In this document: positions 1 to 64,000 of the stretch, piece by piece
How positions within the stretch are numbered: position 1 is the first letter of the stretch
Layout of the letters: the number at the start of each line of letters is the position of its first letter
NCBI GenBank assembly: GCA_039918595.1
Contig: JBDSHF010000028.1
Coordinates: 5,370-69,369 of the forward strand
DNA length: 64,000 nt
Direction: 5' to 3'
Source: Thermoanaerobaculia bacterium
GTDB lineage: Bacteria; Acidobacteriota; Thermoanaerobaculia; Multivoradales; UBA5704
Translations under genes and position numbers: made by a program
The notes under the pieces: model-generated
Database searches by the model: none
Seen by the model: the letters and a program-made list of their open reading frames with translations, nothing else
What the model was told of the DNA's origin: nothing

Positions 1-410
1 GGGCCGCACTGCTTGGCACCGTACTTAGTGCCGCTGTTGCAGGAGGTCTTCGCCGACGCTGAGAAGTCGATAGGCAGCGAGATGGTGGAGTCGTCGGTGA
101 AGCGCACTTTCACGTCGAGCGGTGCGGCGGACTGCGACCACTGCGTACCGACCGGGATGGCGACCGAGCCGTCCTTTAGGTCCAGGGCGCCTTGGAGCAC
201 CCGGTCGTCGAGCACCTGATCGCCAACCCGGACTTCGAGGATCTCACTCCGCCGGGCACCGGCGACGTAGATAGTCAGCTCGCCGTTGGAGAACTCCCAG
301 GCGATGCCGTGGCCGTGGTCTTCCGCCTGTGCGGCGACCGGGGCGAGGAGGGAAACTATGGCGAAAAGTGCAACTGTGAGGAGCAGGGTGTGCTGTTTTG
401 TAAAGTTCAC
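1..410 (-). CDS. secreted hypothetical protein, N-terminal part (3' end beyond window)
   Basis: Not in ORF track because it is open at the left edge. GTG at 410 is preceded by AAGGAGG (reverse complement of 418-424). Translation VNFTKQHTLLLTVALFAIVSLLAPVAAQA... looks like a signal peptide. The frame stays open to position 1. Confidence 0.55.
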   Translation of the reverse strand, partial: MNFTKQHTLLLTVALFAIVSLLAPVAAQAEDHGHGIAWEFSNGELTIYVAGARRSEILEVRVGDQVLDDRVLQGALDLKDGSVAIPVGTQWSQSAAPLDVKVRFTDDSTISLPIDFSASAKTSCNSGTKYGAKQCG

Positions 411-496
411 TGTTAGCCTCCTTGGCTTCTTCAGCGTTTTGCATGTCTCTCGATCGAGTACACGTCGGGCTGCTTGGGACAAGGAGGGAGCGCGCT

Positions 497-525
497 TTGA
501 CAGAGAAAATCAAGGAGGTTATACT
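497..525 (+). promoter_or_regulatory. near-consensus sigma70-type promoter TTGACA-17-TATACT
   Basis: TTGACA at 497-502, 17-nt spacer, TATACT at 520-525. No convincing ORF downstream. Confidence 0.45.
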
Positions 526-529
526 TGTA

Positions 530-623
530 AGTGGCTTTCCTGAGCGTTCTTGTCTCCGCTAAAAGATTGGACGCTTTAGGAATCTGTCACAAGGGCGCTC
601 CCCAAGAGCGCCTTTTCTATTTT
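530..623 (+). ncRNA. candidate ~90-nt small RNA (promoter-to-terminator unit)
   Basis: Bounded by the promoter at 497-525 and an intrinsic terminator at 594-623. The only ORF (GTG 531) reads through both terminator stems. Confidence 0.3.
594..623 (+). terminator. intrinsic terminator
   Basis: Stem GGCGCTC (594-600) pairs with GAGCGCC (606-612), followed by TTTTCTATTTT. Confidence 0.55.
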
Positions 624-662
624 ACCTTCAGCATTTCCACCTCCTTATCCCCTAAATTGAAG

Positions 663-697
663 AAGGCCGCCTGAAGTTCGGGCGGCCTTTCTCATTT
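663..697 (+). terminator. second intrinsic terminator-like hairpin
   Basis: AAGGCCGCC (663-671) pairs with GGCGGCCTT (81-89 of the 66xx line, i.e. 681-689), followed by TCTCATTT. Confidence 0.45.
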
Positions 698-837
698 ACC
701 TCTGACCTAAGCCCCGCTCGCCACGGGGCAGCCGCGTTCCAGGTCTCAGAGGCGCTCTTCTCATATGGCTGGAGAGTACAACCGATCCAATCAAGCTGTC
801 AAGCAAGGTAAGTCGCCATGGCCATCTCTCGGAGTGA

Positions 838-1115
838 CCAAAAACTTCCTATGAGAATTGGGAGCACGACAAACACGAACCGGAGTTCCGGTATTGGCCG
901 GAGATCATTGCCTTCTCCGGGTACGACCCAAGGCGCGAGCCCGAGACTCTCGCGCGAAGAACCCAGGCCACACGCAAGAAGCAAGGTCTCAGCGGGAGCT
1001 TGCCCGGCGTCTCGGGCTCGACCCTTCGACCATCACCGCTTGGGAAGCCGGGACGGTGAAGAGACCCTCCCCTCGGTTCGTCCGGCTATTTGAGGAGTAC
1101 GTGGAGAGTGCCTGA
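838..1115 (+). pseudogene. decayed XRE-family HTH regulator (5'-truncated and frameshifted)
   Basis: Frame A (838-~990) reads ..YENWEHDKHEPEFRYWPEIIAFSGYDPRREPETLARRTQATRKKQGLS. The frame of ORF 858..1115 continues SQRELARRLGLDPSTITAWEAGTVKRPSPRFVRLFEEYVESA. Together they make a typical HTH unit split near 988-993. No start codon for the first part. Confidence 0.5.
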
Positions 1116-1124
1116 AAACCACAA

Positions 1125-1151
1125 CCCCAGGAGTCACCTCCTGGGGTTTTT
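1125..1151. terminator. bidirectional intrinsic terminator between convergent genes
   Basis: CCCCAGGAG (1125-1133), loop TCAC, CTCCTGGGG (1138-1146), then T5. An A/T run on the other side serves the minus-strand gene. Confidence 0.6.
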
Positions 1152-1169
1152 GACTTGGCCTATAACGGC

Positions 1170-1400
1170 CTAGTGCTTGCTGTCCTTGGGAGGATTTGGA
1201 TCGTTCCCGTACGAGTCGGAATCCCTGATCGTGCCATCGCGCCGGTGGATGACCACCTCCGACCTCTGGTTGATCGCGATTTCCCTTGCCCTCGCGGCGG
1301 CTTCAGCTTGGGTGTCGTGAATCGACGTGACCTTCCCGTTGCCTTCGCCCCGAACTGCCCATTCTCCATCGTGGGGAACTACATGCTGGTCCTTGCCCAT
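1170..1400 (-). CDS. DUF2188-family small protein
   Basis: VVPHDGEWAVRGEG...THDTQAEAAARAREIA...VVIHRRDGTIRDSDSYGNDPNPPKD matches the recalled DUF2188 pattern. GAAGGAGG lies 8 nt upstream of the ATG. Confidence 0.7.
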   Translation of the reverse strand: MGKDQHVVPHDGEWAVRGEGNGKVTSIHDTQAEAAARAREIAINQRSEVVIHRRDGTIRDSDSYGNDPNPPKDSKH

Positions 1401-2159
1401 GGCGTTGGACCTCCTTCTACGTCAGCGGACGGCACTGACTTCTGATTGAGTAGGGGACCCCGTCCTGGTCCGATGCTGCTTACACTGCAACGATCCTATC
1501 AGGCTTGAAGAAGGAAAAGCAAGGAAAAACACAACATACGGTATCGATACCCTACCTGATACCCCATCTGTTGTGGATGTCGTGGGGGAGCTGGACACAC
1601 CGGGGCATCCCCTCTGGTAGGGGGGCGGCCGACAGGCCGTGAGGTGTTTGGGCACTAGTCCTGTTGTAGGCGCTGGCCGGCTCCGCTGCCTTATTCCCCC
1701 ACGCTTCCGCGCTCCCCCAGGTGGGACCGGGACGTTGCCCCTAAAACGCACCTCGAAAAGTGCGAGTGCTGGATCGACTACCAGCCCGTAGCCCGGATTT
1801 CGTGCAGCGAACAAAGGAGCCCCTCTCGGCTCCTACCGACGGTCGGCGGCTTCGACTCCCACGTCGGGGCTCTGCCACCCCGACTACCTCGCTCTTTTGG
1901 CGCCTCACGGCGGCGGGAAGAGAGCTGTGCTTGACCCCTAGACTGTGCCGTACCGCTTACGTCCAACTACTGCCCCCGAACCTACACCCTAAAAGACTGC
2001 GAGGTCAAGAGAAAACCACAAGATCTTGTGGCGGTGACCAGCGGAGTATGGATCTATAAGGGTAAGGCGATGCCTTGGCGGAAGGCATGCGGGAAGGCTT
2101 TAAGAAAGGTATCCTGCGGCCTACCAGTTACTTCGCTCCGATGAGCTAAGGAGAGGAAA

Positions 2160-2417
2160 ATGCACACCAGCAGCATTGTTAATAGTCTAGGGCTCGTCAT
2201 CAACATTATTGGTACTTTTTTCGTATGGAAGTATGCACTTCCAAAAACTTTAGACCCAAGCGGCGTACGCCTCCGCACTCGCTCAGGGCTTGATCCGGAA
2301 GGTCCAAGCGACGAGAAGCTGCTCTTCCGCTCTCGGAACGAGCTTGGTTTCAAGTTCCTCCTGTTTGGATTTTTCCTCCAGCTCGCCAGCAATTTCCTGC
2401 AACAGCTAGGTCACTGA
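2160..2417 (+). CDS. small membrane protein (two hydrophobic helices)
   Basis: AAGGAGAGG RBS before the ATG. Hydrophobic segments LGLVINIIGTFFVW and FKFLLFGFFLQLA. Preferred over the antisense ORF 2054..2392. Confidence 0.5.
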   Translation: MHTSSIVNSLGLVINIIGTFFVWKYALPKTLDPSGVRLRTRSGLDPEGPSDEKLLFRSRNELGFKFLLFGFFLQLASNFLQQLGH

Positions 2418-2691
2418 CCGACGACGGACCTTAGACAGATTTTGCCCGCCTCCAAGTACTCCTCACACTTGCGACCACTCCCGGTGAGGAAATCGCAGGG
2501 CTTGCCGATACCTCCATTTTCGATCGCTCCTTGTGTACGTCTCAAGGTAACTTGTTCTCTGCTAAGAAAATGTCTCTGACCTGCCGGCGATTAGTCGGCT
2601 CTCGACAAGTAGCGCACCATCCCTCCAAGCAGCGAGTCCCTCGTCGGCCATGGTGGCTTGCTAGGGCGATTCGCTGCGGAAGGGAGTCGCT

Positions 2692-2973
2692 ATGGCTGGG
2701 TTCCATGTCCGAAAGATCGCGGCCGCTCTGTCCCTCGCCCTTCTCCTTGGAGGCGTCCCCTGCCGAGGAGAGTCGCGAAGAAGTCGTCCGGGAACGACAC
2801 CTCGGCCGGGAGAGAGCATCCAAGAGGAAGTCTCGAGGATCTTCCGCCACGTGTTTGGAAGCATCTTCGAGAAGACCGGGAACACTCTCGACCCGAACGG
2901 AGGCACGCGGCCGACGGCTCCGCCAAGCGGGGCTTCCTCGGACACCGGCAACACGCTTGACCCGAACGGATAA
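2692..2973 (+). CDS. small secreted pro-peptide, family member 1 (two TGNTLDPNG units, one at the C-terminus)
   Basis: GGGAG RBS. Signal-peptide-like N-terminus MAGFHVRKIAAALSLALLLGG. Amphipathic EEVSRIFRHVFGSIFEK. Nonapeptide repeated at 2875-2901 and 2944-2970. Confidence 0.6.
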   Translation: MAGFHVRKIAAALSLALLLGGVPCRGESRRSRPGTTPRPGESIQEEVSRIFRHVFGSIFEKTGNTLDPNGGTRPTAPPSGASSDTGNTLDPNG

Positions 2974-3097
2974 CGAAACGCGGGGCGGGGCCTTCAGGGG
3001 CTCCGTCCCCTTTTTCCAGCATGTCACCTTCTTCTAGGTTACAACACCTTCTTTTCTAGGTACTATTCGCCTCACGAGAGAAAGGAGGGGGCACCCG

Positions 3098-4426
3098 GTG
3101 TCAAACATAGAGCACGAGCACCTGACGAGGGAGATGTTGGAGAGGTACTTCAGCACGACGCCAATTGAAGAAGTCAGCCACATGCTTCTGCATCTCCTCG
3201 CCGTCTGTCCCGAATGCCGGGAAGCGGGCGGGAGCATTCTTGCTGCCTACGAAGCGGGGGCGATCGGGATCCAGTTCTCCTCGGTCGATGTCGATCTCTT
3301 CGCGTCCAGAAGAGCCGCACGAGACCTTTGGGAGACTATCAAGCCGCTTTCCTCTGAGGACCAGCTCCGCCTGATCCGGACTGCTGACGAGTATGTAAGC
3401 TGGGGTCTTACTGAACTCCTATCGAGGGAGAGCAAGAAAGCGGGACCGCGGGACCCGTCCCGGGCGGTCGACCTCGCTTTGCTCGCCGTCGAGGTGGCAA
3501 AGCGCCTGGGCGAATGGCAGCCCTGCGAGAAGTACTGGCTCTATGAACTGCGCGCCTATGCCTTCGCCCACCTTGCGTCTGCGTACCGCATCTCGGGCAA
3601 CATGCGCGAAGCGGAGAAGGCCCAGAAGCGAGCCGACGGATGGTGGAAGGAAGGGGCGGCGAGCATGGGCGACATTCTGGGCTACGAGCCCGAGATCCTC
3701 TCCCTCAAGGCGTCTCTCCGGAAAGACCAGCGCCGCTTCGATGATGCGCTCGTGCTCCTGGACGAGGTTGTCGGGATCTACCTTGCCGGAGACCCCGAGA
3801 CCCAAGACCTGCACATGGCGGGGAGCACGTTCGTCCTCAAGGCGAAGACTTTCGAGGAAATGGGAAACCTCGAAGAGGCGCTTGCCTTCCTGCGAGAAGC
3901 TTCACCCTTGATTGACCCCGAGCGCGAGCCGCGACTCCTCCTCTGCGTGCAGCACAACCTCCTCGACTACCTCTCAAATCTTGGGCGCCCCGAGGACGCG
4001 AGAGCGATGCTTCCCAAGGTCTGGAAGCTCTCCCGGGAACTTGGAAACGAACTCGACATGGTCAGGCTTACCTGGACCGAGGGACTCATTCTAGCCGCGC
4101 TCAACGAGACTCTTCCGGCGGCAAAGCTTCTTCTCTCCGCCCGTGCCGAGTTCATCTCCCGAAACATGGGCTATGACGCTGCTCTCGTTTCTCTCAACCT
4201 TGCTCTCATCTACGCCAAAGAAGGCCGCGTCGCAGCGATCGCGGACCTCGCCCGGGAGATGGTCCCCATCTTCGACGCCCAGGATGTCCACCGCGAAGCG
4301 CTCGCCGCTCTCGCGGTCTTCCATCGAGCAGCGCTCCATGAGCACGCGACGGCCGAGCTCGTCGGGAAAGTCGCCCGCTATCTCGAAACGGCGAGAGGAA
4401 ATCCGGGGTTGAAGTTCGAGGAGTAG
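3098..4426 (+). CDS. cytoplasmic TPR protein with ZAS-like N-terminus (anti-sigma-like), island paralog P1
   Basis: GTG start with AAAGGAGGGGG RBS. N-terminal HLLAVCPEC. C-terminal block GYDAALVSLNLALIYAKEGR...EMVPIFDAQDVHREALAAL is shared with P2-P5. No TM segment. Confidence 0.7.
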   Translation: MSNIEHEHLTREMLERYFSTTPIEEVSHMLLHLLAVCPECREAGGSILAAYEAGAIGIQFSSVDVDLFASRRAARDLWETIKPLSSEDQLRLIRTADEYVSWGLTELLSRESKKAGPRDPSRAVDLALLAVEVAKRLGEWQPCEKYWLYELRAYAFAHLASAYRISGNMREAEKAQKRADGWWKEGAASMGDILGYEPEILSLKASLRKDQRRFDDALVLLDEVVGIYLAGDPETQDLHMAGSTFVLKAKTFEEMGNLEEALAFLREASPLIDPEREPRLLLCVQHNLLDYLSNLGRPEDARAMLPKVWKLSRELGNELDMVRLTWTEGLILAALNETLPAAKLLLSARAEFISRNMGYDAALVSLNLALIYAKEGRVAAIADLAREMVPIFDAQDVHREALAALAVFHRAALHEHATAELVGKVARYLETARGNPGLKFEE

Positions 4427-4439
4427 GGAGGACGGCAGG

Positions 4440-5069
4440 TCAGAGCACCTTGTCCGCCCAGAGGTATCGCTTGCCGAACGTGAAGCCATGCCGCTCCAGG
4501 AACCTGACGACCGAGCAGCGGGTCACTTCCCCGTCCGTATAGGCAAACCCCCCGACACTCAGGGTGCCGGGGGGAATCTGCCTGAAGAGAGTCGCCATAA
4601 GCTGCGTTGCCACACCCGCGCCCCGGTACTCCCCGATCACCCCGAGGTGCCAGATGTAGACGGTCGGCCCCTCGACGGTCGCATGAACGAATCCCCAGAG
4701 GCGGCGGGCATTCTCGGCAAGGAGGGAGATCGCATTCGGCGCGAAGAGGCGCCGGCCAAACTCTATCTCTCCCATAAAGCCGGAAAGCGAACTTGCCTGC
4801 AACTCGGGAATTCGGAGGGCGAGCCGATAGACCCACCCGAGATCAGCCGGCTCGACCCGGCGGACCTTTACGCCGAGGATGACGTGCTTCTGCGTTTGCC
4901 TGAGGTACGCTTCGTCGGCGATGTCCGCGAGCCGTTCGACCTCACGGCCACCAACAACGGAGAGCCAGTCCCCGACAGAGTCGAAACCGGTGTGCTTTGC
5001 CGTGCGCTCCCAAGCCGCGCTCTGCTCATCGTCCACCTTGACCGTGTAGGTCCTGAGCTTCCGTGCCAT
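4440..5069 (-). CDS. RHH-like domain fused to GNAT acetyltransferase
   Basis: C-terminal GNAT motif A: IWHLGVIGEYRGAGVATQLM ... RFLERHGF. N-terminal RTYTVKVDDEQSAAWERTAKHTGFDSVGDWL resembles a ribbon-helix-helix. Confidence 0.6.
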   Translation of the reverse strand: MARKLRTYTVKVDDEQSAAWERTAKHTGFDSVGDWLSVVGGREVERLADIADEAYLRQTQKHVILGVKVRRVEPADLGWVYRLALRIPELQASSLSGFMGEIEFGRRLFAPNAISLLAENARRLWGFVHATVEGPTVYIWHLGVIGEYRGAGVATQLMATLFRQIPPGTLSVGGFAYTDGEVTRCSVVRFLERHGFTFGKRYLWADKVL

Positions 5070-5260
5070 GAAACCTCTTCAAAAACGGAGTGTTTAGAGC
5101 TTCTTGCATCGGGGAGGCGGGGGCGATCCAGAGGGGCCATCCCCTCGCGGTTCACCGAGGCTCAGAGCGCCTTCTTCCGCTGTAGCGCAGATACGAGTCG
5201 AGAAGGAAAAGTCGTTTCCTGAAAGTCTCATTGCGTGCCGCAGAGTAGCAAAAATTACCG

Positions 5261-5289
5261 TTGCAAGGAAAGTCGAGATCGAGTAGAGT
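5261..5289 (+). promoter_or_regulatory. sigma70-type promoter TTGCAA-17-TAGAGT, probably giving a leaderless mRNA
   Basis: TTGCAA at 5261-5266, 17-nt spacer, TAGAGT at 5284-5289. The ATG at 5297 is only 8 nt downstream. Confidence 0.45.
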
Positions 5290-5296
5290 CGCGTCT

Positions 5297-5650
5297 ATGA
5301 GTGCCACTCCGCTTACGGACGCCCTTCTCCCGGACCTGGGACTGGCTTTTCGTTTCCTGCGGGAGCAACGACGAATGCAGCAAGCCGAACTCGCCCGGCG
5401 GGCGCATATAGGGAAGTCGCAGGTCTCCCTCTACGAGAACGGAAAGCAGGCGCCGAACTTGGAGACGATGCTCCGCCTTCTCGCCGCTCTCGAAGCGGAC
5501 TTCCATGACCTTCACAACGCCATCAAGATTGCCGGAGGGAAGCTCGATCAAGTGTGCTCCGGCATGCCGAATCGGGACGAGCAGGCGGCGGCTGAAAAGA
5601 TCGCCCAGGGCCTCGCGCTTCTCCTTCAGCTCCCCCGCAAATCGAACTAG
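5297..5650 (+). CDS. XRE-family HTH regulator
   Basis: FRFLREQRRMQQAELARRAHIGKSQVSLYENGKQAPNLETMLRLLAAL. Start moved to the ATG at 5297 within ORF 5261..5650. Confidence 0.7.
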   Translation: MSATPLTDALLPDLGLAFRFLREQRRMQQAELARRAHIGKSQVSLYENGKQAPNLETMLRLLAALEADFHDLHNAIKIAGGKLDQVCSGMPNRDEQAAAEKIAQGLALLLQLPRKSN

Positions 5651-5655
5651 CCGCT

Positions 5656-6033
5656 TCACGACAAACGCTCCACGGTCGAGAGGATCGTCTCAAGGAACTC
5701 CACGACGGCACTTCTGTGCCGAGGAAGGAGCGCCTGGAGGCGGAGCAGGGACCCGACGAGTTCCGTGTTCACGGAATCTCGCGCAGGCTCGCCGATGAGG
5801 CTCCCGAGAGTAATTCCAAATGCAAGCGAGAGCTGGTAGAGGGTATAGGTTCGAGGGAGCATGAGACCGGCCTCGTACCGCTCGACATAAGCGCGAGGAA
5901 GCCGGAGAACTGTCGCAAGATCCGCCTCGGTCCACCCTCGCTCAAGACGGAAGCTCCTGATTTTCGATCCGATGAGCGCGGCGAGATCGCGCCGCTTTCG
6001 AGGTGGAGGTATTTCTCGCATGCCCGAGATCAT
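5656..6033 (-). CDS. XRE-family HTH regulator
   Basis: IGSKIRSFRLERGWTEADLATVLRLPRAYVERYEAGLMLPRTYTLYQLSLAFG. Confidence 0.7.
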   Translation of the reverse strand: MISGMREIPPPRKRRDLAALIGSKIRSFRLERGWTEADLATVLRLPRAYVERYEAGLMLPRTYTLYQLSLAFGITLGSLIGEPARDSVNTELVGSLLRLQALLPRHRSAVVEFLETILSTVERLS

Positions 6034-6232
6034 CCCGGAAACGCCGCCCCCTTGTCAACCCATATGCCGCCTCTGAGGCGGCATATGGGAGACAGCCCTC
6101 CTTTTTTAGACCGCGCCATCGGTAGCGAAGAAGGGCGCCTAATCGCCGGATTACGTGCCACACTACCCGGCGAGATTATGGACCGGCATGCCGTGGCGGC
6201 TCGCCTGAGTTCCATGATCCTGCGAGGCGACT

Positions 6233-6502
6233 ATGACTAGACGGTCTTGTTTCGGAGGAGCGGTCATCGCATTGTCCCTACTCGTTTGGCTCGGAGGATC
6301 TCGTCCGGTGAACGCGTCGCCATTCACCGCGGCAAGCATCGCTGAGCGCGTTCAGGCAATCCTGCCCAACTCTTTGGAGCGGATGCTCGATGCGCTCTCC
6401 CGGCGAGAGCATCCCCGCCGGCCTCTCAAGTGCAGTGGCGGTATCGATCCGAACGGGAAGCCCAGTCCCGCGCCGCCACCTTGCACCGCCTGCGGTAGCT
6501 GA
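6233..6502 (+). CDS. small secreted pro-peptide, family member 2 (IDPNG motif)
   Basis: Signal peptide MTRRSCFGGAVIALSLLVWLGGSRPVNA|S. Helix ASIAERVQAILPNSLERMLDAL. GGIDPNGK at 6443-6457. Ends 60 nt upstream of TPR paralog P2. Confidence 0.55.
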   Translation: MTRRSCFGGAVIALSLLVWLGGSRPVNASPFTAASIAERVQAILPNSLERMLDALSRREHPRRPLKCSGGIDPNGKPSPAPPPCTACGS

Positions 6503-6561
6503 AACCTCGCTTCCCCAAGCCGCTCAAGAGATCGGCCTGGGGAAGCTTTTCCTTCAACTCC

Positions 6562-7590
6562 GTGCGAGAATACGACGCACCAGGGGGCATAGTGACGAAG
6601 GACTCTGACGAGCTTCAAGACATCGATCTTCTCCTAGAGGAGAGCCGGGCGCATCGCTTCAGCGATCCCGAGAGGGTCGTCTATCTCGCCGAGCTAGCGC
6701 GTGCGGCAGCCGACCGGCTTCAAGTCTCCGTTCACGGGCGCGCCGCGGTGGCTGACACGCGGGCAAAGGTCTGGACGGAACTGGCAAACGCCTATCGCCT
6801 GTCAGACGAGCTTGATCGGGCTGAAGAAGCGCTCGGCCGGGCAGTGCGTCACTTCGAGGAAGGCAGCCGGCACCCCGATCTTCTCGCTCGTATCGTCGAC
6901 CGCTTCGCTACGCTCCTTTGCTACCGCCGCCGTTTCGATGAGGCCCTCGCCCTGCTTGATCGCCTCGCATCCTTCTACCTCGCGAGAGGAGATCGCCATC
7001 TCGCCGGCAGGACCCTCGTCACCCGTGGTCTCTATACAGAGAACGCGGGCGAAGCTCTGCGGGCAATCGAATTCACCCGCCGGGGCCTTGAGCTTATCGA
7101 CCCGGCCCGAGATCCCCACCTTCTCCTCGCGGGGGTGCATAACCTCCTCTGGTGTGCAAGCGCCCTCGGGCGGTACGCCCTGATCGAGCGCCTAGTGCCC
7201 CGGGTTCGCTTCCTCTACGGAGACGACCGGCTGAACGTACTTCGCCTTGAGTGGGTGGAGGCGCGGGCAGCCTTCGGACTCGGTAGAGGAGAGGAGGCGG
7301 AACGGCTTTATGAGAAGGTCCGGGCCGGCTTTGCCGATGCCGGGCTCATCTTTCCTACCAGCCTCGTCTCTCTAGAGCTGGCTCTTGTCTGGTTGTCACG
7401 GGGGCGGACAAGTGAGGTCGCCCTGCTTGCGGGCGAGCTTGCGACCGCCTTCCAGGGACTGAAAGTCGGACGGGAGGTCATCGTATCGCTCCTCCTCCTT
7501 CGGCGGGCAATAGAAGAGGGGCGTGCCCTTGACGAGCTGGAGGGTAGGATTCGGTCTCTCGCGATCTCGATCCGCTCTCTGGAACGGTAG
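6562..7590 (+). CDS. TPR protein, island paralog P2 (lacks the ZAS-like N-terminal domain)
   Basis: Shares LIDPARDPHLLLAGVHNL, LNVLRLEWVEARAAFGLG and SLVSLELALVWLSRGR blocks with P1 and P3-P5. Start uncertain (GTG 6562 or a GTG near 6590). Confidence 0.6.
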   Translation: MREYDAPGGIVTKDSDELQDIDLLLEESRAHRFSDPERVVYLAELARAAADRLQVSVHGRAAVADTRAKVWTELANAYRLSDELDRAEEALGRAVRHFEEGSRHPDLLARIVDRFATLLCYRRRFDEALALLDRLASFYLARGDRHLAGRTLVTRGLYTENAGEALRAIEFTRRGLELIDPARDPHLLLAGVHNLLWCASALGRYALIERLVPRVRFLYGDDRLNVLRLEWVEARAAFGLGRGEEAERLYEKVRAGFADAGLIFPTSLVSLELALVWLSRGRTSEVALLAGELATAFQGLKVGREVIVSLLLLRRAIEEGRALDELEGRIRSLAISIRSLER

Positions 7591-7594
7591 CGCC

Positions 7595-7984
7595 CTACTC
7601 CTTACGAGGAGTGGGCGAACCCTTCTTGCTCGCTCGAATTGTCTTATGCACTGTCTCCTCTATCCGCCGGTCAAGCTCCTCTTCGCTCATGGCGGGAGGC
7701 AGGAGGATCGGGTCAGGAGCGTGCCCTTGCGAGAGTTCCTTCATGAGCCGGTCTGACAGCGGTATCTCTTTGTAGACAAGCCTGAAAAATACAAGGGGCT
7801 CCACTCTCAGCACCTGGAGGACTTCCAGGAGCTGGCGGAGCTTGATCTCCCATTGCCCCTTGAGGAGCTTGGTGAGGGAACTCTTGGCCCATCCCACACT
7901 GCGCTCAATCTCTCTCTTCGACGTCCCGGAACGGCTGATGAGTTCCTGGAGGACATCGATGTACCGGCGTATTTCCTCGTCCAT
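7595..7984 (-). CDS. HTH regulator (XRE-like)
   Basis: SGTSKREIERSVGWAKSSLTKLLKGQWEIKLRQLLEVLQVL. Confidence 0.55.
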   Translation of the reverse strand: MDEEIRRYIDVLQELISRSGTSKREIERSVGWAKSSLTKLLKGQWEIKLRQLLEVLQVLRVEPLVFFRLVYKEIPLSDRLMKELSQGHAPDPILLPPAMSEEELDRRIEETVHKTIRASKKGSPTPRKE

Positions 7985-8248
7985 CGCGGCCTCATTCTAC
8001 TCCAGTGTCCGCGTCTGAAGCCCAAACTTATCCGTCTCGGGTCGCTGCATCGGCCATGAAGAGCCGGTATAGAAACTCGGGAACCTCGGCGGGAGATGGT
8101 CTTCGCACGTCCATGCTTGTTTCTTCCTTCAGACACTACGACGCGCCGGAGTTCACGGCTGTAGATTCCCTAAGTCGTTCTAGATGATCGACTTGTGAGA
8201 GATACCTGTGGGGGAGGATAGAAGTCGTCTCGATAGCATATCTTCCGC

Positions 8249-8671
8249 ATGGACATGTTCCGGAACACGGGCTTAGGTCTACGCATTCTCCGAGAGTGGC
8301 GGGGAAAGAGCATCAGGGCGCTTGCCGCCGAGGCGGGAATCGGAAAGAGCCAGCTCTCGAAGTATGAGAATGGGAGGGAGCTTCCCAAACTTGACTCCCT
8401 ACAAAAGATATTACGGGCGCTCTCTGTCGGTTCCGTCGATTTCTTCTCCCTGACTACGCTTCTCGACAGGAAGCTCGAAAGCCTCTCGAATCCGGAGAGG
8501 ACTGACGATCTTCTTACGCTTCAATCGTTCGGCCTATTTACCCCTGAGATCACGGCAGCCTTCGAGAAGATCATGAGCGCCGTCCTGGAGGCTCACCACC
8601 TGGTTGTTCGTGAACTCGCCTTGAAAGTCACAGAACTAAAGACCCGAACAGTGAGAGAGCCCCATGACTAA
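8249..8671 (+). CDS. XRE-family HTH regulator
   Basis: LRILREWRGKSIRALAAEAGIGKSQLSKYENGRELPKLDSLQKILRAL. Confidence 0.7.
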   Translation: MDMFRNTGLGLRILREWRGKSIRALAAEAGIGKSQLSKYENGRELPKLDSLQKILRALSVGSVDFFSLTTLLDRKLESLSNPERTDDLLTLQSFGLFTPEITAAFEKIMSAVLEAHHLVVRELALKVTELKTRTVREPHD

Positions 8672-9092
8672 AGAAGAAATCGATGCGCTCGGAACGTATA
8701 TTTTACGCTCTCTTGGAGAGAGCCTGTCACTCATCCGCCAAACGGAAGCCTCGATTCTCTATCCTCCATTCGCCAAGATCGTGGCGAGCTTTACCTCTAT
8801 GGTCTTCGGGTTGGCTCTCGCCGAGGAACCGGTCTTCTTGCCGAGTGAGGCCCACTTCCTGGCGGCGGCGCTCTCCGACCTCGTGTCCGTACGAGACTTT
8901 CTGAAGAAAACTGCGAACCGGGAGATGCCACCGGAAACTCGTCAGTTCATGCGAGAGCAGTCGCGCGCGATCGGAACGGTATGCAAAAACTTTGAACGGC
9001 GAATTAAGGGGCTTTCCGAAGAGAAGCGCGAATCCATAGTGGTCTTTCGTCCGCGTGAGCAAGCGAGCACGAAGAAAAAATCTGGCTCTTAG
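8664..9092 (+). CDS. hypothetical protein
   Basis: 8-nt overlap with the upstream XRE gene suggests coupling. No motif recognised. Confidence 0.4.
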   Translation: MTKEEIDALGTYILRSLGESLSLIRQTEASILYPPFAKIVASFTSMVFGLALAEEPVFLPSEAHFLAAALSDLVSVRDFLKKTANREMPPETRQFMREQSRAIGTVCKNFERRIKGLSEEKRESIVVFRPREQASTKKKSGS

Positions 9093-9099
9093 AAAGGAA

Positions 9100-9732
9100 A
9101 TGAATAGCATGGCTAGTCCTGGTCGAAAGAAGGGAGTCCCGAAAGAGAAGCCGACGCTTTCGGCGGTAGAGCTTGCAAAGCAAAGCGGCGTACCGTACCG
9201 GCTGGTCGCCGAATACACCAAACGTTATGAGACGAGGGTGTCTCACATTGTCGATGGAATGCGGGTGAAGTATTTCCCCCGGGCGATTGCCGAGCTTCAG
9301 CAGTTGAGGCGGGAGGAGCGCGCTCGCCGGCAGGTCGCCGTAGAATTCACCGAGGCCGACGCCTACAACTCTGCGCTCGGGGCGATAACCATAGTAAGGC
9401 AGAGCATGAGCGATCTCACGAGCCGAGTGAATGAAGCAGAGAGGCTTCTTCGTGCGTACCGGCCGGTGGCCGCCGCGACTATCCACACCTTGCCGGAGGG
9501 GTACCGGCCACGGCTGCCGATCTCGGTTCTCTTGGAGCCTGAAGGCAAAGGGTTCATGGCATGCATTCCCGACGTTCGACTTGATGCAAGCGGCCGGACC
9601 CGGGAAGAAGCGGTTCAGGGACTACGGGGTCTCATTGTCACCACCATTGAGCGGCTGGAGAAGCGAGAGGCGCTCTCCGATGAAGAGGGAGAGCAACTGA
9701 ACGCGCTCCTAAGCCTTGTTGACACTCAATAG
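9100..9732 (+). CDS. DNA-binding (MerR-like HTH) protein with HicB-like C-terminal domain
   Basis: ATG at 9100 with AGAAAGGA RBS. LSAVELAKQSGVPYRLVAEY (HTH). C-terminal ISVLLEPEGKGFMACIPDVRLDASGRTREEAVQGLRGLI resembles the HicB/UPF0150 fold. Confidence 0.5.
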   Translation: MNSMASPGRKKGVPKEKPTLSAVELAKQSGVPYRLVAEYTKRYETRVSHIVDGMRVKYFPRAIAELQQLRREERARRQVAVEFTEADAYNSALGAITIVRQSMSDLTSRVNEAERLLRAYRPVAAATIHTLPEGYRPRLPISVLLEPEGKGFMACIPDVRLDASGRTREEAVQGLRGLIVTTIERLEKREALSDEEGEQLNALLSLVDTQ

Positions 9733-9744
9733 GACGGGGCAAGG

Positions 9745-10074
9745 ATGTCCATCATAGTGACGGGCGAGCTTGGACTTGATCTTGATCTTATTCGCGACTC
9801 GCGCTATCGCATTGCCCGGCATGGAGGTCCCGAGCTGGTGCGGGAGTATTTCCGCCAGTGGGACGATGACCCCTCATCCGAAGCAACCTACCTTATTCTC
9901 TGGGGCAATGTGGAGACCGACCATCTAGCAAATCCCGAGAGGCTCAATCGGGCTTTGGCTTGTCTTGTACGGCAGCACGGCGGACGCATATTCATCCCTC
10001 GCAGAGAGTGGGAAAGGCAGAGCGCAAGCGTGTCAGTCCAAATACACGATGTAGGGACGAGCATTCTTGTTTAG
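9745..10074 (+). CDS. hypothetical protein
   Basis: ORF only; follows 9100..9732 after 12 nt. Confidence 0.4.
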   Translation: MSIIVTGELGLDLDLIRDSRYRIARHGGPELVREYFRQWDDDPSSEATYLILWGNVETDHLANPERLNRALACLVRQHGGRIFIPRREWERQSASVSVQIHDVGTSILV

Positions 10075-10107
10075 CCAAAAAAAGCTCCCGATTCAGGATC
10101 GAGAGCT
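10075..10107 (-). terminator. intrinsic terminator of the ArdC-SymE-like operon
   Basis: Hairpin 10083-10107 (9 of 10 bp) followed on the minus strand by T7 (10075-10082). Confidence 0.55.
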
Positions 10108-10123
10108 AAGAAAGGTGCAGTGA

Positions 10124-10294
10124 TTAGGTAAGCTGTGGTTCTTTCACGGTGAGCGTTAGTTTCCCATCCGTCACGGTGATATCAACGAGGCTTCCCTCGT
10201 CGAAACCTGCGCGCTCAAGCCACTTTCCGCGCAGACGGATCATAGGAACGGTGACGTTCCCTCGAAAGGTGTAGCTGACCGTCACCTTTCGCAT
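10124..10294 (-). CDS. SymE/AbrB-fold small protein (56 aa), absent from ORF track
   Basis: My translation: MRKVTVSYTFRGNVTVPMIRLRGKWLERAGFDEGSLVDITVTDGKLTLTVKEPQLT. The core P.I.L.G.WLE.AGF..G..VD..V..G...LT matches the recalled E. coli SymE core. The ATG lies 3 nt after the upstream stop. Confidence 0.6.
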   Translation of the reverse strand: MRKVTVSYTFRGNVTVPMIRLRGKWLERAGFDEGSLVDITVTDGKLTLTVKEPQLT

Positions 10295-10297
10295 CAG

Positions 10298-10657
10298 TCA
10301 CTCCTCGCGAGCTACACCCCGAAGCAACCCCATCTCCATCAGGATCTCCGAGAGGAGAGCCATGGCGTCGTCAAGGTCGGCGGGGTCTTGCAGGTCAGCG
10401 CTCCAGGCGCGAACCGTTCGTAGGGCGGCATCCGAGAGCGTCACACTCTGTCTGGTGATCGTGACGGGCTCGCTCCCTGCCTCCGCAGAGATGATGGTTG
10501 CCTGGGCGGTGACGTGAATCTCCCGAAGGTACTCCGGAAGGTCATCGGTTTTTTCGGTGAGAAGGAGCAGCTCTCCCAGAGCGAATCCCGCCGAAGAGGC
10601 GTAGCTTGAGAGAGCGAGGGCTGAGCGGTCGGGTCGGGCGGGTCGTGTCTCGTCCAT
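10298..10657 (-). CDS. acidic hypothetical protein (119 aa)
   Basis: Start set to the ATG at 10657, which overlaps the upstream stop (ATGA). The longer track ORF 10298..10819 overlaps the upstream gene. Confidence 0.5.
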   Translation of the reverse strand: MDETRPARPDRSALALSSYASSAGFALGELLLLTEKTDDLPEYLREIHVTAQATIISAEAGSEPVTITRQSVTLSDAALRTVRAWSADLQDPADLDDAMALLSEILMEMGLLRGVAREE

Positions 10658-10941
10658 CAGTAGTCCTCCGGCAGGAACAGACAGGTTACGGAGCGGTCGG
10701 ATTCGGTCGCGACCAGGAGCTTGGCGCCTTGCGAGGTGCGGTACGAGGAGATGAGGCGATCCCCGATGCCGAGGGCGAGCATGTTCGCCGCCGTATCGAC
10801 CGAGGAGATCTCGCCCCAATCTCCGGTGACGTGCCGCCCGAGGTAGAGGTGCGGGTCTTCGCCGCTCTCTTCGAGGACTGCGAGCGCGCCGGGGGTTGCC
10901 ACGACGCGGCCGAGATCGAAGAGCATCCTTGTCAGAGTCAT
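10657..10941 (-). CDS. conserved plasmid/ICE-associated small protein (94 aa)
   Basis: Start at MTLTRMLFDLGRVVATPGAL... with AAGGAGGG RBS. HVTGDWGEIS...DRSVTCLFLPEDY matches a family I recall next to ArdC genes. Confidence 0.55.
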   Translation of the reverse strand: MTLTRMLFDLGRVVATPGALAVLEESGEDPHLYLGRHVTGDWGEISSVDTAANMLALGIGDRLISSYRTSQGAKLLVATESDRSVTCLFLPEDY

Positions 10942-10976
10942 GGAGCCCTCCTTGGAGTGTCGGTTGGGATGTGGAG

Positions 10977-11804
10977 CTATGCGACTGCTTCTACGGGAGA
11001 GAGCTCGCTCGCGAGGTGCTCCGCCTCGTCGAGGAGTTGCGAAACGCAGCGGCACGTCCGCTCGAGGAGGTCGGTACAGACGGAGAGCACCTTGCGGTCG
11101 TGCTTCTCGCAGTAGCCTTCGATGTAGCGGTACGTGCCGCCCGGATCGCTCTTGTCGGAGTGCCCGAGGCACTCCAGGAGGATTGACGCCCCGAGCTGCG
11201 CCACCACTTCGGCTTCAATTCCTCGGCCGGCGTGCGTCCCGAGCCGATGGTCGGCTGCGTGGACCAGCTCGTGCGCCCAGACCAGGAGATTCTCAGTTGC
11301 AAGGCCGATCCCCAGGCCAGGGGCGTAGTACCCAAGGGCTGAAGGGTTGTCCTTGATGAAATAGGTCCCCACTGACAAACCCCAGGATCGGGCAACGGCA
11401 ATGAGGGGCAAGGCATCGATGAATTCCGGCTCGTCCTCTGCGCCAGGGAGAGGATCACCATACGTCTGGAGATAGCCGAAGACAGCGATGGGTTGGTAGC
11501 CGACCAGCACCATATGGTTCTCCTCGCTCCCGGCATCCTCGTCCTTCTTGAGCTTGGGTGCGAGGATGTGGAAGGAGCGCTCGCCTTTCTTCACATGTCG
11601 GCCGATTGCCTCCCATTGGCGAAACCCCGCCGCGTAGACGTGGCCCCGGAGAATTCCGACGGTTCGGTTTGTCCAGGTCCAGCGCTTCGAGGGAACGTCA
11701 ATGTTTCTCCGGATGAACACCTGGGCGAGCGCGGCCGGCAGTGTCCCGGTCTGGAAGGCGGAGAGGAGGTCGTTTGCGATGGCTTGGATTTTCTCGTTCA
11801 CCAT
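10977..11804 (-). CDS. ardC: ArdC-like antirestriction protein (ssDNA-binding N-domain plus HExxH metalloprotease)
   Basis: RWTWTNRTVGILRGHVYAAGFRQWEAIGRHVKKGERSFHILAP plus WAHELVHAADH. TAGGAGG RBS. Confidence 0.7.
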   Translation of the reverse strand: MVNEKIQAIANDLLSAFQTGTLPAALAQVFIRRNIDVPSKRWTWTNRTVGILRGHVYAAGFRQWEAIGRHVKKGERSFHILAPKLKKDEDAGSEENHMVLVGYQPIAVFGYLQTYGDPLPGAEDEPEFIDALPLIAVARSWGLSVGTYFIKDNPSALGYYAPGLGIGLATENLLVWAHELVHAADHRLGTHAGRGIEAEVVAQLGASILLECLGHSDKSDPGGTYRYIEGYCEKHDRKVLSVCTDLLERTCRCVSQLLDEAEHLASELSPVEAVA

Positions 11805-11813
11805 AGCTGCCTC

Positions 11814-12062
11814 CTAGATCACGCCCGCGAGAATGAGGGCGCTTGCGACCGTTCCGACGTTGCACTCCTCGCACCATCCCGCGTCCTGGTCCGGCTCATA
11901 CTCAGCGGTGTAGTCGCAGCCATTATTCGTACAGATGCCGGGTACAGCACTATCCATGGCCGCGTTCTCCAGGAGTTCATCCGCGCTCATGCCCCAGGCA
12001 TCCGCCAGCTCTTCGAGCTTGCTCTTGCGAACGGCTCGATCAATTGTCCGTCGCTGGTACAT
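11814..12062 (-). CDS. hypothetical small Cys-containing protein
   Basis: AAAGGAG RBS. GICTNNGCDYTAEYEPDQDAGWCEEC may bind metal. Confidence 0.45.
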   Translation of the reverse strand: MYQRRTIDRAVRKSKLEELADAWGMSADELLENAAMDSAVPGICTNNGCDYTAEYEPDQDAGWCEECNVGTVASALILAGVI

Positions 12063-12065
12063 TCG

Positions 12066-12551
12066 TTATCTCCTTTCCTGTTGGGGTGAAGCCGTCGTTC
12101 TTGCCGCTCTGGTGTATTGCCGCATAAGCCGCTCGACTCGCTTGCGAAGGACACGGTCCCTCGCACAGAGCAGGTACGCCTCCTCTCGTTCGACGAGGAT
12201 ATCCTCGGGCGTGCGGGAAGGCTGCCAGAGCGCCTGTACGATGTCGAAGGTCTCTCCGAGATGCTGTGATCGTTTTTGCGCACCCTGCCTCCGCAGAAGA
12301 TCAATAGCAGCATTGACTGCGGCCCGTCGCACATACGGCAGGCAGTCGAGCATGCGGTCCGCGCGCGATCTCCAAAGATTCAGGAATGTGTCCTGTATCG
12401 CGTCCTCTACGCACTCCAGAGGAAGTTGCATGCCGAAGCGAGCGACTGTCGCAGCTACGCTTCCCCGCACGGCATTAAGGTGGTCAGGTGAGAGCGCCAT
12501 AGTGCAGCGCTTTGCCTTCGGACGGATACACGTCCGCCTTCGAGTCTTCAT
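12066..12551 (-). CDS. sigma-70 family (region 2-like) protein, island-borne
   Basis: EDAIQDTFLNLWRSR...YVRRAAVNAAIDLLRRQ resembles sigma region 2. No clear region 4. AAAGGAGGAG RBS. Confidence 0.5.
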   Translation of the reverse strand: MKTRRRTCIRPKAKRCTMALSPDHLNAVRGSVAATVARFGMQLPLECVEDAIQDTFLNLWRSRADRMLDCLPYVRRAAVNAAIDLLRRQGAQKRSQHLGETFDIVQALWQPSRTPEDILVEREEAYLLCARDRVLRKRVERLMRQYTRAARTTASPQQERR

Positions 12552-12709
12552 GGACTCCTCCTTTCGGTGGTTGCAGCGATTAAAGGAACTTATCTGGATG
12601 TCAGACTAGAGGAGGGAGTGCGGCCCACGAAGACGCACGAACCTGCCGGAGAGGTAACGCACAACACCCCGCTTCAATAGCGGGGTGTTAGCAGCAGGAG
12701 AGTGAACGA

Positions 12710-14326
12710 CTAATTTTCTCGCATCGTCCAAGGTACACTGACAGGTACGTTGGGATGCTCTGAAAGCCAATCGTAGATCTCTGCGATTGCGTGTCTCGAT
12801 CCAAGATGAGGACTGTTTGCCGCTTCCGGCAGATCTGTACCGCTTCGAGGGGTGTACCGAGTACGTCCACCTAGTTCTGTTTCGTCGCCTTTCATAAGCA
12901 GGCGAAAAGGAAACGACAGCTCAATAACAACGTTTTCTCGGCTAACGCACCGGTTCGAGGTGAGCATTTCGAGGAATTCACGTTTTTCCTCGTCATTTCC
13001 CATTTCATGGCTCAACGAGGCCGTAGAAGCAAGTTCGAGGATTTCCCGCAGCCGGGTAGCGGTTTCGTCTTGATTCGTTCCGCCTGAAAGCTTTTCCTCA
13101 AGCTCGCGCTCTTCCATGAGAAGCCGCTTCTTACGGGGCTCGAAGGTTTCCTTGTCGATACTTCCCTCAAGGAAGGCATCTACAAGCCTGTCATGGCGAG
13201 TCTGAAGCGCCGCGAGCTGGAGCTTCCATGTCTCCTGTATACGCTTGGTATTCTCTCCGCAGGTTTCAAGGAAGGCTGTCGCTTCCATCTCCAGGGCCGT
13301 GCGTTCCGAGTCGGACAGCTTGAGCGTTGCATACGCTCCCGTGACCGCGGCATCAAGCACTTCTTCCCGCACGCCGGTCAGAGGACAGGTCTTCGAGTGG
13401 CAGCGGTAGTAGACATGACTTTTTTGCAGCTCGGCGATGAGGGAATACCCGCACTCGGCGCACTTGAACATGCGACGGTAGCGGAAGAGATTGCGTTTGG
13501 CCTGCTTCTGGGTCTTGCCGGAGAGAACCGCCTGCACGCGGTCGAAGAGATGCTTTCCGATGAGCGGCTCGTGCACTCCCTTGTATACCTCCCTTCGCTT
13601 GTGAGCAATGAGCCCTATATAGAAGGGATTGTTGAGCATGGAAGAGAGACCGTTTTTGGTGACACGCCCGCCCTGTCGGTTGCGAAGCCCCATCCGTCGA
13701 AGCTCGGCACACAATGTCTCAAGGCTATGGGCGCCGGTTGCGTATAGCTCGAAGGCTCTGCGGACCATGGGTCCAGTGACCGGGTCAATCGTTTTGACCT
13801 TGCCACGCTGGCCGTTGTTGACGTAGCCCAAGGGCGCTCCCCACGGGAGGAGCCCCTGTTTCAGGCGCCCATCTATACCCTTCCGTACCTCCTCTTTAAG
13901 GTTGCGGATGTAGTCGGTCGCAAAGACCGCCTGCACGTCGGCCAAGAGCCGCTTGCCCCGGGTACTGAGGTCGAGATTGTCGCTTGCGAAGCGGACACCG
14001 AACCCCTCGTCGGCAAGGTCGTTAATGTTGGCCCAATCGTGGTAGTTGCGGCTGGAGCGGTCCACCTTGTGCACGATGAAGCCGTCGGCTTCACCCATCC
14101 GCAGGCGCTTCGCCATGGCGGTGAAAATGGGTCGGCCCTGCTTCGCTGCGGTCTCTACCTCGCGGAACCACTCGACGATGGTCAGCCCTTCACGTTCGGC
14201 ATAGCGGGCGATAACGCTCCGCTGTTCGGTGAAGGAGGCGCCTTCGCGTGAGTCCTTGCTTCCGGGATCTCTTTCGTCGTCTTGGCTTGGATCCGAGACA
14301 CGGATGTAGGCGAAGAATCGCTTCAT
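12710..14326 (-). CDS. large serine recombinase R1
   Basis: FFAYIRVSDPSQ (catalytic Ser region), VHKVDRSSRN, recombinase domain, Cys cluster FKCAECGY...YYRCHSKTCP, then a coiled-coil tail. Confidence 0.85.
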   Translation of the reverse strand: MKRFFAYIRVSDPSQDDERDPGSKDSREGASFTEQRSVIARYAEREGLTIVEWFREVETAAKQGRPIFTAMAKRLRMGEADGFIVHKVDRSSRNYHDWANINDLADEGFGVRFASDNLDLSTRGKRLLADVQAVFATDYIRNLKEEVRKGIDGRLKQGLLPWGAPLGYVNNGQRGKVKTIDPVTGPMVRRAFELYATGAHSLETLCAELRRMGLRNRQGGRVTKNGLSSMLNNPFYIGLIAHKRREVYKGVHEPLIGKHLFDRVQAVLSGKTQKQAKRNLFRYRRMFKCAECGYSLIAELQKSHVYYRCHSKTCPLTGVREEVLDAAVTGAYATLKLSDSERTALEMEATAFLETCGENTKRIQETWKLQLAALQTRHDRLVDAFLEGSIDKETFEPRKKRLLMEERELEEKLSGGTNQDETATRLREILELASTASLSHEMGNDEEKREFLEMLTSNRCVSRENVVIELSFPFRLLMKGDETELGGRTRYTPRSGTDLPEAANSPHLGSRHAIAEIYDWLSEHPNVPVSVPWTMREN

Positions 14327-14556
14327 ACGTCCGTGTCTTCTATTTGTCTTGTAAAGGTTCGACCGGAGTCCATGCTACCGGGGTAATTCGGCGCTGTCAA
14401 AGCGGCGAGGCGCTCGCGCTCGGCCGGATCGGAAGCAATGCGAGCGTGCAGGCGCAGGATAAAAGACAGGTAGCGGCGGAGCGCATGGCGCGCCTCTTCC
14501 GCTTCCTCCGGCGCAAGGTCGGGAAAGAGAGTTTCAGGTGTGGTTTGCGATTGCAT
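14323..14556 (-). CDS. hypothetical protein coupled to recombinase R1
   Basis: Stop overlaps the R1 start by 4 nt. Start chosen at MQSQTT (14556) to leave room for divergent promoters; the track ORF extends to 14673. Confidence 0.35.
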   Translation of the reverse strand: MQSQTTPETLFPDLAPEEAEEARHALRRYLSFILRLHARIASDPAERERLAALTAPNYPGSMDSGRTFTRQIEDTDV

Positions 14557-14665
14557 CCGTCGAGCGTACAGGCGCGGTTCGGAGTGGAGAAGTCGCGCTT
14601 CTGTGCCGGAGTCGGCAGCATGGTGCGTATTTGAGGCGGGATATAAGGGCAGTACGCTCTCCCAC

Positions 14666-15280
14666 ATGACCATACAACTTTCACAAGCGGTGAAAAATCA
14701 CCGCAACCTGCCGCCGGATTTTTGGTTTGACTTAGAGAGCCAGGGCATCAGTGCGGCTGTCATTCACTCCCGCCTCATCGGGTGGGACGAGGAGCACGTG
14801 ACCATTCCGATCGTCTCGCGGGATCGGAAAGTTATCGGCTTCGAATATGCGACGTTTGATGAAAACGGCCGGCTGGTAACAATGCCGCAGGAAGGACCCG
14901 GACCATACCTCTATGGAGAGCCGGTCCTCAATGTCAACCCACAGGAGGTCGTTTTGACTGAGGGCGTAACGGAGTCCTTGATCCTCTCAAGCCACGGATT
15001 CAATGCGCTTTCGGCAACCGGCGACGGTCTTTCATTCCGCACCGAATGGGCGCCCGTCCTTCAGAAGGTCCCGAACGTCTTTCTCTGCTTCAAGCGCGCG
15101 AGCGAAAGCATTCAGGCGGCGCTCGGCATTCGCGAGCTGGTGCCGCACGTCCGGATCGTGACGCTTCCTCCCGAGGTCGGTCAGGGAGGCGGGCTCTACG
15201 AGTTCTTCGTGGAGCTTGAAGCGACGACGGAGGACTTTCGGCAGCTCCTCAAGCGAGCTGCCACTTCTTCCGATGCCTGA
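14666..15280 (+). CDS. Toprim-like domain protein (degenerate)
   Basis: QEVVLTEGVTESLILSSHGFNALSATG resembles the Toprim E-G motif. The expected DxD motif is not seen. Start at the ATG at 14666. Confidence 0.45.
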   Translation: MTIQLSQAVKNHRNLPPDFWFDLESQGISAAVIHSRLIGWDEEHVTIPIVSRDRKVIGFEYATFDENGRLVTMPQEGPGPYLYGEPVLNVNPQEVVLTEGVTESLILSSHGFNALSATGDGLSFRTEWAPVLQKVPNVFLCFKRASESIQAALGIRELVPHVRIVTLPPEVGQGGGLYEFFVELEATTEDFRQLLKRAATSSDA

Positions 15281-16652
15281 TCCTCGCCCAGAGAAGAAGC
15301 AGTTCCGGCCGGTCGTGTCCTTGACCCTGCCTACCGGTGAAATGCTCGAAACGGTATTCGACCCCGCCGCTCCGGCGACGGGGTTTATTGTGTTCGATGG
15401 CAAGAAGTGGAGAAGCGAGCGAAAGGTGGAGCTTCCGGGAGGTGTGACCCTTGTCCCGTACTCGGCAGAGAACAACCTCATCACGCATCGCGTAGTCCTG
15501 TTTCCTTCCGCGCCAGAGGAATACGGCTCCGAGGAGGAGCTGTTCGCCGACGTGCGCTCCTTCATCCATCGCTACGTGGATCTCTCCGATGGCTTCGAGG
15601 AAGTTTCCACCGCATACGTGCTCTTCTCTTGGGTCTATGACGCCTTCAACGAGGTGCCGTACCTGCGCGTGCGCGGCGACTACGGCTCGGGCAAATCGCG
15701 CTTTCTCCTCACCGTGGGGTCCCTCTGCTACAAGCCGATCTTCGCCTCGGGCGCCTCGACGGTCTCTCCGATCTTCCGCATCCTCGACGCCGTGCAAGGG
15801 ACGCTTGTCGTGGATGAGGGAGACTTCCGGGCTTCGGACGAAAAGGCCGAAATCATCAAGATCTTGAACAACGGCAACGCCAAGGGCTTCCCGGTCCTCC
15901 GAAGCGAGCAGACACCCGCGAAGGAGTTCAACCCCCGGGCCTTTCACGTCTTCGGCCCTAAGCTCGTGGCGACGCGGAACCTCTTCGATGACCGGGCGCT
16001 TGAGAGCCGTTGCCTCTCCGAGGAGATGGGTACGCGGCCTCTGCGGCCCGACATCTCCATCAACCTGCCGGAAGCCTTCGAGGAAGAGGCCCGGACTCTC
16101 CGAAACAAGCTCCTCCTCTATCGGCTGCGGACACGGGCGAGCCGCCGGCCGCTTGCCGCTGCGCCTCCGGGGCTTGAGCCGCGCCTCTCGCAGATCCTCT
16201 TGCCGCTTCTCTCTACGGCACCCTCAGAGGAGACGCGAGCGCGCCTCCTCGCGCTTGCGAAACGCTCGGGAGAGGTCATCTCGACCGAGCGGGCCATGGC
16301 GATGGAGGCCGAGGTGCTCGCCATCCTCTACGAGCTGCGGGAGGAGAAGGTCCCGCTCGCGGTTATAGAGATCGCCCAGAGATTCGCGAAGCGCCACGCC
16401 GCCGAGTATGAGTACGCGGTGACGCCCCGCTGGATCGGATCGATTTTACGGAGGAAGCTCATGTTGAACCCCCAGAAGCGCGGGGGCACCTTCACCATCC
16501 CCGCATCCGAGTACCCGAAGCTCGCCCGCCTTTTCGAGAAATACAGCGTGGGGCGCCAGGACATCGGGGACATTGGGGATGTTCAACCGGGAGAGGAGCG
16601 CGATGGCACAAGCGCGGAATCACAAGAGTCCTCGGGCTCCGTGTCCCTGTAG
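15273..16652 (+). CDS. P-loop NTPase, replication/primase-associated helicase-like
   Basis: Walker A GDYGSGKS and Walker B LVVDEGD. 8-nt overlap with the Toprim-like gene. Confidence 0.5.
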   Translation: MPDPRPEKKQFRPVVSLTLPTGEMLETVFDPAAPATGFIVFDGKKWRSERKVELPGGVTLVPYSAENNLITHRVVLFPSAPEEYGSEEELFADVRSFIHRYVDLSDGFEEVSTAYVLFSWVYDAFNEVPYLRVRGDYGSGKSRFLLTVGSLCYKPIFASGASTVSPIFRILDAVQGTLVVDEGDFRASDEKAEIIKILNNGNAKGFPVLRSEQTPAKEFNPRAFHVFGPKLVATRNLFDDRALESRCLSEEMGTRPLRPDISINLPEAFEEEARTLRNKLLLYRLRTRASRRPLAAAPPGLEPRLSQILLPLLSTAPSEETRARLLALAKRSGEVISTERAMAMEAEVLAILYELREEKVPLAVIEIAQRFAKRHAAEYEYAVTPRWIGSILRRKLMLNPQKRGGTFTIPASEYPKLARLFEKYSVGRQDIGDIGDVQPGEERDGTSAESQESSGSVSL

Positions 16653-16684
16653 AACGTCCCCAACGTCCTGATATGCCCTTGGAA

Positions 16685-16706
16685 AACCTGCCGACCCCGG
16701 CAGGTT
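16685..16706 (+). terminator. hairpin terminator after 15273..16652
   Basis: AACCTGCCG, loop ACCC, CGGCAGGTT, followed by a T-rich tract. Confidence 0.45.
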
Positions 16707-16720
16707 ATTGCGTCTTGTAT

Positions 16721-16735
16721 TTGACATACTGTCAA
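16721..16735. promoter_or_regulatory. perfect palindrome TTGACATACTGTCAA (candidate operator overlapping a -35-like TTGACA)
   Basis: Sits 14 nt upstream of HTH gene 16749..17108. Confidence 0.4.
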
Positions 16736-16748
16736 GTATATTGCTGCG

Positions 16749-17108
16749 GTGGCTATGACATTCATACCATTACAGAACTATCTCCGTACCTACCGCAGGC
16801 GCAGTTTTCTCTCGCAGGACGAGGTTGCTTTCCTTTTGGGCGCAAAGACCGGGACACGGGTCACCCGCCATGAGGGAGCTAACCGGATTCCGAAGATGGA
16901 GACGGCGCTTGGCTACGAAGTGCTGTTCGGCGTTCCCTTGCGCGAACTGTTCGCAAGCGAGGCGCACAAGGTCGAAACCATTATCAGACAGCGTGTGCCC
17001 GAGCTGATCCGGGAGGTCGAGGAGAAGGGCGAAAGCAGAGAGAAGCTTTCCTTTCTCCGAAGCCTTTCCGAACGGCTCGCAAAGCATCATGAGAACACTT
17101 GCAATTGA
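16749..17108 (+). CDS. HTH regulator (XRE-like)
   Basis: RRSFLSQDEVAFLLGAKTGTRVTRHEGANRIPKMETALGYEVLFG. Start is GTG 16749 or ATG 16755. Confidence 0.6.
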   Translation: MAMTFIPLQNYLRTYRRRSFLSQDEVAFLLGAKTGTRVTRHEGANRIPKMETALGYEVLFGVPLRELFASEAHKVETIIRQRVPELIREVEEKGESREKLSFLRSLSERLAKHHENTCN

Positions 17109-17571
17109 CCCTACTACGTCCGGCTTCGGCTTCGTGGTCCTCGAAGGAAGCGAGCGCCTGGTTGATTGGGGCCTCGGGCGACTGGAAAAGCCCGAGGATA
17201 CCCTCTTCCTGAAGCGGATCGAAAAGCTTCTTGACCGCGCAGCACCGCAGCTCCTTGTCCTTGAGGACATGGAGGACTCGCGCCGCGGCAAGAGGGCTAT
17301 CGCCTGGACGCGGCTTGCACAGATGTGCGCTGCGAAGCGCGGCATCAGGGTGGAGAGAATCGGCCGCGCGGAAGTGTCAGAGCGCTTTGCTTCCTCGGGA
17401 AAGTCGAGATGGGAGGTCGGCCTTGCGATCTCGCGCTTCTTCCCGGAGCTCGCCCCGAGCCTTCCGAAGAAACGGCGTATCTGGGAGAGCGAGGACCGGC
17501 GCATGACGATCTTCACGGCCGCCTCCTTTGCCTTGACCTTCCTGCGTCGAGCGGATCGAAGTAGAGAGTAG
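17089..17571 (+). CDS. RuvC-like (RNase H-fold) nuclease
   Basis: LAIDPTTSGFGFVVLE, QLLVLEDME and SEDRRMTIFTAASFALTFL parallel the RuvC blocks GIDPG..GYGVI, faiE and D.aDAlaiA. 20-nt overlap with the upstream HTH gene. Confidence 0.6.
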   Translation: MRTLAIDPTTSGFGFVVLEGSERLVDWGLGRLEKPEDTLFLKRIEKLLDRAAPQLLVLEDMEDSRRGKRAIAWTRLAQMCAAKRGIRVERIGRAEVSERFASSGKSRWEVGLAISRFFPELAPSLPKKRRIWESEDRRMTIFTAASFALTFLRRADRSRE

Positions 17572-17675
17572 CTAGCCTAGCGGTAGGCAAATCAACATCA
17601 TGTCTTTACGGAGAGGACACGGCACAAAGCTCCTCGGGTAACCTACCGGGGAGCTTTGGCGTACCCGACAGATAC

Positions 17676-18890
17676 GTGCGTCTTTGGAAGACGGGAGGAG
17701 ACGGGCACGATACGCCGATGCAATCCGACAACGACATCACCTATTTTGCCCGCATTAATCACCGCAACAAGGGGACGCCTTTCGGCATCCGGAGAGCCGA
17801 CCGCCGCACCCACATGTACGTCATCGGGAAGACCGGCACCGGGAAGTCAACGCTCTTGAAAACCCTCGCACTCCACGACATAGAACACGGCGAAGGGCTT
17901 GCATTGTTCGATCCGCACGGGGATCTTGCGGAGGAGATCGTATCGCTCGTGCCTGCGAACAGACGCGCGGATCTCATCTACCTCAACGTGCCGGATCGTT
18001 CCTTCGTCTGGCACTTCAACCCCTTTGCCGGCATTCCGGAAGAGAAGCACGCTCTTGCGGTGGCGGGCATGGTCGAGGTGTTCAAGAAGCTTTGGCCGGA
18101 CGAATGGGGGCCGCGTCTGGAGCATCTCCTCCGAAACGTGGTCTTCACGCTCCTCGCGGCCGGGGGCAACTTGGGCGACGTGCCCCGCCTGCTGTCTGAC
18201 AAGGATTATAGGAACGCAGCGGTGCGCCGGGTTACGAATGGGATGGTCCGGGAGTTCTGGGAGAAGGAGTATGCCGGGTACTCGCCCGCCTTCCGGGCGG
18301 TGGTGACGGCGCCACTCCAGAACAAGCTCGGAGCGTTCCTCACGGACCCCTTGCTCCACTTGATCCTTACCGGCGAGCGCAGCTCCTTCGACCTCAGGCA
18401 GCTCATGGACGGGGGGAAGATCCTCATCGTCAACCTCGCCAAGGGAAGGATCGGGGAGGGGCCGGCAACGCTCCTGGGGTCGCTCCTGGTATCGCACCTC
18501 TCCCTGGCAGCGCTTGAGCGTGCGGACCGGCCCCAGGAGGAGCGGAGGGACTTCTACCTCTACCTGGACGAATTCCACACCTTCGCCACGCTGACGCTCG
18601 CCACCATGCTCTCTGAACTCCGGAAGTACCGGCTAAACCTCATCCTGGCCCACCAGTATCTCTCCCAGTTGGAGACGGAGATCCGGGATGCGGTCTTCGG
18701 GAACGTGGGGACATTCATCGCCTTCCGGGTGGGGGCCTTGGACGCGTCGACCGTTGCCCGGGAGCTGGCGCCGAAGTTCGAGGCGGAGGATCTCCTGTCC
18801 CTGCCGAACTTCTCTGTTTACCTGCGGCTCATGATCCGGGGGGAGCCGTCCAAGCCGTTTAGTGCTGTCAGTTGTGCACCACTGTCTTGA
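17676..18890 (+). CDS. FtsK/HerA/T4CP-superfamily ATPase A (core only)
   Basis: Walker A GKTGTGKS followed by LFDPHGD. YLYLDEFHTFAT...RKYRLNLILAHQYLSQL. Start uncertain (GTG 17676 or ATG 17718). The C-terminus abuts the low-GC cassette. Confidence 0.7.
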   Translation: MRLWKTGGDGHDTPMQSDNDITYFARINHRNKGTPFGIRRADRRTHMYVIGKTGTGKSTLLKTLALHDIEHGEGLALFDPHGDLAEEIVSLVPANRRADLIYLNVPDRSFVWHFNPFAGIPEEKHALAVAGMVEVFKKLWPDEWGPRLEHLLRNVVFTLLAAGGNLGDVPRLLSDKDYRNAAVRRVTNGMVREFWEKEYAGYSPAFRAVVTAPLQNKLGAFLTDPLLHLILTGERSSFDLRQLMDGGKILIVNLAKGRIGEGPATLLGSLLVSHLSLAALERADRPQEERRDFYLYLDEFHTFATLTLATMLSELRKYRLNLILAHQYLSQLETEIRDAVFGNVGTFIAFRVGALDASTVARELAPKFEAEDLLSLPNFSVYLRLMIRGEPSKPFSAVSCAPLS

Positions 18891-18922
18891 CGCATCTGAT
18901 AAAGGCATGCGATAGTGATGCC

Positions 18923-19879
18923 ATGGCTAAACAAATCGCGGCCCGCTCTCAGGTGACGAGTCCTCACAAGCGTGATTGGCCCTTGGCTATTATTGTATTG
19001 TTCTTTGTCTTTATTTCAGGTTTCACTTTGTCAGCTCAGCCCGCAAGGAAGACTCTGTACACGAGCCAAGATGCCAAAATCGACGAACTGAAGTGTTCAT
19101 CCAAAGACAAGATTTTTCTACCTATTCTTCCGAAAAAGTCAATTTACGGAAAGGTGATCGAACCTGAAGATGTCCTACGCTCGGCGCCTCCTTCGAATCT
19201 TGCAAGTGATGCGGATGAATCTAGGAATTTAGTAGGATATTCGGGACCCTATTACAACGTGGAGGAGCTGACTGGAAATGTCGCCGTGCTCGAAAGGACT
19301 TTATATAACTGGCCGACTAATAATTGGCATGTAACAGGGTTGCTTCGAAATCAAACATGCATGGACATTCGAGTCTCGTCCATAACCGCCCACCTTATCG
19401 GGCCAAGCGGTAAGGAAGTGCGCATTGAAACTGCTACCGTTCCTATTAGTGATTTGAGACCGGGTGAGCCGGCCCCTTTTGATCTAAGTTCTCCAATCCC
19501 AAGAGAGAACGTTGAGCGCGTGGAATGGCAGATTGGATACGCAACAACGACAGAATCGCCCGTTCGGACTTTCTCATTTCTGGTATATCAGTCACGCCAG
19601 ATCACAAGTTCCTCGTACCTGCTTTTCGGCAGTATCCAGAACCTAGGGAGTTCCAGTGCGAGGGGAACTCACATTGTGGCGGCCTGGCTAGATAGTAGCG
19701 GCAGGGTTCGCTATGTAGCATCACCTCTGATTCAACTGGCGACCGGTCCATTGAGTCGAAGAAATAAAATAAATTTGGTGGGCAACGATTTTGAAGATTT
19801 CGTCTTTTCCGCTAATGATCCGCTGCTAGCATCAACGTTGAGTCAGGCAAACGTCGCAATCTGGGGTGTTGCAAATTGA
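18923..19879 (+). CDS. membrane-anchored/secreted protein with two beta-sandwich-like repeats
   Basis: N-terminal anchor WPLAIIVLFFVFISGFTL. Low GC. Stop overlaps the TTG start of the next gene. Confidence 0.55.
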   Translation: MAKQIAARSQVTSPHKRDWPLAIIVLFFVFISGFTLSAQPARKTLYTSQDAKIDELKCSSKDKIFLPILPKKSIYGKVIEPEDVLRSAPPSNLASDADESRNLVGYSGPYYNVEELTGNVAVLERTLYNWPTNNWHVTGLLRNQTCMDIRVSSITAHLIGPSGKEVRIETATVPISDLRPGEPAPFDLSSPIPRENVERVEWQIGYATTTESPVRTFSFLVYQSRQITSSSYLLFGSIQNLGSSSARGTHIVAAWLDSSGRVRYVASPLIQLATGPLSRRNKINLVGNDFEDFVFSANDPLLASTLSQANVAIWGVAN

Positions 19880-22800
19880 AATATTCAGCCTGGGCCTTAT
19901 CAGTGATCGTCCTAATTCTCTCGGGAGAAGGACAAGCGGCAGCGCATGACTTTGGCAGTATACCCTATGACGATGTGGTCTACGCGGCCCAAGTCTATAA
20001 TCAATGCAGGGATACTCTCCCGACTGACAAATTGGTTGCTTACATGCTCGCGCCGACATGGCGAGAATTAACCAATGGCAATACCAATCTAACGCCATCC
20101 CCTATGACATTGGGCAGAGGGGATAACGATTTGGATCTATATCCAGATGGTCAGTCCGGCGCAACTGCTCCGCACCGTCGCGCTTTTTGGCACCCGGGTA
20201 TTGGTCTCTGGCAACTCGATGATATCGGTCTTGGAAAAGACATTAGCACAGAGAAATTCAACTCAAGAGACGCGGCTCAGGTTGCAGCTACCATAATCTC
20301 AACTCGATATTGTAAATCGCCAACAGCTGCGTATATATATGGAGGTATCTGGATTGCTTGTGGGGCGGATGGGAGTCTTTGTCAGGATATTGTCAACCAA
20401 CTCTACAACCCTAATGGCCCTCCAGCGTATACAGTTGGTCGCGACAATAGTGTTGGTCGGTACGGTGGTTCGCAGTTGCATACGTGTAAACTAGCGGGCG
20501 ACACTAGGTATTTCGATTGCCTATATGTTAAGCCTGCCAACCCAGATGGAACACGAGCCAACGCCGAGGGTACTATATCAAGTTGGATTTACCAGCCATT
20601 AGAGGGTCTTTATCCCCCCAATACACCGTCTCCGCTAACAATGCCATTTTATGTCTATCGAGAGGATGCAACTGGAGGGGGATTCGAGTGGCGATATTGG
20701 CTAGCTGCTGATACAGGCTTCGGAAAAGATTATGCTGCTAGACGAACCTATGGCGCCAACTCTCGGGCAGGTCTCCATTGGGTTTCAGATGCGTCAACCA
20801 GCTTAGCTCTCTGTGATGTTACCCTTACACGCGGTGCCTGTGGAGGTATTCCCCAGGCACCTTCGATATCCAACATAGCACAGCTATCGTACGACGGGTC
20901 GCCACTTTCAGTCGGCGCTATTACACAAGCTGGAACCGTTATACTCCGAGGTACACTTGCTGGTTCTCAGGGTCAACAAGTACGAATTGAGCTAGAGGTT
21001 CGGAGAATCTCTGACCCGTTCTTAGGTGAACCGAATTACCTTGGAAACTACGTCACCAGTGGGAGCGTAAGCAAGTGTGTCACGGGACTGCAAGACGCCA
21101 AATATCATTGGCAGGCACGAGTGAGGAGCGATAGTGGACAGTTCAGTCAATGGCTTCAGTTCGGGGGAAACTCTGAAGCCAGTCCTGATTTCGAGGTACA
21201 GGCTAATAGATGTGCTATTTGCACTGCGTCTGGCGCATCTGCTGTGGTCACAAAGTATGGCCGTATTGGAATATCCTGTGGCGTACCCCTGGCTGTAGAA
21301 CTTGCAGCGTCTGTCAACAATGGTATTACCCTGCTTAATGGTGTAAGTCTGACGGCATCGGTGAGTGGTTCGGAAACCGGCACTATAAATTACACGTTTT
21401 ATTGTAATCGTCCCGATGGAGGAATTGATGTTAGATCTGGATGGATTGCCAAGTACGATGGGATTTCGGCGAATCCGAAAACAGCATATGACGTATGTGA
21501 CTATGTTGGGCCGGGTATTTATACTGCAAAGGTGATCGCTGAGCGTGGATCAAGCGCAGCTGAATCACGGACACTCATCACCGTTTCGGCACCTTCAACG
21601 CAAACTCCTTCGGTTACAACGAGTGGCTCGGCAAATGTGACCCAAAGTAGTGCGACTCTCAGTTTATCTGTTAATCCAAACGGGTCTGATACTTCAGCCT
21701 GGTTTGATTGGGGGACGAGCACCTCCTTCTGCTGTAACACGAGTCAGCAGACAGTCGCGGCTAGTTCGGGAGCGTCACTGCTTAGTATGACCGTAGGCGC
21801 CCTTCAATGCGACACAACCTACTACTTCCGAGCCCACGCACAAAGTGTAGGCGGAGAAGCCACAGGAAGCACCTTGTCATTCCGAACGGGTGCATGTGGC
21901 AACGGCCCCCAAACCGTTCAACTTGTGCCTGATCCAGGCTTCGAGCAAGGAAACAATGCGTGGTGGGTAGCGAGCCCAGCGTTCTATATCGATCATGCTC
22001 CCACCTTCCCGAATCCGCGCAATGGAAGTTACTACGCTTTCCTTTCCACGTCCAACGGCTCGGCGGGCAACAATTTGCAGGGCGGCGTGATATCGCCCCA
22101 AGTCACCATTCCTTCAAACGCAAGCGGAGCTGAACTGCGCTTCTGGTATAGCGTTTCGACACAGGAGACGAGTACATCAATCTTTGATACCCTCAAGGCT
22201 TACCTAGTTAAGCCGGGGAATCAAGCGACACTCTTTGCAACCATCTCAAACTTGGACAATTCTGGCACAACGTATAGAGAGAAGGTTGTCGGCATTCCCT
22301 CCTCATTTTTCGGCGGCCCGGTGCAGATCTTTTTCTCTGGCGCAACAGACGGTAGCTTGCCTACCGTCTTCCGCGTAGACGATGTGACGCTTTCTGCCTT
22401 CATCCCTGCGACGGCCGGTTCGCCTGTCGTTAGCACGGGGTCTGTTGACCAAATTACCTCGTCTAGCGGACGGCTCAGCATGACTGTCAACCCCAACGGT
22501 GCCGACACTCAGGTGTGGTTTGATATAGAAACGAACAATCCGCCGAACTCTGAGACAGAGCACGTAGCTATAGGAACCGGGCAGCAGGCCGAGGGCGTTA
22601 GCATTAGTGTATTCGGCTTGCGATGCGACACGACCTACTACTATCGGGCTGATGCCGTCAATTCGTACGGATCACAGCTAGGCTCTGTGAGTTCTTTTAG
22701 AACCAGTACTTGTCCCGTTCAAGCCCCCTCAGTATCAACCACTGTTGCTGACAGTATAACGTCCACCTCTGCGCGTTTGGTTGGGAGCGTCAATCCAAAC

Positions 22801-24789
22801 GGCTTCTCAACAACGGTTTGGTTCGCTTGGGGAACCGATACGACGCTCGGAAATTCTACGCCTAGCCAGAACGTCGGCAGTGGTAATTCTTCAGTGAGCT
22901 TCGCGGCTACACTCAATAACCTTCAGTGCGGCACTACCTACTACTACCGTGCCAAGGGGCAGAACAGCGGCGGGCAGACATCCGGTGCGCTCTACAACGT
23001 AACAACTTCCCCTTGCAGCCAAATACCCGTTATAACGATAACGGCAAGCGATCCGACTGCGACTGAAAATCCCATGACTACGGGGGAGTTTCTCATCCAG
23101 CGAACAGGAGATCTTTCTAGTGCGTTATCGGTGGCATACACCGTGGGAGGAACCGCCATCGTTGGGGTAGATCACACGCTTGGAGGCGGGAGCGTGACCA
23201 TCCCCTCTGGATCAGCCTCGACTACTTTGACCGTCTTTCCGATCGACGATTCACTGGTCGAACCAGATGAGACCGTCGTTGTGACGCTTCAGCCGCAGTC
23301 CCAATATACAGTTGGTACCCCAAGCGGTGCCACTGTTACAATTACGAGTGATGATACGGGATGTGCCTTAAGTGTCATAAGGCCGCAAGGTGGAGAGGTG
23401 TGGACAAAAGGATCACCTCATACCGTTCAGTGGAGTGCGAACTCTGATTGCGTGGACTTTGCCTTTATTCTATACAGAAATGGTAACTTTGATGGCTACC
23501 TGACAGGTTCTCTGTCCGGGAGCCAATTTAGCTGGACACCTCCGGCGTGGCTCGTACCAAGTCCCGGGCTGCAGATTGATGTTGTAGGATTCAACGCTGA
23601 TGGCACTGGTGTTTCGGCGCGTTCAAACAACTTTACGCTTATCAACCCTGCGGTCCTTCCCGCAGTCATATTCCAGGACACTGTAGAGACTAACGATGAG
23701 TTCAACTACTACTCCGAAGGATGGGGAGTGACAAATTTCACCTCGCACAGCCCCACGCATTCGCGCGCGGATAGTCCTGCTTTCTACGGCAACAACACGA
23801 ACAGCTCACTTATAACACCTAAAATCGATGTTAGTAGCCGCACCTCCCTCTCTCTCAGCTTCTGGCATCGCTTTAGTCTTGCGGACTTCGACTTCGTGAA
23901 CGTCTGGGTTAAGACCGATCAAGGAGATTGGATCTTCTTGCAGGGCTTTACCGGAATCCAATCTGACTGGCGACAGGTCACAATTAACCTGAACGCTTTC
24001 CTTGGCCAACCGTCTGTTCAGGTCGCTTTTCAGATAGTATCTGATGATGCTCTGACTGCCGATGGCTGGTATATCGACGACATCGTATTGAGTGGGGCGA
24101 GTGACACTAATAAAATTTTCTCTAATGGTTTTGAGTCCGGTGATCTTTCGGCATGGTTGGTGGCGCCGCCGAGCGACGGAAGCATCGTTTCTGTTTTGGA
24201 GCAGGGTGTCCCAGGGCAACCCGGAAAGGATATTTGGACAACGAGCAACTATTCATTTGCGCCGGGCGGCAACACGCCGGGAGGTGGGTTGGACAACGAA
24301 GAGCTTGTAGTAGGAGGATGGGGCGACAATTACTACAGCCTCCTTGAGTTCAATCTCGCAGGGCTTCCAAGTCACGCATCCTCGGCAGTGCTCAAGCTCT
24401 TTTGCTACCGGACTCGTGCTACCGAAACGATTGGCATGTATGTCGAGCGTATAACCCAGATATGGGATTGGCGTACCCAAGGCACCGGCCGAGATAGGGA
24501 GAGGTTATGGTGGGCAGACCAACCGCAGTCACTCAATTGGATAGGCTTGCCGGTCACGAAGCCGACGGTAGGGCAGTGGTACTCAATCGACATCACGGAT
24601 CTCTATAACGCATGGCAGAACGGATCTGTGCCAAACTACGGCATCAAGCTCACACCGGTTGATAATGGTAACGAGTGGAGCGAGTTTTACAGCGCAAACT
24701 ACTCTGATCCGGCCTTCCGGCCTCGGCTCGTAATTCGGCCGGATCAATCTACCGTTAAACGTTCTCCTCTATCTAGGAAGCCACGGTAG
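19876..24789 (+). CDS. giant secreted multidomain protein (three FN3-like repeats, Calx-beta-like and DNRLRE-like C-terminal domains)
   Basis: Signal peptide MKYSAWALSVIVLILSGEGQAAA. Three repeats with NPNG..T..WF.WGT...LQC.TTYYYRA (~21600-23015). Calx-beta-like ITITASDPTATE...VEPDETVVVTL. C-terminal GGLDNEELVVGGWGDNYYSLLEFNL. Confidence 0.8.
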   Translation: MKYSAWALSVIVLILSGEGQAAAHDFGSIPYDDVVYAAQVYNQCRDTLPTDKLVAYMLAPTWRELTNGNTNLTPSPMTLGRGDNDLDLYPDGQSGATAPHRRAFWHPGIGLWQLDDIGLGKDISTEKFNSRDAAQVAATIISTRYCKSPTAAYIYGGIWIACGADGSLCQDIVNQLYNPNGPPAYTVGRDNSVGRYGGSQLHTCKLAGDTRYFDCLYVKPANPDGTRANAEGTISSWIYQPLEGLYPPNTPSPLTMPFYVYREDATGGGFEWRYWLAADTGFGKDYAARRTYGANSRAGLHWVSDASTSLALCDVTLTRGACGGIPQAPSISNIAQLSYDGSPLSVGAITQAGTVILRGTLAGSQGQQVRIELEVRRISDPFLGEPNYLGNYVTSGSVSKCVTGLQDAKYHWQARVRSDSGQFSQWLQFGGNSEASPDFEVQANRCAICTASGASAVVTKYGRIGISCGVPLAVELAASVNNGITLLNGVSLTASVSGSETGTINYTFYCNRPDGGIDVRSGWIAKYDGISANPKTAYDVCDYVGPGIYTAKVIAERGSSAAESRTLITVSAPSTQTPSVTTSGSANVTQSSATLSLSVNPNGSDTSAWFDWGTSTSFCCNTSQQTVAASSGASLLSMTVGALQCDTTYYFRAHAQSVGGEATGSTLSFRTGACGNGPQTVQLVPDPGFEQGNNAWWVASPAFYIDHAPTFPNPRNGSYYAFLSTSNGSAGNNLQGGVISPQVTIPSNASGAELRFWYSVSTQETSTSIFDTLKAYLVKPGNQATLFATISNLDNSGTTYREKVVGIPSSFFGGPVQIFFSGATDGSLPTVFRVDDVTLSAFIPATAGSPVVSTGSVDQITSSSGRLSMTVNPNGADTQVWFDIETNNPPNSETEHVAIGTGQQAEGVSISVFGLRCDTTYYYRADAVNSYGSQLGSVSSFRTSTCPVQAPSVSTTVADSITSTSARLVGSVNPNGFSTTVWFAWGTDTTLGNSTPSQNVGSGNSSVSFAATLNNLQCGTTYYYRAKGQNSGGQTSGALYNVTTSPCSQIPVITITASDPTATENPMTTGEFLIQRTGDLSSALSVAYTVGGTAIVGVDHTLGGGSVTIPSGSASTTLTVFPIDDSLVEPDETVVVTLQPQSQYTVGTPSGATVTITSDDTGCALSVIRPQGGEVWTKGSPHTVQWSANSDCVDFAFILYRNGNFDGYLTGSLSGSQFSWTPPAWLVPSPGLQIDVVGFNADGTGVSARSNNFTLINPAVLPAVIFQDTVETNDEFNYYSEGWGVTNFTSHSPTHSRADSPAFYGNNTNSSLITPKIDVSSRTSLSLSFWHRFSLADFDFVNVWVKTDQGDWIFLQGFTGIQSDWRQVTINLNAFLGQPSVQVAFQIVSDDALTADGWYIDDIVLSGASDTNKIFSNGFESGDLSAWLVAPPSDGSIVSVLEQGVPGQPGKDIWTTSNYSFAPGGNTPGGGLDNEELVVGGWGDNYYSLLEFNLAGLPSHASSAVLKLFCYRTRATETIGMYVERITQIWDWRTQGTGRDRERLWWADQPQSLNWIGLPVTKPTVGQWYSIDITDLYNAWQNGSVPNYGIKLTPVDNGNEWSEFYSANYSDPAFRPRLVIRPDQSTVKRSPLSRKPR

Positions 24790-24939
24790 GATGTGCTACC
24801 TGGATTGACTGATAAGGAACGGCAAGAGTATGTTCTAAAGTCAAATCTCGATGTCGCAGAATGTAAATTCCTCTATTTGAACTCTCTCCCGGGTCTTGCT
24901 AGTCTCATTCGTACCAACCGAAGTACGGAGGATCCCCGC

Positions 24940-25635
24940 ATGCCCCGACACTCTGACGGAGTAGTGCTGTCCAACTGGCATACCCTCTTCGAGGACTTCT
25001 CGACCTCGACCCAGGACTTCTATGCCGCTGTTGAAGCCGCGATTGCAGACCGGAACCTCCCAGACATCAAACTCTCCCGCGTCTTCTTCAGTGAGGGCGG
25101 CATCGGTTCCGCCAAGCGCGAATACCTCCGCATCGAGCGCCAGCGGATCGTCTTCGACATCTGCTCCGCGCCATACGGCAAGGGGCACTTCTTCTCCTGG
25201 TGGCTTGCCAAGATCCCAGCGAAGTATGGTCTTTTCATCGTTCTCGGTATTGCCCTCGGATGTCTTCCACTCTGTCTCATCTTCCTTGGCATCCTCTTGA
25301 AAATCTTCGAGGGCTCCCTCTTCGGCATGGTCGTCCTTCCCTTCATCTCCCTCCTCGTCATCCCGGCGATCTTCCTTCTCCTCGGTCTCGGCGTCGAGCG
25401 AGGGCTCATCGGCGACGAGGAATGGGTCCTCTCCATCCCCTGGGTCGGATACCTGTACTACGTAGTCTTCAACCCTGTCTCATACTACCGCCTCGACACC
25501 GCCATGATGTTCCGCGACTCGATACGCTCGGCCGTGAACGAGGTCTTGAACGACCTGCGGGAAGAGAAGGGCCTGCGGCTCCTCGGGGACGAGGAACTCC
25601 GGCCCGACGCCGACGAGGGAGAGGCCACGGCGTAG
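24940..25635 (+). CDS. membrane protein (about three TM helices) upstream of ATPase B
   Basis: ATG at 24940 with GGAGGA RBS. GLFIVLGIALGCLPLCLIFLGILL and MVVLPFISLLVIPAIFLLLGLG. GC rises at this start relative to the cassette. Confidence 0.6.
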   Translation: MPRHSDGVVLSNWHTLFEDFSTSTQDFYAAVEAAIADRNLPDIKLSRVFFSEGGIGSAKREYLRIERQRIVFDICSAPYGKGHFFSWWLAKIPAKYGLFIVLGIALGCLPLCLIFLGILLKIFEGSLFGMVVLPFISLLVIPAIFLLLGLGVERGLIGDEEWVLSIPWVGYLYYVVFNPVSYYRLDTAMMFRDSIRSAVNEVLNDLREEKGLRLLGDEELRPDADEGEATA

Positions 25636-25641
25636 CGGGGT

Positions 25642-28600
25642 ATGGCGAGCCGGGTTGAGGAGCGCACCCACCATTTCTTCCGGTGGGAACGGCGGGGCCG
25701 CGGACGGCGGAGCTTCCTGTCTCCCGTCTCGCTTGAGCCGCCCTTCACTCCCTTTTGGTTCGTGAAACATGCCGCGCCCGCCCTCGATGACGGCAGGCAT
25801 CACACCTTCTTGTCAGCCTTCCTCGAACGGTTCTCTGGTAAGCGGGAGGCGCCGCCACCTGAGCCCGAGATCGAAGAGCCGGAGGCGGAACCCGGAGACG
25901 AGGGGGAGCCTGTCGAGCTACGGGTCCTCCTGCCGCAGGAGCTTTCCGTCACGGCGGCGCTCTCCGAAGGCTTCCTCAAGAGCCTTGCGGCCGTCCATAC
26001 GCCGCTCTCGCTGGAACTGGTCGGCATAGGCGGAGAGGTGGCGGTTTCCCTCACCAGCCGCAGGACGGCGGTGCCGATCCTCTCCTCCCAACTGCGGGCC
26101 TTCTTCCCGGAGGTACGCCTGGAGGAGGAAGAAGATCTCCTCCTCACTGCCTGGGAGTCGGGAGTGGAGGGTGTCTTCGGCGCCGTCGAGCTTGGCCTGT
26201 CCCGCGAGTTCATGCTACCCCTCGGCCGTCCGCGAAACTTCACGCCCGATCCCTTGACCGCGATCGTGGGAGCGCTTGCGGAGACTGCGCCCGGCGAGGT
26301 TGTCATCGTCCAGGTGCTCTTTCAGGGAGTGCGGTCGCCGTGGGCGGAGAACATCGTGCGGTCGGTGACCACACCCTCCGGCGAGCCCTTCTTCGCTGAC
26401 GCTCCCGAGGTCACCAAGCTTGCCCGCGAGAAAGTATCCGCACCGCTCTTCGCCGTTGCCGTTCGCGTCGTGGCGCGGGGAGCAACCGAGGAGCGGCTGT
26501 GGACGCTTCTCTCGGGTAGCCTTGGCGCGCTCGTGGGCGCAACGAGAGGTGACAACGAACTTGTGCCGCTCGGGACGGATGACAGTACCGAGATCTTGGG
26601 AGACGTGCTCCTGCGCAGGACCCACCGGAGCGGCTTTCTCCTCTCGCTTCCCGAGCTGCTTCCCCTGGTTCACCTTCCGTCGCCCTCGATCCCCGGCATC
26701 GCCCGGGACACCGGCCGCACCAAGCTCCTCCCCGAGGAGGCACAGGAAGGCGGGCTCTTCCTCGGGTACAACGTCCATGCGGGAAGGGAGCGCGAGGCGC
26801 GGCTCTCGACGGACGCGCGCCTCCGCCACGTGCATGTCGTGGGGGCTTCGGGCACCGGCAAGTCAACGCTTCTGGTGTCCATGATCCTCCAGGACATTGC
26901 CGCCGGGCACGGCGTGGGCGTCATCGACCCGCACGGCGATCTCATCGACCACGTGCTCGGCGGGATTCCTGAAAACCGAGCGGCGGACGTAATCCTCTTT
27001 GACCCGGCCGACCCGGAGCATGTCGTCGGCTGGAACATACTCTCCGCGCACTCCGAAGCAGAGAAAGACATGCTCTCCTCGGACCTCGTTGCGGTCTTCC
27101 GCAGGCTTTCGACCTCCTGGGGCGACCAGATGACGGCGGTCCTTGCGGGCGCGATTCTCGCCTTCCTGGAGTCAGAGCGGGGCGGCACGCTCCTCGATCT
27201 GCGGCGGTTCCTCGTGGACCAGGGCTTCCGGCGGGAGTTTCTCGCCACCGTCCGCGACGAGTATGCCCGAGACTTCTGGACGAGAGAGTTTCCGGTGCTC
27301 AAGGGCTCGCCTCAGGCGTCGATCGTGACCCGGCTCGATACGCTTCTCCGGGGCAAGCTCGTGCGCGGGGTGGTGACGGCCAGAGACAAGCCCCTGGACT
27401 TCCGGGGAGTGGTGGACGACCGGCGGATCTTCCTGGCGAAGCTCTCGCAGGGTGCCATCGGCGAGGAGAACGCTGCGCTCCTGGGGTCGCTTCTCGTCTC
27501 GAAGATCCACCAAGTATGCCTTCTGCGGCAGGATCAGGCCGAGGGTTCGCGCCGGCCGTTCTTCCTCTACCTCGACGAGTTCCACAACCTCGCGACGCCC
27601 TCCATGGCGACGCTCTTCTCCGGGGCGCGCAAGTACCGCCTCGGGGTGACCGTCGCGCATCAGGATCTCTACCAGCTCCACGCCTCCGTTCCCGAAGTCG
27701 AACGGGCCGTCCTCGGGAACGCATACACCCGGATCTGCTTCCGCCTCGGCGACGAGGACGCCCGGACCTTATCTGCGGGCTTCTCCTTCTTCACGGCAGA
27801 CGACCTCGGGAACCTCGACACCGGAAGAGCGATCTGCCGGGTGGGCAGGAAGGAGCACGACTTCAACCTCTCCGTCGTGCCGATGGAGCATGGAGACCCT
27901 GAGGCGCATGAAGCGAGGCGCCGGGATGTCCGGGCGCGGTCGCTTGCGAGGTGGGGCGCGCCGCGCTCTGCGGAGCCGCCGGCGGCTCCCGCACCTCCCG
28001 AGAGGCCACGAGCGGAAGCACCGCCACGAGTCGAAGTGCCACTGGCGCAGCCGCAACCCAAACGAGAGACAGCCCCGCCGCCTTCGGCTCCGCCCCCTCT
28101 ACCCGCACAGGTGCAAGCTCCCGAGCCACCTCCGGTCGAACCGCGCCGCCCGGGCAAAGGCGGGCCGGAGCACACGTATCTCCAGGAACTCATCAAGCGG
28201 TGGGGAGAGGAGAAGGGCTTCCGGGCAGTGGTCGAGGAGCAGATTGCGGGCGGCAGGGAAAGCATAGACATCGCCCTCTACCGGGGCGACCTCAAGATCG
28301 CCTGCGAGGTCTCGGTCACGACGCCTCTTGAATATGAGGTCGGGAACGTGGAGAAGTGCCTTGCGGCCGGATTCGGGACGGTGGCGGTCGTGTCTCTCAA
28401 GAAGGCCCGACTCGCGAAGCTCGGAAAGCTCCTCGACGAAGCCATTCCTTCCGAGAGCCGGGCCAAGGTCCACCTATTCACGACGGAGGAGTTGCTCTCA
28501 TGGCTTGAGGGGCAGCCGGTCCACGAGGAGGTGAAAACTGTCAGGGGATGGAAGGTCAAGGTCAAGTACCGCGATCCGGGAGATGACCGCATGAAGCGCG

Positions 28601-28650
28601 TCGCCGAGATCCTGGCCCGGAGTACGAGCGGGCTAGAGAAGGATGGGTAG
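25642..28650 (+). CDS. FtsK/HerA/T4CP-superfamily ATPase B with long N-domain, Pro-rich linker and C-terminal PD-(D/E)xK-like nuclease domain
   Basis: Walker A GASGTGKS plus VIDPHGD. FFLYLDEFHN...RKYRLGVTVAHQDLYQL, paralogous to ATPase A. Linker PPAAPAPPERP...PPPLPAQ. C-terminal GRESIDIALYRGDLKIACEVSV. Confidence 0.7.
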   Translation: MASRVEERTHHFFRWERRGRGRRSFLSPVSLEPPFTPFWFVKHAAPALDDGRHHTFLSAFLERFSGKREAPPPEPEIEEPEAEPGDEGEPVELRVLLPQELSVTAALSEGFLKSLAAVHTPLSLELVGIGGEVAVSLTSRRTAVPILSSQLRAFFPEVRLEEEEDLLLTAWESGVEGVFGAVELGLSREFMLPLGRPRNFTPDPLTAIVGALAETAPGEVVIVQVLFQGVRSPWAENIVRSVTTPSGEPFFADAPEVTKLAREKVSAPLFAVAVRVVARGATEERLWTLLSGSLGALVGATRGDNELVPLGTDDSTEILGDVLLRRTHRSGFLLSLPELLPLVHLPSPSIPGIARDTGRTKLLPEEAQEGGLFLGYNVHAGREREARLSTDARLRHVHVVGASGTGKSTLLVSMILQDIAAGHGVGVIDPHGDLIDHVLGGIPENRAADVILFDPADPEHVVGWNILSAHSEAEKDMLSSDLVAVFRRLSTSWGDQMTAVLAGAILAFLESERGGTLLDLRRFLVDQGFRREFLATVRDEYARDFWTREFPVLKGSPQASIVTRLDTLLRGKLVRGVVTARDKPLDFRGVVDDRRIFLAKLSQGAIGEENAALLGSLLVSKIHQVCLLRQDQAEGSRRPFFLYLDEFHNLATPSMATLFSGARKYRLGVTVAHQDLYQLHASVPEVERAVLGNAYTRICFRLGDEDARTLSAGFSFFTADDLGNLDTGRAICRVGRKEHDFNLSVVPMEHGDPEAHEARRRDVRARSLARWGAPRSAEPPAAPAPPERPRAEAPPRVEVPLAQPQPKRETAPPPSAPPPLPAQVQAPEPPPVEPRRPGKGGPEHTYLQELIKRWGEEKGFRAVVEEQIAGGRESIDIALYRGDLKIACEVSVTTPLEYEVGNVEKCLAAGFGTVAVVSLKKARLAKLGKLLDEAIPSESRAKVHLFTTEELLSWLEGQPVHEEVKTVRGWKVKVKYRDPGDDRMKRVAEILARSTSGLEKDG

Positions 28651-28676
28651 GTAGGTACTCTCCGGCGCCGCATCCC

Positions 28677-28705
28677 GCCACAGGGGCACCTTGTGGCGTC
28701 TTTCC
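28677..28705 (+). terminator. hairpin after ATPase B
   Basis: GCCACA (28677-82) pairs with TGTGGC (28692-97), followed by GTCTTTCC. Confidence 0.35.
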
Positions 28706-28791
28706 GGCTACCATCGGCGCGCGTACGGTGGGCGAAGAGTGTTCTTCACACCTTCAACCCTCCGCGAGAGCGGATCTCTTTGGAGACAAGG

Positions 28792-30375
28792 ATGATGCGT
28801 CCCCGAACCCCTAACAGCGAAGGCAAACGGGTGGGGCTCTGGATCAGAGTCTCGACCGAAGACCAAGCACGGGGCGAGAGTCCCGAGCACCACGAAGCGC
28901 GCGCCCGGATGTATGCCGAGAGCAAGGACTGGACCGTCATAACGGTCTACCACCTCGAAGGCGTGTCAGGGAAGTCGGTCATGCAGCACCCCGAGGCACA
29001 GCGGATGCTTGCCGATGTCAGGCAAGGGTCGATCTCCGGCCTCATCTTCTCCAAGCTCGGCCGCCTAGCCCGGAACACGACCGAGCTACTGGAGTTTGCC
29101 GCGATCTTCGAGCAGCACGGTGCCGACCTCATTTCCCTCGGCGAGTCGATCGACACCTCCACTCCCGCCGGCCGTCTCTTCTACACCTTGATCGCCGCCA
29201 TGGCGACCTGGGAGCGAGAGGAGATCGCCTCTCGGGTCGCGGCTTCCGTGCCTATCCGGGCCAAGCTCGGGAAGAAGCTCGGCGGAGCCGCCCCCTACGG
29301 CTACGCCTGGAAGGACGGCAAGCTCGCCCCTGAAGAGAAAGAGGCGCCTGTCCGGAAGCTCATGTATGAACTCTTCCGACAGACCAAGCGCGTGCGGACG
29401 GTTGCCCGGCTCTTGAACGAGCAAGGATACCGGACCCGAAACGGAAGCCTCTTCACCCATGTCACGGTGCGGCGCCTCATCCTCGACCCCACCGCTAAGG
29501 GGGTACGCCGCGCCAACTACACCAAGAGCCTGGGTGACGGGAAGAAGTGGAAGCTCAAGCCCGAAAGCGAATGGGTAGAGCTGCCAGTCCCCCCGATCGT
29601 GGACGAAGCGGTCTGGGAATCGTGCGCCTCGATCCTCCGGGAGAGGGCGAACGGCCGCAAGCCCGGTCCCCGGACAGTCCACCTCTTCACTGGCGTTGTC
29701 TTCTGCCATTGTGGGCGGAAGATGTACGTGCCCTCGAACAACCCTAAGTGGATCTGCCAGGGGTGCCACAACAAGATCCCCATTCCGGACCTTGAGGCCG
29801 TCTTCGAAGAACGGCTTCAGGCGCTCGTCTTCTCCCCTGAGCAGTTTGACGTCCACCTTCGGGAAACAGAGGCGACGATCGAGGCAAAGCGGGAGGAGCT
29901 GGCAGTGCTACTGCGGGAAGAAGACTCCGTAAAGGCTGAGTCCGACAAGCTCTACCGCCTCTACCTCGAAGGGGGCCTCCCGGTCCCGGCCTTTCGGGAA
30001 AGGAACGATCCTCTGGAGGAGCGGAAAGAGCAACTGCGGCTCCAGATTCCCCGGCTCAAGGGAGAGATAGACTTCCTCGTGATACGGCAGCTCGGAAGTA
30101 CAGAGACTCTTGTCGAGGCCCAGACCCTCTACGAGAAGTGGGCGATCCTCTCCTTCGGGATCAAGCGGGAGATCGTCGAAACCATCGTGGAGCGGATCGA
30201 CGTCGGGGTGGGCGATGTCGAGATCACCCTCTCTTGCGACATACCCGAGCCCCCCGACTTCCCCCTTTCCCCTGAACTCATGGCAGAAGGGGAACGAATC
30301 TCCAGGGATTCATCGCGGCGAGCAGGGAAAACCGGGCCGGGAAGACCAGCCGGGCGCGGGCCCGCACGACGCTGA
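28792..30375 (+). CDS. large serine recombinase R2 (island integrase candidate); ORF runs across the island/comM junction
   Basis: [23 protein letters not shown], recombinase domain, Cys cluster [10 protein letters not shown]...WICQGCHNK, coiled coil. ATG at 28792 with GGAGA RBS. The last ~25 codons lie in comM-antisense DNA. Confidence 0.85.
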
Positions 30376-31351
30376 CGTTCCCCTCTTCGAGCGGCTGGCG
30401 CAGGGCTTCCAGGGTGTCGCGCCGGAATTCCGGGAGCTCGTCGAGGAAGAGGACGCCGTTGTGGGCCAGGCTCGCCTCGCCCGGCCGCGGGTTGCTGCCG
30501 CCGCCGATCATCCCCGCCGTGCTGGTCCCGGTGTGCGGGCTGCGGAACGGCCGCTGGCGCAGCAGCCCCGCCGGCGGCTCCTCGGCCACCAGGGAGTGGA
30601 CCTTGGTGACCGCGATCGACTCCGCCAGGGTGAGCGGCGGCAGGATCCCCGGCAGGCGGCGGGCGAGCATGGTCTTCCCTGAGCCTGGAGGCCCGAGGAA
30701 GAGGAGGTTGTGGCCGCCGGCCGCGGCCACCTCCAGAGCCCGTTTCGCCATCTCCTGCCCCCGCACCTCGGAGAGGTCGGGCGCCCCCATCAGCAACTCA
30801 ATGGAAAAGGGGGGAGCCGGGACGGCCGGCAGCTCCGCCTCACCCGTAAGGTGCTGGACGGCCTCGGCAAGCCCCCGGAGACCGAAGACCGGGACGGCTT
30901 CGAGGGCAGCCGCCTCGGCGGCGTTGGCCGCCGGCAGCAGGACCTCGCGGACTCCCATGCGGCGCCCGAGGTCGGCGATGGCCAGACCGCCGCGCACGGA
31001 GCGGATGGCGCCGTCGAGCCCCAGCTCGCCGCAGATCAGCCGCCCGGCGAGGGCGTCCTGCGGGATCTGCTCGTAGGCCGCGAGCATCGCCAGGGCAATG
31101 GCGAGGTCGAGGTGGTTGCCCTCCTTGCGGAGGTCGGCCGGCGCGAGATTGATGATGATGGACTTGGGTTCCAGGTCGAAGCCGCAGTTTTTGATCGCGG
31201 CGCGCACCCGCTCGCGGCTCTCGCGGACCGCGGCATCGGCAAGTCCCACGATCTGAATCTGCGGGAGTCCGTTCTGGACGTCGACCTCTACCTGGACGGG
31301 GCGTGCTTCGATCCCCCATGGCGTGGCGGTGGTGGCTCTGGCTAGCATCAA
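30278..31351 (-). pseudogene. comM: comM/yifB (Mg-chelatase-like ATPase), 5' two-thirds, interrupted by the island
   Basis: [32 protein letters not shown], Walker [20 protein letters not shown]. Ends at AAMNP, whereas full-length relatives are about 500 aa. Confidence 0.75.
30295..30310. other. approximate island/chromosome junction (attR)
   Basis: comM translation ..FSLLAAMNP is followed by WRFVPLLP-stop instead of the expected CPCG-type continuation. Confidence 0.5.
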
Positions 31352-31461
31352 CCCAGATAAGACGTAAAATCCACCTCCAATCTTCTTCGCCCTAGAACGG
31401 CGGGGGTTTGCGGACCCCCTTTTGATCTACTTCGAAACTTCATGAAACGAAAGAATAGACT

Positions 31462-32619
31462 GTGAACGTCCTCGTCGTCGCCACCAAAGCGCCCTGGCCG
31501 GCGATCGACGGCGGGCGCTTCCTGCTCCTCAACACCCTCCGGGGCCTTACCGGAGCAGGCTGCCACGTCACGCTGGTGGCACCGGTCGATCCGGCGCGGT
31601 TCGAGCTCTCCGAGGTCGCTCGCGAGCTCTCCGCCGTCTGTACACCGGCGCTGGTCCCGGCGTCTCCCTTGCCCCCCGCGGTGGCGCTGCTCCGTTCCGG
31701 CGGAACGCCGTTGTCGATCGCCCGCCACTCGCTCCCCGCCGTGCGGCGTGAGGTGGAGCGCCGGATCGCGGCGGAGCGCTTCGACCTCGTCCACGCCGAG
31801 CAGCTCCAGGCGCTGCCGCAGGCCGAGCCCGCCTACGCCCGGCGGATTCCAGTGGTGCTGCGGGCGCAGAACGTGGAGAGCGATCTCTGGGCGGCCACGG
31901 CCCGGCAGGGGAGAGGGCCGCGGGGACTCCTACTGCGCCGGGAAGCGAAGAAGCTGGCGGCCTGGGAAGGGAGCGCGGTCCGCCGGGCCGCCGCGACTCT
32001 GGCGCTGACGGCGGAGGACGCGGCCCGATTGCGCGAGTTGGCCGGCGGAGAAGGGCGAGTCGCGGTCGTCCGCGCGGCCTTCCCGGATCTCCCTCCGGGA
32101 ACGGGACGGCTGGAAGGCGATCCGGCGGTGACGGTCTTCGGCAGCCGAGGGTGGCTGCCCAATGAGGAGTCGACCGCCTGGTTCGCCGCCGAGGTCTGGC
32201 CCGCCGCGCGCGCCGAGTCTCCTGGCGCGGTCCTCCATCTCTTCGGATCAGAAGCGCCCGGCGCCGTTTCACACCCTTCGCCGGCCGATAGCAGCGAGGT
32301 CTACGCGCCGGGCTCGATCCTCGCCGTCCCCCTGCGCATCGCCTCCGGGGTACGTATCAAGATCCTGGAAGCCTGGGCCCGCGGCATCCCGGTGGTCGCG
32401 ACCCCCGCCGCCCTCGCCGGCCTGGAGGCGGAGGATGGGCGGGAGGCCCTGGTCGCCCGCGATGCAGGAGAGTTTGCCGTCGCGATCGGCCGGATTCACC
32501 GCGATCCCGCGCTCGCCGCGGCGCTCGTCGAAGCGGGCCACCGGGCGCGGCGGGAGCGGCATGATCCAGGAGCGGTGGCGCGGAGGTTGATGGAGGAATA
32601 TGAGAAGGCGGCGGGTTAA
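31462..32619 (+). CDS. glycosyltransferase (GT1/GT4-like)
   Basis: MNVLVVATKAPWPAIDGGRF. C-terminal PLRIASGVRIKILEAWARGIPVVATP. GTG start. Confidence 0.65.
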   Translation: MNVLVVATKAPWPAIDGGRFLLLNTLRGLTGAGCHVTLVAPVDPARFELSEVARELSAVCTPALVPASPLPPAVALLRSGGTPLSIARHSLPAVRREVERRIAAERFDLVHAEQLQALPQAEPAYARRIPVVLRAQNVESDLWAATARQGRGPRGLLLRREAKKLAAWEGSAVRRAAATLALTAEDAARLRELAGGEGRVAVVRAAFPDLPPGTGRLEGDPAVTVFGSRGWLPNEESTAWFAAEVWPAARAESPGAVLHLFGSEAPGAVSHPSPADSSEVYAPGSILAVPLRIASGVRIKILEAWARGIPVVATPAALAGLEAEDGREALVARDAGEFAVAIGRIHRDPALAAALVEAGHRARRERHDPGAVARRLMEEYEKAAG

Positions 32620-33554
32620 AACTCCCCCACCAGCGAAATCTCCACCTCCAACCGATATCCCGTCTCCTTCTCGACCCCCTTCTGGCAACGGGCGATCAGC
32701 GCCCGCACGTCCGCCGCGGTGGCGCCTCCGGTATTGATGAAGATGTTGGCGTGGCGCTGGGTGATCATGGCGCCGCCGATGCGCGTGCCCTTCAAACCGC
32801 ACTGGTCGATCAGGCGGCCGGCACCGATCCCCTCGATCTTCTTGAAGATGGAGCCGGCGCTCGGCTCGGTGTCCAGGGGCGGGTGGCGCTCGTGGCGCCA
32901 CTGGAGGTTCTCCTCGACGATCCGCCGCATCCGCTCCGGGTCCTCCGGCGCTAGCTGAAAAGTGGCGGCGAGCACCACGTCCGGCCGGTGGTGGAGGACC
33001 GAAGTGTCGTAGCCGAATTCGAAGTAGTCGACGCCCACCGTCCGGCGCTTCCCCTCCGCGGTCAGGATCTCCGCTCCCTTCGTCACCTCGGCGATGAACA
33101 TCGTCCGCTCGCGGGCCGGGGCGGGGGAGAGGAAATGAAGGTTCTGCCAGAGCGCGCCCCCCACGGTCGAGGGGATGCCCACGTAGTGCTCCAGCCCGGA
33201 GAGGCCGTGCGCGGTCGCCGCCTCGATCAGATCGGGCCAGACGATCGCTCCGCTCTCGGCGCGCACCGTCCCCTCCCCGGGGGAGAATTCGAGATGCCGC
33301 GCCAGGTTCCGGATCACCAATCCCCGGAACCCGCGGTCGCCGATCAGGATGTTGGCGCCCAGCCCGAGCAGGAAGAATGGAACTCCGTGATCGCGGGCGG
33401 CGAGGAGGGCCGCCGCCAATTCGTCCGCCGTCGCCGGCTCATAGAAGAGGTCGGCCGGACCGCCGATCTTGAAGGTGGTATAGGGGGCCAGGACCTCGCC
33501 GGTCCGCACCCGGTCCGGTCCCAGCGCCCGGCGGAGGGCCTCGTACCCCTTCAC
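32616..33554 (-). CDS. murB: UDP-N-acetylenolpyruvoylglucosamine reductase
   Basis: YTTFKIGGPADLF...FFLLGLGANILIGDRGFRGLVI...GSIFKK. Confidence 0.85.
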   Translation of the reverse strand: MKGYEALRRALGPDRVRTGEVLAPYTTFKIGGPADLFYEPATADELAAALLAARDHGVPFFLLGLGANILIGDRGFRGLVIRNLARHLEFSPGEGTVRAESGAIVWPDLIEAATAHGLSGLEHYVGIPSTVGGALWQNLHFLSPAPARERTMFIAEVTKGAEILTAEGKRRTVGVDYFEFGYDTSVLHHRPDVVLAATFQLAPEDPERMRRIVEENLQWRHERHPPLDTEPSAGSIFKKIEGIGAGRLIDQCGLKGTRIGGAMITQRHANIFINTGGATAADVRALIARCQKGVEKETGYRLEVEISLVGEF

Positions 33555-33982
33555 GGCTCGTCGATCATCTGGATCCGCCGGACGTGCCGGCCCCCCTCGA
33601 ACGGGGTGTCGAGCCAGATCTGCACGATGGAGAGGGCGAGCTCGATCGGCATCATCCGCTGACCGAGGGAGAGCATGTTGGCGTCGTTGTGCTGGCGGCC
33701 GAGCTGGGCGGACTCCTCATTCCAGCAGAGGACGCAGCGGATGCCGCGCACGCGGTTGGCGGTGATCGCCTCGCCGTTCCCCGAGCCGCCGAGCACGATC
33801 CCGCGCTCGACCTTGCCCGCCGCCACCGCCAGGGCGACCGGCCGGATGAACGCCGGATAGTCGACGGTCATCTCCGATTTCGTCCCGAAGTCCTGCACCT
33901 CGTGGCCGCGTTTGGCGAGGTACTTCTTGATCTCTTCCTTATAGCGATAGCCGGCGTGGTCGGAGCCGATGCCGATCTTCAT
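33551..33982 (-). CDS. rpiB: ribose-5-phosphate isomerase B
   Basis: MKIGIGSDHAGYRYKEEIKKYL...GIVLGGSGNGEAITANRVRGIRC. Confidence 0.85.
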   Translation of the reverse strand: MKIGIGSDHAGYRYKEEIKKYLAKRGHEVQDFGTKSEMTVDYPAFIRPVALAVAAGKVERGIVLGGSGNGEAITANRVRGIRCVLCWNEESAQLGRQHNDANMLSLGQRMMPIELALSIVQIWLDTPFEGGRHVRRIQMIDEP

Positions 33983-34036
33983 CTTGCACTCCTTGGAATG
34001 GACTACGGTTCGGGTCCAGGATTGTACGCCAAGTCG

Positions 34037-34837
34037 CTATAACTCCGCCGTATGGCCCCGCCGCCGCACCTCGAACAGCACCAGCGCCGCCGCCACCGTC
34101 GCGTTGAGCGACTCCACCGCCGCCGCCATCGGGATCGTCAAGCGCAGGCCGGCGCGATCGAGGAGGGCGGGGGAGAGGCCCGGGCCCTCGGCGCCCACGG
34201 CGAGGACCAGGGTACCCGCGAGTGGGGCGTGATAAAGATCCTCGCCGTCGCGGGGGACGAGGGCGGCCCAGCGCGGGTGGGCGGCGGCGAGATGGGCGTC
34301 CAAGGCTTCGGGCTCGACGCCCACCGCCACCGGCAGGCGCAGGAGGCTGCCGGCCGAGGCGCGGAGGGCGCGGGGGTGGTTCGGGTGGACGCAGCCGGGG
34401 GAGAGAGCGAGGCCCGCGGCGCCGGCCGCCTCGGCCACGCGGGCGAGAGCGCCGAGGTTGCCCGGGTCCTGGAGGCCATCCAGATAAAGGTAGGGGCGGT
34501 CCGTCTCGACCGGCAGGGACGCGACCCCGGAGCGGGGGAGGAGAGCCACGGCGAGGAGGCCGCGAGGGGAGTCGGCGTCGGTCAGCTCGTCCAGGACCTC
34601 GGGGCTCACCTCCAGCGGCGACCCCGCCAGCCCCGGCAGCCTCGACAGCAGATGGGCGAGCCGCCGCCCTTCGGGGGTGTCCAGGAAGCCGGGGGTCGCC
34701 AGCACCTCCTCGAGAACGAGACCCGCCGCCAGGGCTTCCGCGACGAGATGAGGCCCCTCGAGCAAGGCGCGGTCGCCTTTACTTCGCCGGAGCCGCCGAA
34801 TATCCTTGACCCTTTGGTTGTGACGACTGGAGATCAT
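34037..34837 (-). CDS. TrmH/SpoU-family RNA methyltransferase
   Basis: Start at MISSRHNQRVKDIRRL (ATG at 34837). LQDPGNLGALARVAEAAG, IPMAAAVESLNATVAAALVLFE. Confidence 0.75.
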   Translation of the reverse strand: MISSRHNQRVKDIRRLRRSKGDRALLEGPHLVAEALAAGLVLEEVLATPGFLDTPEGRRLAHLLSRLPGLAGSPLEVSPEVLDELTDADSPRGLLAVALLPRSGVASLPVETDRPYLYLDGLQDPGNLGALARVAEAAGAAGLALSPGCVHPNHPRALRASAGSLLRLPVAVGVEPEALDAHLAAAHPRWAALVPRDGEDLYHAPLAGTLVLAVGAEGPGLSPALLDRAGLRLTIPMAAAVESLNATVAAALVLFEVRRRGHTAEL

Positions 34838-35429
34838 GAGCACGGATCTTAAGAACTTCTGGCAAAGGCTCCAAGCGGGCGTCGAGGTGGCGGTGGCGGG
34901 CCACGCTTCGGACAAGCTTCTCGGGGTGCGCGACGGCTTCCTCCGCTTCTTCCACGACGGCATGGACCGCACGCTGTCGGTCGTCGTGGTGCCGCAGTCG
35001 GTGGAGGAGGAGCCGGTGGGTCTCCTGGTATCGGACGAAGAGGTGGTGCGCGAGGCCCGCAAGAAGGCGATCGGGCTCGAGGAGAGGCTGCGCGACACCT
35101 ACCATTTCTACATCTCCAGCGAGGGGGGCATCGAGTCTCTCGAGGTGGATGGCGGCCAACGTTACTTCGTACGCAACTGGACCGTCCTGCGCAGCCCACT
35201 GGGCGAGGCCTGGGGTTCCAGCGGCGCGGTGCAGCTACCGGATCGCCTGGTGTCAGGGCTCGACAGCGCCCAGATCCCCTTCGCCGTGCCGGGTACCCGG
35301 CGCAGCGGCGGCATCATGAGCTCGCTCACCGGCGGGCTGGAGACACGGCGCAAAAACATCGCCCTGTCCACCTTCCACGCGTTGTCGACACTCTTCTATG
35401 GGGTCCTGGAGAGCCGTCCCATCCGTTGA
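34836..35429 (+). CDS. DUF84/YjjX-like non-canonical NTP phosphatase (tentative)
   Basis: Length and layout fit, with weak motif resemblance. Its start codon overlaps the divergent trmH-like start. Confidence 0.45.
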   Translation: MSTDLKNFWQRLQAGVEVAVAGHASDKLLGVRDGFLRFFHDGMDRTLSVVVVPQSVEEEPVGLLVSDEEVVREARKKAIGLEERLRDTYHFYISSEGGIESLEVDGGQRYFVRNWTVLRSPLGEAWGSSGAVQLPDRLVSGLDSAQIPFAVPGTRRSGGIMSSLTGGLETRRKNIALSTFHALSTLFYGVLESRPIR

Positions 35430-35527
35430 TGCCGGGTCGACGCGCGCGTTTGACCCATTTTTCACCAGTTGGTAGCATTCACGACAAGCCCCGTGTCTGA
35501 TCCGAACGTCACGCTAGAGGTGCGAAC

Positions 35528-36706
35528 ATGAGCGAACGAGATATCCACCTGTTCACGTCGGAGTCCGTGACCGAAGGTCATCCGGACAAAGTGGCCGACC
35601 AGATTTCCGATGCCGTCCTCGACGAGGTCCTGCGCCAGGATCCGCGAGGCCGTGTGGCGTGCGAGACCCTGGTGACCACCGGCACGGTCTTCCTCGCCGG
35701 CGAGATCACCACCAACGCCTACGTCGATTTTCCCGGTGTCGCCCGGCGGGTGGTGCGTGAGATCGGCTACACCCGGGCCGAGTTCGGCTTCGACTACGCC
35801 ACCTGCGGCGTGCTGTCGGCGATCGACCCGCAGTCGCCCGACATTGCCCAGGGGGTGGACACCGGCGGTGCCGGCGACCAGGGGCTGATGTTCGGCTTCG
35901 CCTGCCGCGAGACGCCCGAGCTGATGCCGCTGCCGATCGCCCTCGCCCACAAGCTGACCAACCGTCTCGCCAAGGCGCGCAAGTCGGGCGCCCTCCCCTG
36001 GCTGCGGCCGGACGGCAAGAGCCAGGTGACCATCGAGTACGAGGGGACCCTCCCGGTGCGGGCGCACACGGTGGTCATCTCGACGCAGCACGATCCCGAG
36101 GTCTCCAACGAGCAGATCCGCGACGAGGTGATCGAGCAGGTCATCAAGGTCGAGGTCCCGGCGGAGCTCCTGGACGAGCGGACGATCTACCACATCAATC
36201 CGACCGGCCGGTTCGTGATCGGCGGTCCGCAGGGGGACTGCGGCCTGACCGGCCGCAAGATCATCGTCGACACCTACGGCGGCTACGGCCGGCACGGTGG
36301 CGGTGCCTTCTCGGGGAAGGATCCGACAAAAGTCGACCGCTCGGCCTGCTACATGGCCCGGCACGTCGCCAAGAATCTGGTGGAGGCCGGGATCGCCGAG
36401 CGCGTCGAGGTGCAGCTCGCCTATGCGATCGGCGTCGTCGAGCCGGTGTCGATCCGGGTGGACTCCTTCGGCACGGGGGTGATCGGCGACCGCCAGATCG
36501 AGCGCCTGGTGCGCGAGCACTTCCCGCTTTCGCCGCGGGGCATCATCGAGGACCTCGACCTGCGCCGCCCGATCTACCAGCAGACGGCGGCCTATGGCCA
36601 CTTCGGCCGCAGCGGCAAGGACTTCCCCTGGGAGAGCACCCACCGGGCGGCCGACCTGCGCGCCGCGGCCGGTCTCGAAGGGGTCCCGCTGGCCGTTTCC
36701 GCCTGA
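35528..36706 (+). CDS. metK: S-adenosylmethionine synthetase
   Basis: [52 protein letters not shown]. Confidence 0.95.
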
Positions 36707-36748
36707 CCTGGGCCGGCATTCGCGTCCCATTCCGGCACCGGTTTGTGA

Positions 36749-36779
36749 CGGCGGCCTCGCGGGGCCGCCGTTTCGTTTT
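36749..36779 (+). terminator. intrinsic terminator after metK
   Basis: CGGCGGCC, loop TCGCGG, GGCCGCCG, followed by TTTCGTTTT. Confidence 0.65.
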
Positions 36780-36901
36780 CGCATCCTGATCGCCGTCCGG
36801 ATCGGGAGTCCTTTCCGGGACCCGATAGATTCCCGGTCCACTATGGACAGTGGGCGAACGGGGTGTTAGCCTAGCGGCTGTCGACGGCAAACAACGTGGC
36901 T

Positions 36902-37447
36902 ATGGCAACTCTTGACCATCCTGAACTGCGGGAATCGCTCAACATTCTGCTGAAGAGCTCCAGGCCACGCCTGGAGCGCGTTCTCAGGAACTTCGAGATT
37001 CCACCCGAAGACGCCGAGGACATTCTGCAGGATGCGCAACTGACTCTGCTCTACAAGTGGGACAAGATCCGCAGTCCCGAGAGCTGGTTGATCGGGACGG
37101 TCAAGAAGAAGTGCATCATGTACTGGCGCAAGCGCCGGGGGAGCCTCTGCGAGGCTGTGGATACGGCCATCCTCGACCTGCTCGCCGTCCCCCAGGCACC
37201 GGATCAGGAAAAGACCGAGCTGACGTACGACCTCAACCGGGTGATGTTGCGCCTGTCGACCCGCTGCCGCTCGCTGCTCAATTTGCGCTACGGTCTCGGC
37301 TACGGCCCGACCGAGGTCGCGGAGCAGATGGGCTACCGCACATCCAGCATCCGCAAGGTCACCAATCGCTGTCTCGCGGCTCTCACCCGGCAGCTCCTGG
37401 CGGTCGGGTTCGATCAGGAGCCGCAGGGGGAGCCCCACGATGAATAA
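36902..37447 (+). CDS. ECF-like sigma-70 family factor, paralog S1
   Basis: PEDAEDILQDAQLTLLYKW (region 2) and RCRSLLNLRYGLGYGPTEVAEQMGY...VTNRCLAALTRQL (region 4). Alternative GTG start at 36896. Confidence 0.75.
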   Translation: MATLDHPELRESLNILLKSSRPRLERVLRNFEIPPEDAEDILQDAQLTLLYKWDKIRSPESWLIGTVKKKCIMYWRKRRGSLCEAVDTAILDLLAVPQAPDQEKTELTYDLNRVMLRLSTRCRSLLNLRYGLGYGPTEVAEQMGYRTSSIRKVTNRCLAALTRQLLAVGFDQEPQGEPHDE

Positions 37448-38834
37448 GCACCCGCATCCGACGCTGCTCGCGCGGTTCGGCCGCGGCCGGCTGCAGCGCC
37501 ACCGGAACCGTGAGGTCGTACGGCACCTCCTCACCGACTGCGACGACTGCCGTCGCGTCACCTCCCATCTCCTTCCCACGGCTGATGTGTCGGCTCGCCT
37601 GGAGGAGGAGAGCGCTCCTCTGTCCGTCGACATGCCGGGCGCCGCCCAAGGTGATATGCCGGCGATCGAGTACGGCTCGGCCTTCGAGCGTTCCTGGCGC
37701 GAGGTCAAGCGGCTGCAGATCACCCTGGCGGCCGAGCGTTCGGAGGCTTTCGAGCTGATGCGCGAGCTGCTGACCCAGCCGTTCGAGCGCCAGTGGGAGA
37801 GCGTGACCGACGCCTCGCGGCAACCCACCTGGGCTTTTTGCGATCTGCTTCTGGATACCGCCCGGGAATGGGGCTTCCAGGAGCCGGGCCGGGCGCTGGA
37901 GCTGTCGCGGCTCGGCGTCGAGGTGGCGCAACGCCTCGATGGAGCGGCCTATGGCGAGTCGCGCGTCCACGACCTCGTCGCGCGCGCCTGGGCGGGCCTG
38001 GGCAACGCGCAGCGCATCCGGTCGGACTTTCCCGCAGCGGAGAAGAGCTTCGCCCGCGCCGAGCGGCTGCTCAAGAACGGCACCGGCGACCCGGTGGAGA
38101 AGGCCCAGGTGCTCCTGCTCAAGGCCTCGTTGCGCGGCAATCAGCAGCGCTTCCGCGAAGCCTTTCTGCTACTCGATCGGGTGATGTCGCTCGGCGACCA
38201 GTGCGACGATTCGCACCTGTGCGGCAAGGCGCTGATCATGCGCGGCTTCTTCCTCGGGCTCGCCAACGACCCGGAGGCCGCCATCCGTCATCTGACGGAA
38301 GGGCTGGAGAAGGTCGATCCCGCGGCCGATCCGCGCTTGGTGATCGTGGCTCAGCACAACCTGACCCTGTACCTGGCCGAGGGGGGCCGGTACTGCGAGG
38401 CCGTGCGGCTGCTCGAGAGCGCACGGCCGCTCTATTATCAGATCGGCGACCAGATGAGTCTCCTGCGCCTGCGCTGGCTGGAGGGGAAGATCGCCAGCGC
38501 CCTGGGGCACTTCACGGAAGCGGAGGAGTTCCTGCGCGGCGTGCAGAAAGAGCTGATCGAGCGCGAGCTCGGCTACGACGCCGCCCTGCTCTCCCTGGAT
38601 CTGGCCACCATCTACGCCCGCCAGGGACGGAGCGCCGAGATGCGGCGCCTGGCCGAGGAGATGCTCCCCATCTTCAAGTCGCAGGATATCCATCGGGAGG
38701 CCATCGCCGCGCTGTTCGTCTTCCAGAAGGCGGCGGAGATGGAGCGCGTCACCCTGGGGCTGATCCGGGACGTGACCGGCTATCTCAAAGAATCCCGCGC
38801 CACCTGGAGCCTCCGCTCCAGGGAATCCCGCTGA
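37440..38834 (+). CDS. cytoplasmic anti-sigma-like TPR protein, paralog P3
   Basis: 8-nt overlap with S1. HLLTDCDDC. LRLRWLEGKIASALG, GYDAALLSLDLATIYARQGR, EMLPIFKSQDIHREAIAAL. No TM segment. Confidence 0.75.
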   Translation: MNKHPHPTLLARFGRGRLQRHRNREVVRHLLTDCDDCRRVTSHLLPTADVSARLEEESAPLSVDMPGAAQGDMPAIEYGSAFERSWREVKRLQITLAAERSEAFELMRELLTQPFERQWESVTDASRQPTWAFCDLLLDTAREWGFQEPGRALELSRLGVEVAQRLDGAAYGESRVHDLVARAWAGLGNAQRIRSDFPAAEKSFARAERLLKNGTGDPVEKAQVLLLKASLRGNQQRFREAFLLLDRVMSLGDQCDDSHLCGKALIMRGFFLGLANDPEAAIRHLTEGLEKVDPAADPRLVIVAQHNLTLYLAEGGRYCEAVRLLESARPLYYQIGDQMSLLRLRWLEGKIASALGHFTEAEEFLRGVQKELIERELGYDAALLSLDLATIYARQGRSAEMRRLAEEMLPIFKSQDIHREAIAALFVFQKAAEMERVTLGLIRDVTGYLKESRATWSLRSRESR

Positions 38835-38852
38835 GATCCTCTTCCTTCGCTC

Positions 38853-38871
38853 GGGAGGCGCGGAGCCTCCC
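38853..38871 (+). terminator. hairpin after P3
   Basis: GGGAGGC, loop GCGGA, GCCTCCC, then a C/T-rich tract. Confidence 0.35.
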
Positions 38872-38950
38872 CTCATCGATCTTCTCCCGCCGCTGGACAA
38901 GCTGTGGAAGGGGCTGATACGCTGAGATATTCGGTACACTTAGGCACTAG

Positions 38951-39478
38951 ATGAATTCTTCGGTCCCACCCGATCTGGCGGAGCCTTCCTTCGAGGAGAT
39001 CCTCGCGCGGGCCGAGCCCAGGCTCAAGCGGGTCTTGAGCCGCTATCAAATTCCCGCCCAGGACGCCGACGACCTGCTGCAGGAGACCTTCCTGATCATG
39101 GTCTCCAAAGCGGGGAGCATCCGGAACTACGATGCCTGGCTCGTGGGGACCCTCGCTAATCGCTGCATCATCTACTGGCGGAAGCACCGTTCGAAGCTCT
39201 GGGACCTGGTCGACTCCGCCATTCTCGAGCTGCTGGCCGACGTCGAGGCTCCCCCCCAGGAGAACGCCGATCTGCGGTATGACCTCGACTCCCTGCTTTC
39301 CAACTTGCCGGACCGTTGCCGCTCCCTGCTCCGCCTTCGCTATGGATTCGGCTGCAGCACTGCCGAGACGGCGGAGCGGATGGGCTATTGCAAGTCGAGC
39401 ATCCGGAAGGTGACCCGCCGCTGCCTGGCGGCGTTGACCGAGCAGCTCCTCGGGGCCGGCTTCCAGCCCGATCCCTGA
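38951..39478 (+). CDS. ECF-like sigma-70 family factor, paralog S2
   Basis: AQDADDLLQETFLIMV and RCRSLLRLRYGFGCSTAETAERMGY...VTRRCLAALTEQL. Confidence 0.75.
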   Translation: MNSSVPPDLAEPSFEEILARAEPRLKRVLSRYQIPAQDADDLLQETFLIMVSKAGSIRNYDAWLVGTLANRCIIYWRKHRSKLWDLVDSAILELLADVEAPPQENADLRYDLDSLLSNLPDRCRSLLRLRYGFGCSTAETAERMGYCKSSIRKVTRRCLAALTEQLLGAGFQPDP

Positions 39479-39499
39479 CCCCCGATCCCCTCAGCCGGT

Positions 39500-39545
39500 C
39501 CCTCCGGATGCCGTGCGGCATCCGGAGGGAACCCGTTCTTCTTCT
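39500..39545 (+). terminator. strong hairpin terminator after S2
   Basis: 13-bp perfect stem CCCTCCGGATGCC (39500-12) pairing with GGCATCCGGAGGG (39517-29), then a T-rich tract. Confidence 0.6.
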
Positions 39546-39644
39546 CCTGTGTCCTCTGAGACGACCCTGCGGTAACTCTACTTCAGAGCGCACACATGCC
39601 TATGGCTATTCGGCCACACAGGCGATTAGGAAAAGGAGATCGTC

Positions 39645-39866
39645 ATGGTTCATCCGAAGCTTCGCCACGTCCTCGCCGCCTCGGCACTGGTAGCTGCCGT
39701 TTCGCTGGTCCCGGTCGCCAGCGCCAATGCCGCCGTCCACGAACGGGCGCACCGGATCTCCGCCGCCGCTTCCCGGGTCGAGGCCGGGGCTTCGTGGCTG
39801 CGGGATCTGGTGAACCATGTCCTGGTGAAGGTCGGAGTGAGGATCGACCCCGACGGAGATCACTGA
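39645..39866 (+). CDS. small secreted pro-peptide, family member 3 (IDPDG near the C-terminus)
   Basis: AAAGGAG RBS. Signal peptide ..LVAAVSLVPVASANA|A. Helix ASWLRDLVNHVLVKV. GVRIDPDGDH-stop (39843-39857). Confidence 0.65.
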   Translation: MVHPKLRHVLAASALVAAVSLVPVASANAAVHERAHRISAAASRVEAGASWLRDLVNHVLVKVGVRIDPDGDH

Positions 39867-39980
39867 CGCCCACGGCGAGGTACGGCAAAAACGCGCGGCG
39901 GGAAGGGTTTTTGGCTGGACACTGTTCCGGTATGGTGTTAGTGTGTCACGAAGTTTAGAATAGACGTTCAACCGCATAAG

Positions 39981-40511
39981 ATGAGTGCACTGGACCACCC
40001 CCAAGTCGAGTCGTCGCTTGAGGGCTTTCTCGAGAAGGTCCGGCCCCGTCTGAAGTCGCTGTTCGCCCACTACCGGATCCCGCCACAGGACACGGAGGAC
40101 ATTTTGCAGCAGGCGCTGCTGGCCCTGATCTATCACCGCGAGGGGATCCGGGACTCGGAAGCGTGGCTGCTGGGAACCCTCCGCAACAAGTGTCTCCTGT
40201 ACTGGCGGGAGCGGCGGCGCAAGCTCTATGACGCCGTCGACGCCGCGGTTCTCGAGGCGATGGCCGAGCCGATCGAGCCCGCCCAGGAGGGGGCGGACCT
40301 CCATCGGGATCTGACCACCGCTCTCGAGCACCTGCCGGAGCGCTGCCGGTCGTTGCTCTGGCTGCGGTACCGCCAGGGGTACGATCCGCCGGAGGTTGCG
40401 GTGCGGCTGGGCTACAGCCCGGCGAGCATCAGCAAGGTCACCACGAGGTGCCTCGCCGCGCTGACGCGGCAGCTGGTCACCGCTGGGATCTACCGGAGGA
40501 AAGCGGAATGA
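39981..40511 (+). CDS. ECF-like sigma-70 family factor, paralog S3
   Basis: PQDTEDILQQALLALIYH and RCRSLLWLRYRQGYDPPEVAVRLGY...VTTRCLAALTRQL. Confidence 0.75.
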   Translation: MSALDHPQVESSLEGFLEKVRPRLKSLFAHYRIPPQDTEDILQQALLALIYHREGIRDSEAWLLGTLRNKCLLYWRERRRKLYDAVDAAVLEAMAEPIEPAQEGADLHRDLTTALEHLPERCRSLLWLRYRQGYDPPEVAVRLGYSPASISKVTTRCLAALTRQLVTAGIYRRKAE

Positions 40512-41887
40512 CCGGCCCTCATCCGACAGCCGGCGCGCTCGAGCAGTTCGTGCTCGGGCAGCTCGCCCCGGCGGAGATGCGCGAGGTCGCCCGTCACCTG
40601 CTCACCGGCTGCCTGTTCTGCCAGGAGATCACCGCCAACCTCTGGGAGCCCGCCGATATCTTCGAGGACCCGCAGACGCTCGCCACGGTTGAGCTCGGGG
40701 CCATGGACGCCCGGGACAGCTACGACGCGATCCTCGACCGGGTTTTCGAGAAGGTCGTCGCCACCGAGTCCCTGCTTGCGGAGCAGCGATCGCTGGGGCG
40801 CAAGCTCTACGAGGAGCTGCTGCAGTGTCCGGCGGAGCGCCGGCAGTTGCTGCTGGTCAACAGCCAGCGCTTCCGCAACCGGATGCTCTGCGAGCGGCTC
40901 GTCGAGAGCAGCTACGAGGCCTGCTTCGAGGAACCCCGCCGCGCGATCGAGATGGCCCAGCTGGCGGTTTCGTCCGCGGACCGTCTGACCGTGGAGGATT
41001 GCGGTGGGGAAGAGGCGCTCGCCGGGCTGCGAGCCCGGGCCTGGGCCCATCTCGGCAACGCTTTCCGGACCAACTTCGACCTCGCGAGCTCCGAGGGCGC
41101 GTTCGCGGTCGTCGAGACCCTGCTCGACGAGAGCCGCATCACCCTGTTCGAGAAGGCGAAGGTGCTCTCCTTTCTGGCCTCCTGGCGAAAGGCGCAGCAG
41201 CGGTTCGGCGAGGCCCTCCAGATCTTCGACCGCGTCGCCGCGATCTACAAGAAGCTTGGGCAGTGGAACCTCCTCGGCCGTACGCTCCTCCAGAAGGCGC
41301 TGGTCTGCGGCGAAGCGGGCGACGGCGAGGGGGAAATGACGCTGCTGCGGCGGGCCCTCGATCTGATCGATCCGCAGGCCGATCCCCGCGTCTTCCTGGC
41401 CGCCCGTCACAACCTGATCAACGCCCTCTATGAGAGCGGCCGGGTGCGCGAGGCGTTCGCCTTGCTGTACCACACGCGCCCTCTCTACCTGAAGGCTGGC
41501 GACCGCATGAACCTGCTGAAGCTCCGCTGGCTCGAGGGGCTGGTGGCTTTCGGCCTGCACCGTATCGAGCAGGCCGAGGCGGCGTTCCGCGAGGTCCGCG
41601 ATTCTTTTCTCGAGCTCGGCCTCGACTATGACGCCGCGCTGGCCTCCCTCGACCTTGCCGGCGTGTACATCGTGCAGGGGCGCTCCGCCGACGTGAGCCG
41701 CGTCGCCGAGGAGACCCTGGCGATCTTCCACTCCTATAACACCCACCGCGAGGCGATGGCGGCGCTCCTGGTCTTCTGCGGCACCGCCCGCTTGAATCAG
41801 GCGCGCATCGAGCTCGTCCGCGAGGTCTCCAGTTTTCTCAAACGGGTGCGCAACAACCCGGATCTCCGCTTCCCTCAGCCTTCCTGA
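40508..41887 (+). CDS. cytoplasmic anti-sigma-like TPR protein, paralog P4
   Basis: ATGA overlap with the S3 stop. HLLTGCLFC. LKLRWLEGLVAFGL, DYDAALASLDLAGVYIVQGR, THREAMAALLVF. Confidence 0.75.
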   Translation: MTGPHPTAGALEQFVLGQLAPAEMREVARHLLTGCLFCQEITANLWEPADIFEDPQTLATVELGAMDARDSYDAILDRVFEKVVATESLLAEQRSLGRKLYEELLQCPAERRQLLLVNSQRFRNRMLCERLVESSYEACFEEPRRAIEMAQLAVSSADRLTVEDCGGEEALAGLRARAWAHLGNAFRTNFDLASSEGAFAVVETLLDESRITLFEKAKVLSFLASWRKAQQRFGEALQIFDRVAAIYKKLGQWNLLGRTLLQKALVCGEAGDGEGEMTLLRRALDLIDPQADPRVFLAARHNLINALYESGRVREAFALLYHTRPLYLKAGDRMNLLKLRWLEGLVAFGLHRIEQAEAAFREVRDSFLELGLDYDAALASLDLAGVYIVQGRSADVSRVAEETLAIFHSYNTHREAMAALLVFCGTARLNQARIELVREVSSFLKRVRNNPDLRFPQPS

Positions 41888-41936
41888 GCTGCCCGTCCGG
41901 CAGCGCGTGTCGTTTTGTTGCGGCCGTTCTGCTAAA

Positions 41937-43247
41937 ATGTTGTCAGTGCATAATTCTGACGAGCACTCACGATTTCTGCGGGGTGAGCTGAACACCGGAG
42001 AGAACCGCCGGGTCGTTCGCCATTTGCTGGCCCGGCGGGGGAGCCGGCAGCCGCCCTCGGGCGCATGCTCGGCGGCGGCCGATTACAGCCAGGCGTTCGG
42101 CGGCCTCGTCTCCCATCTGGCGGATCACACCCGGACGCTCGCGCGCGAGCGACAGCGTCTCCCCGGGTTGATTGAACTCCTGCGCGACCTGCCGCCCTCC
42201 GCTTGGCACGACCTTTTAGGCTCCGATCCGTCGTTCCACAACTGGCCGTTCGGCGAGTGGCTGATCGAGGAGAGCCGTAATCTCGCCGACTCCGATCCGG
42301 GCCGCGCCGGAGAGCTGGCGACCGACGCCCTGCTGATCATGGAGGCGCTGATCCCCGGAACCTATGGGACCGCTCTCATCGAAGACTTCAAGGCACGGGC
42401 GTGGGCGGCCAGGGGCGAGGCGCTACGGCGGCTCTCCGACTTGCGCGGGGCCGAGGATGCATTCGCCAGCGCCGAAGAGTGCCTCCTCGAGGGGACGGAA
42501 GATCCCCTGGAAGAGGCTCGGATTCTCGAGCTCAAGGCGGCGCTATATCGCGATCAGCGGCGGGTGGAGAAGGCGCATCTCCTGCTCGACGACGTCATCG
42601 CCATCTACCGGCAGTACCGCGATCCCCATCTCCTGGGCCGGGCTTTCATTCAGAAGGGGCGTGTCGAGGGAAAAGTGAACGCCCTGGAGCCGGCGATCCG
42701 GTGGCTGCGCAAGGGGCTCGGACTGATCGATCCGGCGCGCGAGCGGTCCCTCGACCTCTCGGCCCGGCACAGCCTCATGCTCTACCTGAACGAGAGCGGC
42801 CGCCCCCGGGAGGCCCGCTTCCTGCTCAAGGCTTCGGGACTCGATTTCCTGCGGCACGGCAACCCCCTGCTGAACCTCCGGCTCCGCTGGCTCGAAGGCA
42901 AGATCTACGACTCCCTCGGCTTCCTGGGAGAAGCGGAGAAGGCGCTGATCGACGCCCGCCAGGGGTTCGCCGACCTCGGGGTCGGCTTCAGCGCCGCCGC
43001 CGTCTCCCTGGACCTCGCCGGCCTCTACGCGGTCCATGGACGCGCCGCGGAGCTGAGGAGCCTTGCCGAAGAGATGCTGCCGATCTTCCAGTCGCGCGAC
43101 CTTCAGCAGGAGACGATCGCCGCCCTCCTGGCGTTCCAGCAGGCGGCGCGGATGGAGAGGATGATTGAGACGAAGATAAACGCCGAGATCCTGGCCTGTC
43201 TCGACCGCGCCCGCCAGGATCCGAAGCTTCGCCTCGAGCCCCTCTGA
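41937..43247 (+). CDS. TPR protein, paralog P5 (ZAS-like cysteines lost)
   Basis: ATG at 41937 gives an N-terminus collinear with P3/P4 (..RRVVRHLLARRGS). LNLRLRWLEGKIYDSLG, EMLPIFQSRDLQQETIAALLAFQQAA. Confidence 0.7.
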   Translation: MLSVHNSDEHSRFLRGELNTGENRRVVRHLLARRGSRQPPSGACSAAADYSQAFGGLVSHLADHTRTLARERQRLPGLIELLRDLPPSAWHDLLGSDPSFHNWPFGEWLIEESRNLADSDPGRAGELATDALLIMEALIPGTYGTALIEDFKARAWAARGEALRRLSDLRGAEDAFASAEECLLEGTEDPLEEARILELKAALYRDQRRVEKAHLLLDDVIAIYRQYRDPHLLGRAFIQKGRVEGKVNALEPAIRWLRKGLGLIDPARERSLDLSARHSLMLYLNESGRPREARFLLKASGLDFLRHGNPLLNLRLRWLEGKIYDSLGFLGEAEKALIDARQGFADLGVGFSAAAVSLDLAGLYAVHGRAAELRSLAEEMLPIFQSRDLQQETIAALLAFQQAARMERMIETKINAEILACLDRARQDPKLRLEPL

Positions 43248-43263
43248 ATCCGCCGCTTCCGCC

Positions 43264-45702
43264 TTACGTCCTCACACCCAGGAACAGATAGCCCGCGAGC
43301 AGCGAGAAGACCGCTCCAGGGCTCCAGACCGCCACGATCGGCGGCAGGGCGCCCGCCGCGCCGAGCTTGGTGAAGAAGGCGTAGATCGCCAGAAAGGCGA
43401 AGCCCAGGACCAGGGAGAGCCCGATGCCGTAGAGCGCCCCCTGCCGCCCGAGGCGGAAGGCGAAGGGGAGGGCGACCAGCGACATGATCAGCGAGGCCAC
43501 GGGCAGCGCGATTTTGTCCTCCAGCTCGACCTCCAACTCGGGGACCGACTGGCCGCTCTCCTTCAGCTCCTGAATGTACCCCTTGAGCTCGCCGTAGCGC
43601 ATCTGCTCCGGGGGGCGGATCTCGGAGTCGAAGTAGGCCGGCGTCTCGGGATAGCGGACGATCTTCGGCTCCTTGAACCGCGCGTAGCTGGTGACGTCCA
43701 CCCCTTTGAACGAGCGTGCCCAGCCGTTGTTGAACACCCAGGCGTCGCCGATGTAGTGGGCCTCCTCGGTGAAGAGGCGGCGCGTCAGCCGGTGCTGATC
43801 GTCGAAGTCGAACACCTGCAACCGCTGCAGACTCGCCCGCGCCGGGTCGTAGTGGGTGTAGTTGTAGATATACCGCCCTTGGCCGAAGAGCCACTGGCGA
43901 TCGGCGCGCCGGTAGGTGCGGGCGGTCTCCCGGCCGTGAATCTGGTCCTTGAGCTTCGCCACCTTCTCGTTCGAGGCCGGCAGGATCGCCGACTCCAGAT
44001 AGCCGCAGAAGAGGCTCACCAGCAGCGCCGAGAACACCGCCGGCAGAGCGATGCGGTAGAGGCTCAACCCCAGCGACTTGCAGGCGGTGATCTCGTTCGT
44101 CCGCGCCAGCAGGCTGAAGGTCAGCAGCGTCGAGACCAGGATCACGATCGGGGCGATCTCGTAGAACATTTGCAGCGACAGGTACTTGTAATAGCTCAGC
44201 AGCACCCCGGTAGCGACCTTGTTTTTCAGCAGCTCGTCGAAGTTCTCCGACAGGTCGAAGATGATGACGAGAGCGAGCCCGGAGAGGACGACCAGCACGA
44301 AGACCCAGCCGAACAGCCGCGCAACATAGCGGTCGAGGAGGTTCGGGAAGACGATTCGCAGGCGGGGGAGGAGGAACACCAGCCGCGGGATGCGGGCCTC
44401 GGTCTGCTTCTTCGGGCGCTCGGCCCTGCGGCGCTGCCGCTCCGCCCTGAGCTCCCGCCGCCGTTCCCGGCGGATCCCCTTGAGGGCCTGGATCCCCCCC
44501 CAGACGTCCTCCCGGATCCAGCGGTCGATGCGGGTCAGCAGCAGGCTCTTGTCCCGGTTGCGCCGGATCAGGAGGAAGACTCCGAGGGTTGCCAGCAGGA
44601 TGTTCGGCGACCACATCGCCAGCCAGGCCGGGATCTTGCCGAAGCGCGCCGCTTCCTCGCCGTTGTTGAGCAGAACGTAGTAGACGATCAGGATGGCGAT
44701 CGACAGCGCGAAGCCGGAAGCCTTGCCGCCGCGGCGGTTGTTGATCCCCAGCGGCAGGGCGAAGAGCCCGAAGACCATGCAGGCGACCGGGATCGCGAAC
44801 TTCTTGTGGATCTCGACCCGGGCGAGGTTGCGCTGCTCGGAGTCGGTCGCGGAGTCGCGCTCGAGGTCGCGGAGCTCCCGGAGGTTAAGCTCGCGAATCC
44901 CCTTGGACGCCGAGATCTTGGCCTTCTGCCCGGTGGTGAACTGGTCGTCGAGGACGAGGTCGAGCCGCCGGTGGCGGCTGATCTCATAGCGGTCGGGGGA
45001 GTAGAGGTCCACCTTCTGCTGGATGGCGTTGTACAGCCGCAGGACCACCCGTTCGCCGGCCTGGTCGACCAGGATCTCCCCCCAGTCCGCGGTGGTGATC
45101 TGATTCCGCTCGCTCGACGGGATCGACTCGGCGAGGAAGACCCCCTTCCATCGTTTGCCGCCGGGGGGGACCTCGAAGACATAGACGACCTTGCCCTCCC
45201 ATTCCTCGTAGAACACCCGCGGCTCGACCTGCTGCGACACCGTCTGGGTGGTGATCTCGAGCCGCAGTTCCTGGAGGGAATGGTTGCCCCAGGGGAGCAC
45301 GTAGATCATCAGCAGCGCGTTGAGGACGGTCAGCACCCCGGAGAGCAGCAGGATGGGCCGGTAGAGGGTCAGCAGGCTCACCCCCGAGGCCCGCATGGCG
45401 ATCAGCTCGCTGTCGGACGACAGCCGGCCGACCGCGATCAGGGTGCCGAACAGGAGCGACATCGGGAGGGTGAGGACGACGATGTTTGGCAGGGTCAGCA
45501 GCAGGAGCCGGCCGACGATCGACACCGGCAGTCCGCGGCGGATGATCATCTCGGCGGACGCGAAGAGAAAGCGCAGGAGCAGGATGAAGGTATAGACCAG
45601 GAACCCCAGCCCGAGGGGGCCGAGGATCTCCGTCATCAGGTAGCGATCGAGCTTCCGCACGGGCGTCACTATACCTTGGGAAAGATATAGTGGGACAGCC
45701 AT
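43264..45702 (-). CDS. lptFG: fused LptF-LptG type LPS export permease (two YjgP/YjgQ modules)
   Basis: N-half LDRYLMTEILGPLGLGF.... Arg-rich linker RRERRRELRAERQRRRAE. C-half LLDRYVARLFGWVFVLV.... True start may be the GTG near 45660. Confidence 0.7.
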   Translation of the reverse strand: MAVPLYLSQGIVTPVRKLDRYLMTEILGPLGLGFLVYTFILLLRFLFASAEMIIRRGLPVSIVGRLLLLTLPNIVVLTLPMSLLFGTLIAVGRLSSDSELIAMRASGVSLLTLYRPILLLSGVLTVLNALLMIYVLPWGNHSLQELRLEITTQTVSQQVEPRVFYEEWEGKVVYVFEVPPGGKRWKGVFLAESIPSSERNQITTADWGEILVDQAGERVVLRLYNAIQQKVDLYSPDRYEISRHRRLDLVLDDQFTTGQKAKISASKGIRELNLRELRDLERDSATDSEQRNLARVEIHKKFAIPVACMVFGLFALPLGINNRRGGKASGFALSIAILIVYYVLLNNGEEAARFGKIPAWLAMWSPNILLATLGVFLLIRRNRDKSLLLTRIDRWIREDVWGGIQALKGIRRERRRELRAERQRRRAERPKKQTEARIPRLVFLLPRLRIVFPNLLDRYVARLFGWVFVLVVLSGLALVIIFDLSENFDELLKNKVATGVLLSYYKYLSLQMFYEIAPIVILVSTLLTFSLLARTNEITACKSLGLSLYRIALPAVFSALLVSLFCGYLESAILPASNEKVAKLKDQIHGRETARTYRRADRQWLFGQGRYIYNYTHYDPARASLQRLQVFDFDDQHRLTRRLFTEEAHYIGDAWVFNNGWARSFKGVDVTSYARFKEPKIVRYPETPAYFDSEIRPPEQMRYGELKGYIQELKESGQSVPELEVELEDKIALPVASLIMSLVALPFAFRLGRQGALYGIGLSLVLGFAFLAIYAFFTKLGAAGALPPIVAVWSPGAVFSLLAGYLFLGVRT

Positions 45703-46120
45703 GAAGATCGCCCTCGAACGCCGCTATCGATTCAGCGCCAGCCACCTGTACCGCCGCCCGGATTGGAGCGAGGCCGAGAACCGGACCCGCTTCGGCAAAT
45801 GCGCCAACCTGCCGGGGCACGGCCACAACTACCGCCTGTACGTCACCGTGGGCGGGGAGATCGACCCGGCCACCGGCTTCGTGGTCGACCTCGGCGCGCT
45901 CGATGCGCTGGTCCAGGAGCGCGTCGTCGAGCGGCTCGACCATCAGCACCTCAACGCCGCGCTGCCGGAATTCGGAGCCGGGGGAGCGATCCCTTCCAGC
46001 GAGAATCTCGTCCGCTGGATCTACGAGCAGCTCGCGGACCGGCTGCCGTCCGGCAGCCACCTGGCAAAGCTCCGCCTCGAAGAAGACGAAGACCTCGCCG
46101 CCGAGTGGACCGCCGGCTGA
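45701..46120 (+). CDS. queD: 6-carboxytetrahydropterin synthase
   Basis: YRFSASHLY...CANLPGHGHNYRLYVTVGGEIDPATGFVVDL. Confidence 0.85.
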   Translation: MKIALERRYRFSASHLYRRPDWSEAENRTRFGKCANLPGHGHNYRLYVTVGGEIDPATGFVVDLGALDALVQERVVERLDHQHLNAALPEFGAGGAIPSSENLVRWIYEQLADRLPSGSHLAKLRLEEDEDLAAEWTAG

Positions 46121-46207
46121 GAAGCCGATGGCCAAATGCCGGCTCGGTCGCGGCCGTATATTAACATAATACACCTTATCGGCTTTTTGTGTGTGGCGGG
46201 GAAACCC

Positions 46208-46309
46208 CGGACGAACAGGGACGGACAAGGACGGACAAGGACTAACAGGACAATCAGAGACTCCAGGATCTGGCGTCCCTGATCGTCCTTGTTAGTCCCT
46301 GTTCGTCCG
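46208..46309. repeat. long imperfect inverted repeat containing a tandem 10-mer (GGACAAGGAC x2)
   Basis: CGGACGAACAGGGAC (46208-22) is mirrored by GTCCCTGTTCGTCCG (46295-309). Inner arms TAACAGGACAATCAG / CTGATCGTCCTTGTTA. Lies between convergent queD and parB. Confidence 0.6.
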
Positions 46310-46317
46310 TGATTTTC

Positions 46318-47205
46318 TTAGGAGGGGTTCTGGCGCAGATCCGCCAGGATCTGTTCGAGGGCTCTGATCAGGTCTTCGGGATCGACCTCGCTCTGCCGGA
46401 AGCTCAGCGACAGACTGAACGTCCGGTCCGGCGCCTTGAAGCGGAAGACGTACGGCTTGCGGCGGCCGGACTTGCCCCCCTTGTCGCCGCGCCGCAGGCG
46501 CTGGCGGAGGTCGTCTCGGTTGAGGCCGCGGCGGGCCACCTCTTCCAGGAGGTCGATCATCTCCCCCTCGCTGCCAGCCTTCAGCACCTCCAGCAGCAGC
46601 GACTTTGAAGTGATCCCCAGCGCCTGGACGGTGTCGCGTACCCGTGGCGGCATCTGCAGCAGCGACAGGCTTTCGGTGACCACCGTGCGTGATTTGCCGA
46701 CCGAGTCCGAGATCTCCTCGTGGGTGTAGCCATGGCTTTCGGCGAGCATCCGGTACCCCTCGGCCTCCTCGAACGGGGTCAGATCCTTGCGCTGGAGATT
46801 CTCGATCAGGGCGATCTCAAGCGCTTCCTCGTCGGTTACGTCCATCTCGATCGCCGGCACCTCGTACAATCCAGCTTCCTGAGCCGCGCGGTAGCGCCGC
46901 TCGCCGGAGATGATCCGGTACAGGATGCCGCTGCCGGCTTCAATCGCTCCGAGATCGCCGCCCGGCGGCCAGGGGCGGACCAGGATCGGCTCCAGAATTC
47001 CTTTGTCACGAATGGAAGCTACGAGGTCGTCCAGATCGCCCATGGTCGAGCGCGGCTGCTTCGGGTCGGGCTCGATGGCGGACAGGGGGATCATCTTCCC
47101 CACCGGTGTCTCGTGACGCGCCGTGAGCTCCTCGACGAAGTGGGTGTCGTGACGCATCTTGACGCGCATGGGAAGGCCACCACGCTTGCGGACCGGTTCA
47201 GACAC
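46318..47205 (-). CDS. parB: chromosome partitioning protein ParB
   Basis: ILEPILVRP...YRIISGERRYRAAQEAGLYEVPAI. Confidence 0.9.
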   Translation of the reverse strand: MSEPVRKRGGLPMRVKMRHDTHFVEELTARHETPVGKMIPLSAIEPDPKQPRSTMGDLDDLVASIRDKGILEPILVRPWPPGGDLGAIEAGSGILYRIISGERRYRAAQEAGLYEVPAIEMDVTDEEALEIALIENLQRKDLTPFEEAEGYRMLAESHGYTHEEISDSVGKSRTVVTESLSLLQMPPRVRDTVQALGITSKSLLLEVLKAGSEGEMIDLLEEVARRGLNRDDLRQRLRRGDKGGKSGRRKPYVFRFKAPDRTFSLSLSFRQSEVDPEDLIRALEQILADLRQNPS

Positions 47206-47956
47206 GGCTCAACACCTCCTCCGAAAGACGATAGTACTCATAGGCTCCCGTCGACCTGGGCGCGAAGGTGAAGATCGACTCCCGATAGGCCGGGCTCTCC
47301 TCCAGCCGCACGCTCTTGGTGATCACCGTCTCGAAAACCTTGACGCCGAACACCCGCTGGATCTGCTCGTAGATGTCCTTGGCCAGCAGGGTCCGCTTGT
47401 CGTACATCGTGATCAGGGCCCCCAGGATCTGGAGCTGGGGGTTGGCCCGCACCTTGATCTTGTCGATCGTCTCCAGGAGATCGTCCGTTCCCTCCAGGGC
47501 GAAGTAGCTCGCCTGGATCGGGATCAGGACATGGGTTGCCGCTACCAGGGCATTCACCGTGATGATCCCCAGGGTCGGCGGCGTGTCGATGATGACGTAA
47601 TCGAAGTCGTCCTGGATGCGCTGGAGCTCGTCCTTCAGCCGGTAGTGGCTGTCCAGCTCGCCGATGAGCTTCGCCTCGACCTTGGCCAGGGCGATCGTCG
47701 AAGGGGCGATGTAGAGGTTTTCAATCTTCTCCGCCGGCCTGAGGATGTCCGAGAGGTGGACCTGATCATCGGTCAGGGCGTCGTAGATCGACATCCGTAG
47801 ATCGTGGATGTCGAGATAGGACATGGAGCTGTTGGCCTGGGGATCGAGATCCACCAGAAGCGTCTTCCTCCCCTTGCTGGCGAGGGCCGCGGCGAGGTTG
47901 ATGGCGGTGGTGGTCTTGCCGACTCCACCCTTCTGATTGGTGATGGCAATGATCAT
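47198..47956 (-). CDS. parA: chromosome partitioning ATPase ParA/Soj
   Basis: MIIAITNQKGGVGKTTTAINLAAALA. Confidence 0.9.
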   Translation of the reverse strand: MIIAITNQKGGVGKTTTAINLAAALASKGRKTLLVDLDPQANSSMSYLDIHDLRMSIYDALTDDQVHLSDILRPAEKIENLYIAPSTIALAKVEAKLIGELDSHYRLKDELQRIQDDFDYVIIDTPPTLGIITVNALVAATHVLIPIQASYFALEGTDDLLETIDKIKVRANPQLQILGALITMYDKRTLLAKDIYEQIQRVFGVKVFETVITKSVRLEESPAYRESIFTFAPRSTGAYEYYRLSEEVLSRV

Positions 47957-48011
47957 AGGAGGGGGGCAGTCTAAGGAAAGGCTCCGACCAGGTCAAGCGA
48001 GCACCGGCGCG

Positions 48012-48029
48012 ATGTCGGCGCGCCGACAT
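48012..48029. promoter_or_regulatory. perfect 18-bp palindrome ATGTCGGCGCGCCGACAT upstream of parA
   Basis: 56 nt upstream of the parA start. The same 16-bp core plus the TGCGGG flank recurs at 62998-63019. Confidence 0.4.
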
Positions 48030-48080
48030 TGCGGGTAAATGCATGATTTTTCGAGAGTTCCGGCCGCGGACGCCCCCTCA

Positions 48081-48581
48081 TCACATGGTCCACTTGCCGA
48101 GATCGTCGGGGCTGATCTCCTCGAGCCATTTCTTGAGCTTCTCTTCGTCGGTCGCGTCGGTCACGAGATCGACCGCCTGGGCCTTGTCGAGCACGGAGCG
48201 CAGGACGAAGATCGGCGAGCCGGTCCGCAGGGCGAGGGCAATGGCGTCGCTCGGCCGGGCATCGACGGTCGTGGCGCGCTCCTGGTTACGGATATGGATC
48301 ATGGCGAAGAAGGTGCTCTCCCGCAGGTCGGAGATCACGATCTTCTCGACCTGGCCGCCGAGCTGCTCGAGCAGCGAGCGCAGCAGGTCGTGGGTCATCG
48401 GCCGGGGGGGTTCCACTCCCTCGATGCGAAGCGCGATGGCGTTCGCCTCGAAGACGCCGATCCAGATCGGCAGGAACAACTGACTCCCGATGTCCCGGAG
48501 AATGACGATCGGGACGTTCGACGAGGGGTCCAGCATCAACCCCTTCACTTCCACCTGGAGCTCTTCGTTTGGGTTGCTCAT
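48081..48581 (-). CDS. DUF151 bifunctional nuclease family protein
   Basis: LPIWIGVFEANAIALRIEGVEPPRPMTHDLL...ARPSDAIALALR. Confidence 0.75.
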   Translation of the reverse strand: MSNPNEELQVEVKGLMLDPSSNVPIVILRDIGSQLFLPIWIGVFEANAIALRIEGVEPPRPMTHDLLRSLLEQLGGQVEKIVISDLRESTFFAMIHIRNQERATTVDARPSDAIALALRTGSPIFVLRSVLDKAQAVDLVTDATDEEKLKKWLEEISPDDLGKWTM

Positions 48582-48625
48582 GCCCTATTCTGGGCGCGGG
48601 CAACGGGGCAGGTCAAGGACGGATT

Positions 48626-49966
48626 TCAGGAGGGGGCGAGGACTGGAACCGGCAGGCGCCGGCCGAGCAGGCTGTGTGGCAGAGCGGTCTCCACTTGGAC
48701 GCGGGTGACGCTGCCCAGGAGCGCCGGCTCGGGGCCGGTCGCGAAGTGGACCACGCGGTGGCAGGGGGTACGGCCGGTCTGGGTCCCCGGCTGCTTCCCC
48801 CACCCCGTCACGATCACCTCGAGCTCCTCCCCCACCAGCTCCCGGTTGATCTCTTCCTGGATCCCGTTCTGAAGCTGGAAGAGGCGCTGCAGCCGCTCGG
48901 AGGCGACCTCCGGTTGGACCGGGTCGCTCAGGCGCGGCGCCGCGGTGCCCGGCCGCGGCGAGTACATGAAGGCGTACATCGCGGCGAAGCGCACCTCGCG
49001 CACCAGCTCGAGGGTGCTCTCGAAGTCTTCTTCCGTCTCGCCCGGAAAGCCGACGATGAGATCGGTCGAGAGCGCCAGGTCGGGCCGCGCCCGGCGGAGC
49101 TGCCCGACGAGGTCGAGATACTCGCCACGGGTATAGCCGCGCCCCATGCGGCGCAGCACGCGGTCGGAGCCGGACTGCACGGGCAGATGCAGGTAGGGGC
49201 AGATGTTGGAGTGGCGCCCGATCTGCTCCACCATTCGCGGCGTGAAGTCGCGCGGATAGGAGGTGACGAAGCGCAGCCGCTGTACGCCCGGCATGCGGGC
49301 GATCTGGTCGAGAAGGTCGGCGAAGTCCCAGTCCCCCTCCGGCTCGCGCCAGTGGTTGACGGTCTGGCCCAGCAGCTCGATCTCCTGGAAGCCGTAGTCG
49401 AGGAGGTGCCGGACCTCGCGCAGGATTTCGGCGCTCGGCCGGCTCCGCTCGGGGCCGCGGGTCTTGGGGACGATGCAGAAGGTGCAGTTCTTGTTGCACC
49501 CTTCGATGATCGTCACCATCCCCTTGTACTCCCCGGCCCGGGAAACCGCGTCGATGTCGTACTGGCGGTTCTCCGGGAAGCCGGTCGCCACCACCCGCTC
49601 CCCCGCCCGGCGGCGCGCCACCACATCCTGCAGCTCGCCGACGCGCGCCGGCCCGAGCACGAAGTCGAGATCCGGCACCCGCTCGAGAGCTTTCTCCCCC
49701 TCCTGCTGGGCGACGCAGCCGCAGAGGCCGATCAGCAAGTCGCCGCGATTCCGCTTGAGCTGCCGGTACTCCCCCAGCCGCGAGTAGACCTTCTGCGCCG
49801 CTTTCTCGCGCACGCTGCAGGAGTTGAGAAGGATGATGTCCGCCTCTTCCGGCTCGCGGGTGGGGAGGATTCCCTGCTGCATGAGCTGACCCGCCATGCG
49901 CTGGGTATCCAGCTCGTTCATCTGGCAGCCCCAGGTCTCGATGAAGAAGCGGCGGGGGGGATTCAT
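48626..49966 (-). CDS. miaB: tRNA-i6A37 methylthiotransferase
   Basis: FIETWGCQMNELDTQ, radical-SAM CNKNCTFC, TRAM-like C-terminus. Confidence 0.9.
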   Translation of the reverse strand: MNPPRRFFIETWGCQMNELDTQRMAGQLMQQGILPTREPEEADIILLNSCSVREKAAQKVYSRLGEYRQLKRNRGDLLIGLCGCVAQQEGEKALERVPDLDFVLGPARVGELQDVVARRRAGERVVATGFPENRQYDIDAVSRAGEYKGMVTIIEGCNKNCTFCIVPKTRGPERSRPSAEILREVRHLLDYGFQEIELLGQTVNHWREPEGDWDFADLLDQIARMPGVQRLRFVTSYPRDFTPRMVEQIGRHSNICPYLHLPVQSGSDRVLRRMGRGYTRGEYLDLVGQLRRARPDLALSTDLIVGFPGETEEDFESTLELVREVRFAAMYAFMYSPRPGTAAPRLSDPVQPEVASERLQRLFQLQNGIQEEINRELVGEELEVIVTGWGKQPGTQTGRTPCHRVVHFATGPEPALLGSVTRVQVETALPHSLLGRRLPVPVLAPS

Positions 49967-50853
49967 CAGCGGCCTCGAAGGCTCGGAGGTGGGGACTTGA
50001 TGCTGTCGTTCTCGATCACCGGCGGCTCGATCGACTGCAGGGCCGGCACCGGCTCTTTCCGCTTGCCGCTCTCGTCCGCGGGCTCCTCTTCAGACCCTTC
50101 GTCCAGCCAGCCGGGCTGGGCGCCGGCGGCCCGCCCCTCCTCGAGGAACTTGGCGAGGTCCCGGCGGGCGGTGTCGACGTCGAGCCGCGCCTGCCGCAGA
50201 CGGTCGAGAACCCGGTCCCAATCCGGCTTGACCTGGGTGTCGCGCAGGAAGGTATCGGTCTCGCCGTAGAACTTCTGGCGCAGCTCGGCGGACTTCCGCT
50301 CCAGCTCCTTGACCTCGTCGGCCACGTGGCGCCAGCTCTCGCGGAGCTGGCGAGCCCGGCTGCGCCAGTGCTGCTCGTCGCGGGCTTCGGCCTCGGCGGC
50401 CGCGACCAGCGGGCTCGCCGTTTTGGTCTTGTTCTTGTCTTTCTTCGTGTCGGCGATGGTGATCTGCCCCTTGCTCGCGTACCTGGGCAAGGTTTTGTCG
50501 TTGATCACCACGCTCGATTTCTTGCCGGCGCCGGCGCGCCGCTGCCGTTCGGCGTGAGCGGCTTCGAACAGGGTGGCCGGCGCCAAGGCGGCGTCCTCCA
50601 CACCGGCATCGACGACCACCGGCGCGGCGTCCCCCGTCTTCTCGCGCGCGGCGGCGATCTCGACCGGTGCCGGAGCCTGGGGCGGCGCGTCGGCGGTGGC
50701 GGCGGGAGCCGGCTGCTCTTTCGGCGCCTCAGGGGCCTTGGAACGGGTGACCGGCTGGGGGGCGCTACGGCATCCCGCGATGCTGAGCGTGACGCCCAGG
50801 GCCAGGAGGGCCGCGATCAACAGGGCGATGCGGAACGATCTAAGCTCGGCCAT
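49966..50853 (-). CDS. lipoprotein with coiled-coil region
   Basis: Lipobox LSIAGC after a hydrophobic leader. Ala/Pro-rich, then a charged helical region. Confidence 0.55.
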   Translation of the reverse strand: MAELRSFRIALLIAALLALGVTLSIAGCRSAPQPVTRSKAPEAPKEQPAPAATADAPPQAPAPVEIAAAREKTGDAAPVVVDAGVEDAALAPATLFEAAHAERQRRAGAGKKSSVVINDKTLPRYASKGQITIADTKKDKNKTKTASPLVAAAEAEARDEQHWRSRARQLRESWRHVADEVKELERKSAELRQKFYGETDTFLRDTQVKPDWDRVLDRLRQARLDVDTARRDLAKFLEEGRAAGAQPGWLDEGSEEEPADESGKRKEPVPALQSIEPPVIENDSIKSPPPSLRGR

Positions 50854-51193
50854 AACGATCCTCGAGTCTCACCACGTCGTCGAGCTCCGGGGTGGAGACC
50901 TCGATGATGTCGCAGCCGTTCTCGCCCGCGACCATCCGGTGCTTGGTTCCGGGCGTGATGCGGTAGGAATCCCCGCCGCGGAGGACGGTGCTGACCAGCG
51001 CGCCCTCCTCCTCCACCACCAGCTCCACCTCCCCCTCGGAGAGGTAGAGGGTCTCGTCCTTGATCTCATGGTACTGAAGCGAGAGCGCCTCTCCGGCGTT
51101 GACGTGCAGGATCTTTCCGACGTAGCGGTCGGTATGGGCGAAGATCAGCTCGTAGCCCCAGGGCTTCTCCACTCGGCGAATCGGCAAACGCAT
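50840..51193 (-). CDS. cupin-domain protein (type II phosphomannose isomerase-like)
   Basis: Start at MRLPIRRVEKPWGYE (ATG at 51193). GEALSLQYHEIKDETLYLSEG...TKHRM. The rest of track ORF 50840..52669 is antisense noise over ptsI. Confidence 0.6.
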   Translation of the reverse strand: MRLPIRRVEKPWGYELIFAHTDRYVGKILHVNAGEALSLQYHEIKDETLYLSEGEVELVVEEEGALVSTVLRGGDSYRITPGTKHRMVAGENGCDIIEVSTPELDDVVRLEDRYGRA

Positions 51194-51219
51194 TGCAAGT
51201 CCCTCTCGGAAGTCGATTT

Positions 51220-52995
51220 CTAGACGCCGGATGCGCTCACCCGCAAGGGTAGGGAGCACTCGAAGTAACGGCTCATGTGGCGCTCCACCTCGGCGGCGGT
51301 GCTGTGCTCCATGCACCCCTCGACGAGCTCGGCCAAGCCGGACGCGGTCGCCTCGCGGAGCCAGCTCTTGACCTCGGGGATCTGGCGCGGGCTCATCGAG
51401 AGGCGCCGCAGCCCCAGGCCCACCAGCAGCAGCGCGAAGCGCGGATCCGCGGCCATCTCGCCGCAGAGCCCCACCTCGATTCCCGCCGCTCGAGCGCTGT
51501 CGATGACAAAGCGTAACATGCGCAGAATCGCCGGATGCAGCGGCTGATAGAGGCTCGCCACGTGCTCGTTGTTGCGGTCGACCGCCATCGAGTACTGGAT
51601 GAGGTCGTTGGTGCCGATCGAGAAGAAGTCGACCTCGCGCGCCAGGATGTCGGCGATGACGGCGGCGGCGGGGACCTCGATCATGACGCCGAGCCGCACG
51701 TCGCGGCGGAAGGGCAGCCCCTCCCGCTCGAGCTCGGCCATGACCTCGTCGGCGAAGGCGCGGAACTGCCGCACCTCCTCGACGGTGCTCACCAGCGGCA
51801 GCATGATCCAGAGATTGCCGTACAGCCCGGCGCGATAGAGCGCCCGGATCTGGCTGCGGAAGACCTCCGGACGCGCCAGGGTCAGGCGGATGCCGCGCAG
51901 CCCCAGGACCGGGTTCTCCTCGCGCGTCGCCATCATCTCGCGCGCCAGCTTGCGCCCTCCCAGATCGTAGGTGCGGATGATCGCCGGGTGGGGCGCCGCG
52001 AACTCGACCAGGCGGCGGTAGATCTGGACGTGCTCCTCCTCGGTCGGCATCTGCGGGCTCTTCTCGATGTAGAGGAACTCGCTGCGGTAGAGGCCGACGC
52101 CGGCGGCGCCGAACATCGGCACCTCGTCGACCTCCTCGGGGAGGTCGATGTTGGCCATGAGCTGGACCTCGACCCCGTCCCGGGTCACCGCCGCGAGCTC
52201 GGCGGTCGCCAGCAGGTCGCGATCGCGGAGCTCGATCTCGATCTTGCGCTTGCGGTACTGCTGGAGCACCTCTTCGGTGGGATAGAGGATCACCGAGCCG
52301 GTCTCGCCGTCGACGATGATCGGGGCCTCGTCGCGCATCATGCTCATCACCCCCACCAGGCCGGCCACGGCCGGGATGTTGAGGGAACGGGCGATGATCG
52401 TGGTGTGCGAGGTCCGGCCGCCGGAGCCGATGGCGAAGCCGATCACCCGTTCGCGGCCGAGACGGATGGCGTCGGAGGGGGTGAGGTCGTCGGCCACGAT
52501 GACGATGTCCGCCGGCAACTCGGAGAGATCGTGATGGGCGATCCCCTGCAGGCTGCGCAGCAGGTGGCGGCTGACGTCGGTCAGATCCTCGCTGCGCTCG
52601 CGGATGTAAGGGTCGTCCATGTGCGCGAAGCGGTGGTCGAGCTCCTCGGCGGTCTTGTGCACCGCCCACTCGGCATTGACCTGCTGGGTGCGGATCCGCT
52701 CCTCCACCCGGCCCAGGAACTTGACGTCCGAAAGCAGGAGGACATGGGCGTCGAAGATGGCGGCGAGGTCGTTGCCAAGGTCTTCCTCGGCCCGCGCGCG
52801 CAGGCGCTGCAGCTCGCCGCGGGCATGGCGGGCCCCCTCGCGCAGGCGGGCGACCTCCCCTTCCACCTGGGATTCGGGAATGTGGAGGCGGAAGACCTCC
52901 GGGCCGCGGGTCTCCAGACAGACGGCGCGGCCGATGGCGATGCCGTCGGAGACCCCCATTCCCTGTAGGACCTGCATCGGCTCGGCTGCCCGCAT
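51220..52995 (-). CDS. ptsI: phosphoenolpyruvate-protein phosphotransferase (Enzyme I)
   Basis: GGRTSHTTIIARSLNIPAV, FFSIGTNDLIQY, GLCGEMA. Confidence 0.9.
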   Translation of the reverse strand: MRAAEPMQVLQGMGVSDGIAIGRAVCLETRGPEVFRLHIPESQVEGEVARLREGARHARGELQRLRARAEEDLGNDLAAIFDAHVLLLSDVKFLGRVEERIRTQQVNAEWAVHKTAEELDHRFAHMDDPYIRERSEDLTDVSRHLLRSLQGIAHHDLSELPADIVIVADDLTPSDAIRLGRERVIGFAIGSGGRTSHTTIIARSLNIPAVAGLVGVMSMMRDEAPIIVDGETGSVILYPTEEVLQQYRKRKIEIELRDRDLLATAELAAVTRDGVEVQLMANIDLPEEVDEVPMFGAAGVGLYRSEFLYIEKSPQMPTEEEHVQIYRRLVEFAAPHPAIIRTYDLGGRKLAREMMATREENPVLGLRGIRLTLARPEVFRSQIRALYRAGLYGNLWIMLPLVSTVEEVRQFRAFADEVMAELEREGLPFRRDVRLGVMIEVPAAAVIADILAREVDFFSIGTNDLIQYSMAVDRNNEHVASLYQPLHPAILRMLRFVIDSARAAGIEVGLCGEMAADPRFALLLVGLGLRRLSMSPRQIPEVKSWLREATASGLAELVEGCMEHSTAAEVERHMSRYFECSLPLRVSASGV

Positions 52996-53264
52996 CAGCT
53001 CTCCTCGTCGAATCGATTGGCGATGAGCGTCGTCACGGCCCGCACGGCGTCTTCCTCGTCCTGCCCCTCGGCGCGGACGGTCACCTGGCTCCCCTGACCC
53101 GCCGCCAGCAGGAGAATGCCGAGGATGCTCTTGGCGTCGACCTCCTCGCCGTCTTTCACCACCGTGATCCGGCTCTGGAAGTTACCGGCGGTGTGCACCA
53201 GCTTGGCGGCCGCCCGCGCGTGCAGGCCCAGCCGGTTGACGATCTCCGTCTGGCGCTCGATCAT
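52995..53264 (-). CDS. ptsH: phosphocarrier protein HPr
   Basis: Start at MIERQTEIVNRLGLHARAAAKLV (ATG at 53264). KSILGILLLAAGQG. Confidence 0.85.
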   Translation of the reverse strand: MIERQTEIVNRLGLHARAAAKLVHTAGNFQSRITVVKDGEEVDAKSILGILLLAAGQGSQVTVRAEGQDEEDAVRAVTTLIANRFDEES

Positions 53265-53722
53265 GAGGGCTCCTCCGCCTTGACCGGGACCGGGATCGCG
53301 CAGCTCGGCCCGCAGCTTCGCCCTTTGTCCAGATCCCCGGCCAGGCAGACGCTGCGCTGCCCCTTGTCCTGCAGCCAGTGGGCGAGCTCGGAGACGGTGC
53401 CTTTCTCGGCTCCCGTCTGGCAGGCCAGGCGCAGGACCATCGGCAGGTTCACCCCGGTCAGCACCTCGAACTTGTCCGCCTGGTAGAAGGTCATCGAGAT
53501 GTTGCAAGGCGTGCCGCCGTACATGTCGGTCAGGATGAGCACCCCCTGCCCCTGGTCGAGCCGCTCCAGGGCGGCGGCCACCTTGCTCCGCGCCTCGTCG
53601 AAGCCGTCGCTCCAGTCGAGCGACAGCGCCTCGAACCCGTTCAGCGAGCCCGAGATGGTATTCGCAGCGGCCAGGAGCTCGCGCGCCAGACCGCCATGAG
53701 TCAGGATCAGTTTTCCGATCAT
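53261..53722 (-). CDS. PTS EIIA component, mannose/fructose family
   Basis: MIGKLILTHGGLARELL...VLILTDMYGGTPCN. Confidence 0.8.
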   Translation of the reverse strand: MIGKLILTHGGLARELLAAANTISGSLNGFEALSLDWSDGFDEARSKVAAALERLDQGQGVLILTDMYGGTPCNISMTFYQADKFEVLTGVNLPMVLRLACQTGAEKGTVSELAHWLQDKGQRSVCLAGDLDKGRSCGPSCAIPVPVKAEEPS

Positions 53723-53809
53723 CGGCTTAGAAACACTCCCAGAATGGTAACCCGCTTGTTCTCCCCACGATTCCGCCCGCTCGGCACCGGATCAATCAAC
53801 ACCCGTGAA

Positions 53810-54712
53810 TCAGCGAGCGATGTCGCGGTGGATCACCCGCGCCGGCCAATCCTGCTCTTCCAGCGCCAGCTTCAGTCGTTCGGCGACGGCCACCGACCGG
53901 TGCCGCCCCCCCGTGCAGCCGATCGCCACCGAGAGATAGCTCCGGTTCTCGCGGCGGTAACGCGGCAGCAGATAGACCAGCAGGTCGGTCAGCCGGCCGA
54001 CCAGCTCCGCGAAGTCCGGCTGCTGGTCGAGATAGTCTTGTACCCCTTCGTCCTGCCCCGTCTGCTCGCGCAACCCGGGAACGAAGTGCGGGTTGGGCAG
54101 GAACCGCACGTCGAAGAGCAGGTCGGTACCGTAGGGGATGCCGTGCTTGAAACCGAAGCTTACCAGGGAGACGACCATTCCGGGCTCTTCGCCGGGATTG
54201 GTGGCGAACTCGCGGTAGACCTGGCTGCGGATCTCGTGGATCGACCAGGAGCTGGTGTCGAACACCATGTCGGCGCGGGCGCGCAGCTCCGCCAGCACCT
54301 CCCGCTCGCGGCGGATCCCCTCGATCACCGGCTGGTCCGGCGCCAGGGGGTGGGGGCGCCGGGTCTCGGAGAAGCGCCGCACCAGCACCTCGTCCGAGGC
54401 TTCGAGGAAGAGCAGCCGGGGGTCGATGCGGTCGCGGTCGATCTCGGCGAACAGGCGCGGGAACTCCTCGGCGAAGCCGGGAGCGCGCACATCGGTGACC
54501 ACGGCGATGCGGTCGTTGCCGCGCACCAGCTCCAGCGGGTTGTCGAGGAAGAGGCGCAGCAGGGGGAGCGGGAGGTTGTCGACCGTGTAATACGAGAGAT
54601 CCTCGAAGCACTTGGCGACCACGCTCTTGCCCGACCCCGAGAGGCCGGTGATGATGACGAGCCGGGCGGTACTCACCAAGGAGCTACCGGGGGGCTTTGC
54701 GGTTTCGTTCAA
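53810..54712 (-). CDS. rapZ: RNase adapter protein RapZ
   Basis: LVIITGLSGSGKSVVAKCFEDLSYYTVDNLP, FGFKHGIP, IGCTGGRHRSV. Confidence 0.9.
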   Translation of the reverse strand: MNETAKPPGSSLVSTARLVIITGLSGSGKSVVAKCFEDLSYYTVDNLPLPLLRLFLDNPLELVRGNDRIAVVTDVRAPGFAEEFPRLFAEIDRDRIDPRLLFLEASDEVLVRRFSETRRPHPLAPDQPVIEGIRREREVLAELRARADMVFDTSSWSIHEIRSQVYREFATNPGEEPGMVVSLVSFGFKHGIPYGTDLLFDVRFLPNPHFVPGLREQTGQDEGVQDYLDQQPDFAELVGRLTDLLVYLLPRYRRENRSYLSVAIGCTGGRHRSVAVAERLKLALEEQDWPARVIHRDIAR

Positions 54713-55679
54713 GCTGAGCCTCGAGTTTGCGCGCGAACTCCCGGGCCGAGTGGTGCCCCTGCAGCTTCAGCACGTGGTTGCGCGCCGCGATCTCGACCAG
54801 GATGCTGATGTTGCGCCCCATGGCGACCGGCATGCGGATGTAGGGGCAGGGGGTCTCCAGGATGTGGAACACCGTCTCGTCGAGGCCGAGCCGGTCGTAG
54901 GTCCGGCCGTCGCGCCAGTGCTCCAGCTCGATCACCAGGTCGATCGTGGTCCGCTCGCGCACCGAGGCGAGGCCGAACAGGTCCTGGACGTTGATGATCC
55001 CGATCCCCCGCAGCTCCATGTGGTGGCGCAGCGGCCCCTCGTTGTAGCCGACCAGCTCGCCGTTCGGGTAGCGCTTGACCTGCACCTTGTCGTCCGCCAC
55101 CAGGCTGTGGCCGCGGGTGATCAGGTCGAGGGCCGACTCGCTCTTGCCCACCCCGCTCTCGCCGATCAGCAGCACGCCGAGACCGTAGATCTCGAGCAGC
55201 ACGCCGTGCAGCGAGGTCGAGGGGACCAGGTGGTCCTCCAGGAAGTAGCTGATCCCCTTGATGACGTTCGACGACAGGGCGGGCGAGGAGAGGACGGGCA
55301 CCTCGCGGTTCTGGCAGAGCGAGAGGAAGCCGGGGAGCGGCGGCAGCCCCTTGGTGATGACGAACACCGGCACCGGCAGGCTGGTGATGCGGTCGAGCCG
55401 CTCCAGCCGCTCCTCCTCCTCGAGCGTCTTCAGGTACTCGGCCTCGCTCTCGCCGATGATCTGCACCCGCCCCGGCTTGATGTAGGCGTAATAGCCGGCG
55501 AAGGCGAGCCCCGGCTTCTGCACCCGTGGATGGGTGATCAGATTGTCCAGGTGCGACTGGCCGGAGAGGATGCTGAGGCGGAGGTAGCTCAGCTCCTCCC
55601 CCATCAGCTCCGCGACCGGCACCGCGCCGCTCCCGGGCTCCATCAGATACGTTTCCGGATGCGTTTCGCTCTCCATCAC
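54684..55679 (-). CDS. hprK: HPr kinase/phosphorylase
   Basis: HGVLLEIYGLGVLLIGESGVGKSESALDLITRGHSLVADD. Confidence 0.9.
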   Translation of the reverse strand: MMESETHPETYLMEPGSGAVPVAELMGEELSYLRLSILSGQSHLDNLITHPRVQKPGLAFAGYYAYIKPGRVQIIGESEAEYLKTLEEEERLERLDRITSLPVPVFVITKGLPPLPGFLSLCQNREVPVLSSPALSSNVIKGISYFLEDHLVPSTSLHGVLLEIYGLGVLLIGESGVGKSESALDLITRGHSLVADDKVQVKRYPNGELVGYNEGPLRHHMELRGIGIINVQDLFGLASVRERTTIDLVIELEHWRDGRTYDRLGLDETVFHILETPCPYIRMPVAMGRNISILVEIAARNHVLKLQGHHSAREFARKLEAQLERNRKAPR

Positions 55680-55864
55680 CCATCCTCATCGCGCAGGAGA
55701 TCGTACACCCGCGCCGCGTCGTGCAGGCCGAGGAGCCGGCCGGCATGACCGTCCGCCTTGATCCAGCGCGAGATGGCGGCCAGGGCGCGCAACACTCCGG
55801 GTCGATCGGTCGCCGGCAGATCCGGGAAGATCAGCTCCGGCCGGGTCAGCGCGCCGAGGCCCAC
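55676..55864 (-). CDS. short PtsN (EIIA-Ntr)-like N-terminal fragment, 62 aa
   Basis: LTRPELIFPDLPATDRPGVLRALAA... resembles the first third of PtsN. It ends before the expected phospho-His region. Occupies the ptsN position between rpoN and hprK. Confidence 0.35.
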   Translation of the reverse strand: MGLGALTRPELIFPDLPATDRPGVLRALAAISRWIKADGHAGRLLGLHDAARVYDLLRDEDG

Positions 55865-55865
55865 C

Positions 55866-57323
55866 TCAGAAGATCTGCTTCCGGTCGGTCGACGAGGGGA
55901 TGTTGAGCTCGTCCCGGTACTTCGCCACCGTGCGGCGGGCGATCTGGATCCCCTCGCGGTTCAAGATCCGCATCAGCTCGCTGTCGGACAGCGGCCGCTT
56001 CGGATCCTCGGCCTGGATCATCTGCTCGATCTTGCGCTTCACCGTCAGCGAGGAGATGTTGTCGCCGTACTCGCGGTCGATGCCGCTGTGGAAGAAGAAC
56101 TTCATCGGGAAGAGGCCGCGCTGGGTGTGGATGTACTTGTTGGAGACCACCCGGCTGACCGTCGACTCGTGCATGCCGATGTCCTCGGCCACGTCGCGCA
56201 GCACCATCGGCCGCAGGTGGTCGATGCCGCGGTCGAGGAACTCGCGCTGCTGGCGGACGATCGAGTCCGCCACCTTGTAGATCGTCCGCTGGCGCTGGTC
56301 GAGGCTCTTGATCAGCCAGACCGCCGAGCGGATCTTGTCCTTGATGAACGCCTGCGCCTCGCTCTGCCGCCCCTCGCTGCGCATGGTCTGCAGCATGCGC
56401 CGGTAGGCGCGGCTGACCCGCAGCCGGGGGAGGCCGTCGTCGTTGAGCTGGATGACGTACTCTTCGCCGACCCGGCGGACGAAGACGTCGGGCTCGATGT
56501 AGTGCGGCCGGTCGGTGCTGAACTGGCGCCCGGGATGAGTCTCCAGCGTGCGCACCACCTCGAGCGCCGCTTCCAGCTCCGGCAGATCGACGTTCAGCTT
56601 CTTGGCCACCGCCGGGAACTGCCGGCGCAGGAAGAGGTCCCAGGCCTCGTCGACCATCCGCCGCGCCAGCGACTCCGGCTCGATCCCCTTCATGTCCATC
56701 TGCAGCAGCAGGCTCTCGCGCAGGTCGACGCAGGCGATGCCCGGCGGATCGAAGGAGCGCACGATGGCGAGCGCCTCCTCGATCTCCGCCATGGTGTACT
56801 CGCGCCCCTCGGCGTCGCCCATCCCGAGGATCTCGTCGAGGGTGGCGACCAGGAAGCCGTCCGGGTTGAGGTTGCCGATGATCAGCTCGACGATCTCGCG
56901 CTGGCGGGGACCGATCTCCGCCATGTGGAGCTGCCAGAGGAGGTGGTCGTAGAGGTCGGCCTCGCGGGAGAGGCTGTTTTCGATCGGCGGCTCTTCCCGC
57001 TCCTCCATCATCGACGACGCCCCGGAGCCCTCCCAGTAGTCGCCGAAGTAGGCGTCGAGGTCGATGTTCTCCATCGACTTCTCGTGGTCGAGGGTCTCAC
57101 CGTTGGCCGGCGCCTCGGGAGCCGCTTCCTCTTCCCGCTGGGGCGTCTCCTCCTCGGTGATGTCCCCCGACTCCTCGAGGACTGGATTCTCCACCAGCTC
57201 CTGAGTGAGCAGCGTGTCGAGCTCCATACGCGTCATCTGCAGCAGCTTGATCGCCTGCTGCAAAGAAGGCGTCATCACAAGCTTCTGTGACATCTTCAAC
57301 GATAGTTTTTGCTCTAACGCCAT
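55866..57323 (-). CDS. rpoN: RNA polymerase sigma-54 factor
   Basis: LSLKMSQKLVMTPSLQQAIKLLQM. C-terminal RPLSDSELMRILNREGIQIARRTVAKYR (RpoN box). Confidence 0.95.
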   Translation of the reverse strand: MALEQKLSLKMSQKLVMTPSLQQAIKLLQMTRMELDTLLTQELVENPVLEESGDITEEETPQREEEAAPEAPANGETLDHEKSMENIDLDAYFGDYWEGSGASSMMEEREEPPIENSLSREADLYDHLLWQLHMAEIGPRQREIVELIIGNLNPDGFLVATLDEILGMGDAEGREYTMAEIEEALAIVRSFDPPGIACVDLRESLLLQMDMKGIEPESLARRMVDEAWDLFLRRQFPAVAKKLNVDLPELEAALEVVRTLETHPGRQFSTDRPHYIEPDVFVRRVGEEYVIQLNDDGLPRLRVSRAYRRMLQTMRSEGRQSEAQAFIKDKIRSAVWLIKSLDQRQRTIYKVADSIVRQQREFLDRGIDHLRPMVLRDVAEDIGMHESTVSRVVSNKYIHTQRGLFPMKFFFHSGIDREYGDNISSLTVKRKIEQMIQAEDPKRPLSDSELMRILNREGIQIARRTVAKYRDELNIPSSTDRKQIF

Positions 57324-57335
57324 TACACTTTCAGC

Positions 57336-58091
57336 CTACAGAGTGAAGTCTTCTCCAAGATAGATTTTTCGGACTTGCGCGTCCGTCGAAAGCTCATGCG
57401 GGGTGCCGGAGCGCAGAATTTCGCCGTTGTTGATGATATAGGCCCGGTCGGTTATTTTCAATGTTTCCCGCACGTTATGGTCGGTGATCAGAATTCCGAT
57501 CCCCATCGACTTCAGGTGCCTGATGATGCCCTGGATGTCGAGCACCGCGATCGGGTCGATCCCAGCGAACGGTTCGTCGAGAAGGATATACCACGGGTTG
57601 ATGACCAGCGCCCGCGCGATCTCGACCCGCCGCCGCTCGCCGCCCGACAGCAGGGCCCCGCGGGTGCGCCGCACCTTGGACAGTCCGAGGTCGGCGATGA
57701 GCTGGTCGATGCGCCGTTCCTGCTCCGCGTGCGAGAGGTCGACCGTCTCGAAGATCGCCCGCAGATTGTTCTCCACCGACATGCGGCGGAAGACCGACGG
57801 CTCCTGCGGCAGATAGCTGATCCCGCGCTGCGCCCGCAGGTACATCGGCAGCTCGGTGATGTCCTCGTCGCCGAGCAGGACGGTCCCCGAATCGGGCGGC
57901 GTCAGCCCGACCACCATGTAGAAGGTCGTCGTCTTGCCGGCGCCGTTGGGGCCCAGCAGCCCCACGATCTCCCCCGGGCCGACCTCGATCGACACGTCCT
58001 GCACCACGGCCCGGCCGCGGTACACCTTGCGCAGGTTGGCCGTCGCGAGCTTCCGCGCCTCCCCGGTCCTTTCGCTCAACGGCTCGGTCAT
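57336..58091 (-). CDS. lptB: LPS export ABC transporter ATPase
   Basis: [43 protein letters not shown]. Confidence 0.9.
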
Positions 58092-60226
58092 CTTTCCTTT
58101 CCTGGTGGCTTCGCCGGCGCCGGCTTCGGCGGCTTGGCCGACGGCCGGGTCTGGATGGCGGGGGCCGGATTGGCCTCCCCTTCCTTGCCCTGCACCACCG
58201 CCCGGCCGTCGTCGACGTAGTAGAGCACCCGCTTGCCGCGCACCTGGTTGCCGTCCTTGTCGGTCATCGTCACCGGCTCGCCGGTGATGTCGATCTGCCG
58301 CTGGCTCACCTGGTAGAGCGCCTTCTGCCCGTCGATCTTCCGCCCCACCTTGGGGTCGTTCAGCTTGGTGTCGCCGCTGCAGGTCATCGTCTTCGCCTGG
58401 CGGTCCGCCCCGAGATCGACCTCCAGCCGCTGGCAGGTGAGGGTCTTCCCCTCCTGGTCCACCCGCACGTTGCCGGTGTAGAGAAGGAGGCCGGCCTTCG
58501 GCGGCTCGCCCTCCCCCTTCTGCCCGCCCTTTTCTGAGCCCTTTTCCGAATACTGGAGATCGCCCGCCGAGACCTGGATCGGCGTCGGCTTCTTCCCTCC
58601 CGCGCCCGCTTTACCCGCCTGCTCCTGGGTGGGATAGAACAGCGTCTTCACCCCGCCCGTGGCGGTGAGCTGGTCCGCCGCCTTGTCCCCGCGCAGCTCC
58701 GGCGCCAGCAGCAGGTTGTCCCCGCGCCAGGCGCGCACGTCGCCACGGAAGATGAATGAGGACGGCTGCTGCCGCCAGAATGCCTCCTGCGATTCTACAT
58801 GCACTGGACCCTGCCCATTAGCAAGCGGCGTGCCAGAGAGCGCCGTCTCCTCCACCTTCTGCAGCAGCGCCTTCACGCCGCCGCGGGCGTTCACGATCTG
58901 CTGATCGGTGTTGTAGACCATTCTCGGCGCCTCGATCCGCCCGCGGTCACTGGTCACCACCACCGGGTCGCCGACGAACTCGCCGCGCCCCTGCTCCATG
59001 TCGAGCGCCCCGTGCTTGCCGGTGGCGGTGACCTGGCCGTCGTGGTAGACGACGTTGTTGTCGAAGCTCATGGTGGCGAGCTGGCCGTCCGGCTTGAAGG
59101 TGGCCGCGCCGCGCTGGCCGGTGGCCTGGCGCAGGACCGGCTTGCCGGCCACCCGCGAGACCTCGCGGATCTCGACGCCGCCGAAGGCGTCCGCCGCGTT
59201 CAGCACGCCGTTCTCCATCGTCCCTTCCAGGCGGCGCGCGGTGAGGGTGCGCGAGACGCCGCCGCCCGTCGAATCCATCTGCACGCGGCCGTTCTCCGGC
59301 GCCGAATACTCCACCCGCCGCGCCTGGTTCCCCTCCGGCTGAAAGACCACCGCGAGGTCCTTCCCCCCCTTGAAGCGGATGGTCGTCGGCTGCGCCGCGG
59401 CTTTTCCAGGAGAAGACAGCCCTGGCGCCAGCGCCGTCGTCGAGTGGGTCTCCCCCTCGATGGCCCAGAAGGCATGGACGAACTTGAGCCCGGTCTCGTC
59501 GTCCGACAGGTTGCCGTAGATGCGCACGGCCGCCAGCCGGTCCTGCCCGCGGCGGATCCGGGTGCCCCCCTCGGCGCGCATCCAGAGCTTCTGGCGGTCG
59601 TAGATCAAGCGCTGCGCGGTGACCTGGACCGGCGGCTCCACCCCCGGGACGCTGTCGATGCGGGCTCCCTGCCGCAGCGTGTAGACCTCGCCGGGGATGT
59701 CGATGTTCAGCCGGCCGGCGTGCGCGATGTACTTGCCGCCATAGTTGATCTCGACCGGCGTCTCGCTTTGCACCACGTCCCCCTTCTGCTGGAGGTTGAG
59801 GCGGGCGGTGCGCAGCTCGAGCTCGTTGGGGCCGCGGACGACGACGTTGCCCTGCAATTGCCCCTCGTTGGATTCGCGGTTGAAGCTCGCCTTCCGGCTT
59901 TCGAGGTGGAAGATCCGCCCCTGGCGGTCCCAGAGCGTGACGCCGACGCGGTCCAGGTAGATCGTCCCCTCGCGGTCCGCCTTGATGCTCTCCCCCTTGA
60001 TGTGGAAGACCGGCCGGGAGCCGTCGGTGAAGGTGTAGTCGAAATCCTCGCCGATCAGCGTCATCCCCTTGGAGCCACCGGTCTCCTCCGCCGTCGCCGG
60101 CTTGTCCCGCCGCTGGCCGGCCTTGCCGAACATGAAGAGTCCGACCACCCCCACGACGAGCAGCACCAGCGCAAGGAGCAGCAGCTTGCGGAAGAGGGAG
60201 ACGTAAGAGCGGGCTTTGCGCGCCAT
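58088..60226 (-). CDS. membrane-anchored LptC/LptA (OstA)-like multidomain protein, 712 aa
   Basis: N-terminal TM helix [19 protein letters not shown]. Repeated beta-jellyroll-like segments. 4-nt overlap with the lptB start. Confidence 0.55.
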
Positions 60227-60278
60227 CGGCGATGAATTCTAAGTTCGATCGAGAGTTTCAGGAAAAGATCCAGGCCGT

Positions 60279-61940
60279 TCAAGAAGGCCGGCTGTCCACC
60301 AGCCGCAGCACCGGACCGCCGCGATAGGAGTCGTCCTCGACACAGGCGAGAACCTCGAAGCTGCCGCGCAGATCCCGCGCGCGCTCCGCCCACCGCCACC
60401 CTACCAGCTCGACGGTAGCGCCGTCTCCCCCGCGGGCCCGCGCCGACAGATGGCCGTTGCCGAAATTGCGCGGCTCCCCCTCGATCCGCAGCGGACCGGT
60501 GCGCAGGAGCGGCCGCGGATTCCCCTGGCCGAACGGCTCGAGCTTCGCGAGCTGCGCCAGCAGGCGGGGCGACACCTCGCCCGGCGCCATGTGCAGCTCA
60601 TATTCGACCCGCCGCACCAGCATCTCCTCCGGCCACTCCGCCCCCGCCGCCTCCCATGCGCCCCGCAGCTCCTCCAGGCGGTCGGTCGCCACCGTCAGCC
60701 CGATCGCCTGCGAGTGGCCGCCGAATTTCTCCATCCGATCTTTCCAGGCCGAGAGGAAGCCGTGCAGCTCGAGGCCCGGCAGGCTGCGCCCCGAGCCGGT
60801 CGCCGTCGCCCCCTCGACCGCCAGCAGCACCACGGGGCGGTGGAGATCCTTGGCCACGCGGCCGGCCGCGATCCCCACCACGCCCTTATGCCAGCTCTCG
60901 CTCCAGGCCACCAGGATCGGCGGCAGCGGCGAGCGCTGGGCGAACTGGCCCATGGCCTCCTCCACTACTCGCATCTCCGTGGTCTGCCGCTCGCGGTTCC
61001 AGCCGTCGAGCTCGGCCGCCAGCGCCGCGGCGCGGCCGGCGTCGCGGCTCAGCAGCAGCTCCAGCGCCCGCTCGGGATCGTGCAGCCGCCCCGCCGCGTT
61101 GATCCGCGGCCCCATGCGAAAGCCGACGTCCGCCGCCGTGAACGGCGGCTTCATCCCGGACTGCAGGATGAGCGCCTTTAAACCCTGCGATTTCGCCTCG
61201 GCGAGCGCCTTGAGACCGAGCGCCGCGATCACCCGGTTCTCCCCGTGGAGCGGCACCAGGTCGGCGATCGTGCCCAGGCAGGCCACCCGCAGCAGCGGCG
61301 CCGGATCCAGCGTCTTGCCGCACCGCACCGCCAGGGCCAGCGCCAGCTTGAAGGCGAGCCCGACCGCCGCGAGATCCCGGAACGGGTAGGTGCAATGAGA
61401 TTGGTGGGGGTTGATGTGCAGCGCACCCGCCGGCAGCTCGCACCCCGGCAGGTGATGATCGGTGACGATGACGCCGATCCCGGCCGCCATAGCCGCCTCC
61501 ACCGCCTCGACCGAGGAGCTGCCGCAATCGGCGGTGACGATCAGGCCGCACCCCAGCTCGCGAGCCCGCTCCACGTGGACCGGCTGAAAGCCATACCCCT
61601 CGCGCAGCCGGTGCGGCATCACCGCCTTCGCCTCGATGCCGCAGGCCGCGAACACGGCGAGCAGCAGAGCGGTCGCGGAGATGCCGTCGACGTCGTAGTC
61701 GCCGACCACCGCGACCTTCTCCTTGCGCTCGCGGGCCCCCAGCAGCCGGGCCACCGCCTCCTCCATGCCGGCGAGCAGAAAGGGATCGTGAAGCTGATCG
61801 AGGGTTGGGTGCAGGAAGAGCTCGGCCCCGCGCGAGTCCTCGACGCCCCGCCGGGCGAGCAGCGCCGCGAGCCAGGGGGCTACCCCGTCCCGTTCGAGAC
61901 CGGCCGCGCACGCCGGCACCGGCGCGGCCACCCACTCCAC
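60279..61940 (-). CDS. recJ: single-stranded-DNA-specific exonuclease RecJ
   Basis: VVGDYDVDGISA, IVTDHH, GGHSQAIG. Confidence 0.85.
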   Translation of the reverse strand: MEWVAAPVPACAAGLERDGVAPWLAALLARRGVEDSRGAELFLHPTLDQLHDPFLLAGMEEAVARLLGARERKEKVAVVGDYDVDGISATALLLAVFAACGIEAKAVMPHRLREGYGFQPVHVERARELGCGLIVTADCGSSSVEAVEAAMAAGIGVIVTDHHLPGCELPAGALHINPHQSHCTYPFRDLAAVGLAFKLALALAVRCGKTLDPAPLLRVACLGTIADLVPLHGENRVIAALGLKALAEAKSQGLKALILQSGMKPPFTAADVGFRMGPRINAAGRLHDPERALELLLSRDAGRAAALAAELDGWNRERQTTEMRVVEEAMGQFAQRSPLPPILVAWSESWHKGVVGIAAGRVAKDLHRPVVLLAVEGATATGSGRSLPGLELHGFLSAWKDRMEKFGGHSQAIGLTVATDRLEELRGAWEAAGAEWPEEMLVRRVEYELHMAPGEVSPRLLAQLAKLEPFGQGNPRPLLRTGPLRIEGEPRNFGNGHLSARARGGDGATVELVGWRWAERARDLRGSFEVLACVEDDSYRGGPVLRLVDSRPS

Positions 61941-61956
61941 CGGCGAGCTCAGATCG

Positions 61957-62922
61957 TTAGCCCTCGTCGTACGCCCCGAGGGCCCGGAACTTCTCGTAGC
62001 GGCGCGCGATCAGCTCTTTGGTCGAGAGGCGCTGCAGGTCGTTGAGCGCCCGCTCGACGACATCGCCCACCCGCCGGCACGCTGCATCCGGATCGGTGTG
62101 GGCGCCGCCGGCGGGCTCGGGGATGATCTCGTCGACGACGCCGAGGGCCAGGAGGTCGGGCGCCGTGATCTTCATCGCCTCGGCGGCCTCGTTCTTGCGG
62201 TCCTGGTCCTTCCAGAGGATGGCGGCGCACCCCTCGGGCGAGATCACCGAGTAGGTGGCATATTCCAGCATGTACACCCGGTCGCCCACCCCGAGCGCCA
62301 GCGCGCCGCCGCTCCCCCCCTCGCCGGTGACGGTGACGACGATCGGCACCTCCAGCACGGCCATCTCGATGAGGTTGCGGGCGATCGCCTCGGCCTGCCC
62401 CCGCTCCTCGGCGTCGAGGCCGGGATAGGCGCCGGCGGTGTCGATGAAGGTGAGGACGGGGCGGCCGAACCGCTCCGCCATCTTCATCACCCGCAGCGCT
62501 TTGCGGTACCCCTCGGGGCGCGGCTGGCCGAAGTTGCGGAGGATCCGCTCCCGGGTGTCGCGCCCCTTCTGATGGCCGATCACCGCGACGCTCCGGCCGC
62601 GGAACGTGGCGAACCCGGAGACGATGGCGGGATCGTCCCCGAAGGCGCGGTCGCCATGGATCTCTACCCAGTCGGTCATCAGCGCCTGCACGTACTCGAG
62701 GGTATAGGGGCGGTCCTGATGGCGGGCCACCAGGGTCTTCTGCCAGCGGTTGAGGCCGCCGTAGACGTCGGAGGTGGACTTGCGCAGCGTGTTGCGCAGG
62801 CGATCCAGCTCCTTCTCCTGCCCGCTCCCGGGCGGGAAGCCTTCCAGCTCCTGGATCTGGCGGCGGAGCTCGTTCAGGGGCTCGTCGAAATTGGAATCGG
62901 AGATTGCCATGCCGCCCGGCAA
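61957..62922 (-). CDS. accA: acetyl-CoA carboxylase carboxyltransferase alpha subunit
   Basis: FIDTAGAYPGLDAEERGQAEAIARNL...GEGGSGGALA. Confidence 0.9.
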   Translation of the reverse strand: MPGGMAISDSNFDEPLNELRRQIQELEGFPPGSGQEKELDRLRNTLRKSTSDVYGGLNRWQKTLVARHQDRPYTLEYVQALMTDWVEIHGDRAFGDDPAIVSGFATFRGRSVAVIGHQKGRDTRERILRNFGQPRPEGYRKALRVMKMAERFGRPVLTFIDTAGAYPGLDAEERGQAEAIARNLIEMAVLEVPIVVTVTGEGGSGGALALGVGDRVYMLEYATYSVISPEGCAAILWKDQDRKNEAAEAMKITAPDLLALGVVDEIIPEPAGGAHTDPDAACRRVGDVVERALNDLQRLSTKELIARRYEKFRALGAYDEG

Positions 62923-62997
62923 ACTAGCATAAAGCGGGGGGCGGAGGTCAACGCGGACGAAGCTGAGAATCTACCTTAGATGTATCGCTTGAGCCTT

Positions 62998-63019
62998 TGT
63001 CGGCGCGCCGACAGTGCGG
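62998..63019. repeat. second copy of palindrome TGTCGGCGCGCCGACA plus TGCGGG flank
   Basis: 16-bp perfect palindrome at 62998-63013. Compare 48013-48028; both copies are followed by (T/G)TGCGGG. Confidence 0.5.
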
Positions 63020-63045
63020 GATGGCCAAGAGAAGAGGCCGGCGGC

Positions 63046-63142
63046 GGCGTTGAGGGCGACCGCAGGTCGCCCCTACAACCTGGGCCCCACATACACCTTG
63101 CGCCGGAGGTTGTAGGGGCGACCTGCGGTCGCCCTCAACGCC
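63046..63142. repeat. perfect 35-bp inverted repeat (REP/MITE-like), arms 63046-63080 and 63108-63142
   Basis: GGCGTTGAGGGCGACCGCAGGTCGCCCCTACAACC and its exact reverse complement, separated by 27 nt. Each arm has an internal palindrome GGCGACC-GCA-GGTCGCC. Confidence 0.7.
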
Positions 63143-63240
63143 ACGGTGTCAGGATCGGCTTAGCTCGCCCGCCGGATCGATGAAGTCGCCGGTTCCGGAT
63201 AAATTTGACCACCTCGGCAAGACCTCCCTATACTTCCGTC

Positions 63241-64000
63241 ATGGCCCAGCCCGCCCGCAAGATGCCGCCTCATGGGGAGCCGGAGACCGTTCTCCCGAGC
63301 GGCGATCCCTTCCGCTACGGATCGCGATGGCGGCGCGTCCGTCTGCCCAGCGGCGAAGTCACCGAGCAGCAGATTCCCTTGACGCCGGACGATCTTCTCG
63401 ACCCGCAGCTCGGAGACGAAGTGACCCAGAGTCGACCGCATGCCAAACTCGTCACCACCTTGAACGACTTGCTGGAGAGACACTTCGACCAAGACCCGGA
63501 CGTGCAGGTCCTTTTCGACATGAAGATTCTCTGGGGTCTGCCCGGCCTCCCCGATCCTTCCCCCGATATCGCGGTCGTCCGGGGTGCCCCCCTGAACGAG
63601 AGCCGGTCGACCTTCAAAGTTGCCGAGGAAGGCGTACTCCCCTGCCTGATCATCGAGGTCGTCTCCTACTCAGACGCCGAGATGTACCGGAACGACCATG
63701 AGAAGAAGGTCGAGCTCTACCAGCGGGTCGGGATCCCCGAATACCTGGTCGTCGATCCCTCCTTCTCCGCCGAAGATCCGCTCCGGCTGACGGGCTATCG
63801 CATGGCGTCCGACCGGCGGTATCGGCAGATCGAGCCCGATGCTCGGGGATGTCTGCGCTCTGAAACCACGAGCCTCCTTTTTGCTCCGTCCGAAAATGGC
63901 CGCACGATCCGAGTCGGCGATGCCGGGACCGGCGAGTGGCTGCTCACCGCGAAAGAGGAAGAGACTGCCCGCAAAGCCGCCGAGGCCGAGCTTGCCCGGC
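63241..64000 (+). CDS. Uma2-family (DUF820) putative endonuclease, 3' end beyond window
   Basis: Not in ORF track (open at the right edge). My translation: MAQPARKMPPHGEP...SPDIAVVRGAP...PCLIIEVVSYSD...KKVELYQRVGIPEYLVVDP. Confidence 0.65.
   Translation, partial: MAQPARKMPPHGEPETVLPSGDPFRYGSRWRRVRLPSGEVTEQQIPLTPDDLLDPQLGDEVTQSRPHAKLVTTLNDLLERHFDQDPDVQVLFDMKILWGLPGLPDPSPDIAVVRGAPLNESRSTFKVAEEGVLPCLIIEVVSYSDAEMYRNDHEKKVELYQRVGIPEYLVVDPSFSAEDPLRLTGYRMASDRRYRQIEPDARGCLRSETTSLLFAPSENGRTIRVGDAGTGEWLLTAKEEETARKAAEAELAR

What the first reader, a model, noticed from the sequence alone, without database searches (positions are those of the whole stretch)
16721..18890. HTH / RuvC-like nuclease / HerA-FtsK-type ATPase operon: a NurA-HerA-like pairing on the island
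Seen: a palindromic operator-like site TTGACATACTGTCAA is followed by three genes. These are an HTH gene (16749..17108), a 160-aa RuvC/RNase H-fold protein overlapping it by 20 nt (17089..17571), and ATPase A (17676..18890; Walker A GKTGTGKS, then DPHGD). A 9-bp-stem hairpin (17625-17658) separates the nuclease and ATPase genes. Established: HerA-family hexameric ATPases commonly work with a partner nuclease, for example NurA (RNase H-like fold) in end resection, or Sir2/DUF4297 partners in antiphage systems. Inference: this could be a nuclease-translocase pair serving either element DNA processing or defence. No relaxase or VirB4 gene is visible in the 30 kb of island present here.
Basis: partly seen in the sequence, partly recalled or inferred. 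Interest (0 to 1): 0.6.

Follow-up and report, generated by a model that had tools for sequence, protein, structure and literature searches.

The report
RuvC-like gene beside coupling-type ATPase
Three real genes on an integrated mobile element (a small repressor-type protein, a RuvC-type DNA-junction nuclease and a conjugation-type TrwB/VirD4-like, not HerA-like, DNA-motor ATPase) belong to one widespread, undescribed element family, but as separate modules rather than a dedicated nuclease-motor pair.

Summary
The described features are all in the sequence. The palindrome, the HTH gene, the overlapping 160-aa gene, the hairpin and the P-loop ATPase are real and conserved in relatives.

The 160-aa protein has a RuvC fold (AF2 pLDDT 94.6; Foldseek top hits are RuvC, TM about 0.7). 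However, the window's clade has Thr at the position of E. coli RuvC D141.

ATPase A is a coupling-protein-type ATPase (TrwB, Cagbeta, DotL). It has an all-alpha insertion and no transmembrane segment. It is not a HerA.

Across 160 related loci the RuvC-like gene is always coupled to the HTH gene, and it travels with a DnaG-type primase, a P-loop protein and a large serine recombinase. ATPase A is a separate module:
- It is adjacent to the RuvC-like gene in 11 of 80 loci.
- It lies within 10 kb in 30 of 80 loci.
- It is absent from 50 of 80 loci.
- It has a different evolutionary history.
- It is often followed by a membrane protein and a 1000-aa second coupling-type ATPase, both present in the window at 24.8-28.7 kb.

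The island ends in a second serine recombinase inserted into a comM-like gene. A NurA-HerA-like pairing is not supported. Shared service in element DNA processing or transfer remains plausible.

The parts
12710..14326 (-). Large serine recombinase SR1, divergent from the primase/P-loop/HTH/RuvC block
   Evidence: Pfam Resolvase 1.5e-21, Recombinase 1.5e-15 and Zn_ribbon_recom. It holds the same position in relatives.
14540..15280 (+). DnaG-type Toprim primase fragment (start codon uncertain)
   Evidence: phrog_47 DNA primase at 1.1e-6. The family profile hits DnaG and T7 gp4 primase structures at 1e-9 to 1e-25. Relatives carry Toprim plus a CHC2 zinc ribbon.
15216..16652 (+). 478-aa P-loop protein (GSGKSR, VVDEGD), a conserved element core gene and presumed replication ATPase
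   Evidence: The sequence shows the motifs. The protein is strongly conserved, with mean column identity 61% across 13 relatives. It has no Pfam, NCBIfam or PDB match.
16685..16706 (.). Perfect 9+9 palindrome AACCTGCCG-ACCC-CGGCAGGTT, a widely conserved element motif (YTGCCR-N2-8-YGGCAR)
   Evidence: The motif recurs upstream of the HTH gene, upstream of ATPase A, between the recombinase and the primase, and at the recombinase 3' end in relatives. Another copy lies at 12817 in the window.
16715..16742 (+). Inferred promoter. The -35-like TTGTAT is at 16715-20 and the -10-like TATATT at 16737-42. The operator-like palindrome TTGACATACTGTCAA (16721-35) fills the 16-nt spacer.
   Evidence: Read directly from the sequence. 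The layout is conserved in close relatives and the palindrome is unique in the window. The consensus promoter scan did not call it, so it is an inference.
16755..17108 (+). Xre-type HTH protein (117 aa from ATG 16755; the ORF opens at GTG 16749)
   Evidence: HTH_31 weak in the window copy and clear in homologues. It lies directly upstream of the RuvC-like gene in 38 of 43 loci. Its identity tracks that of the RuvC-like protein, rho 0.85.
17089..17571 (+). RuvC-fold protein, 160 aa, overlapping the HTH gene by 20 nt. D7, E59 and E135 are conserved. T143 sits at the position of E. coli RuvC D141.
17572..17717 (+). Structured spacer, with hairpins at about 17601-17621 and at 17625-17658
   Evidence: MFE -58.9 kcal/mol, z = -4.67. 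Conserved in relatives. No Rfam match.
17718..18890 (+). ATPase A, a 390-aa soluble coupling-protein-type (TrwB/VirD4-like) P-loop ATPase with an all-alpha insertion (about residues 108-232)
   Evidence: No hydrophobic segment. 100% identical to P0055.
18872..24789 (+). Low-GC cargo: an FxLYD-domain protein and a 1637-aa surface-type protein
   Evidence: GC is 0.48-0.54 here against about 0.60 on either side. Relatives carry different cargo at this position.
24793..25635 (+). p280, a membrane protein, conserved partner gene of ATPase B
   Evidence: Strongly hydrophobic segments at about 147-215. Homologues precede ATPase B in 28-35 related loci.
25642..28650 (+). ATPase B, a 1002-aa second coupling-protein-type ATPase. 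The ATPase domain spans 387-711, followed by a Pro-rich linker and a C-terminal domain.
   Evidence: Pfam T4SS-DNA_transf, TrwB_AAD_bind and TraG-D_C. NCBIfam VirD4-like and TraD. It follows ATPase A directly in L011, L028, L031, L035, L041, L042, L044, L051, L067 and L078.
28693..30375 (+). Second large serine recombinase SR2, at the right end of the island
   Evidence: Pfam Resolvase 9.4e-29 and Recombinase 8.3e-19. It holds the same position in relatives.
30278..31351 (-). Truncated comM/yifB-like gene, the insertion target and island boundary
   Evidence: The Mg_chelatase domain stops at profile position 159 of 207 at the junction. GC rises from about 0.6 to about 0.69 here.

Best explanation
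The region is part of the core of an integrated mobile element that sits in a comM-like gene and is bounded on the right by a large serine recombinase. It holds two separate functional modules.

Module 1 is SR1, a DnaG-type primase, a 478-aa P-loop protein, the HTH gene and the RuvC-like gene. It is the element's recombination, replication and control block. The Xre-type HTH protein is made from a short-leader or leaderless mRNA. Its promoter spacer is filled by the palindrome TTGAC-N5-GTCAA, so it probably represses its own operon (inferred). The RuvC-like gene is translationally coupled to the HTH gene. It encodes a Holliday-junction-resolvase-type, structure-specific DNA-binding protein or nuclease that deals with branched intermediates of the excised, replicating element (inferred). 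In the window's clade one of the four canonical carboxylates is replaced by Thr, so its cleavage activity may be weakened or altered.

Module 2 begins with ATPase A. This is a soluble, presumably hexameric TrwB/VirD4-type DNA-dependent ATPase with its own conserved structured leader. It belongs functionally with the membrane protein p280 and the 1000-aa coupling-type ATPase B further downstream, as the element's DNA-transfer or translocation apparatus (inferred). Variable cargo is inserted between A and p280-B.

The sequence cannot decide whether this apparatus docks onto a helper type IV secretion system or pumps DNA on its own. The RuvC-like protein and ATPase A are neighbours here because the window's clade has no cargo between the two modules, not because they form a dedicated pair.
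For: Folds and families:
- RuvC.
- Coupling-protein clade for ATPase A.
- Primase.
- Recombinases and the truncated comM-like gene.
- p280 as a membrane protein and ATPase B as a coupling-type ATPase.

Module structure, from 80 ATPase-selected and 80 RuvC-selected loci:
- HTH and RuvC-like genes are always contiguous.
- The block from recombinase to RuvC-like gene inverts as a unit in L056, L059, L060, L072 and L074.
- Cargo of 1-5 kb lies between the RuvC-like gene and ATPase A in L001, L006, L014, L016 and L022.
- A-p280-B are directly contiguous in at least 10 loci that have no RuvC-like gene within 10 kb.

Incongruent module identities.

Operator and promoter layout is conserved in close relatives. 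A shared palindromic motif lies upstream of several operons of the element.

Transfer-associated context: an ArdC-like gene at 10977-11804; DUF932 and RadC next to the HTH-RuvC pair in L003 and L004; an orphan methylase and a DUF932-like gene next to ATPase A in relatives.
Against: No function was tested.

The RuvC-like protein of the window's clade lacks the acidic residue equivalent to E. coli RuvC D141. All members at 60% identity or more have T, S, A or V there, so a resolvase activity is not assured.

No relaxase, VirB4 or other T4SS gene was found, and ATPase A has no membrane anchor. The transfer role is therefore by analogy only.

The promoter is not called by a consensus scan.

The 478-aa P-loop protein could not be classified.

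Co-localisation of the RuvC-like gene and ATPase A in two different adjacent arrangements is also what a true functional link would give.
Confidence: 0.55

Rival explanations
1. The RuvC-like nuclease and ATPase A form a dedicated nuclease-translocase machine, analogous to NurA-HerA or to HerA with Sir2 or DUF4297 partners. It would act in end processing or defence.
For: RuvC-like genes lie within 10 kb of 30 of 80 ATPase-A loci. They are directly adjacent in 11, in two different arrangements and in several phyla. HerA structures, including HerA-NurA, appear among the Foldseek hits (TMq 0.53-0.60). Other ATPase-A loci carry a different nuclease next door, a Cas4-like PD-(D/E)xK protein.
Against: The ATPase is coupling-protein type with an all-alpha domain. 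No NurA appears among the fold hits of the nuclease. The two genes are non-adjacent or unlinked in most loci in both directions. Module histories are incongruent. The adjacent convergent cases are inversions of a five-gene block. A conserved structured spacer separates the two genes.
Confidence: 0.12
2. HTH plus RuvC-like is a self-contained addiction or exclusion cassette. One version is an Xre antitoxin or repressor with a nuclease toxin. The other is a defence gene co-expressed with the element's repressor. Either way it would be unrelated to replication.
For: It is a two-gene cassette with the HTH gene first, overlapping coding regions and a palindrome in the promoter. The pair occurs next to toxin-antitoxin genes and without ATPase A in L003-L005. 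The pair is the only invariant unit.
Against: Its position at the end of the primase/P-loop block is fixed in most elements. PADLOC gives no hit for the nuclease. Some relatives add a canonical RuvC gene in tandem, which fits DNA processing better than toxicity. The window's clade has lost a catalytic-position carboxylate while staying conserved.
Confidence: 0.15
3. The RuvC-like protein acts mainly as a non-catalytic cofactor of the large serine recombinase. It would be a recombination directionality factor that has moonlighted from a replication or repair protein.
For: HTH, RuvC-like and recombinase genes are contiguous and co-directional in L064, L068, L079, L082, L084 and L091. The RuvC-like gene nearly always lies within a few kb of a serine recombinase. 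A catalytic-position Asp is lost in the window's clade. Known directionality factors of large serine recombinases are unrelated, often moonlighting replication proteins (PMC12286644; bioRxiv 10.1101/2024.08.21.608926).
Against: There is no direct evidence. D7, E59 and E135 remain conserved, as expected for an enzyme. Many ATPase-A elements with serine recombinases lack the RuvC-like gene.
Confidence: 0.1

Closest known systems
TrwB / VirD4 / TraD type IV coupling proteins (R388 TrwB, H. pylori Cagbeta, Legionella DotL)
   Same: Best sequence and fold matches. Pfam TrwB_AAD_bind covers residues 43-334. TrwB scores E 3e-8 by sequence and E 4e-12 with TMq 0.64-0.70 by Foldseek. There is a nucleotide-binding domain plus an all-alpha insertion, with Walker A and B motifs.
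   Different: No N-terminal transmembrane domain. Only 390 aa. No relaxase or T4SS genes in the island. It scores far below every NCBIfam TraD/VirD4 cut-off. It is accompanied by a second, 1000-aa paralogue with a separate membrane protein.
RuvC Holliday-junction resolvases (E. coli, T. thermophilus, D. radiodurans; phage bIL67 RuvC)
   Same: Same fold and size (TM about 0.7). D7 and E59 align with E. coli RuvC D7 and E66. The last helix motif D-A-x-x-x-A-x-T aligns.
   Different: No hit to Pfam RuvC. There is an 8-residue insertion carrying an invariant Glu (E135). The D138 position is not acidic. The D141 position is Thr in the window's clade. The protein is encoded on a mobile element and is translationally coupled to an HTH gene. 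A canonical RuvC paralogue sits next to it in some relatives.
HerA-NurA and the HerA-Sir2, HerA-DUF4297 and TdpAB defence systems
   Same: Same ASCE FtsK-HerA superfamily of hexameric ATPases. HerA structures are second-tier fold hits. A nuclease gene lies next door.
   Different: The Pfam HerA domain matches only the P-loop (residues 44-83). PADLOC HerA models score E 5e-5 to 6e-3 over short stretches. The partner has a RuvC fold, not NurA, Sir2 or DUF4297. The pairing is not conserved.
Replicative integrated elements with large serine recombinases (SCCmec-type) and single-translocase conjugative elements of actinomycetes (AICE TraB). This comparison rests on my own knowledge of those systems.
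   Same: Serine recombinase(s), a primase/helicase-type replication block and cargo. DNA movement is attributed to an FtsK-HerA-superfamily ATPase without a full T4SS.
   Different: The ATPases here are VirD4-type, not FtsK-type. There are two of them plus a membrane protein. The hosts are diderm Acidobacteriota, Gemmatimonadota and others. Nothing has been tested.
MADS defence system, gene mad8 (PADLOC)
   Same: ATPase A and ATPase B match the mad8 model at E 1.8e-16 and 1.8e-20.
   Different: The MADS models were built from HHpred homologues in PDB and so are generic. None of the other seven mad genes, including the methyltransferase, is present around ATPase A in the window.

Membership tests
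HerA-NurA type nuclease-translocase pair | ATPase of the HerA clade (HerA central domain over its full length, N-terminal HAS barrel) | tested here: not met
   Pfam DUF87/HerA matches residues 44-83 only. TrwB_AAD_bind covers 43-334. The best PDB hits by sequence and by fold are TrwB, Cagbeta and DotL, with HerA lower.
HerA-NurA type nuclease-translocase pair | Partner nuclease of the NurA family | tested here: not met
   Foldseek top hits are RuvC, MOC1, RuvX and YqgF. No NurA is listed among the 50 best hits.
HerA-NurA type nuclease-translocase pair | Conserved operonic pairing and co-evolution of the two genes | tested here: not met
   The genes are adjacent in 11 of 80 ATPase-selected loci and in 5 of 28 RuvC-selected loci. 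Identities are incongruent.
HerA-NurA type nuclease-translocase pair | Physical complex of the nuclease with the ATPase hexamer | not testable with these tools
   No multimer prediction or biochemistry is available here.
Type IV coupling protein (VirD4/TrwB/TraD) | Nucleotide-binding domain with an inserted all-alpha domain | tested here: met
   The AF2 model (pLDDT 84.6) has a helical insertion at about residues 108-232. Foldseek gives TrwB at TMq 0.64-0.70. Pfam PF10412 scores above its cut-off.
Type IV coupling protein (VirD4/TrwB/TraD) | N-terminal transmembrane anchor | tested here: not met
   No hydrophobic 19-residue window reaches the threshold in ATPase A. The homologues are also about 390 aa.
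Type IV coupling protein (VirD4/TrwB/TraD) | Cognate relaxase and T4SS (VirB4) encoded with it | tested here: not met
   None was found among the ORFs of 1-31 kb or in the related loci inspected. A helper system elsewhere in the genome cannot be excluded.
Type IV coupling protein (VirD4/TrwB/TraD) | Reaches the curated score of an NCBIfam TraD/VirD4 model | tested here: not met
   Best scores are 35-36 bits, against cut-offs of 250-650.
RuvC family resolvase | RuvC/RNase H-like fold of about 160 aa | tested here: met
   with profile E 7e-4 to PDB RuvC.
RuvC family resolvase | Four catalytic residues (E. coli D7, E66, D138, D141) | tested here: not met
   D7 and E59 are present. The D138 position is T140 and is variable in the family. 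The D141 position is T143 in the window and T, S, A or V in all close relatives, but D or E in 93 of 129 family members. An invariant E135 lies in an insertion.
RuvC family resolvase | Matches Pfam PF02075 or TIGR00228 | tested here: not met
   The window protein gives no Pfam or NCBIfam hit. The tandem paralogue in L157 does match, at 66 bits.
RuvC family resolvase | Dimeric, cleaves four-way junctions | not testable with these tools
   Needs biochemistry.
Type II toxin-antitoxin cassette | Toxicity of the second gene, neutralised by the first | not testable with these tools
   Only the gene layout is compatible.
MADS defence system | Eight-gene mad1-mad8 operon including a methyltransferase | tested here: not met
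   Only the generic mad8 model matches. The neighbours are HTH, RuvC-like and cargo genes.

The most novel reading that the evidence does not exclude
The window samples an undescribed, phylum-spanning family of replicative elements integrated by serine recombinases. It is found in Acidobacteriota, Gemmatimonadota, Nitrospirota, NC10, Planctomycetota and others. These elements would move their DNA with a self-contained, T4SS-independent apparatus made of two coupling-type ATPases (soluble A; p280-anchored B). A recurring palindrome (YTGCCR-N4-YGGCAR) would serve as the common control or recognition site. A divergent RuvC-fold protein would act either as the debranching enzyme that prepares DNA for pumping or as the recombinase's directionality factor.
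Probability: 0.15. Interest if true: 0.75.

Novelty: new variant of a known kind. Interest (0 to 1): 0.42.

Why it matters
There are four reasons.
- It corrects a tempting annotation: a nuclease next to a HerA-like ATPase read as a defence or resection machine.
- It shows that the ATPase belongs to a very large, highly conserved group of orphan coupling-type ATPases. At least 7990 relatives were found in the protein collection, and 538 in species-representative genomes. These ATPases mark a family of integrated elements in poorly studied soil phyla.
- It defines a sizeable RuvC-like family that has no Pfam or NCBIfam hit here (3694 clusters at 50% identity).
- If the two-ATPase module proves to be a transfer device that works without a type IV secretion system, or if the RuvC-like protein proves to be a recombinase cofactor, either would be a new mechanism of gene flow in Acidobacteriota and their neighbours.

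Tried and rejected
Family size of the RuvC-like protein. The word-indexed protein search gave only 54 relatives and suggested a tiny family. The exhaustive profile search gave 3694 clusters, so that impression was an artefact.

My first reading that the two genes are simply unlinked. Searches suggested this. The profile scan of 80 ATPase loci then found RuvC-like genes in 30 of them, so I softened it.

PADLOC mad8 hit. Rejected as generic.

Promoter and terminator. The consensus promoter scan did not call a promoter upstream of the HTH gene. No intrinsic terminator lies between the RuvC-like gene and ATPase A.

Rfam. Nothing in 12-31 kb.

Phage collection. Only 3 weak ATPase-A hits, so the element is not phage-typical. 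The phrog_5156 match has no function attached.

Plasmid collection. The best hit is 46% identical, on a Sulfitobacter plasmid next to a recombinase, and is uninformative on function.

The 478-aa P-loop protein. It could not be classified by Pfam, NCBIfam or PDB profile search.

C-terminal domain of ATPase B. It looked PD-(D/E)xK-like by eye but has no PDB sequence hit.

Other checks. There are no tRNA genes in the window. The left end of the island and the 3' part of the comM-like gene are not in the window. Literature searches for this element type and for DUF8128 found nothing specific.
Full report
OBSERVATION

- Palindrome. TTGACATACTGTCAA is at 16721-16735. The complementary arms extend to 9 nt. 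It is the only TTGAC-N5-GTCAA in the window, against 0.03 expected.
- HTH gene. The ORF is 16749-17108. The window copy is a weak Xre/HTH_31 match (E 1.4e-3), but homologues carry clear PF13560/PF01381 hits. The conserved N-terminus MTFIPL places the likely start at ATG 16755.
- 160-aa gene. The ORF 17089-17571 overlaps the HTH gene by 20 nt.
- Hairpin. It lies at 17625-17658, has 13-nt arms with one mismatch, and sits in a 149-nt spacer that folds far better than shuffles (z = -4.67). It is conserved in relatives with a few compensatory changes. No Rfam family matches.
- ATPase. The ORF 17676-18890 carries GKTGTGKS and DPHGD. Its likely start is ATG 17718, which gives the 390-aa protein P0055. 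P0055 is 100% identical and comes from a Thermoanaerobaculia MAG.

THE RuvC-LIKE PROTEIN

It hits no Pfam or NCBIfam model. Three lines nevertheless support a RuvC relationship:
- A profile of 31 relatives finds Thermus, Deinococcus and Pseudomonas RuvC in PDB at E 7e-4 to 0.5.
- The AlphaFold model is confident (pLDDT 94.6).
- Its 12 best Foldseek matches are all RuvC (TM 0.65-0.72). Phage bIL67 RuvC, chloroplast MOC1 and RuvX/YqgF follow, and NurA is not listed.

Catalytic residues were mapped by profile alignment to E. coli RuvC, using a sequence I supplied from memory, together with the family alignments:
- D7 aligns with D7, and E59 with E66.
- The last-helix motif aligns so that position 143 equals D141.
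- Position 140, equal to D138, is never acidic.
- An invariant E135 sits in an 8-residue insertion.

Position 143 is D or E in 93 of 129 distinct family members. It is T, S, A or V in every member at 60% identity or more to the window protein. The fold assignment is therefore secure, but catalytic competence in this clade is not.

An exhaustive search shows the family is large: 3694 50%-identity clusters at E 1e-3 or better, and 820 at 1e-30 or better. In some relatives a second, canonical RuvC gene follows directly (PF02075, 66 bits; TIGR00228).

ATPase A

The sequence and fold evidence agrees:
- Pfam TrwB_AAD_bind covers residues 43-334, while the HerA central domain matches only the P-loop.
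- NCBIfam lists VirD4-like and TraD models first, all far below their cut-offs.
- The only PDB sequence matches at E below 0.01 are TrwB (3e-8) and DotL.
- The AF2 model (pLDDT 84.6) has a helical insertion between Walker A and B.
- The model matches TrwB best (E 4e-12, TMq 0.64-0.70), then Cagbeta and DotL, with HerA structures lower at TMq 0.53-0.60.
- It has no hydrophobic segment.

It is therefore a soluble coupling-protein-type ATPase, not a HerA.

The family is very large and very conserved. There are at least 7990 hits, with 64-100% identity among the best 120 listed. There are 538 relatives in species-representative genomes of Acidobacteriota, Gemmatimonadota, Nitrospirota, NC10, Rokubacteria, Planctomycetota, Verrucomicrobia, BRC1 and Omnitrophota.

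CONTEXT AND CO-OCCURRENCE

I fetched 80 loci selected on ATPase A (genome contigs) and 80 selected on the RuvC-like protein (metagenome contigs). I scanned their six-frame ORFs with profiles built here. Two modules emerge:
- Module 1: serine recombinase, DnaG-type Toprim primase, 478-aa P-loop protein, HTH, RuvC-like.
- Module 2: ATPase A, then variable cargo, then a membrane protein (p280) and a roughly 1000-aa second coupling-type ATPase (B), often followed by a second serine recombinase.

The window has all of these. p280 is at 24793-25635 and ATPase B at 25642-28650. SR2 is at 28693-30375 and abuts a comM-like gene truncated at 30278, where GC rises from about 0.60 to about 0.69.

The counts:
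- HTH lies directly upstream of the RuvC-like gene in 38 of 43 testable loci.
- In ATPase-selected loci, a RuvC-like gene is within 10 kb in 30 of 80. It is directly upstream and co-directional in 6, directly downstream and convergent in 5, and absent in 50.
- Of RuvC-selected contigs with at least 1.5 kb downstream, 5 of 28 have ATPase A adjacent. Of 8 contigs with at least 6 kb downstream, 4 have it within 6 kb.

In the convergent cases the whole five-gene module 1 is inverted as a block (L056, L059, L060, L072, L074). In L001, L006, L014, L016 and L022, 1-5 kb of cargo separates the two genes. In at least 10 loci A, p280 and B are contiguous with no RuvC-like gene within 10 kb.

Identities to the window proteins are incongruent. 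ATPase A at 80-83% goes with RuvC-like at 38-47%. ATPase A at 74-78% goes with RuvC-like at 61-78%. The Spearman correlation is 0.85 for HTH against RuvC-like and 0.59 for ATPase A against RuvC-like.

An unbiased clustering of neighbours of ATPase A also finds three other frequent neighbours in loci without the RuvC-like gene:
- a divergent Cas4-like PD-(D/E)xK nuclease with a SWIM-like protein;
- an orphan N6/N4 DNA methylase directly upstream;
- a DUF932-like protein.

REGULATORY DNA

In the window's clade the arms TTGAC/GTCAA are kept while the centre varies. The palindrome exactly fills the 16-nt spacer between a -35-like TTGTAT (TTGCAT or TTGATT in relatives) and a -10-like TATATT (TAAGTT or TATGTT in relatives), about 12 nt before the conserved ATG. 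That is the classic place for a repressor operator, and it implies a very short leader. The consensus scan did not call this promoter, so it is an inference.

A second palindrome, AACCTGCCG-ACCC-CGGCAGGTT (16685-16706), is conserved much more widely as YTGCCR-N2-8-YGGCAR. In relatives it recurs upstream of the HTH gene, upstream of ATPase A, between recombinase and primase, and at the recombinase 3' end. It may be a common control site, a terminator-like hairpin or a recognition site. I could not decide among these.

INTERPRETATION

The best-supported reading is that HTH plus RuvC-like is the regulatory and DNA-processing end of the element's replication and recombination block. ATPase A is the first gene of a separate DNA-transfer or translocation module that also includes p280 and ATPase B.

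Transfer-associated genes support a transferred element. There is an ArdC-like gene with HExxH at 10977-11804. DUF932 and RadC lie beside the pair in L003 and L004. A methylase and a DUF932-like gene lie beside ATPase A elsewhere.

No relaxase or VirB4 is present, so the mechanism of transfer is open. It could be docking on a helper T4SS or autonomous pumping, as with actinomycete TraB; the TraB comparison rests on my own knowledge.

A looser functional connection, debranching before translocation, cannot be excluded.

Two rivals remain for the HTH-RuvC pair. One is an addiction or exclusion cassette. The other is a moonlighting directionality factor for the serine recombinase. Published work shows such factors are often borrowed replication proteins.

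The PADLOC mad8 hits are generic, because those models were built from PDB homologues.

VERDICT

The locus is a new variant of known kinds, namely an integrated replicative element with orphan coupling-type ATPases and a divergent RuvC-like family. Interest is moderate.

Noticed in passing
window 16685-16706 and 12817-12832 (relaxed copy at 14604); L012, L019-21, L032, L034, L036, L056, L072, L074: A palindrome YTGCCR-N2-8-YGGCAR (window: AACCTGCCG-ACCC-CGGCAGGTT) is conserved across clades whose proteins are only about 40% identical. It recurs upstream of the HTH gene, upstream of ATPase A, between recombinase and primase, and near the recombinase 3' end. It could be a common operator, a hairpin terminator or a recognition site.
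   Followed up: partly
window 17572-17717: The spacer between the RuvC-like gene and ATPase A is a conserved, strongly folding region (z = -4.67) with at least two hairpins and no Rfam match. It may be a leader RNA or a DNA site such as a transfer origin.
   Followed up: partly
window 24793-30375: A membrane protein (p280), a 1002-aa second coupling-type ATPase with a Pro-rich linker and an unclassified C-terminal domain, and a second large serine recombinase. The trio of ATPase A, p280 and ATPase B is contiguous in many related loci.
   Followed up: partly
window 30278-31351 (- strand): A comM/yifB-like gene is truncated within its Mg_chelatase domain exactly at the end of the low-GC island, so the element is inserted in comM. 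The 3' part of the gene is not in the window, so the island is longer than 30 kb or composite.
   Followed up: partly
window 18872-24789: Cargo of markedly lower GC (0.48-0.54): an FxLYD-domain protein and a 1637-aa protein with MAM, Calx-beta, CBM96 and Ig-like domains. Relatives carry quite different cargo at this spot, including a kinase-TPR protein, an ECF sigma factor, an M23 peptidase, AdoMet decarboxylase and a methyltransferase.
   Followed up: no
window 10977-11804 (- strand): An ArdC-like protein, with a weak ArdcN hit and a HExxH motif (WAHELVHAADH). ArdC is an anti-restriction factor, and I know such genes as typical of conjugatively transferred DNA.
   Followed up: no
L157:4806-5345, L131:591-1163, L134:2022-2621, L138:590-1228: A second, canonical RuvC gene (PF02075, TIGR00228) sits directly after the HTH-RuvC-like pair in some elements. 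It keeps the catalytic D, E and D and shares the FPEL...LP...W insertion, so the two are paralogues.
   Followed up: partly
L041:8111-9911, L048:8924-9919, L040:11744-12481 and about 20 further loci each: Where no RuvC-like gene is present, ATPase A often has one of three neighbours. One is a divergent Cas4-like PD-(D/E)xK nuclease with a SWIM-like protein. Another is an orphan N6/N4 DNA methylase abutting its start. The third is a DUF932-like protein.
   Followed up: partly
L060:14577-15563 (- strand) versus window 14540-15280: In relatives the element primase has its CHC2 zinc ribbon C-terminal to the Toprim domain, the reverse of the DnaG order as I know it. The window copy (246 aa) lacks the zinc ribbon.
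   Followed up: no
window 12066-12551 (- strand): A small ORF with a Sigma-70 region 2 hit lies just beyond SR1. Relatives carry ECF sigma genes as cargo near ATPase A.
   Followed up: no

Follow-up and report, generated by a model that had tools for sequence, protein, structure and literature searches.

A membrane protein and a coupling-protein-type ATPase fused to a PD-(D/E)xK-like domain form a backbone component of integrative elements inserted in comM

We analysed a 64,000-nt stretch of DNA from a Thermoanaerobaculia bacterium (the window). A gene pair encoding a membrane protein and a large ATPase (ATPase B) lies there at the right end of an island; the left end of the island was sought but not found. 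The features are as follows.

12710..14326, minus strand: second large serine recombinase, reading outward, left of the conserved unit
14540..15280, plus strand: Toprim/primase-like gene (phrog_47 primase, E 1e-6)
15216..16652, plus strand: P-loop protein, 478 aa (GSGKSRF and VVDEGDF motifs; homologues at loci L021, L023 and L082)
16749..17108, plus strand: XRE-type HTH
17089..17571, plus strand: RuvC/RNase H-like gene (weak RuvC match)
17676..18890, plus strand: ATPase A, 404 aa, core-only paralogue of the ATPase B motor
18872..24789, plus strand: cargo slot, flanked by ATPase A and the membrane gene
24940..25635, plus strand: membrane partner, 231 aa, adjoining ATPase B on its 5′ side
25642..28650, plus strand: ATPase B, whole fusion protein, 1002 aa
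25642..25806, plus strand: N-terminal peptide of ATPase B (aa 1-55), candidate docking motif (alignment of orthologues; pLDDT 32-51)
25909..26691, plus strand: VirB4-N-terminal-domain-like fold (aa ~90-350; Pfam DUF8128, precomputed annotation)
26797..27846, plus strand: coupling-protein (TrwB/VirD4/TraD)-type P-loop motor (aa ~386-735)
27958..28152, plus strand: Pro/Ala-rich flexible linker (aa 773-837; 65 aa, 57% Pro+Ala)
28153..28650, plus strand: PD-(D/E)xK-fold nuclease-like domain (aa 838-~960) and tail
28693..30375, plus strand: large serine recombinase, directly 3′ of ATPase B
30305..31351, minus strand: 5′ portion of comM (ChlI/Mg-chelatase family), truncated after ...AAMNP; the island's right end

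The ATG of the membrane gene at 24940 lies inside a longer ORF (24793..25635, plus strand) and follows a GGAGGA. The DNA of a close relative becomes similar from 24936 onwards, indicating that the 231-aa start is right. The top hydrophobic 19-mers of the protein were at residues ~88-145, with a weaker one at ~162, and about three TM segments are predicted. A conserved cytoplasmic N-domain (~95 aa) is followed by a variable hydrophobic region and a conserved C-terminal segment; no match was found in Pfam, NCBIfam, PADLOC or PHROG. The gap to the ATPase B ORF is 6 nt. The original prediction of a 231-aa protein with about three TM helices, then 6 nt, then a 1002-aa ORF was thus correct in all its coordinates. 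ATPase B has more than 3800 homologous proteins in at least eight phyla, with 35-50% identity across phyla, and two or more copies per genome occur; cultured carriers include Lacibacter luteus TTM-7 and Mucilaginibacter phenanthrenivorans BJC16-A38. In 74 of 82 loci of this large family the membrane gene lies 5′ of ATPase B in the same orientation, far beyond chance.

The ATPase B ORF contained every motif quoted in the original prediction: GASGTGKS at residue 401, VIDPHGD at 427, YLDEFHN at 643, RKYRLGVTVAHQDLYQL at 663 and, in the C-domain, GRESIDIALYRGDLKIACEVSV at 871 and EYEVGNVEK at 897. The motor elements (Walker A GASGTGKS, DPHGD, Walker B DE, RKY and HQ) were invariant in 78 orthologues from multi-phylum loci with 35-50% identity. 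Three Pfam models scored over cut-off (PF10412, 35 bits; PF02534, 36.8; PF12696, 26.9). The motor aligned with TrwB of R388 over aa 386-681 (hhalign probability 96.6%, E 5e-10), and PDB profiles matched TrwB (1e-8) and DotL (8.5e-5). Type IV coupling proteins (TrwB, VirD4, TraD, DotL) have a P-loop motor with an all-alpha insertion homologous to that of ATPase B. A 946-aa Thermoanaerobaculia MAG protein in the same 90%-identity cluster is named 'type IV secretion system DNA-binding domain-containing protein' by NCBI, and TrwB and the ATPase B family bear the same NCBI name. By sequence, the motor is of the coupling-protein type, not VirB4. However, ATPase B scored far under all NCBIfam coupling-protein cut-offs (50 vs 250 bits and worse). 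It lacks the N-terminal TM domain of coupling proteins, having instead a 350-aa soluble VirB4-like N-region and a separate membrane protein; it adds a C-terminal nuclease domain, and no linked relaxase or mating-pair genes were found within 10 kb.

The ~400-aa N-domain had been described as of unknown function, but residues ~90-350 have a fold resembling the N-terminal domain of VirB4, which ties ATPase B to type IV secretion-type machinery and not to restriction-like enzymes. The first 55 residues are predicted to be disordered (pLDDT 32-51) despite the invariant F12, W15, E16, G19, R20, G21, V29, E32, P33 and D50. A small membrane gene also precedes the VirB4 gene trwK in R388 (trwM/virB3; 3-nt gap, vs 6 nt here), and the pre-linker size of ~770 aa compares with 823 aa in TrwK. 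The VirB4 link is by fold only, a point against a role in transfer: no sequence-level signal was obtained (TIGR00929, 18.5 bits against a cut-off of 643; TrwK hhalign probability 10%). VirB3 is smaller than the membrane partner, no homology between the two was detected, and VirB6/8/9/10/11 are absent near ATPase B. We know of no VirB4 protein fused to a nuclease.

Linker length and sequence differ among orthologues; the ~65-aa Pro/Ala linker anticipated here was recovered at residues 773-837. The domain beyond it proved PD-(D/E)xK-like, in agreement with the restriction-endonuclease fold first suggested, and its putative acidic and lysine catalytic residues were near-invariant. In this domain H844, E865 and D876 were kept in 78/78 orthologues, E889 and N902 in 76, and E899 and K905 in 77. 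Among the best 150 of 2804 representative proteins, the domain was invariably C-terminal. The tail is a low-confidence beta-hairpin/helix. These results demonstrated that a VirB4-NTD-like fold, the sequence of a hexameric motor of coupling-protein type and, on a flexible linker, a PD-(D/E)xK fold are joined in ATPase B, and they support a membrane-associated translocase-type ATPase with a PD-(D/E)xK-like domain fused in cis. No paper describes the family or the pair, which, as originally supposed, matches no named system.

ATPase A has neither an N-domain nor a TM segment. Its predicted paralogy with ATPase B was borne out (36% identity over 348 aa, E 4e-64). Of 81 loci, 27 had it within 10 kb 5′ of ATPase B; in some the genes adjoin, as in the compact operons of ATPase A, membrane gene and ATPase B at L054, L082 and L099, and in others cargo separates them. 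The proposal that each ATPase has its own nuclease held for the cis PD-(D/E)xK domain; the RuvC-like partner of ATPase A was weakly supported (RuvC, E 0.12; Cas9 RuvC, E 0.11 with a 4-sequence profile) and did not consistently adjoin ATPase A at other loci. The genes at 14540..17571, a set supported by tblastn matches of clusters 41 and 22, are putative element replication/processing genes. The arrangement of the second recombinase recurs in L092 and L057.

The last ~70 nt of the recombinase gene at 28693..30375 cross the junction into comM-derived DNA. comM fragments were found at 16 loci. The truncation point (aa ~349-356) was the same in 11 other loci, and matching C-terminal pieces began at PCPCG in five. 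The islands interrupt comM at a single codon, and the pair occupies their integrase end. A homologue of this recombinase lay immediately 3′ of ATPase B in 33 of 78 loci (33-36 by counts), a Tyr integrase was present in 14 of 78, and an integrase of any kind lay within 10 kb in 43 of 78. In keeping with a backbone role, ATPase B diverged as closely in step with the recombinase (rho 0.50) as with the membrane partner (0.52; Mantel p 0.001). When the recombinase was used as the starting point, 4 of 6 homologues on long contigs had ATPase B upstream. Two had no ATPase B within 7 kb, and two had shortened ATPase B genes, indicating that integrated copies can persist without ATPase B, which counts against a transfer role. 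Neighbours of ATPase B included Pfam-verified ArdC, RadC, CHC2-Toprim primase and Replic_Relax genes, and also ParB_N and DUF932 genes. Such genes are typical of conjugatively transferred DNA. The pair had been read as a candidate DNA-targeting module; its integrase, comM and ArdC/RadC/primase/Replic_Relax context shows that it does not stand alone in a defence island but belongs to the backbone of a family of integrative mobile elements, which enter comM at a fixed codon.

Two proteins are encoded in the cargo slot here, one of 335 aa with an FxLYD domain and a surface protein of 1637 aa (MAM, Calx-beta, DNRLRE/CBM96). A relative whose DNA is 87% identical on either side has non-homologous genes in place of this stretch. 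Restriction-modification, AAA_21/AbiEii-like, nSTAND and toxin-antitoxin genes are frequent in the slot at other loci, as might be expected if the pair served defence or entry exclusion: a membrane-anchored motor-nuclease could seize incoming phage, plasmid or rival-element DNA, reel it in and cut it, protecting the host and excluding competitors. A translocase is paired with a nuclease in Type I/III/ISP restriction and in HerA-nuclease defence, and the pair follows the same logic, with strictly conserved nuclease residues. In the PADLOC check, mad8 of the MADS defence system matched the ATPase core (E 2e-20). This match shows that the motor type also serves a defence system, a further point against transfer. 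However, the other MADS components were absent and no other PADLOC model matched the neighbourhood. In MADS mad8, HerA-NurA-like and HerA-nuclease systems, too, a ring ATPase goes with a nuclease, but HerA models matched only the Walker A region of ATPase B (E ~1e-3). The pair keeps its place and orientation beside the integrase while true cargo turns over, which is backbone behaviour and not that of a defence island. A paralogous second motor and transfer and establishment genes co-occur, and the VirB4-NTD fold belongs to secretion/conjugation machines, not to defence systems. We consider a defence role unlikely.

The primase-like, P-loop and RuvC-like proteins suggest replication of an excised form. 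The motor-nuclease could accordingly act inside the cell, where it might process concatemers or, at the membrane and in the manner of FtsK/SpoIIIE, resolve or segregate the copies made by replication, with no DNA export. The FtsK/SpoIIIE dsDNA pumps are relatives of coupling proteins (PMC12857230), and no export channel was found within 10 kb. We regard such a maintenance role as very improbable: ArdC, RadC, DUF932 and ParB_N, which neighbour it, typically occur on DNA entering new cells, a family that reaches at least eight phyla with 35-50% identity and is found in several copies per genome must move horizontally with efficiency, and the conserved unit shows no other transfer function.

The pair was not confined to conjugative elements with a full T4SS; such confinement would have spoken against the original prediction. 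No T4SS channel or relaxase family recurred among 217 upstream ORFs from ~80 loci within 10 kb, and no such genes were seen in the island of the window. The survey covered 10 kb on either side of ATPase B, and more distant genes are possible. Most host phyla are two-membraned, yet no outer-membrane or channel components lay within this range, which also counts against transfer. Integrative mobilizable elements frequently have their own coupling protein and lack channel genes. ATPase B and ATPase A could likewise be private coupling proteins that dock element DNA onto the T4SS of a co-resident conjugative element, making the element mobilizable but not self-transmissible. The coupling-protein-type motor and the absence of channel genes near ATPase B favour this reading. 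However, known mobilizable elements normally retain a relaxase and none recurs at ATPase B loci, while the VirB4-like N-domain and dedicated membrane partner suggest a membrane complex of its own rather than docking by a coupling-protein TM domain. We judge it unlikely, slightly more so than defence.

Transfer by a motor of this kind has precedents. In ICEth1, a small integrative element of Thermus thermophilus, a membrane-bound hexameric FtsK/HerA-superfamily ATPase and nucleases transfer DNA without a T4SS (PMC5365140). This 'transjugation' (TdtA, a NurA-like nuclease and Tth111II) has the same motor-nuclease logic at the membrane. However, TdtA is HerA-like, whereas ATPase B is coupling-protein-like with a DUF87/HerA score under cut-off; the ICEth1 nucleases are not fused to the motor and belong to other folds or families; and ICEth1 integrates at a tRNA gene with a different recombinase. 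ICEth1 appears to be a functional analogue only. TraB of Streptomyces conjugative plasmids and AICEs is a lone FtsK-like membrane motor that transfers dsDNA of small elements without relaxase or T4SS (PMC5365140, PMC12857230). Unlike ATPase B, it carries TM segments itself, recognises clt repeats through a C-terminal wHTH and lacks a nuclease; its hosts are monoderm mycelial actinomycetes, and the likeness is that of a shared superfamily. MOBC relaxases (TraX of pAD1, MobC of CloDF13) belong to the PD-(D/E)xK superfamily and process oriT with no covalent intermediate detected (PMC12857230); a nuclease of restriction fold that starts transfer has a precedent in them. They stand alone, whereas the ATPase B domain is fused to a motor. 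A search of 72,556 plasmids (PLSDB) with this domain returned one 86-aa haloarchaeal ORF and nothing else; the lack of detectable similarity to MOBC relaxases in PLSDB is another point against transfer.

We give about an even chance to the reading that the membrane protein and ATPase B form a membrane-docked DNA-processing/translocating motor of previously undescribed integrative elements, which with ATPase A most likely serves horizontal transfer. Among the three functions originally offered, unconventional transfer fitted best, and defence or exclusion stays a rival. In the transfer model, the serine recombinase(s) would excise the element as a circle, to be replicated by the primase and P-loop proteins. 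ATPase B would oligomerise at the inner membrane, where its VirB4-like N-domain and invariant N-terminal peptide would hold on to the membrane partner in the way that VirB4 does to VirB3; the membrane anchors of VirB4 NTDs are VirB3/VirB8 (PMC12857230). The tethered nuclease would nick or cut element DNA as PD-(D/E)xK MOBC relaxases do, replacing the missing relaxase. The motor(s) would then pump the DNA out through an unrecognised channel or the T4SS of a helper element, or would release it to a competent recipient in the manner of ICEth1/TdtA in Thermus. This family occurs in many bacterial phyla of soil and sediment, and the module may move DNA between their cells without the usual conjugation machinery.

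The membrane protein and the 1002-aa ATPase of the original prediction were both present as open reading frames separated by 6 nt, and all motifs quoted for them were in place. The membrane protein is encoded within ORF 24793..25635 (+), in which an internal ATG at 24940, preceded by GGAGGA, gives a protein of 231 aa. DNA similarity of this region to a close relative starts at 24936, indicating that ATG 24940 is the real start. Hydrophobic 19-mers at residues ~88-145 and a weaker one at ~162 predict about three membrane segments. ATPase B is encoded at 25642..28650 (+). When ORFs were called and clustered, the membrane gene was found directly upstream of the ATPase B gene, on the same strand, in 74 of 82 loci. 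The upstream position and membrane character of this protein would fit a VirB3-like partner; homology to VirB3 was not detected, and the protein has an extra conserved N-domain of ~95 aa. Searched alone, it gave nothing usable in Pfam (E ≤ 10) or by phmmer against PDB, and the same was true of the N-domain and the C-domain of ATPase B. Sequence libraries recognised only the middle of ATPase B.

This middle part is paralogous to ATPase A (17676..18890), as had been proposed (348 aa aligned at 36% identity, E 4e-64). Among Pfam families, those of coupling proteins (PF10412, PF02534 and PF12696) all scored above cut-off at aa ~387-711 (PF10412, aa 391-711, 35 bits against a cut-off of 20.5; PF02534, 36.8 bits against 20.1). 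A 26-sequence profile matched TrwB (1e-8) and also DotL in PDB, and hhalign against R388 TrwB gave a probability of 96.6% (E 4.8e-10, 258 columns, aa 386-681). In contrast, R388 TrwK aligned at Walker A only, with a probability of 10%. These matches, together with the failure of TrwK, place the motor by sequence within the coupling-protein class. Membership of VirB4 by sequence was rejected (TIGR00929, 18.5 bits against a cut-off of 643; no PF03135 match). The HerA/DUF87 family PF01935 reached 22.5 bits against a cut-off of 23.2, in the Walker A region only, and HerA in PDB matched at E 0.011-0.044. NCBIfam coupling-protein models stayed far below their cut-offs (best, NF045973, 50.4 vs 250 bits; TIGR03743, 45.3 vs 366). 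The Walker A, DPHGD, Walker B, RKY and HQ motifs were kept across 78 full-length orthologues.

ATPase B shares with VirD4/TrwB/TraD a homologous P-loop nucleotide-binding domain with an inserted all-alpha domain. It differs from these proteins in that the membrane segments sit on the separate upstream protein rather than at its own N-terminus, and in having no linked relaxase or MPF genes within ±10 kb. No membrane anchor was found in its N-region; the most hydrophobic 19-mer, with a Kyte-Doolittle mean of 1.62, belongs to the P-loop domain (aa 410).

The PHROG family phrog_5156 (824 profile positions, function unknown) matched ATPase B at aa 261-754, which takes in part of the N-domain, and ATPase A at aa 47-397 (E 8e-43 and 7e-47, respectively). 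Despite this match, the idea of a virus or a packaging ATPase was rejected: just 3 full-length relatives were found among 2.9 million IMG/VR contigs, and GenBank phages gave distant core matches only, in large Bacillus phages (G, 0305phi8-36 ORF201, CP-51).

The ~400-aa N-domain had been described as of unknown function. Residues 1-386 were modelled from an 18-sequence alignment, with pLDDT 80-96 for aa ~90-350. In an independent Foldseek comparison of the model, 14 TrwK chains were the 14 best matches. Because the query ends before Walker A, the match must be to the N-terminal domain of VirB4. As modelled, ATPase B resembles VirB4 at the level of N-domain fold only. This domain anchors VirB4 at the inner membrane and makes contact with VirB3 and VirB8 (PMC12857230). 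The first 55 residues of ATPase B, which precede the VirB4-like domain, have ten invariant positions and are predicted to be disordered; this peptide is likely a docking motif. The N-part of relatives is annotated DUF8128.

Following the motor, the Pro/Ala-rich linker was located at aa 773-837 (65 aa, 57% Pro+Ala). The last 170 residues were modelled confidently (core pLDDT >90) and matched proteins of the restriction-endonuclease fold (AF1548 10.3, Can2 9.7, NucS 9.3, FokI 9.3, BspD6I 9.1, NgoMIV 8.5). The model contains the alpha-beta-beta-beta-alpha-beta core of the PD-(D/E)xK superfamily, bearing out the fold originally suggested for the C-terminal domain. Conservation was counted across 78 full-length orthologues (35-50% identity). 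H844, E865 and D876 were invariant (D876 in 78/78), and E889, E899, N902 and K905 were kept in 76-77 of 78. D876 lies at the start of strand 2 and E889 (76/78) on strand 3. The position of the ExK lysine is occupied by Ser/Thr, and the conserved lysine, K905 (77/78), lies on the following helix; an active site is thus plausible, not proven. By its model, the domain belongs to the PD-(D/E)xK fold class, with atypical lysine placement and a putative active site. A profile of the C-domain retrieved 2804 representative proteins, and in the best 150 of these 2804 it was always at the extreme C-terminus. A link to MOBC relaxases (TraX/MobC) was sought by searching 72,556 plasmids with the C-domain (tblastn, E ≤ 0.1) and rejected: one haloarchaeal 86-aa ORF was the only match, and the domain shows no sequence link to these relaxases.

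Relatives of ATPase B number more than 3800 in a 90%-clustered collection, nearly all of ~1000 aa. Their annotation goes no further than 'type IV secretion system DNA-binding domain-containing protein'. With one genome taken per species, the family is encoded at no fewer than 568 loci. Carriers include Acidobacteriota, Gemmatimonadota, Planctomycetota, Verrucomicrobiota, Bacteroidota, Chloroflexota, Desulfobacterota, Binatia and others, and hosts are mostly diderm. Lacibacter luteus and Mucilaginibacter strains are among the cultured carriers. The family is rare in viral contigs (3 full-length matches). A plasmid-borne family was also considered and rejected: PLSDB gave core-only matches, none full-length, and the Sulfitobacter and Natrinema contexts were uninformative. 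That the architecture is not a named system held up, since neither DUF8128 nor the architecture was found in any paper of the searchable literature. Literature on VirB4 in these phyla and on nuclease-fused FtsK-HerA ATPases contained nothing on the ATPase B family.

The window and L092, a related locus holding an ATPase B homologue, share a conserved unit in the order outward serine recombinase, primase-like gene, P-loop protein, HTH, RuvC-like gene, ATPase A, cargo, membrane gene, ATPase B and serine recombinase.

Features of the conserved unit in the window
12710..14326, minus strand: left-hand large serine recombinase, outward-reading
15216..16652, plus strand: P-loop protein, 478 aa (GSGKSRF, VVDEGDF, NNGN), homologues in loci L021, L023, L082 and L092
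16749..17108, plus strand: HTH gene, homologues in L054 and L082
17089..17571, plus strand: RuvC-like gene, homologues in L054 and L082
18866..24935: cargo slot, FxLYD protein and 1637-aa MAM/Calx-beta/DNRLRE (CBM96) surface protein
28693..30375, plus strand: right-hand large serine recombinase, directly downstream of ATPase B

DNA identity to L092 was 87% over 14295-18865 and 24936-28649, and the stretch between, 18866-24935, was replaced. ATPase A and the membrane gene therefore enclose a cargo slot, and replacement of its content explains the varying distance from ATPase A to the pair. ATPase A was found within 10 kb upstream of ATPase B in 27 of 81 loci, either adjacent, in operons of ATPase A, membrane gene and ATPase B (L054, L082, L099), or 8-10 kb away. 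The slot holds a DAO oxidoreductase in L092, and elsewhere peptidases, ECF sigma/kinase pairs, and PEGA-TPR or beta-propeller membrane proteins. The large surface proteins often encoded in it may be true cargo or mating adhesins. Three diverged 52-nt copies at 21782..22952 lie within the gene of the 1637-aa surface protein and reflect its internal domain repeats.

The 478-aa P-loop protein (63% mean column identity, 4 sequences) travels with the HTH and RuvC-like genes. Relatives were absent from Pfam, PDB and PHROG; the protein may be the replication helicase or initiator of the element. That the pair itself serves the intracellular maintenance of the excised element we consider improbable. 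The RuvC-like gene at 17089..17571 had been predicted as a nuclease acting in trans; the gene stands, with homologues in other loci, and its RuvC assignment is marginal only. A long minus-strand ORF at 16770..17516 (248 aa) is probably spurious, because the plus strand encodes the HTH and RuvC-like proteins, which have homologues. No convincing oriT/clt-like repeat array was found near the pair. A 20-nt motif, AAGACGCACGAACCTGCCGG, occurs three times in the window with ≤3 mismatches, against 0.01 expected, and may be an operator or other protein-binding site.

Copies of the 20-nt motif in the window
12630..12649, plus strand: gap that follows the left recombinase gene at its 3′ end
16697..16716, minus strand: gap separating the P-loop and HTH genes
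17665..17684, minus strand: abuts/overlaps the ATPase A start codon

Pfam-verified recurrent neighbours upstream of the pair were CHC2-Toprim primase, RadC, Replic_Relax, ArdC and a small GDWG protein; ParB_N and DUF932 were also among them. Batch Pfam scans covered 217 non-redundant upstream ORFs within ±10 kb, with the 25 most frequent families listed per scan. These ORFs comprised TPR proteins, DNA methylases, ResIII, AAA_21, radical SAM, T9SS-sorted proteins and similar, with at most 4 members per family. Relaxase or T4SS channel families were not among the 25 most frequent per scan, and relaxase or T4SS channel genes were not found in the island of the window. VirB6/VirB8-type channel subunits were likewise not recurrent within 10 kb, and the conserved unit lacks them in both the window and L092. 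ATPase B, along with ATPase A, might alternatively act as a hitch-hiking coupling protein that serves a helper T4SS, which we regard as rather unlikely.

PADLOC analysis of 9 island proteins matched both ATPases to mad8 of the MADS defence system; no other mad gene or other PADLOC model matched, and the MADS preprint gives no function for mad8. This match of the motor, and the defence genes in the adjacent slot, would fit a defence or exclusion device. However, the pair holds a fixed position in the backbone, is accompanied by a paralogous motor and has a secretion-type N-domain, and no complete MADS or other known defence system surrounds it. We consider a role in defence or exclusion unlikely, though less so than service to a helper T4SS.

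The gene after the right-hand recombinase, at 30305..31351 (-), is the 5′ part of comM, cut after AAMNP within the conserved NPCPCG motif. The comM fragment was cut at the identical residue in 11 other loci from several phyla, and the complementary PCPCG...ARTIADL fragment was found in 5 more. The common cut residue and the complementary fragments show that the pair lies at an end of an integrative element whose target is a single comM codon. A split between AAMNP and CPCG was seen in the window and in L003, L006, L008, L021, L028, L038, L057, L065, L073, L091, L094, L096 and L099; the C-terminal comM piece lay on the other side, in opposite orientation, in L024, L025, L040, L050 and L064.

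Both serine recombinases of the window matched PF00239 and PF07508, and the right-hand one lies at the element end beside the split target gene, as a large serine integrase would. Its ORF extends ~70 nt past the junction, into DNA derived from comM; excision would therefore alter the C-terminus of the recombinase. In the window, L092 and L057, the conserved unit is flanked by two outward-reading large serine recombinases that are only distantly related. Beyond the left-hand one, DNA similarity to L092 goes on for 600 nt or more to the left; this recombinase is therefore not the island boundary. No C-terminal comM fragment marking the left end was found in the window by regex or tblastn, and the window has no tRNA genes. 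Positions 1..12650 look foreign (GC 0.56-0.62 vs 0.67-0.69 on the host side) and hold, besides the two genes below, XRE-type HTH matches at ~841-1127 and ~5315-5479 and TPR proteins. The foreign GC and the element-type genes of this stretch indicate an island of at least 30 kb or a composite one.

Element-type genes in the foreign-looking left stretch
10660..10941, minus strand: GDWG small protein, next to a primase or RadC gene at five further loci
10977..11804, minus strand: ArdC-N-like ORF

A large serine recombinase directly follows ATPase B in 33-36 loci, and a tyrosine integrase occurs in 14. Pairwise identities of ATPase B correlated with those of the downstream recombinase (rho 0.50) and of the membrane partner (0.52; Mantel p 0.001), with host phylogeny as a confounder. 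In a survey anchored on six recombinase homologues (57-72% identity, long contigs), ATPase B was upstream in 4, two of them shortened, and absent within 7 kb in 2; a comM fragment abutted 3 of the 6. By this survey, ATPase B is a usual but losable backbone gene of the comM-element family. Shortened ATPase B-like genes of 597 and 727 aa lie beside intact recombinases in L094 (5083..6876) and L097 (7102..9285), respectively. L094 occupies the same comM/glycosyltransferase/MurB site as the window, which suggests decaying element copies. We rate ATPase B as a hybrid of coupling protein and VirB4 that carries a fused nuclease and belongs to the core of an undescribed, very widespread family of comM-targeting integrative elements.

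The most economical reading is that ATPase A, the membrane protein and ATPase B are the conjugation-type ATPases of the element. ATPase B would be anchored at the inner membrane by its VirB4-like domain and membrane partner, as VirB4 is by VirB3, and the tethered nuclease would supply the DNA end otherwise made by a relaxase. MOBC relaxases, which are PD-(D/E)xK enzymes, offer a precedent for a relaxase of restriction fold (PMC12857230), and TraB one for relaxase-free transfer of dsDNA (PMC5365140, PMC12857230). In Thermus ICEth1, the ATPase TdtA is membrane-bound and hexameric, DNA donation needs a restriction enzyme and a NurA-like nuclease, and the competence system of the recipient is used (PMC5365140).

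A further possibility, which we put forward tentatively and think unlikely, is that ATPase A, the membrane protein and ATPase B form a self-sufficient DNA export machine, free of relaxase and channel. A coupling-protein-type motor would have kept or acquired a VirB4-like docking domain and a tethered nuclease, making a one-protein 'relaxosome plus pump'. The DNA might be handed to the competence system of the recipient, which would then be disabled by the splitting of comM. If so, small comM-targeting islands would spread in this way among Acidobacteriota, Verrucomicrobiota, Planctomycetota, Gemmatimonadota and Bacteroidota, and ATPase B would stand structurally between the lineages of VirB4 and VirD4.

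Conjugation has been catalogued almost wholly by models of VirB4, relaxases and mating-pair formation that derive from Proteobacteria, Firmicutes and Bacteroides. To our knowledge, the dominant phyla of soil and sediment appear nearly devoid of conjugation systems. Here, a conserved motor-nuclease is the core of islands with diverse cargo (surface proteins, restriction-modification, kinases, toxins), and the same comM codon is targeted by islands in different phyla. If the pair instead serves defence or exclusion, it would represent a new membrane-based type of motor-nuclease immunity. If it is a transfer engine, it would join a VirB4-type docking domain and a built-in nuclease to a motor of the coupling-protein class, provide a new marker for mobile elements missed by current tools, and reveal an overlooked route of gene flow in soil and sediment phyla.

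Follow-up and report, generated by a model that had tools for sequence, protein, structure and literature searches.

The window analysed here is a 64,000-nucleotide stretch from a Thermoanaerobaculia bacterium (GCA_039918595.1, JBDSHF010000028.1:5370-69369), within which an incomplete comM (yifB) gene on the minus strand meets the gene of a large serine recombinase, R2, on the plus strand. The features at the meeting point of the two genes are the following:

30305..31348, minus strand: comM (yifB) 5' fragment, codons 1-348 (ORF, Pfam, homologues, tblastn)
28795..30375, plus strand: gene of the large serine recombinase R2 as it stands when integrated, 526 aa counted from the ATG (ORF, Pfam, homologues)
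30277..30302, plus strand: P arm of the attachment site, CTCATGGCAGAAGGGGAACGAATCTC, encoding ..LMAEGERIS (alignment with the P arms of relatives)
30303..30304, plus strand: central (crossover) dinucleotide, CA, or TG in the comM sense (alignment of attachment sites, centre of the attP dyad)
30304..30375, plus strand: antisense comM tail of R2, 23 codons (30304..30372) and a stop (sequence, translation)

The minus-strand ORF at 30278..31348 corresponds, according to the ORF list, its translation and Pfam, to the N-terminal two thirds of the AAA+ protein ComM/YifB. Its first 348 codons are native; the ORF then runs past the junction as far as 30278 by way of element DNA, which supplies eight further codons, WRFVPLLP, and the stop. 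Pfam recognized ChlI and positions 1-159 of 207 of Mg_chelatase and returned no match to Mg_chelatase_C in this fragment, and the window copy accordingly lacks the full ComM/YifB architecture of a ChlI N-domain, an Mg_chelatase core and an Mg_chelatase_C lid (~507 aa). When the intact 507-aa orthologue P0001 was used as a tblastn query, the match in the window comprised residues 1-349 only (31348..30302), and the 3' part of the gene (P0001 residues 350-507) was absent from the window. Residues 1-348 are identical to P0001 at 325 of 348 positions (93%), with no gaps and no stops, and the window comM appears to be a truncated allele of a true orthologue. Its product is probably inactive, because the Cys cluster, the LLDRID segment and the C-terminal lid domain are all missing.

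R2 is a serine integrase as judged by its resolvase-type catalytic domain (Pfam Resolvase PF00239, E=9.4e-29, residues 50-194 of a 560-aa form that would start at an in-frame GTG at 28693), in which the motif WIRVSTEDQ is present; it also carries the Recombinase domain PF07508 (E=8e-19). The zinc ribbon PF13408 was not reported for R2 by Pfam and was matched in its relative P0204; the R2 sequence shows cysteines in a CHCG..CQGC arrangement, and a long charged helical stretch comes after them. Homologues share 57-98% identity with R2, including one 98%-identical copy elsewhere, and the gene is called at 526 aa in an independent Logan contig. After ..LMAEGERIS the reading frame continues for 23 codons that are the reverse complement of comM codons 326-348. 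Among R2 and the 120 homologues listed, such antisense tails are 8 codons long in 48 homologues and 23 codons long in 19, the longer form belonging to the GC-rich lineage of the window and the shorter to most hosts. As tail length differs in this way between hosts, it is apparently set by the codons and G+C content of the host comM and not by selection on the recombinase; the 23-codon tail seems to be incidental, with no sign of function and no indication that it is under selection.

The P arm lies within the R2 coding sequence, opposite the terminal WRFVPLLP of the truncated ComM, and aligns with the P arms of five related loci (L083, L082, L088, L084 and L085), in two of which, L083 and L082, the same block constitutes one half of a dyad-symmetric attP. 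The crossover TG makes up positions 1 and 2 of the Cys349 codon of comM. In an alignment of attB (represented by the intact comM of L091), attR (the window and L088), attL (L087 and L090) and attP (L083 and L082), TG/CA is the sole sequence common to all sites, and the breakpoint codon of the truncated ComMs is TGG, TGC or TGA, that is, TG + N. The unrecombined attP of L083 reads ATGGCATCTGGGCAACGCAACTT[CA]TTCCTGCGTTGCCTTTTTGCCAT; the crossover dinucleotide sits at the centre of its dyad, which falls exactly at F497|I498 of the recombinase ORF. As is characteristic of serine integrases, the attachment sites share the central dinucleotide only, and its asymmetry sets the orientation of the insertion. 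Two kinds of variant behave as serine integrases should: in L089 the dinucleotide is inverted and the element lies in comM in the opposite orientation, and in L084 and L085 the target is the 3' part of an MBL-fold gene and GA occupies the dinucleotide position. Recombinase tails reading TSTATPWPS* were considered as a candidate for the excised-state C-terminus and rejected, as they stem from this second chromosomal target, the MBL-fold gene with its GA dinucleotide. The consensus is ..ATGAAYCCN[TG]CCCNTGYGG.. for attB and resembles ..GAACGAATCTC[CA]TCCCTGCGTTCC.. for attP, the corresponding junction forms being ..GCCGCGATGAATCCC TG CCCNTGYGG.. and ..GGGGAACGAATCTC CA TCCCTGCGTTCC.., so that the attachment sites of the family are defined at base resolution. 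G+C content is ~68% to the right of 30.3 kb, against 48-67% to the left. An inverted copy of the P arm was sought in the window and in L085, and only self-matches were obtained.

Inspection of the window in isolation had led an earlier note to place an island junction inside comM, to describe a ComM that continues into WRFVPLLP and a stop with its C-terminal third absent from the window, and to propose that R2 stays in frame through an attR near 30295-30310 and ends in about 25 codons of antisense comM. Translation and tblastn agree with the description of ComM, which is cut after residue 348; the antisense tail comprises 23 codons, and the comparison with an uninterrupted comM that the note had recommended (here that of L091) leaves TG as the only common sequence and narrows attR to 30303-30304. 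The breakpoint recurs in relatives, and the same ComM fragment and recombinase, with the same junction, are found in an independent Logan assembly (SRR26386590_3263).

The nearest homologues of this ComM belong to metagenome-assembled genomes of Thermoanaerobaculia (Acidobacteriota) and mostly measure 507 aa. Fourteen of the 120 homologues listed are only 337-391 aa long, and all fourteen are cut after ..AAMNP, where they continue with W or C and element residues or stop immediately. On the recombinase side, 86 of 121 proteins (R2 and the 120 homologues listed) run on into antisense comM, all at one and the same position of the alignment. A scan of JGI metagenomes for the junction pattern (P' arm + TG + CCCNTGYGG) yielded 90 attL, or left-end, junctions, the hosts of which carry varied ComM sequences (CPCGHLG, CPCGYFN, CPCGFYN). 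Insertion into comM is thus a recurrent and precise event, and the window element is one member of a large family. A profile search of genome contigs with the ComM C-terminal part disclosed, among the matches listed (from many distant phyla), a single split locus, L005, with a different recombinase and a different breakpoint. Viral contigs scanned with a loose P'-arm pattern gave 120 chance matches and none from the R2 family. ComM fragments of 162 aa spanning MNP|CPCG were also seen among the homologues and are ambiguous.

These observations bear on the suspicion that the junction is an assembly chimera joining unrelated contigs inside comM. The source is evidently a metagenome-derived genome, and the independent Logan contig breaks off near window position 1029, both of which could feed such a suspicion; against it, the junction was assembled independently in that same Logan contig, dozens of relatives share the breakpoint, and the junction is built like a serine-integrase site. 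We consider a chimera very improbable.

To the left of R2 the window contains further features of the element:

25642..28650, plus strand: TraG/TrwB-like coupling-protein homologue, 1002 aa, just upstream of R2 (Pfam T4SS-DNA_transf, TrwB_AAD_bind, TraG-D_C)
17676..18890, plus strand: second, shorter TrwB-like ATPase, 404 aa (Pfam; 84% aa identity to a gene of L088 by tblastx)
12710..14326, minus strand: second large serine recombinase, R1, 538 aa, with zinc ribbon, adjoining a primase-like gene (Pfam)
847..1115, plus strand: internal remnant of an HTH tail, second HTH only, 5'-truncated and frameshifted (tblastn, nucleotide identity)
1..410, minus strand: CHAP-domain gene, 5' part only, cut by the left edge of the window (82% aa and 85% nt identity to L087 8549-8956)

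An equivalent gene of ~1000 aa precedes the recombinase in L084, L085 and L088, which marks it as a conserved partner. R1 shares only 23% identity with R2, and its module of recombinase, primase and ~480-aa protein recurs in L090. The backbone common to L085, L088 and L090 comprises the TrwB-like ATPase, the ~1000-aa TraG-like protein, and R1 with its primase-like neighbour. The mobility genes found in the window element are the two TrwB/TraG-like ATPases, an ArdC-N-like gene and the primase-like gene; no relaxase or T4SS genes were recognized in the element with Pfam and PHROGs, and none of 10 ORFs tested with PHROGs matched a phage structural gene. The island also harbours a low-GC cargo gene of 1637 aa.

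The relative that proved most informative is a JGI metagenome contig of 37.3 kb, Ga0672836_0000281, analysed as its left part, L087, and its right part, L088. It contains a complete related element of ~25.9 kb in comM, with a recombinase (P0130) that is 74% identical to R2, the same comM site and a backbone colinear with the window. Window positions 3-827, that is, the CHAP gene and the region upstream of it, match L087 8956-8138 with 85% nucleotide identity, and window positions 1597-2332 match L087 7594-6857. In L087 the CHAP gene has the HTH tail at attL on one side and the remaining element on the other, and the tail and attL follow ~1,010 nt past the point aligned to window base 3. Given that the CHAP gene at 1..410 runs off the edge, the element must continue past the left edge of the window, and from the colinearity with L087 we predict attL ~1.0 kb to the left of base 1 and an island size of ~31.3 kb.

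When the right end of the Ga0672836_0000281 element, up to and including CA, was joined to its left end, a single in-frame ORF of 657 aa resulted, in which the recombinase is followed by a double-HTH segment. This tail measures 144 aa, reads IPAFPFCGVTLRGRKP.., contains two HTH_3/HTH_31 domains, the nearest solved structures being 434-repressor/Xre domains, and is homologous to the tails of naturally fused proteins. The two halves of comM, joined through TG, likewise gave a ComM of 507 aa with 90% identity to P0001. Two further proposals of the earlier note, namely that excision would change the C-terminus of R2 and could restore comM, thus find support in this relative.

The naturally fused proteins are recombinase homologues (P0197, P0204, P0206, P0207 and P0212; 644-656 aa) that show no switch to comM; by way of ..QRNF|IPALPFCH.. 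they go on into two HTH_3 domains, and the DNA of their contigs forms a dyad at this boundary. Over 497 aa P0197 shares 94.8% identity with P0181, which instead ends ..QRNF|RDSWRPPA*, the last part being antisense comM. The two proteins part at the centre of the attP dyad, and the contigs of the five unswitched homologues therefore carry an unrecombined attP inside the recombinase gene. Of the two contigs with intact attP, L083 was searched for the terminal overlap that would indicate circularity, with a negative result. In this family, then, attP lies inside the integrase ORF and the C-termini of the free and integrated forms differ, as seen from the P arm and crossover of the window and from the free form in relatives.

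We arrive at the reading, to which we assign a probability of about 0.7, that attR lies at 30303-30304, that R2 inserted an element of ~31 kb at the TG of Cys349, that the attP of this element splits a recombinase-HTH gene, and that excision rebuilds both this gene and comM. Direct observation covers the junction and the crossover position, the read-through across the family, the tail that stays in frame in relatives and, for one relative, the rebuilding of comM. In the unintegrated state the ORF would comprise, in order, the recombinase core, a Pro-rich linker, the P arm, the crossover, the P' arm and ~145 aa with two HTH domains of Xre/cI type. R2 recombines the element into comM through a 2-bp crossover at TG, in the Cys349 codon, and integration cuts its own ORF at that point: the core is kept at the right end and gains antisense comM up to the next stop, and the HTH tail would move to the far left end. 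By comparison with the relatives, the unseen left end of the window element would carry this tail; on the plus strand one would expect antisense comM codons 507-349, CA, a P' arm like TCCCTGCGTTCCC(C/T)TTCTGCCAT, an ORF of ~145 aa (IPAFPFCHVTLRGRKP.., two HTH) in frame with R2, and then the rest of the CHAP gene. Precise excision by a serine integrase requires a directionality factor and rebuilds attB and attP; rebuilding attB restores comM and rebuilding attP restores the fusion gene, so that precise excision here would yield a 507-aa comM product and a recombinase-HTH fusion of ~650 aa. We know of no sequence signature common to directionality factors. The HTH tail would presumably be made only from the circular form, and the change of C-terminus may alter the activity or the regulation of the recombinase.

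The element might instead be fixed and decaying, the comM fragment a relic and the far end lost or rearranged, in which case neither gene could be rebuilt here. The absence of the comM 3' part from the window would fit this account, as would the truncated and frameshifted HTH-tail remnant at 847..1115 and the past rearrangement suggested by the low-GC 1637-aa cargo gene and the second recombinase. The remnant aligns with residues 55-144 of the L087 tail at 53% identity in two frames (tblastn) and with the tail of L277 at 75% nucleotide identity, and it occupies a variable spot of the backbone. Its interpretation as a decayed left end, with the element locked and the comM 3' part deleted, was rejected because both flanks are colinear with the intact L087; the remnant is internal, and the real end would lie ~1 kb past the window. 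Decay is further contradicted by the 348 codons of the comM fragment, which hold neither stops nor gaps and are 93% identical to intact orthologues, and by R2, which is intact and has a 98%-identical copy elsewhere. We therefore regard a fixed, decaying element as improbable.

A different objection concerns the fusion itself. The recombinase could end functionally before the attachment site and the HTH protein could be a separate downstream regulator packed against attP, the fused ORFs and the read-through being by-products of constraints on the site and of GC-rich DNA poor in stop codons; integration would then matter only by parting the HTH gene from the recombinase promoter. That genes and promoters are joined across the circular junction is an established theme of integrative elements such as Tn916, and several exceptions to the fusion point the same way: P0135, P0136 and P0137 have their own stop before the P arm, which was confirmed in the L089 DNA; the HTH gene of L090 falls out of frame after ~16 codons and has its own ATG; and the length of the antisense tail varies between hosts. 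The left ends speak against it. Fifty-eight distinct attL junctions offer 520 nt or more of element DNA; counted from the crossover, the recombinase frame runs for 130 codons or more without a stop in 46 of them, as compared with 0 and 1 in the other frames, and these 46 include low-GC hosts, in which stop codons are frequent. Only 15 of 43 HTH tails have an in-frame start codon upstream of the crossover, and the tail at the left end thus seems to have no conserved start codon of its own. Full-length fusions of a recombinase and two HTH domains (633-674 aa), moreover, form at least 12 separate 50%-identity clusters with identities down to 33%, and the fused architecture is therefore old and maintained. 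On balance a separate HTH regulator seems unlikely to us. Because the fusion is not universal (own stops, the frame of L090, and early stops in 12 of the 58 attL tails), the recombinase core may nonetheless work without its HTH tail.

Beyond the split gene as such, one may tentatively ask whether attP splits the enzyme gene by design, so that the C-terminal HTH module serves as a built-in sensor of the integration state, used in several phyla and accompanied by a reversible inactivation of comM; we would sooner doubt this extension than accept it. Only the excised circle would then encode the full recombinase with its double HTH, the integrated copy specifying a tail-less enzyme, and the HTH module might bias the enzyme towards integration or autoregulate the element. 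Such a scheme would bear on how elements choose between staying and leaving. As the family is abundant and its sites are defined at base resolution, the split-gene hypothesis is directly testable.

A serine-integrase island in comM is in itself ordinary: serine integrases often choose this gene, and the interruption of competence genes by mobile elements is an established theme. In natural transformation ComM acts as a hexameric helicase that drives branch migration (PMC6158740). The disruption of its gene by islands is documented (PMC11441513), in line with the integration hotspot named in the earlier note; AbaR islands consistently disrupt the comM of A. baumannii (PMC11441513). These islands share with the R2 element the location inside a transformation gene that precise excision restores, and they differ from it in being Tn7-like transposons, whereas the R2 element is a serine-integrase island. 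The same likeness holds for the Listeria comK prophage, an element in a competence gene that is known for its 'active lysogeny'. By analogy, competence in the host of the window element might be coupled to the state of the element, a coupling that would also call for a directionality factor. To our knowledge, neither regulated excision nor a competence phenotype is known in the Thermoanaerobaculia lineage.

Closest in its choice of target is sr1WO, a phage WO that integrates into the Mg-chelatase gene of Wolbachia and bears its recombinase at one end, with HTH_XRE regulators at the opposite end (PMC9203015). Like R2, its serine integrase puts a large element into a coding sequence of the Mg-chelatase family; the R2 element differs in its Thermoanaerobaculia host, in its coupling-protein-like genes and in that no phage structural genes were detected in it. 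Durrant et al. report that a gene annotated 'ATP-dependent protease' is targeted by 12.4% of site-specific LSRs (bioRxiv 10.1101/2021.11.05.467528). The ComM homologue P0079 carries this very name at NCBI, and the target in question may well be ComM. The portions of these two papers available to us contain no description of a recombinase ORF that continues across attP into HTH domains (PMC9203015; bioRxiv 10.1101/2021.11.05.467528).

What the present family adds is its anatomy, an attP inside a gene for a recombinase with a double HTH, such that each recombination would rewrite the C-terminus of the enzyme itself. This is a new form of a known principle, that of an attP inside a gene with a state-dependent product. 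In myxophage Mx8 (IntP/IntX), attP lies within the integrase coding sequence and integration creates a new 3' end and an altered activity (PMC6070905); that enzyme is a tyrosine integrase in which a short C-terminal segment is swapped, whereas the serine integrases of the R2 family lose two whole HTH domains. In the integration-dependent immunity of mycobacteriophages (BPs, clusters G/N/P, and M. abscessus prophages), attP lies inside a phage gene, and the viral and prophage products differ at their C-terminus and so read out the integration state (PMC8092301). There the split gene encodes a repressor, the integrase is of the tyrosine type and a short degradation tag is removed, whereas in the R2 family the recombinase gene itself is split. 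ORF13 of phage RSS0 offers another example of attP inside a gene (PMC3816273). A full-text literature search found no paper on an attP inside a serine integrase gene, which, given its incomplete coverage, is weak evidence of absence; only tyrosine-integrase precedents were found, and the arrangement appears to be undescribed for serine integrases. The tentative sensor of the integration state, if true, would give serine integrases a parallel to Mx8 IntP/IntX and to integration-dependent immunity.

A last parallel comes from engineering. Fusing a directionality factor to a serine integrase changes the directionality of the enzyme through its C-terminal partner, according to the accessible part of the study concerned (PMC5737554), and such fusions show that the integrase C-terminus is a workable control point. 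That fusion is artificial, whereas the HTH tail described here is natural and bears no similarity to known directionality factors. Should the two forms of the recombinase behave differently, they would represent a natural and self-contained direction control of a serine integrase, which would be useful for genome engineering, where directionality is now set by separate or artificially fused factors.

Close relatives of R2, the large serine recombinase of the element (64-80% identity), lie at two loci, L084 (position 4650) and L085 (11503), where the insertion target is not comM; it is the 3' part of a gene for an MBL-fold (Lactamase_B_2) protein. The junctions at both loci carry GA as the central dinucleotide, the recombinase ends in ..TSTATPWPS*, and these insertions represent target switching inside a single recombinase clade. 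Orientation varies as well. At locus L089 (~1100-1130), a recombinase of the P0135 type, whose own stop codon stands immediately before the P arm, is joined via TG to the 3' part of comM on the sense strand, so that the attB is the same, the orientation is opposite and the central dinucleotide is inverted. A further subfamily (P0142-P0164) ends in ..AAKRERTP| and then continues into varied post-junction tails (RVSCVT*, RSSCAT*, PASYASSTPTW.., ITAGHLRR*); this variety suggests several more chromosomal targets.

Two further observations concern comM itself. In the Acidobacteriaceae MAG BP_11 (L005, 1-2000), an unrelated and apparently frameshifted serine recombinase directly adjoins the 3' part of comM. 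The breakpoint there lies ~17 codons before AAMNP, the ComM residues that precede the crossover in the window; neighbouring comM sites are therefore used by at least two recombinase lineages. Many ComM C-terminal fragments of 162 aa (P0260-P0266, P0299 and P0352), encoded on contigs of 40-175 kb, start exactly at MNP|CPCG. Candidate origins of these fragments are another insertion site a short way upstream, a P' arm whose sequence resembles ATGAAYCC, and gene calling from the first ATG.

Two features were located in the left part of the element in the window:

660-695, plus strand: terminator-like hairpin, AAGGCCGCC-TGAAGTTCG-GGCGGCCTT, with a T-rich run after it
847-1115, plus strand: HTH remnant internal to the element, 5'-truncated and frameshifted, corresponding to the second of the two HTHs in a recombinase tail of the family type

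The remnant shares 53% amino-acid identity with the tail at L087, one end of a complete related element in comM, and 75% nucleotide identity with the L277 tail. L087, otherwise colinear with the window, has unrelated sequence at this position, and on that ground the remnant may be a scar left behind when elements recombined in the past. The hairpin is situated in a conserved intergenic region, with a CHAP gene on one side and the tail remnant on the other.

The element also carries a second recombinase module and a large cargo gene:

12710-14326, minus strand: R1, a large serine recombinase of 538 aa, the second in the element, which has a zinc ribbon
14540-16652, plus strand: primase-like gene and ~480-aa ORF, the neighbours of R1
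19876-24789, plus strand: 1637-aa ORF with MAM, Calx-beta, CBM96 and PhoD-N-like domains

R1 is 23% identical to R2, and the three-gene module of R1-type recombinase, primase-like gene and ~480-aa ORF recurs within the related element of L090. Second integrase, resolvase and invertase are all candidate roles for R1. The 1637-aa ORF looks like recently acquired cargo; the G+C content is 48-54% in the block around it, ~60% in the island and ~68% in the host. Near the same position, the relative L088 carries a different gene of 750 aa. Defence-type cargo lies directly upstream of the recombinase on two contigs with an intact attP:

L082, 2220-4589: SMODS and SLATT, Abi_C
L083, 4564-8188: OLD-like TOPRIM ATPase and UvrD helicase, a Gabija-like pair, and a SymE toxin
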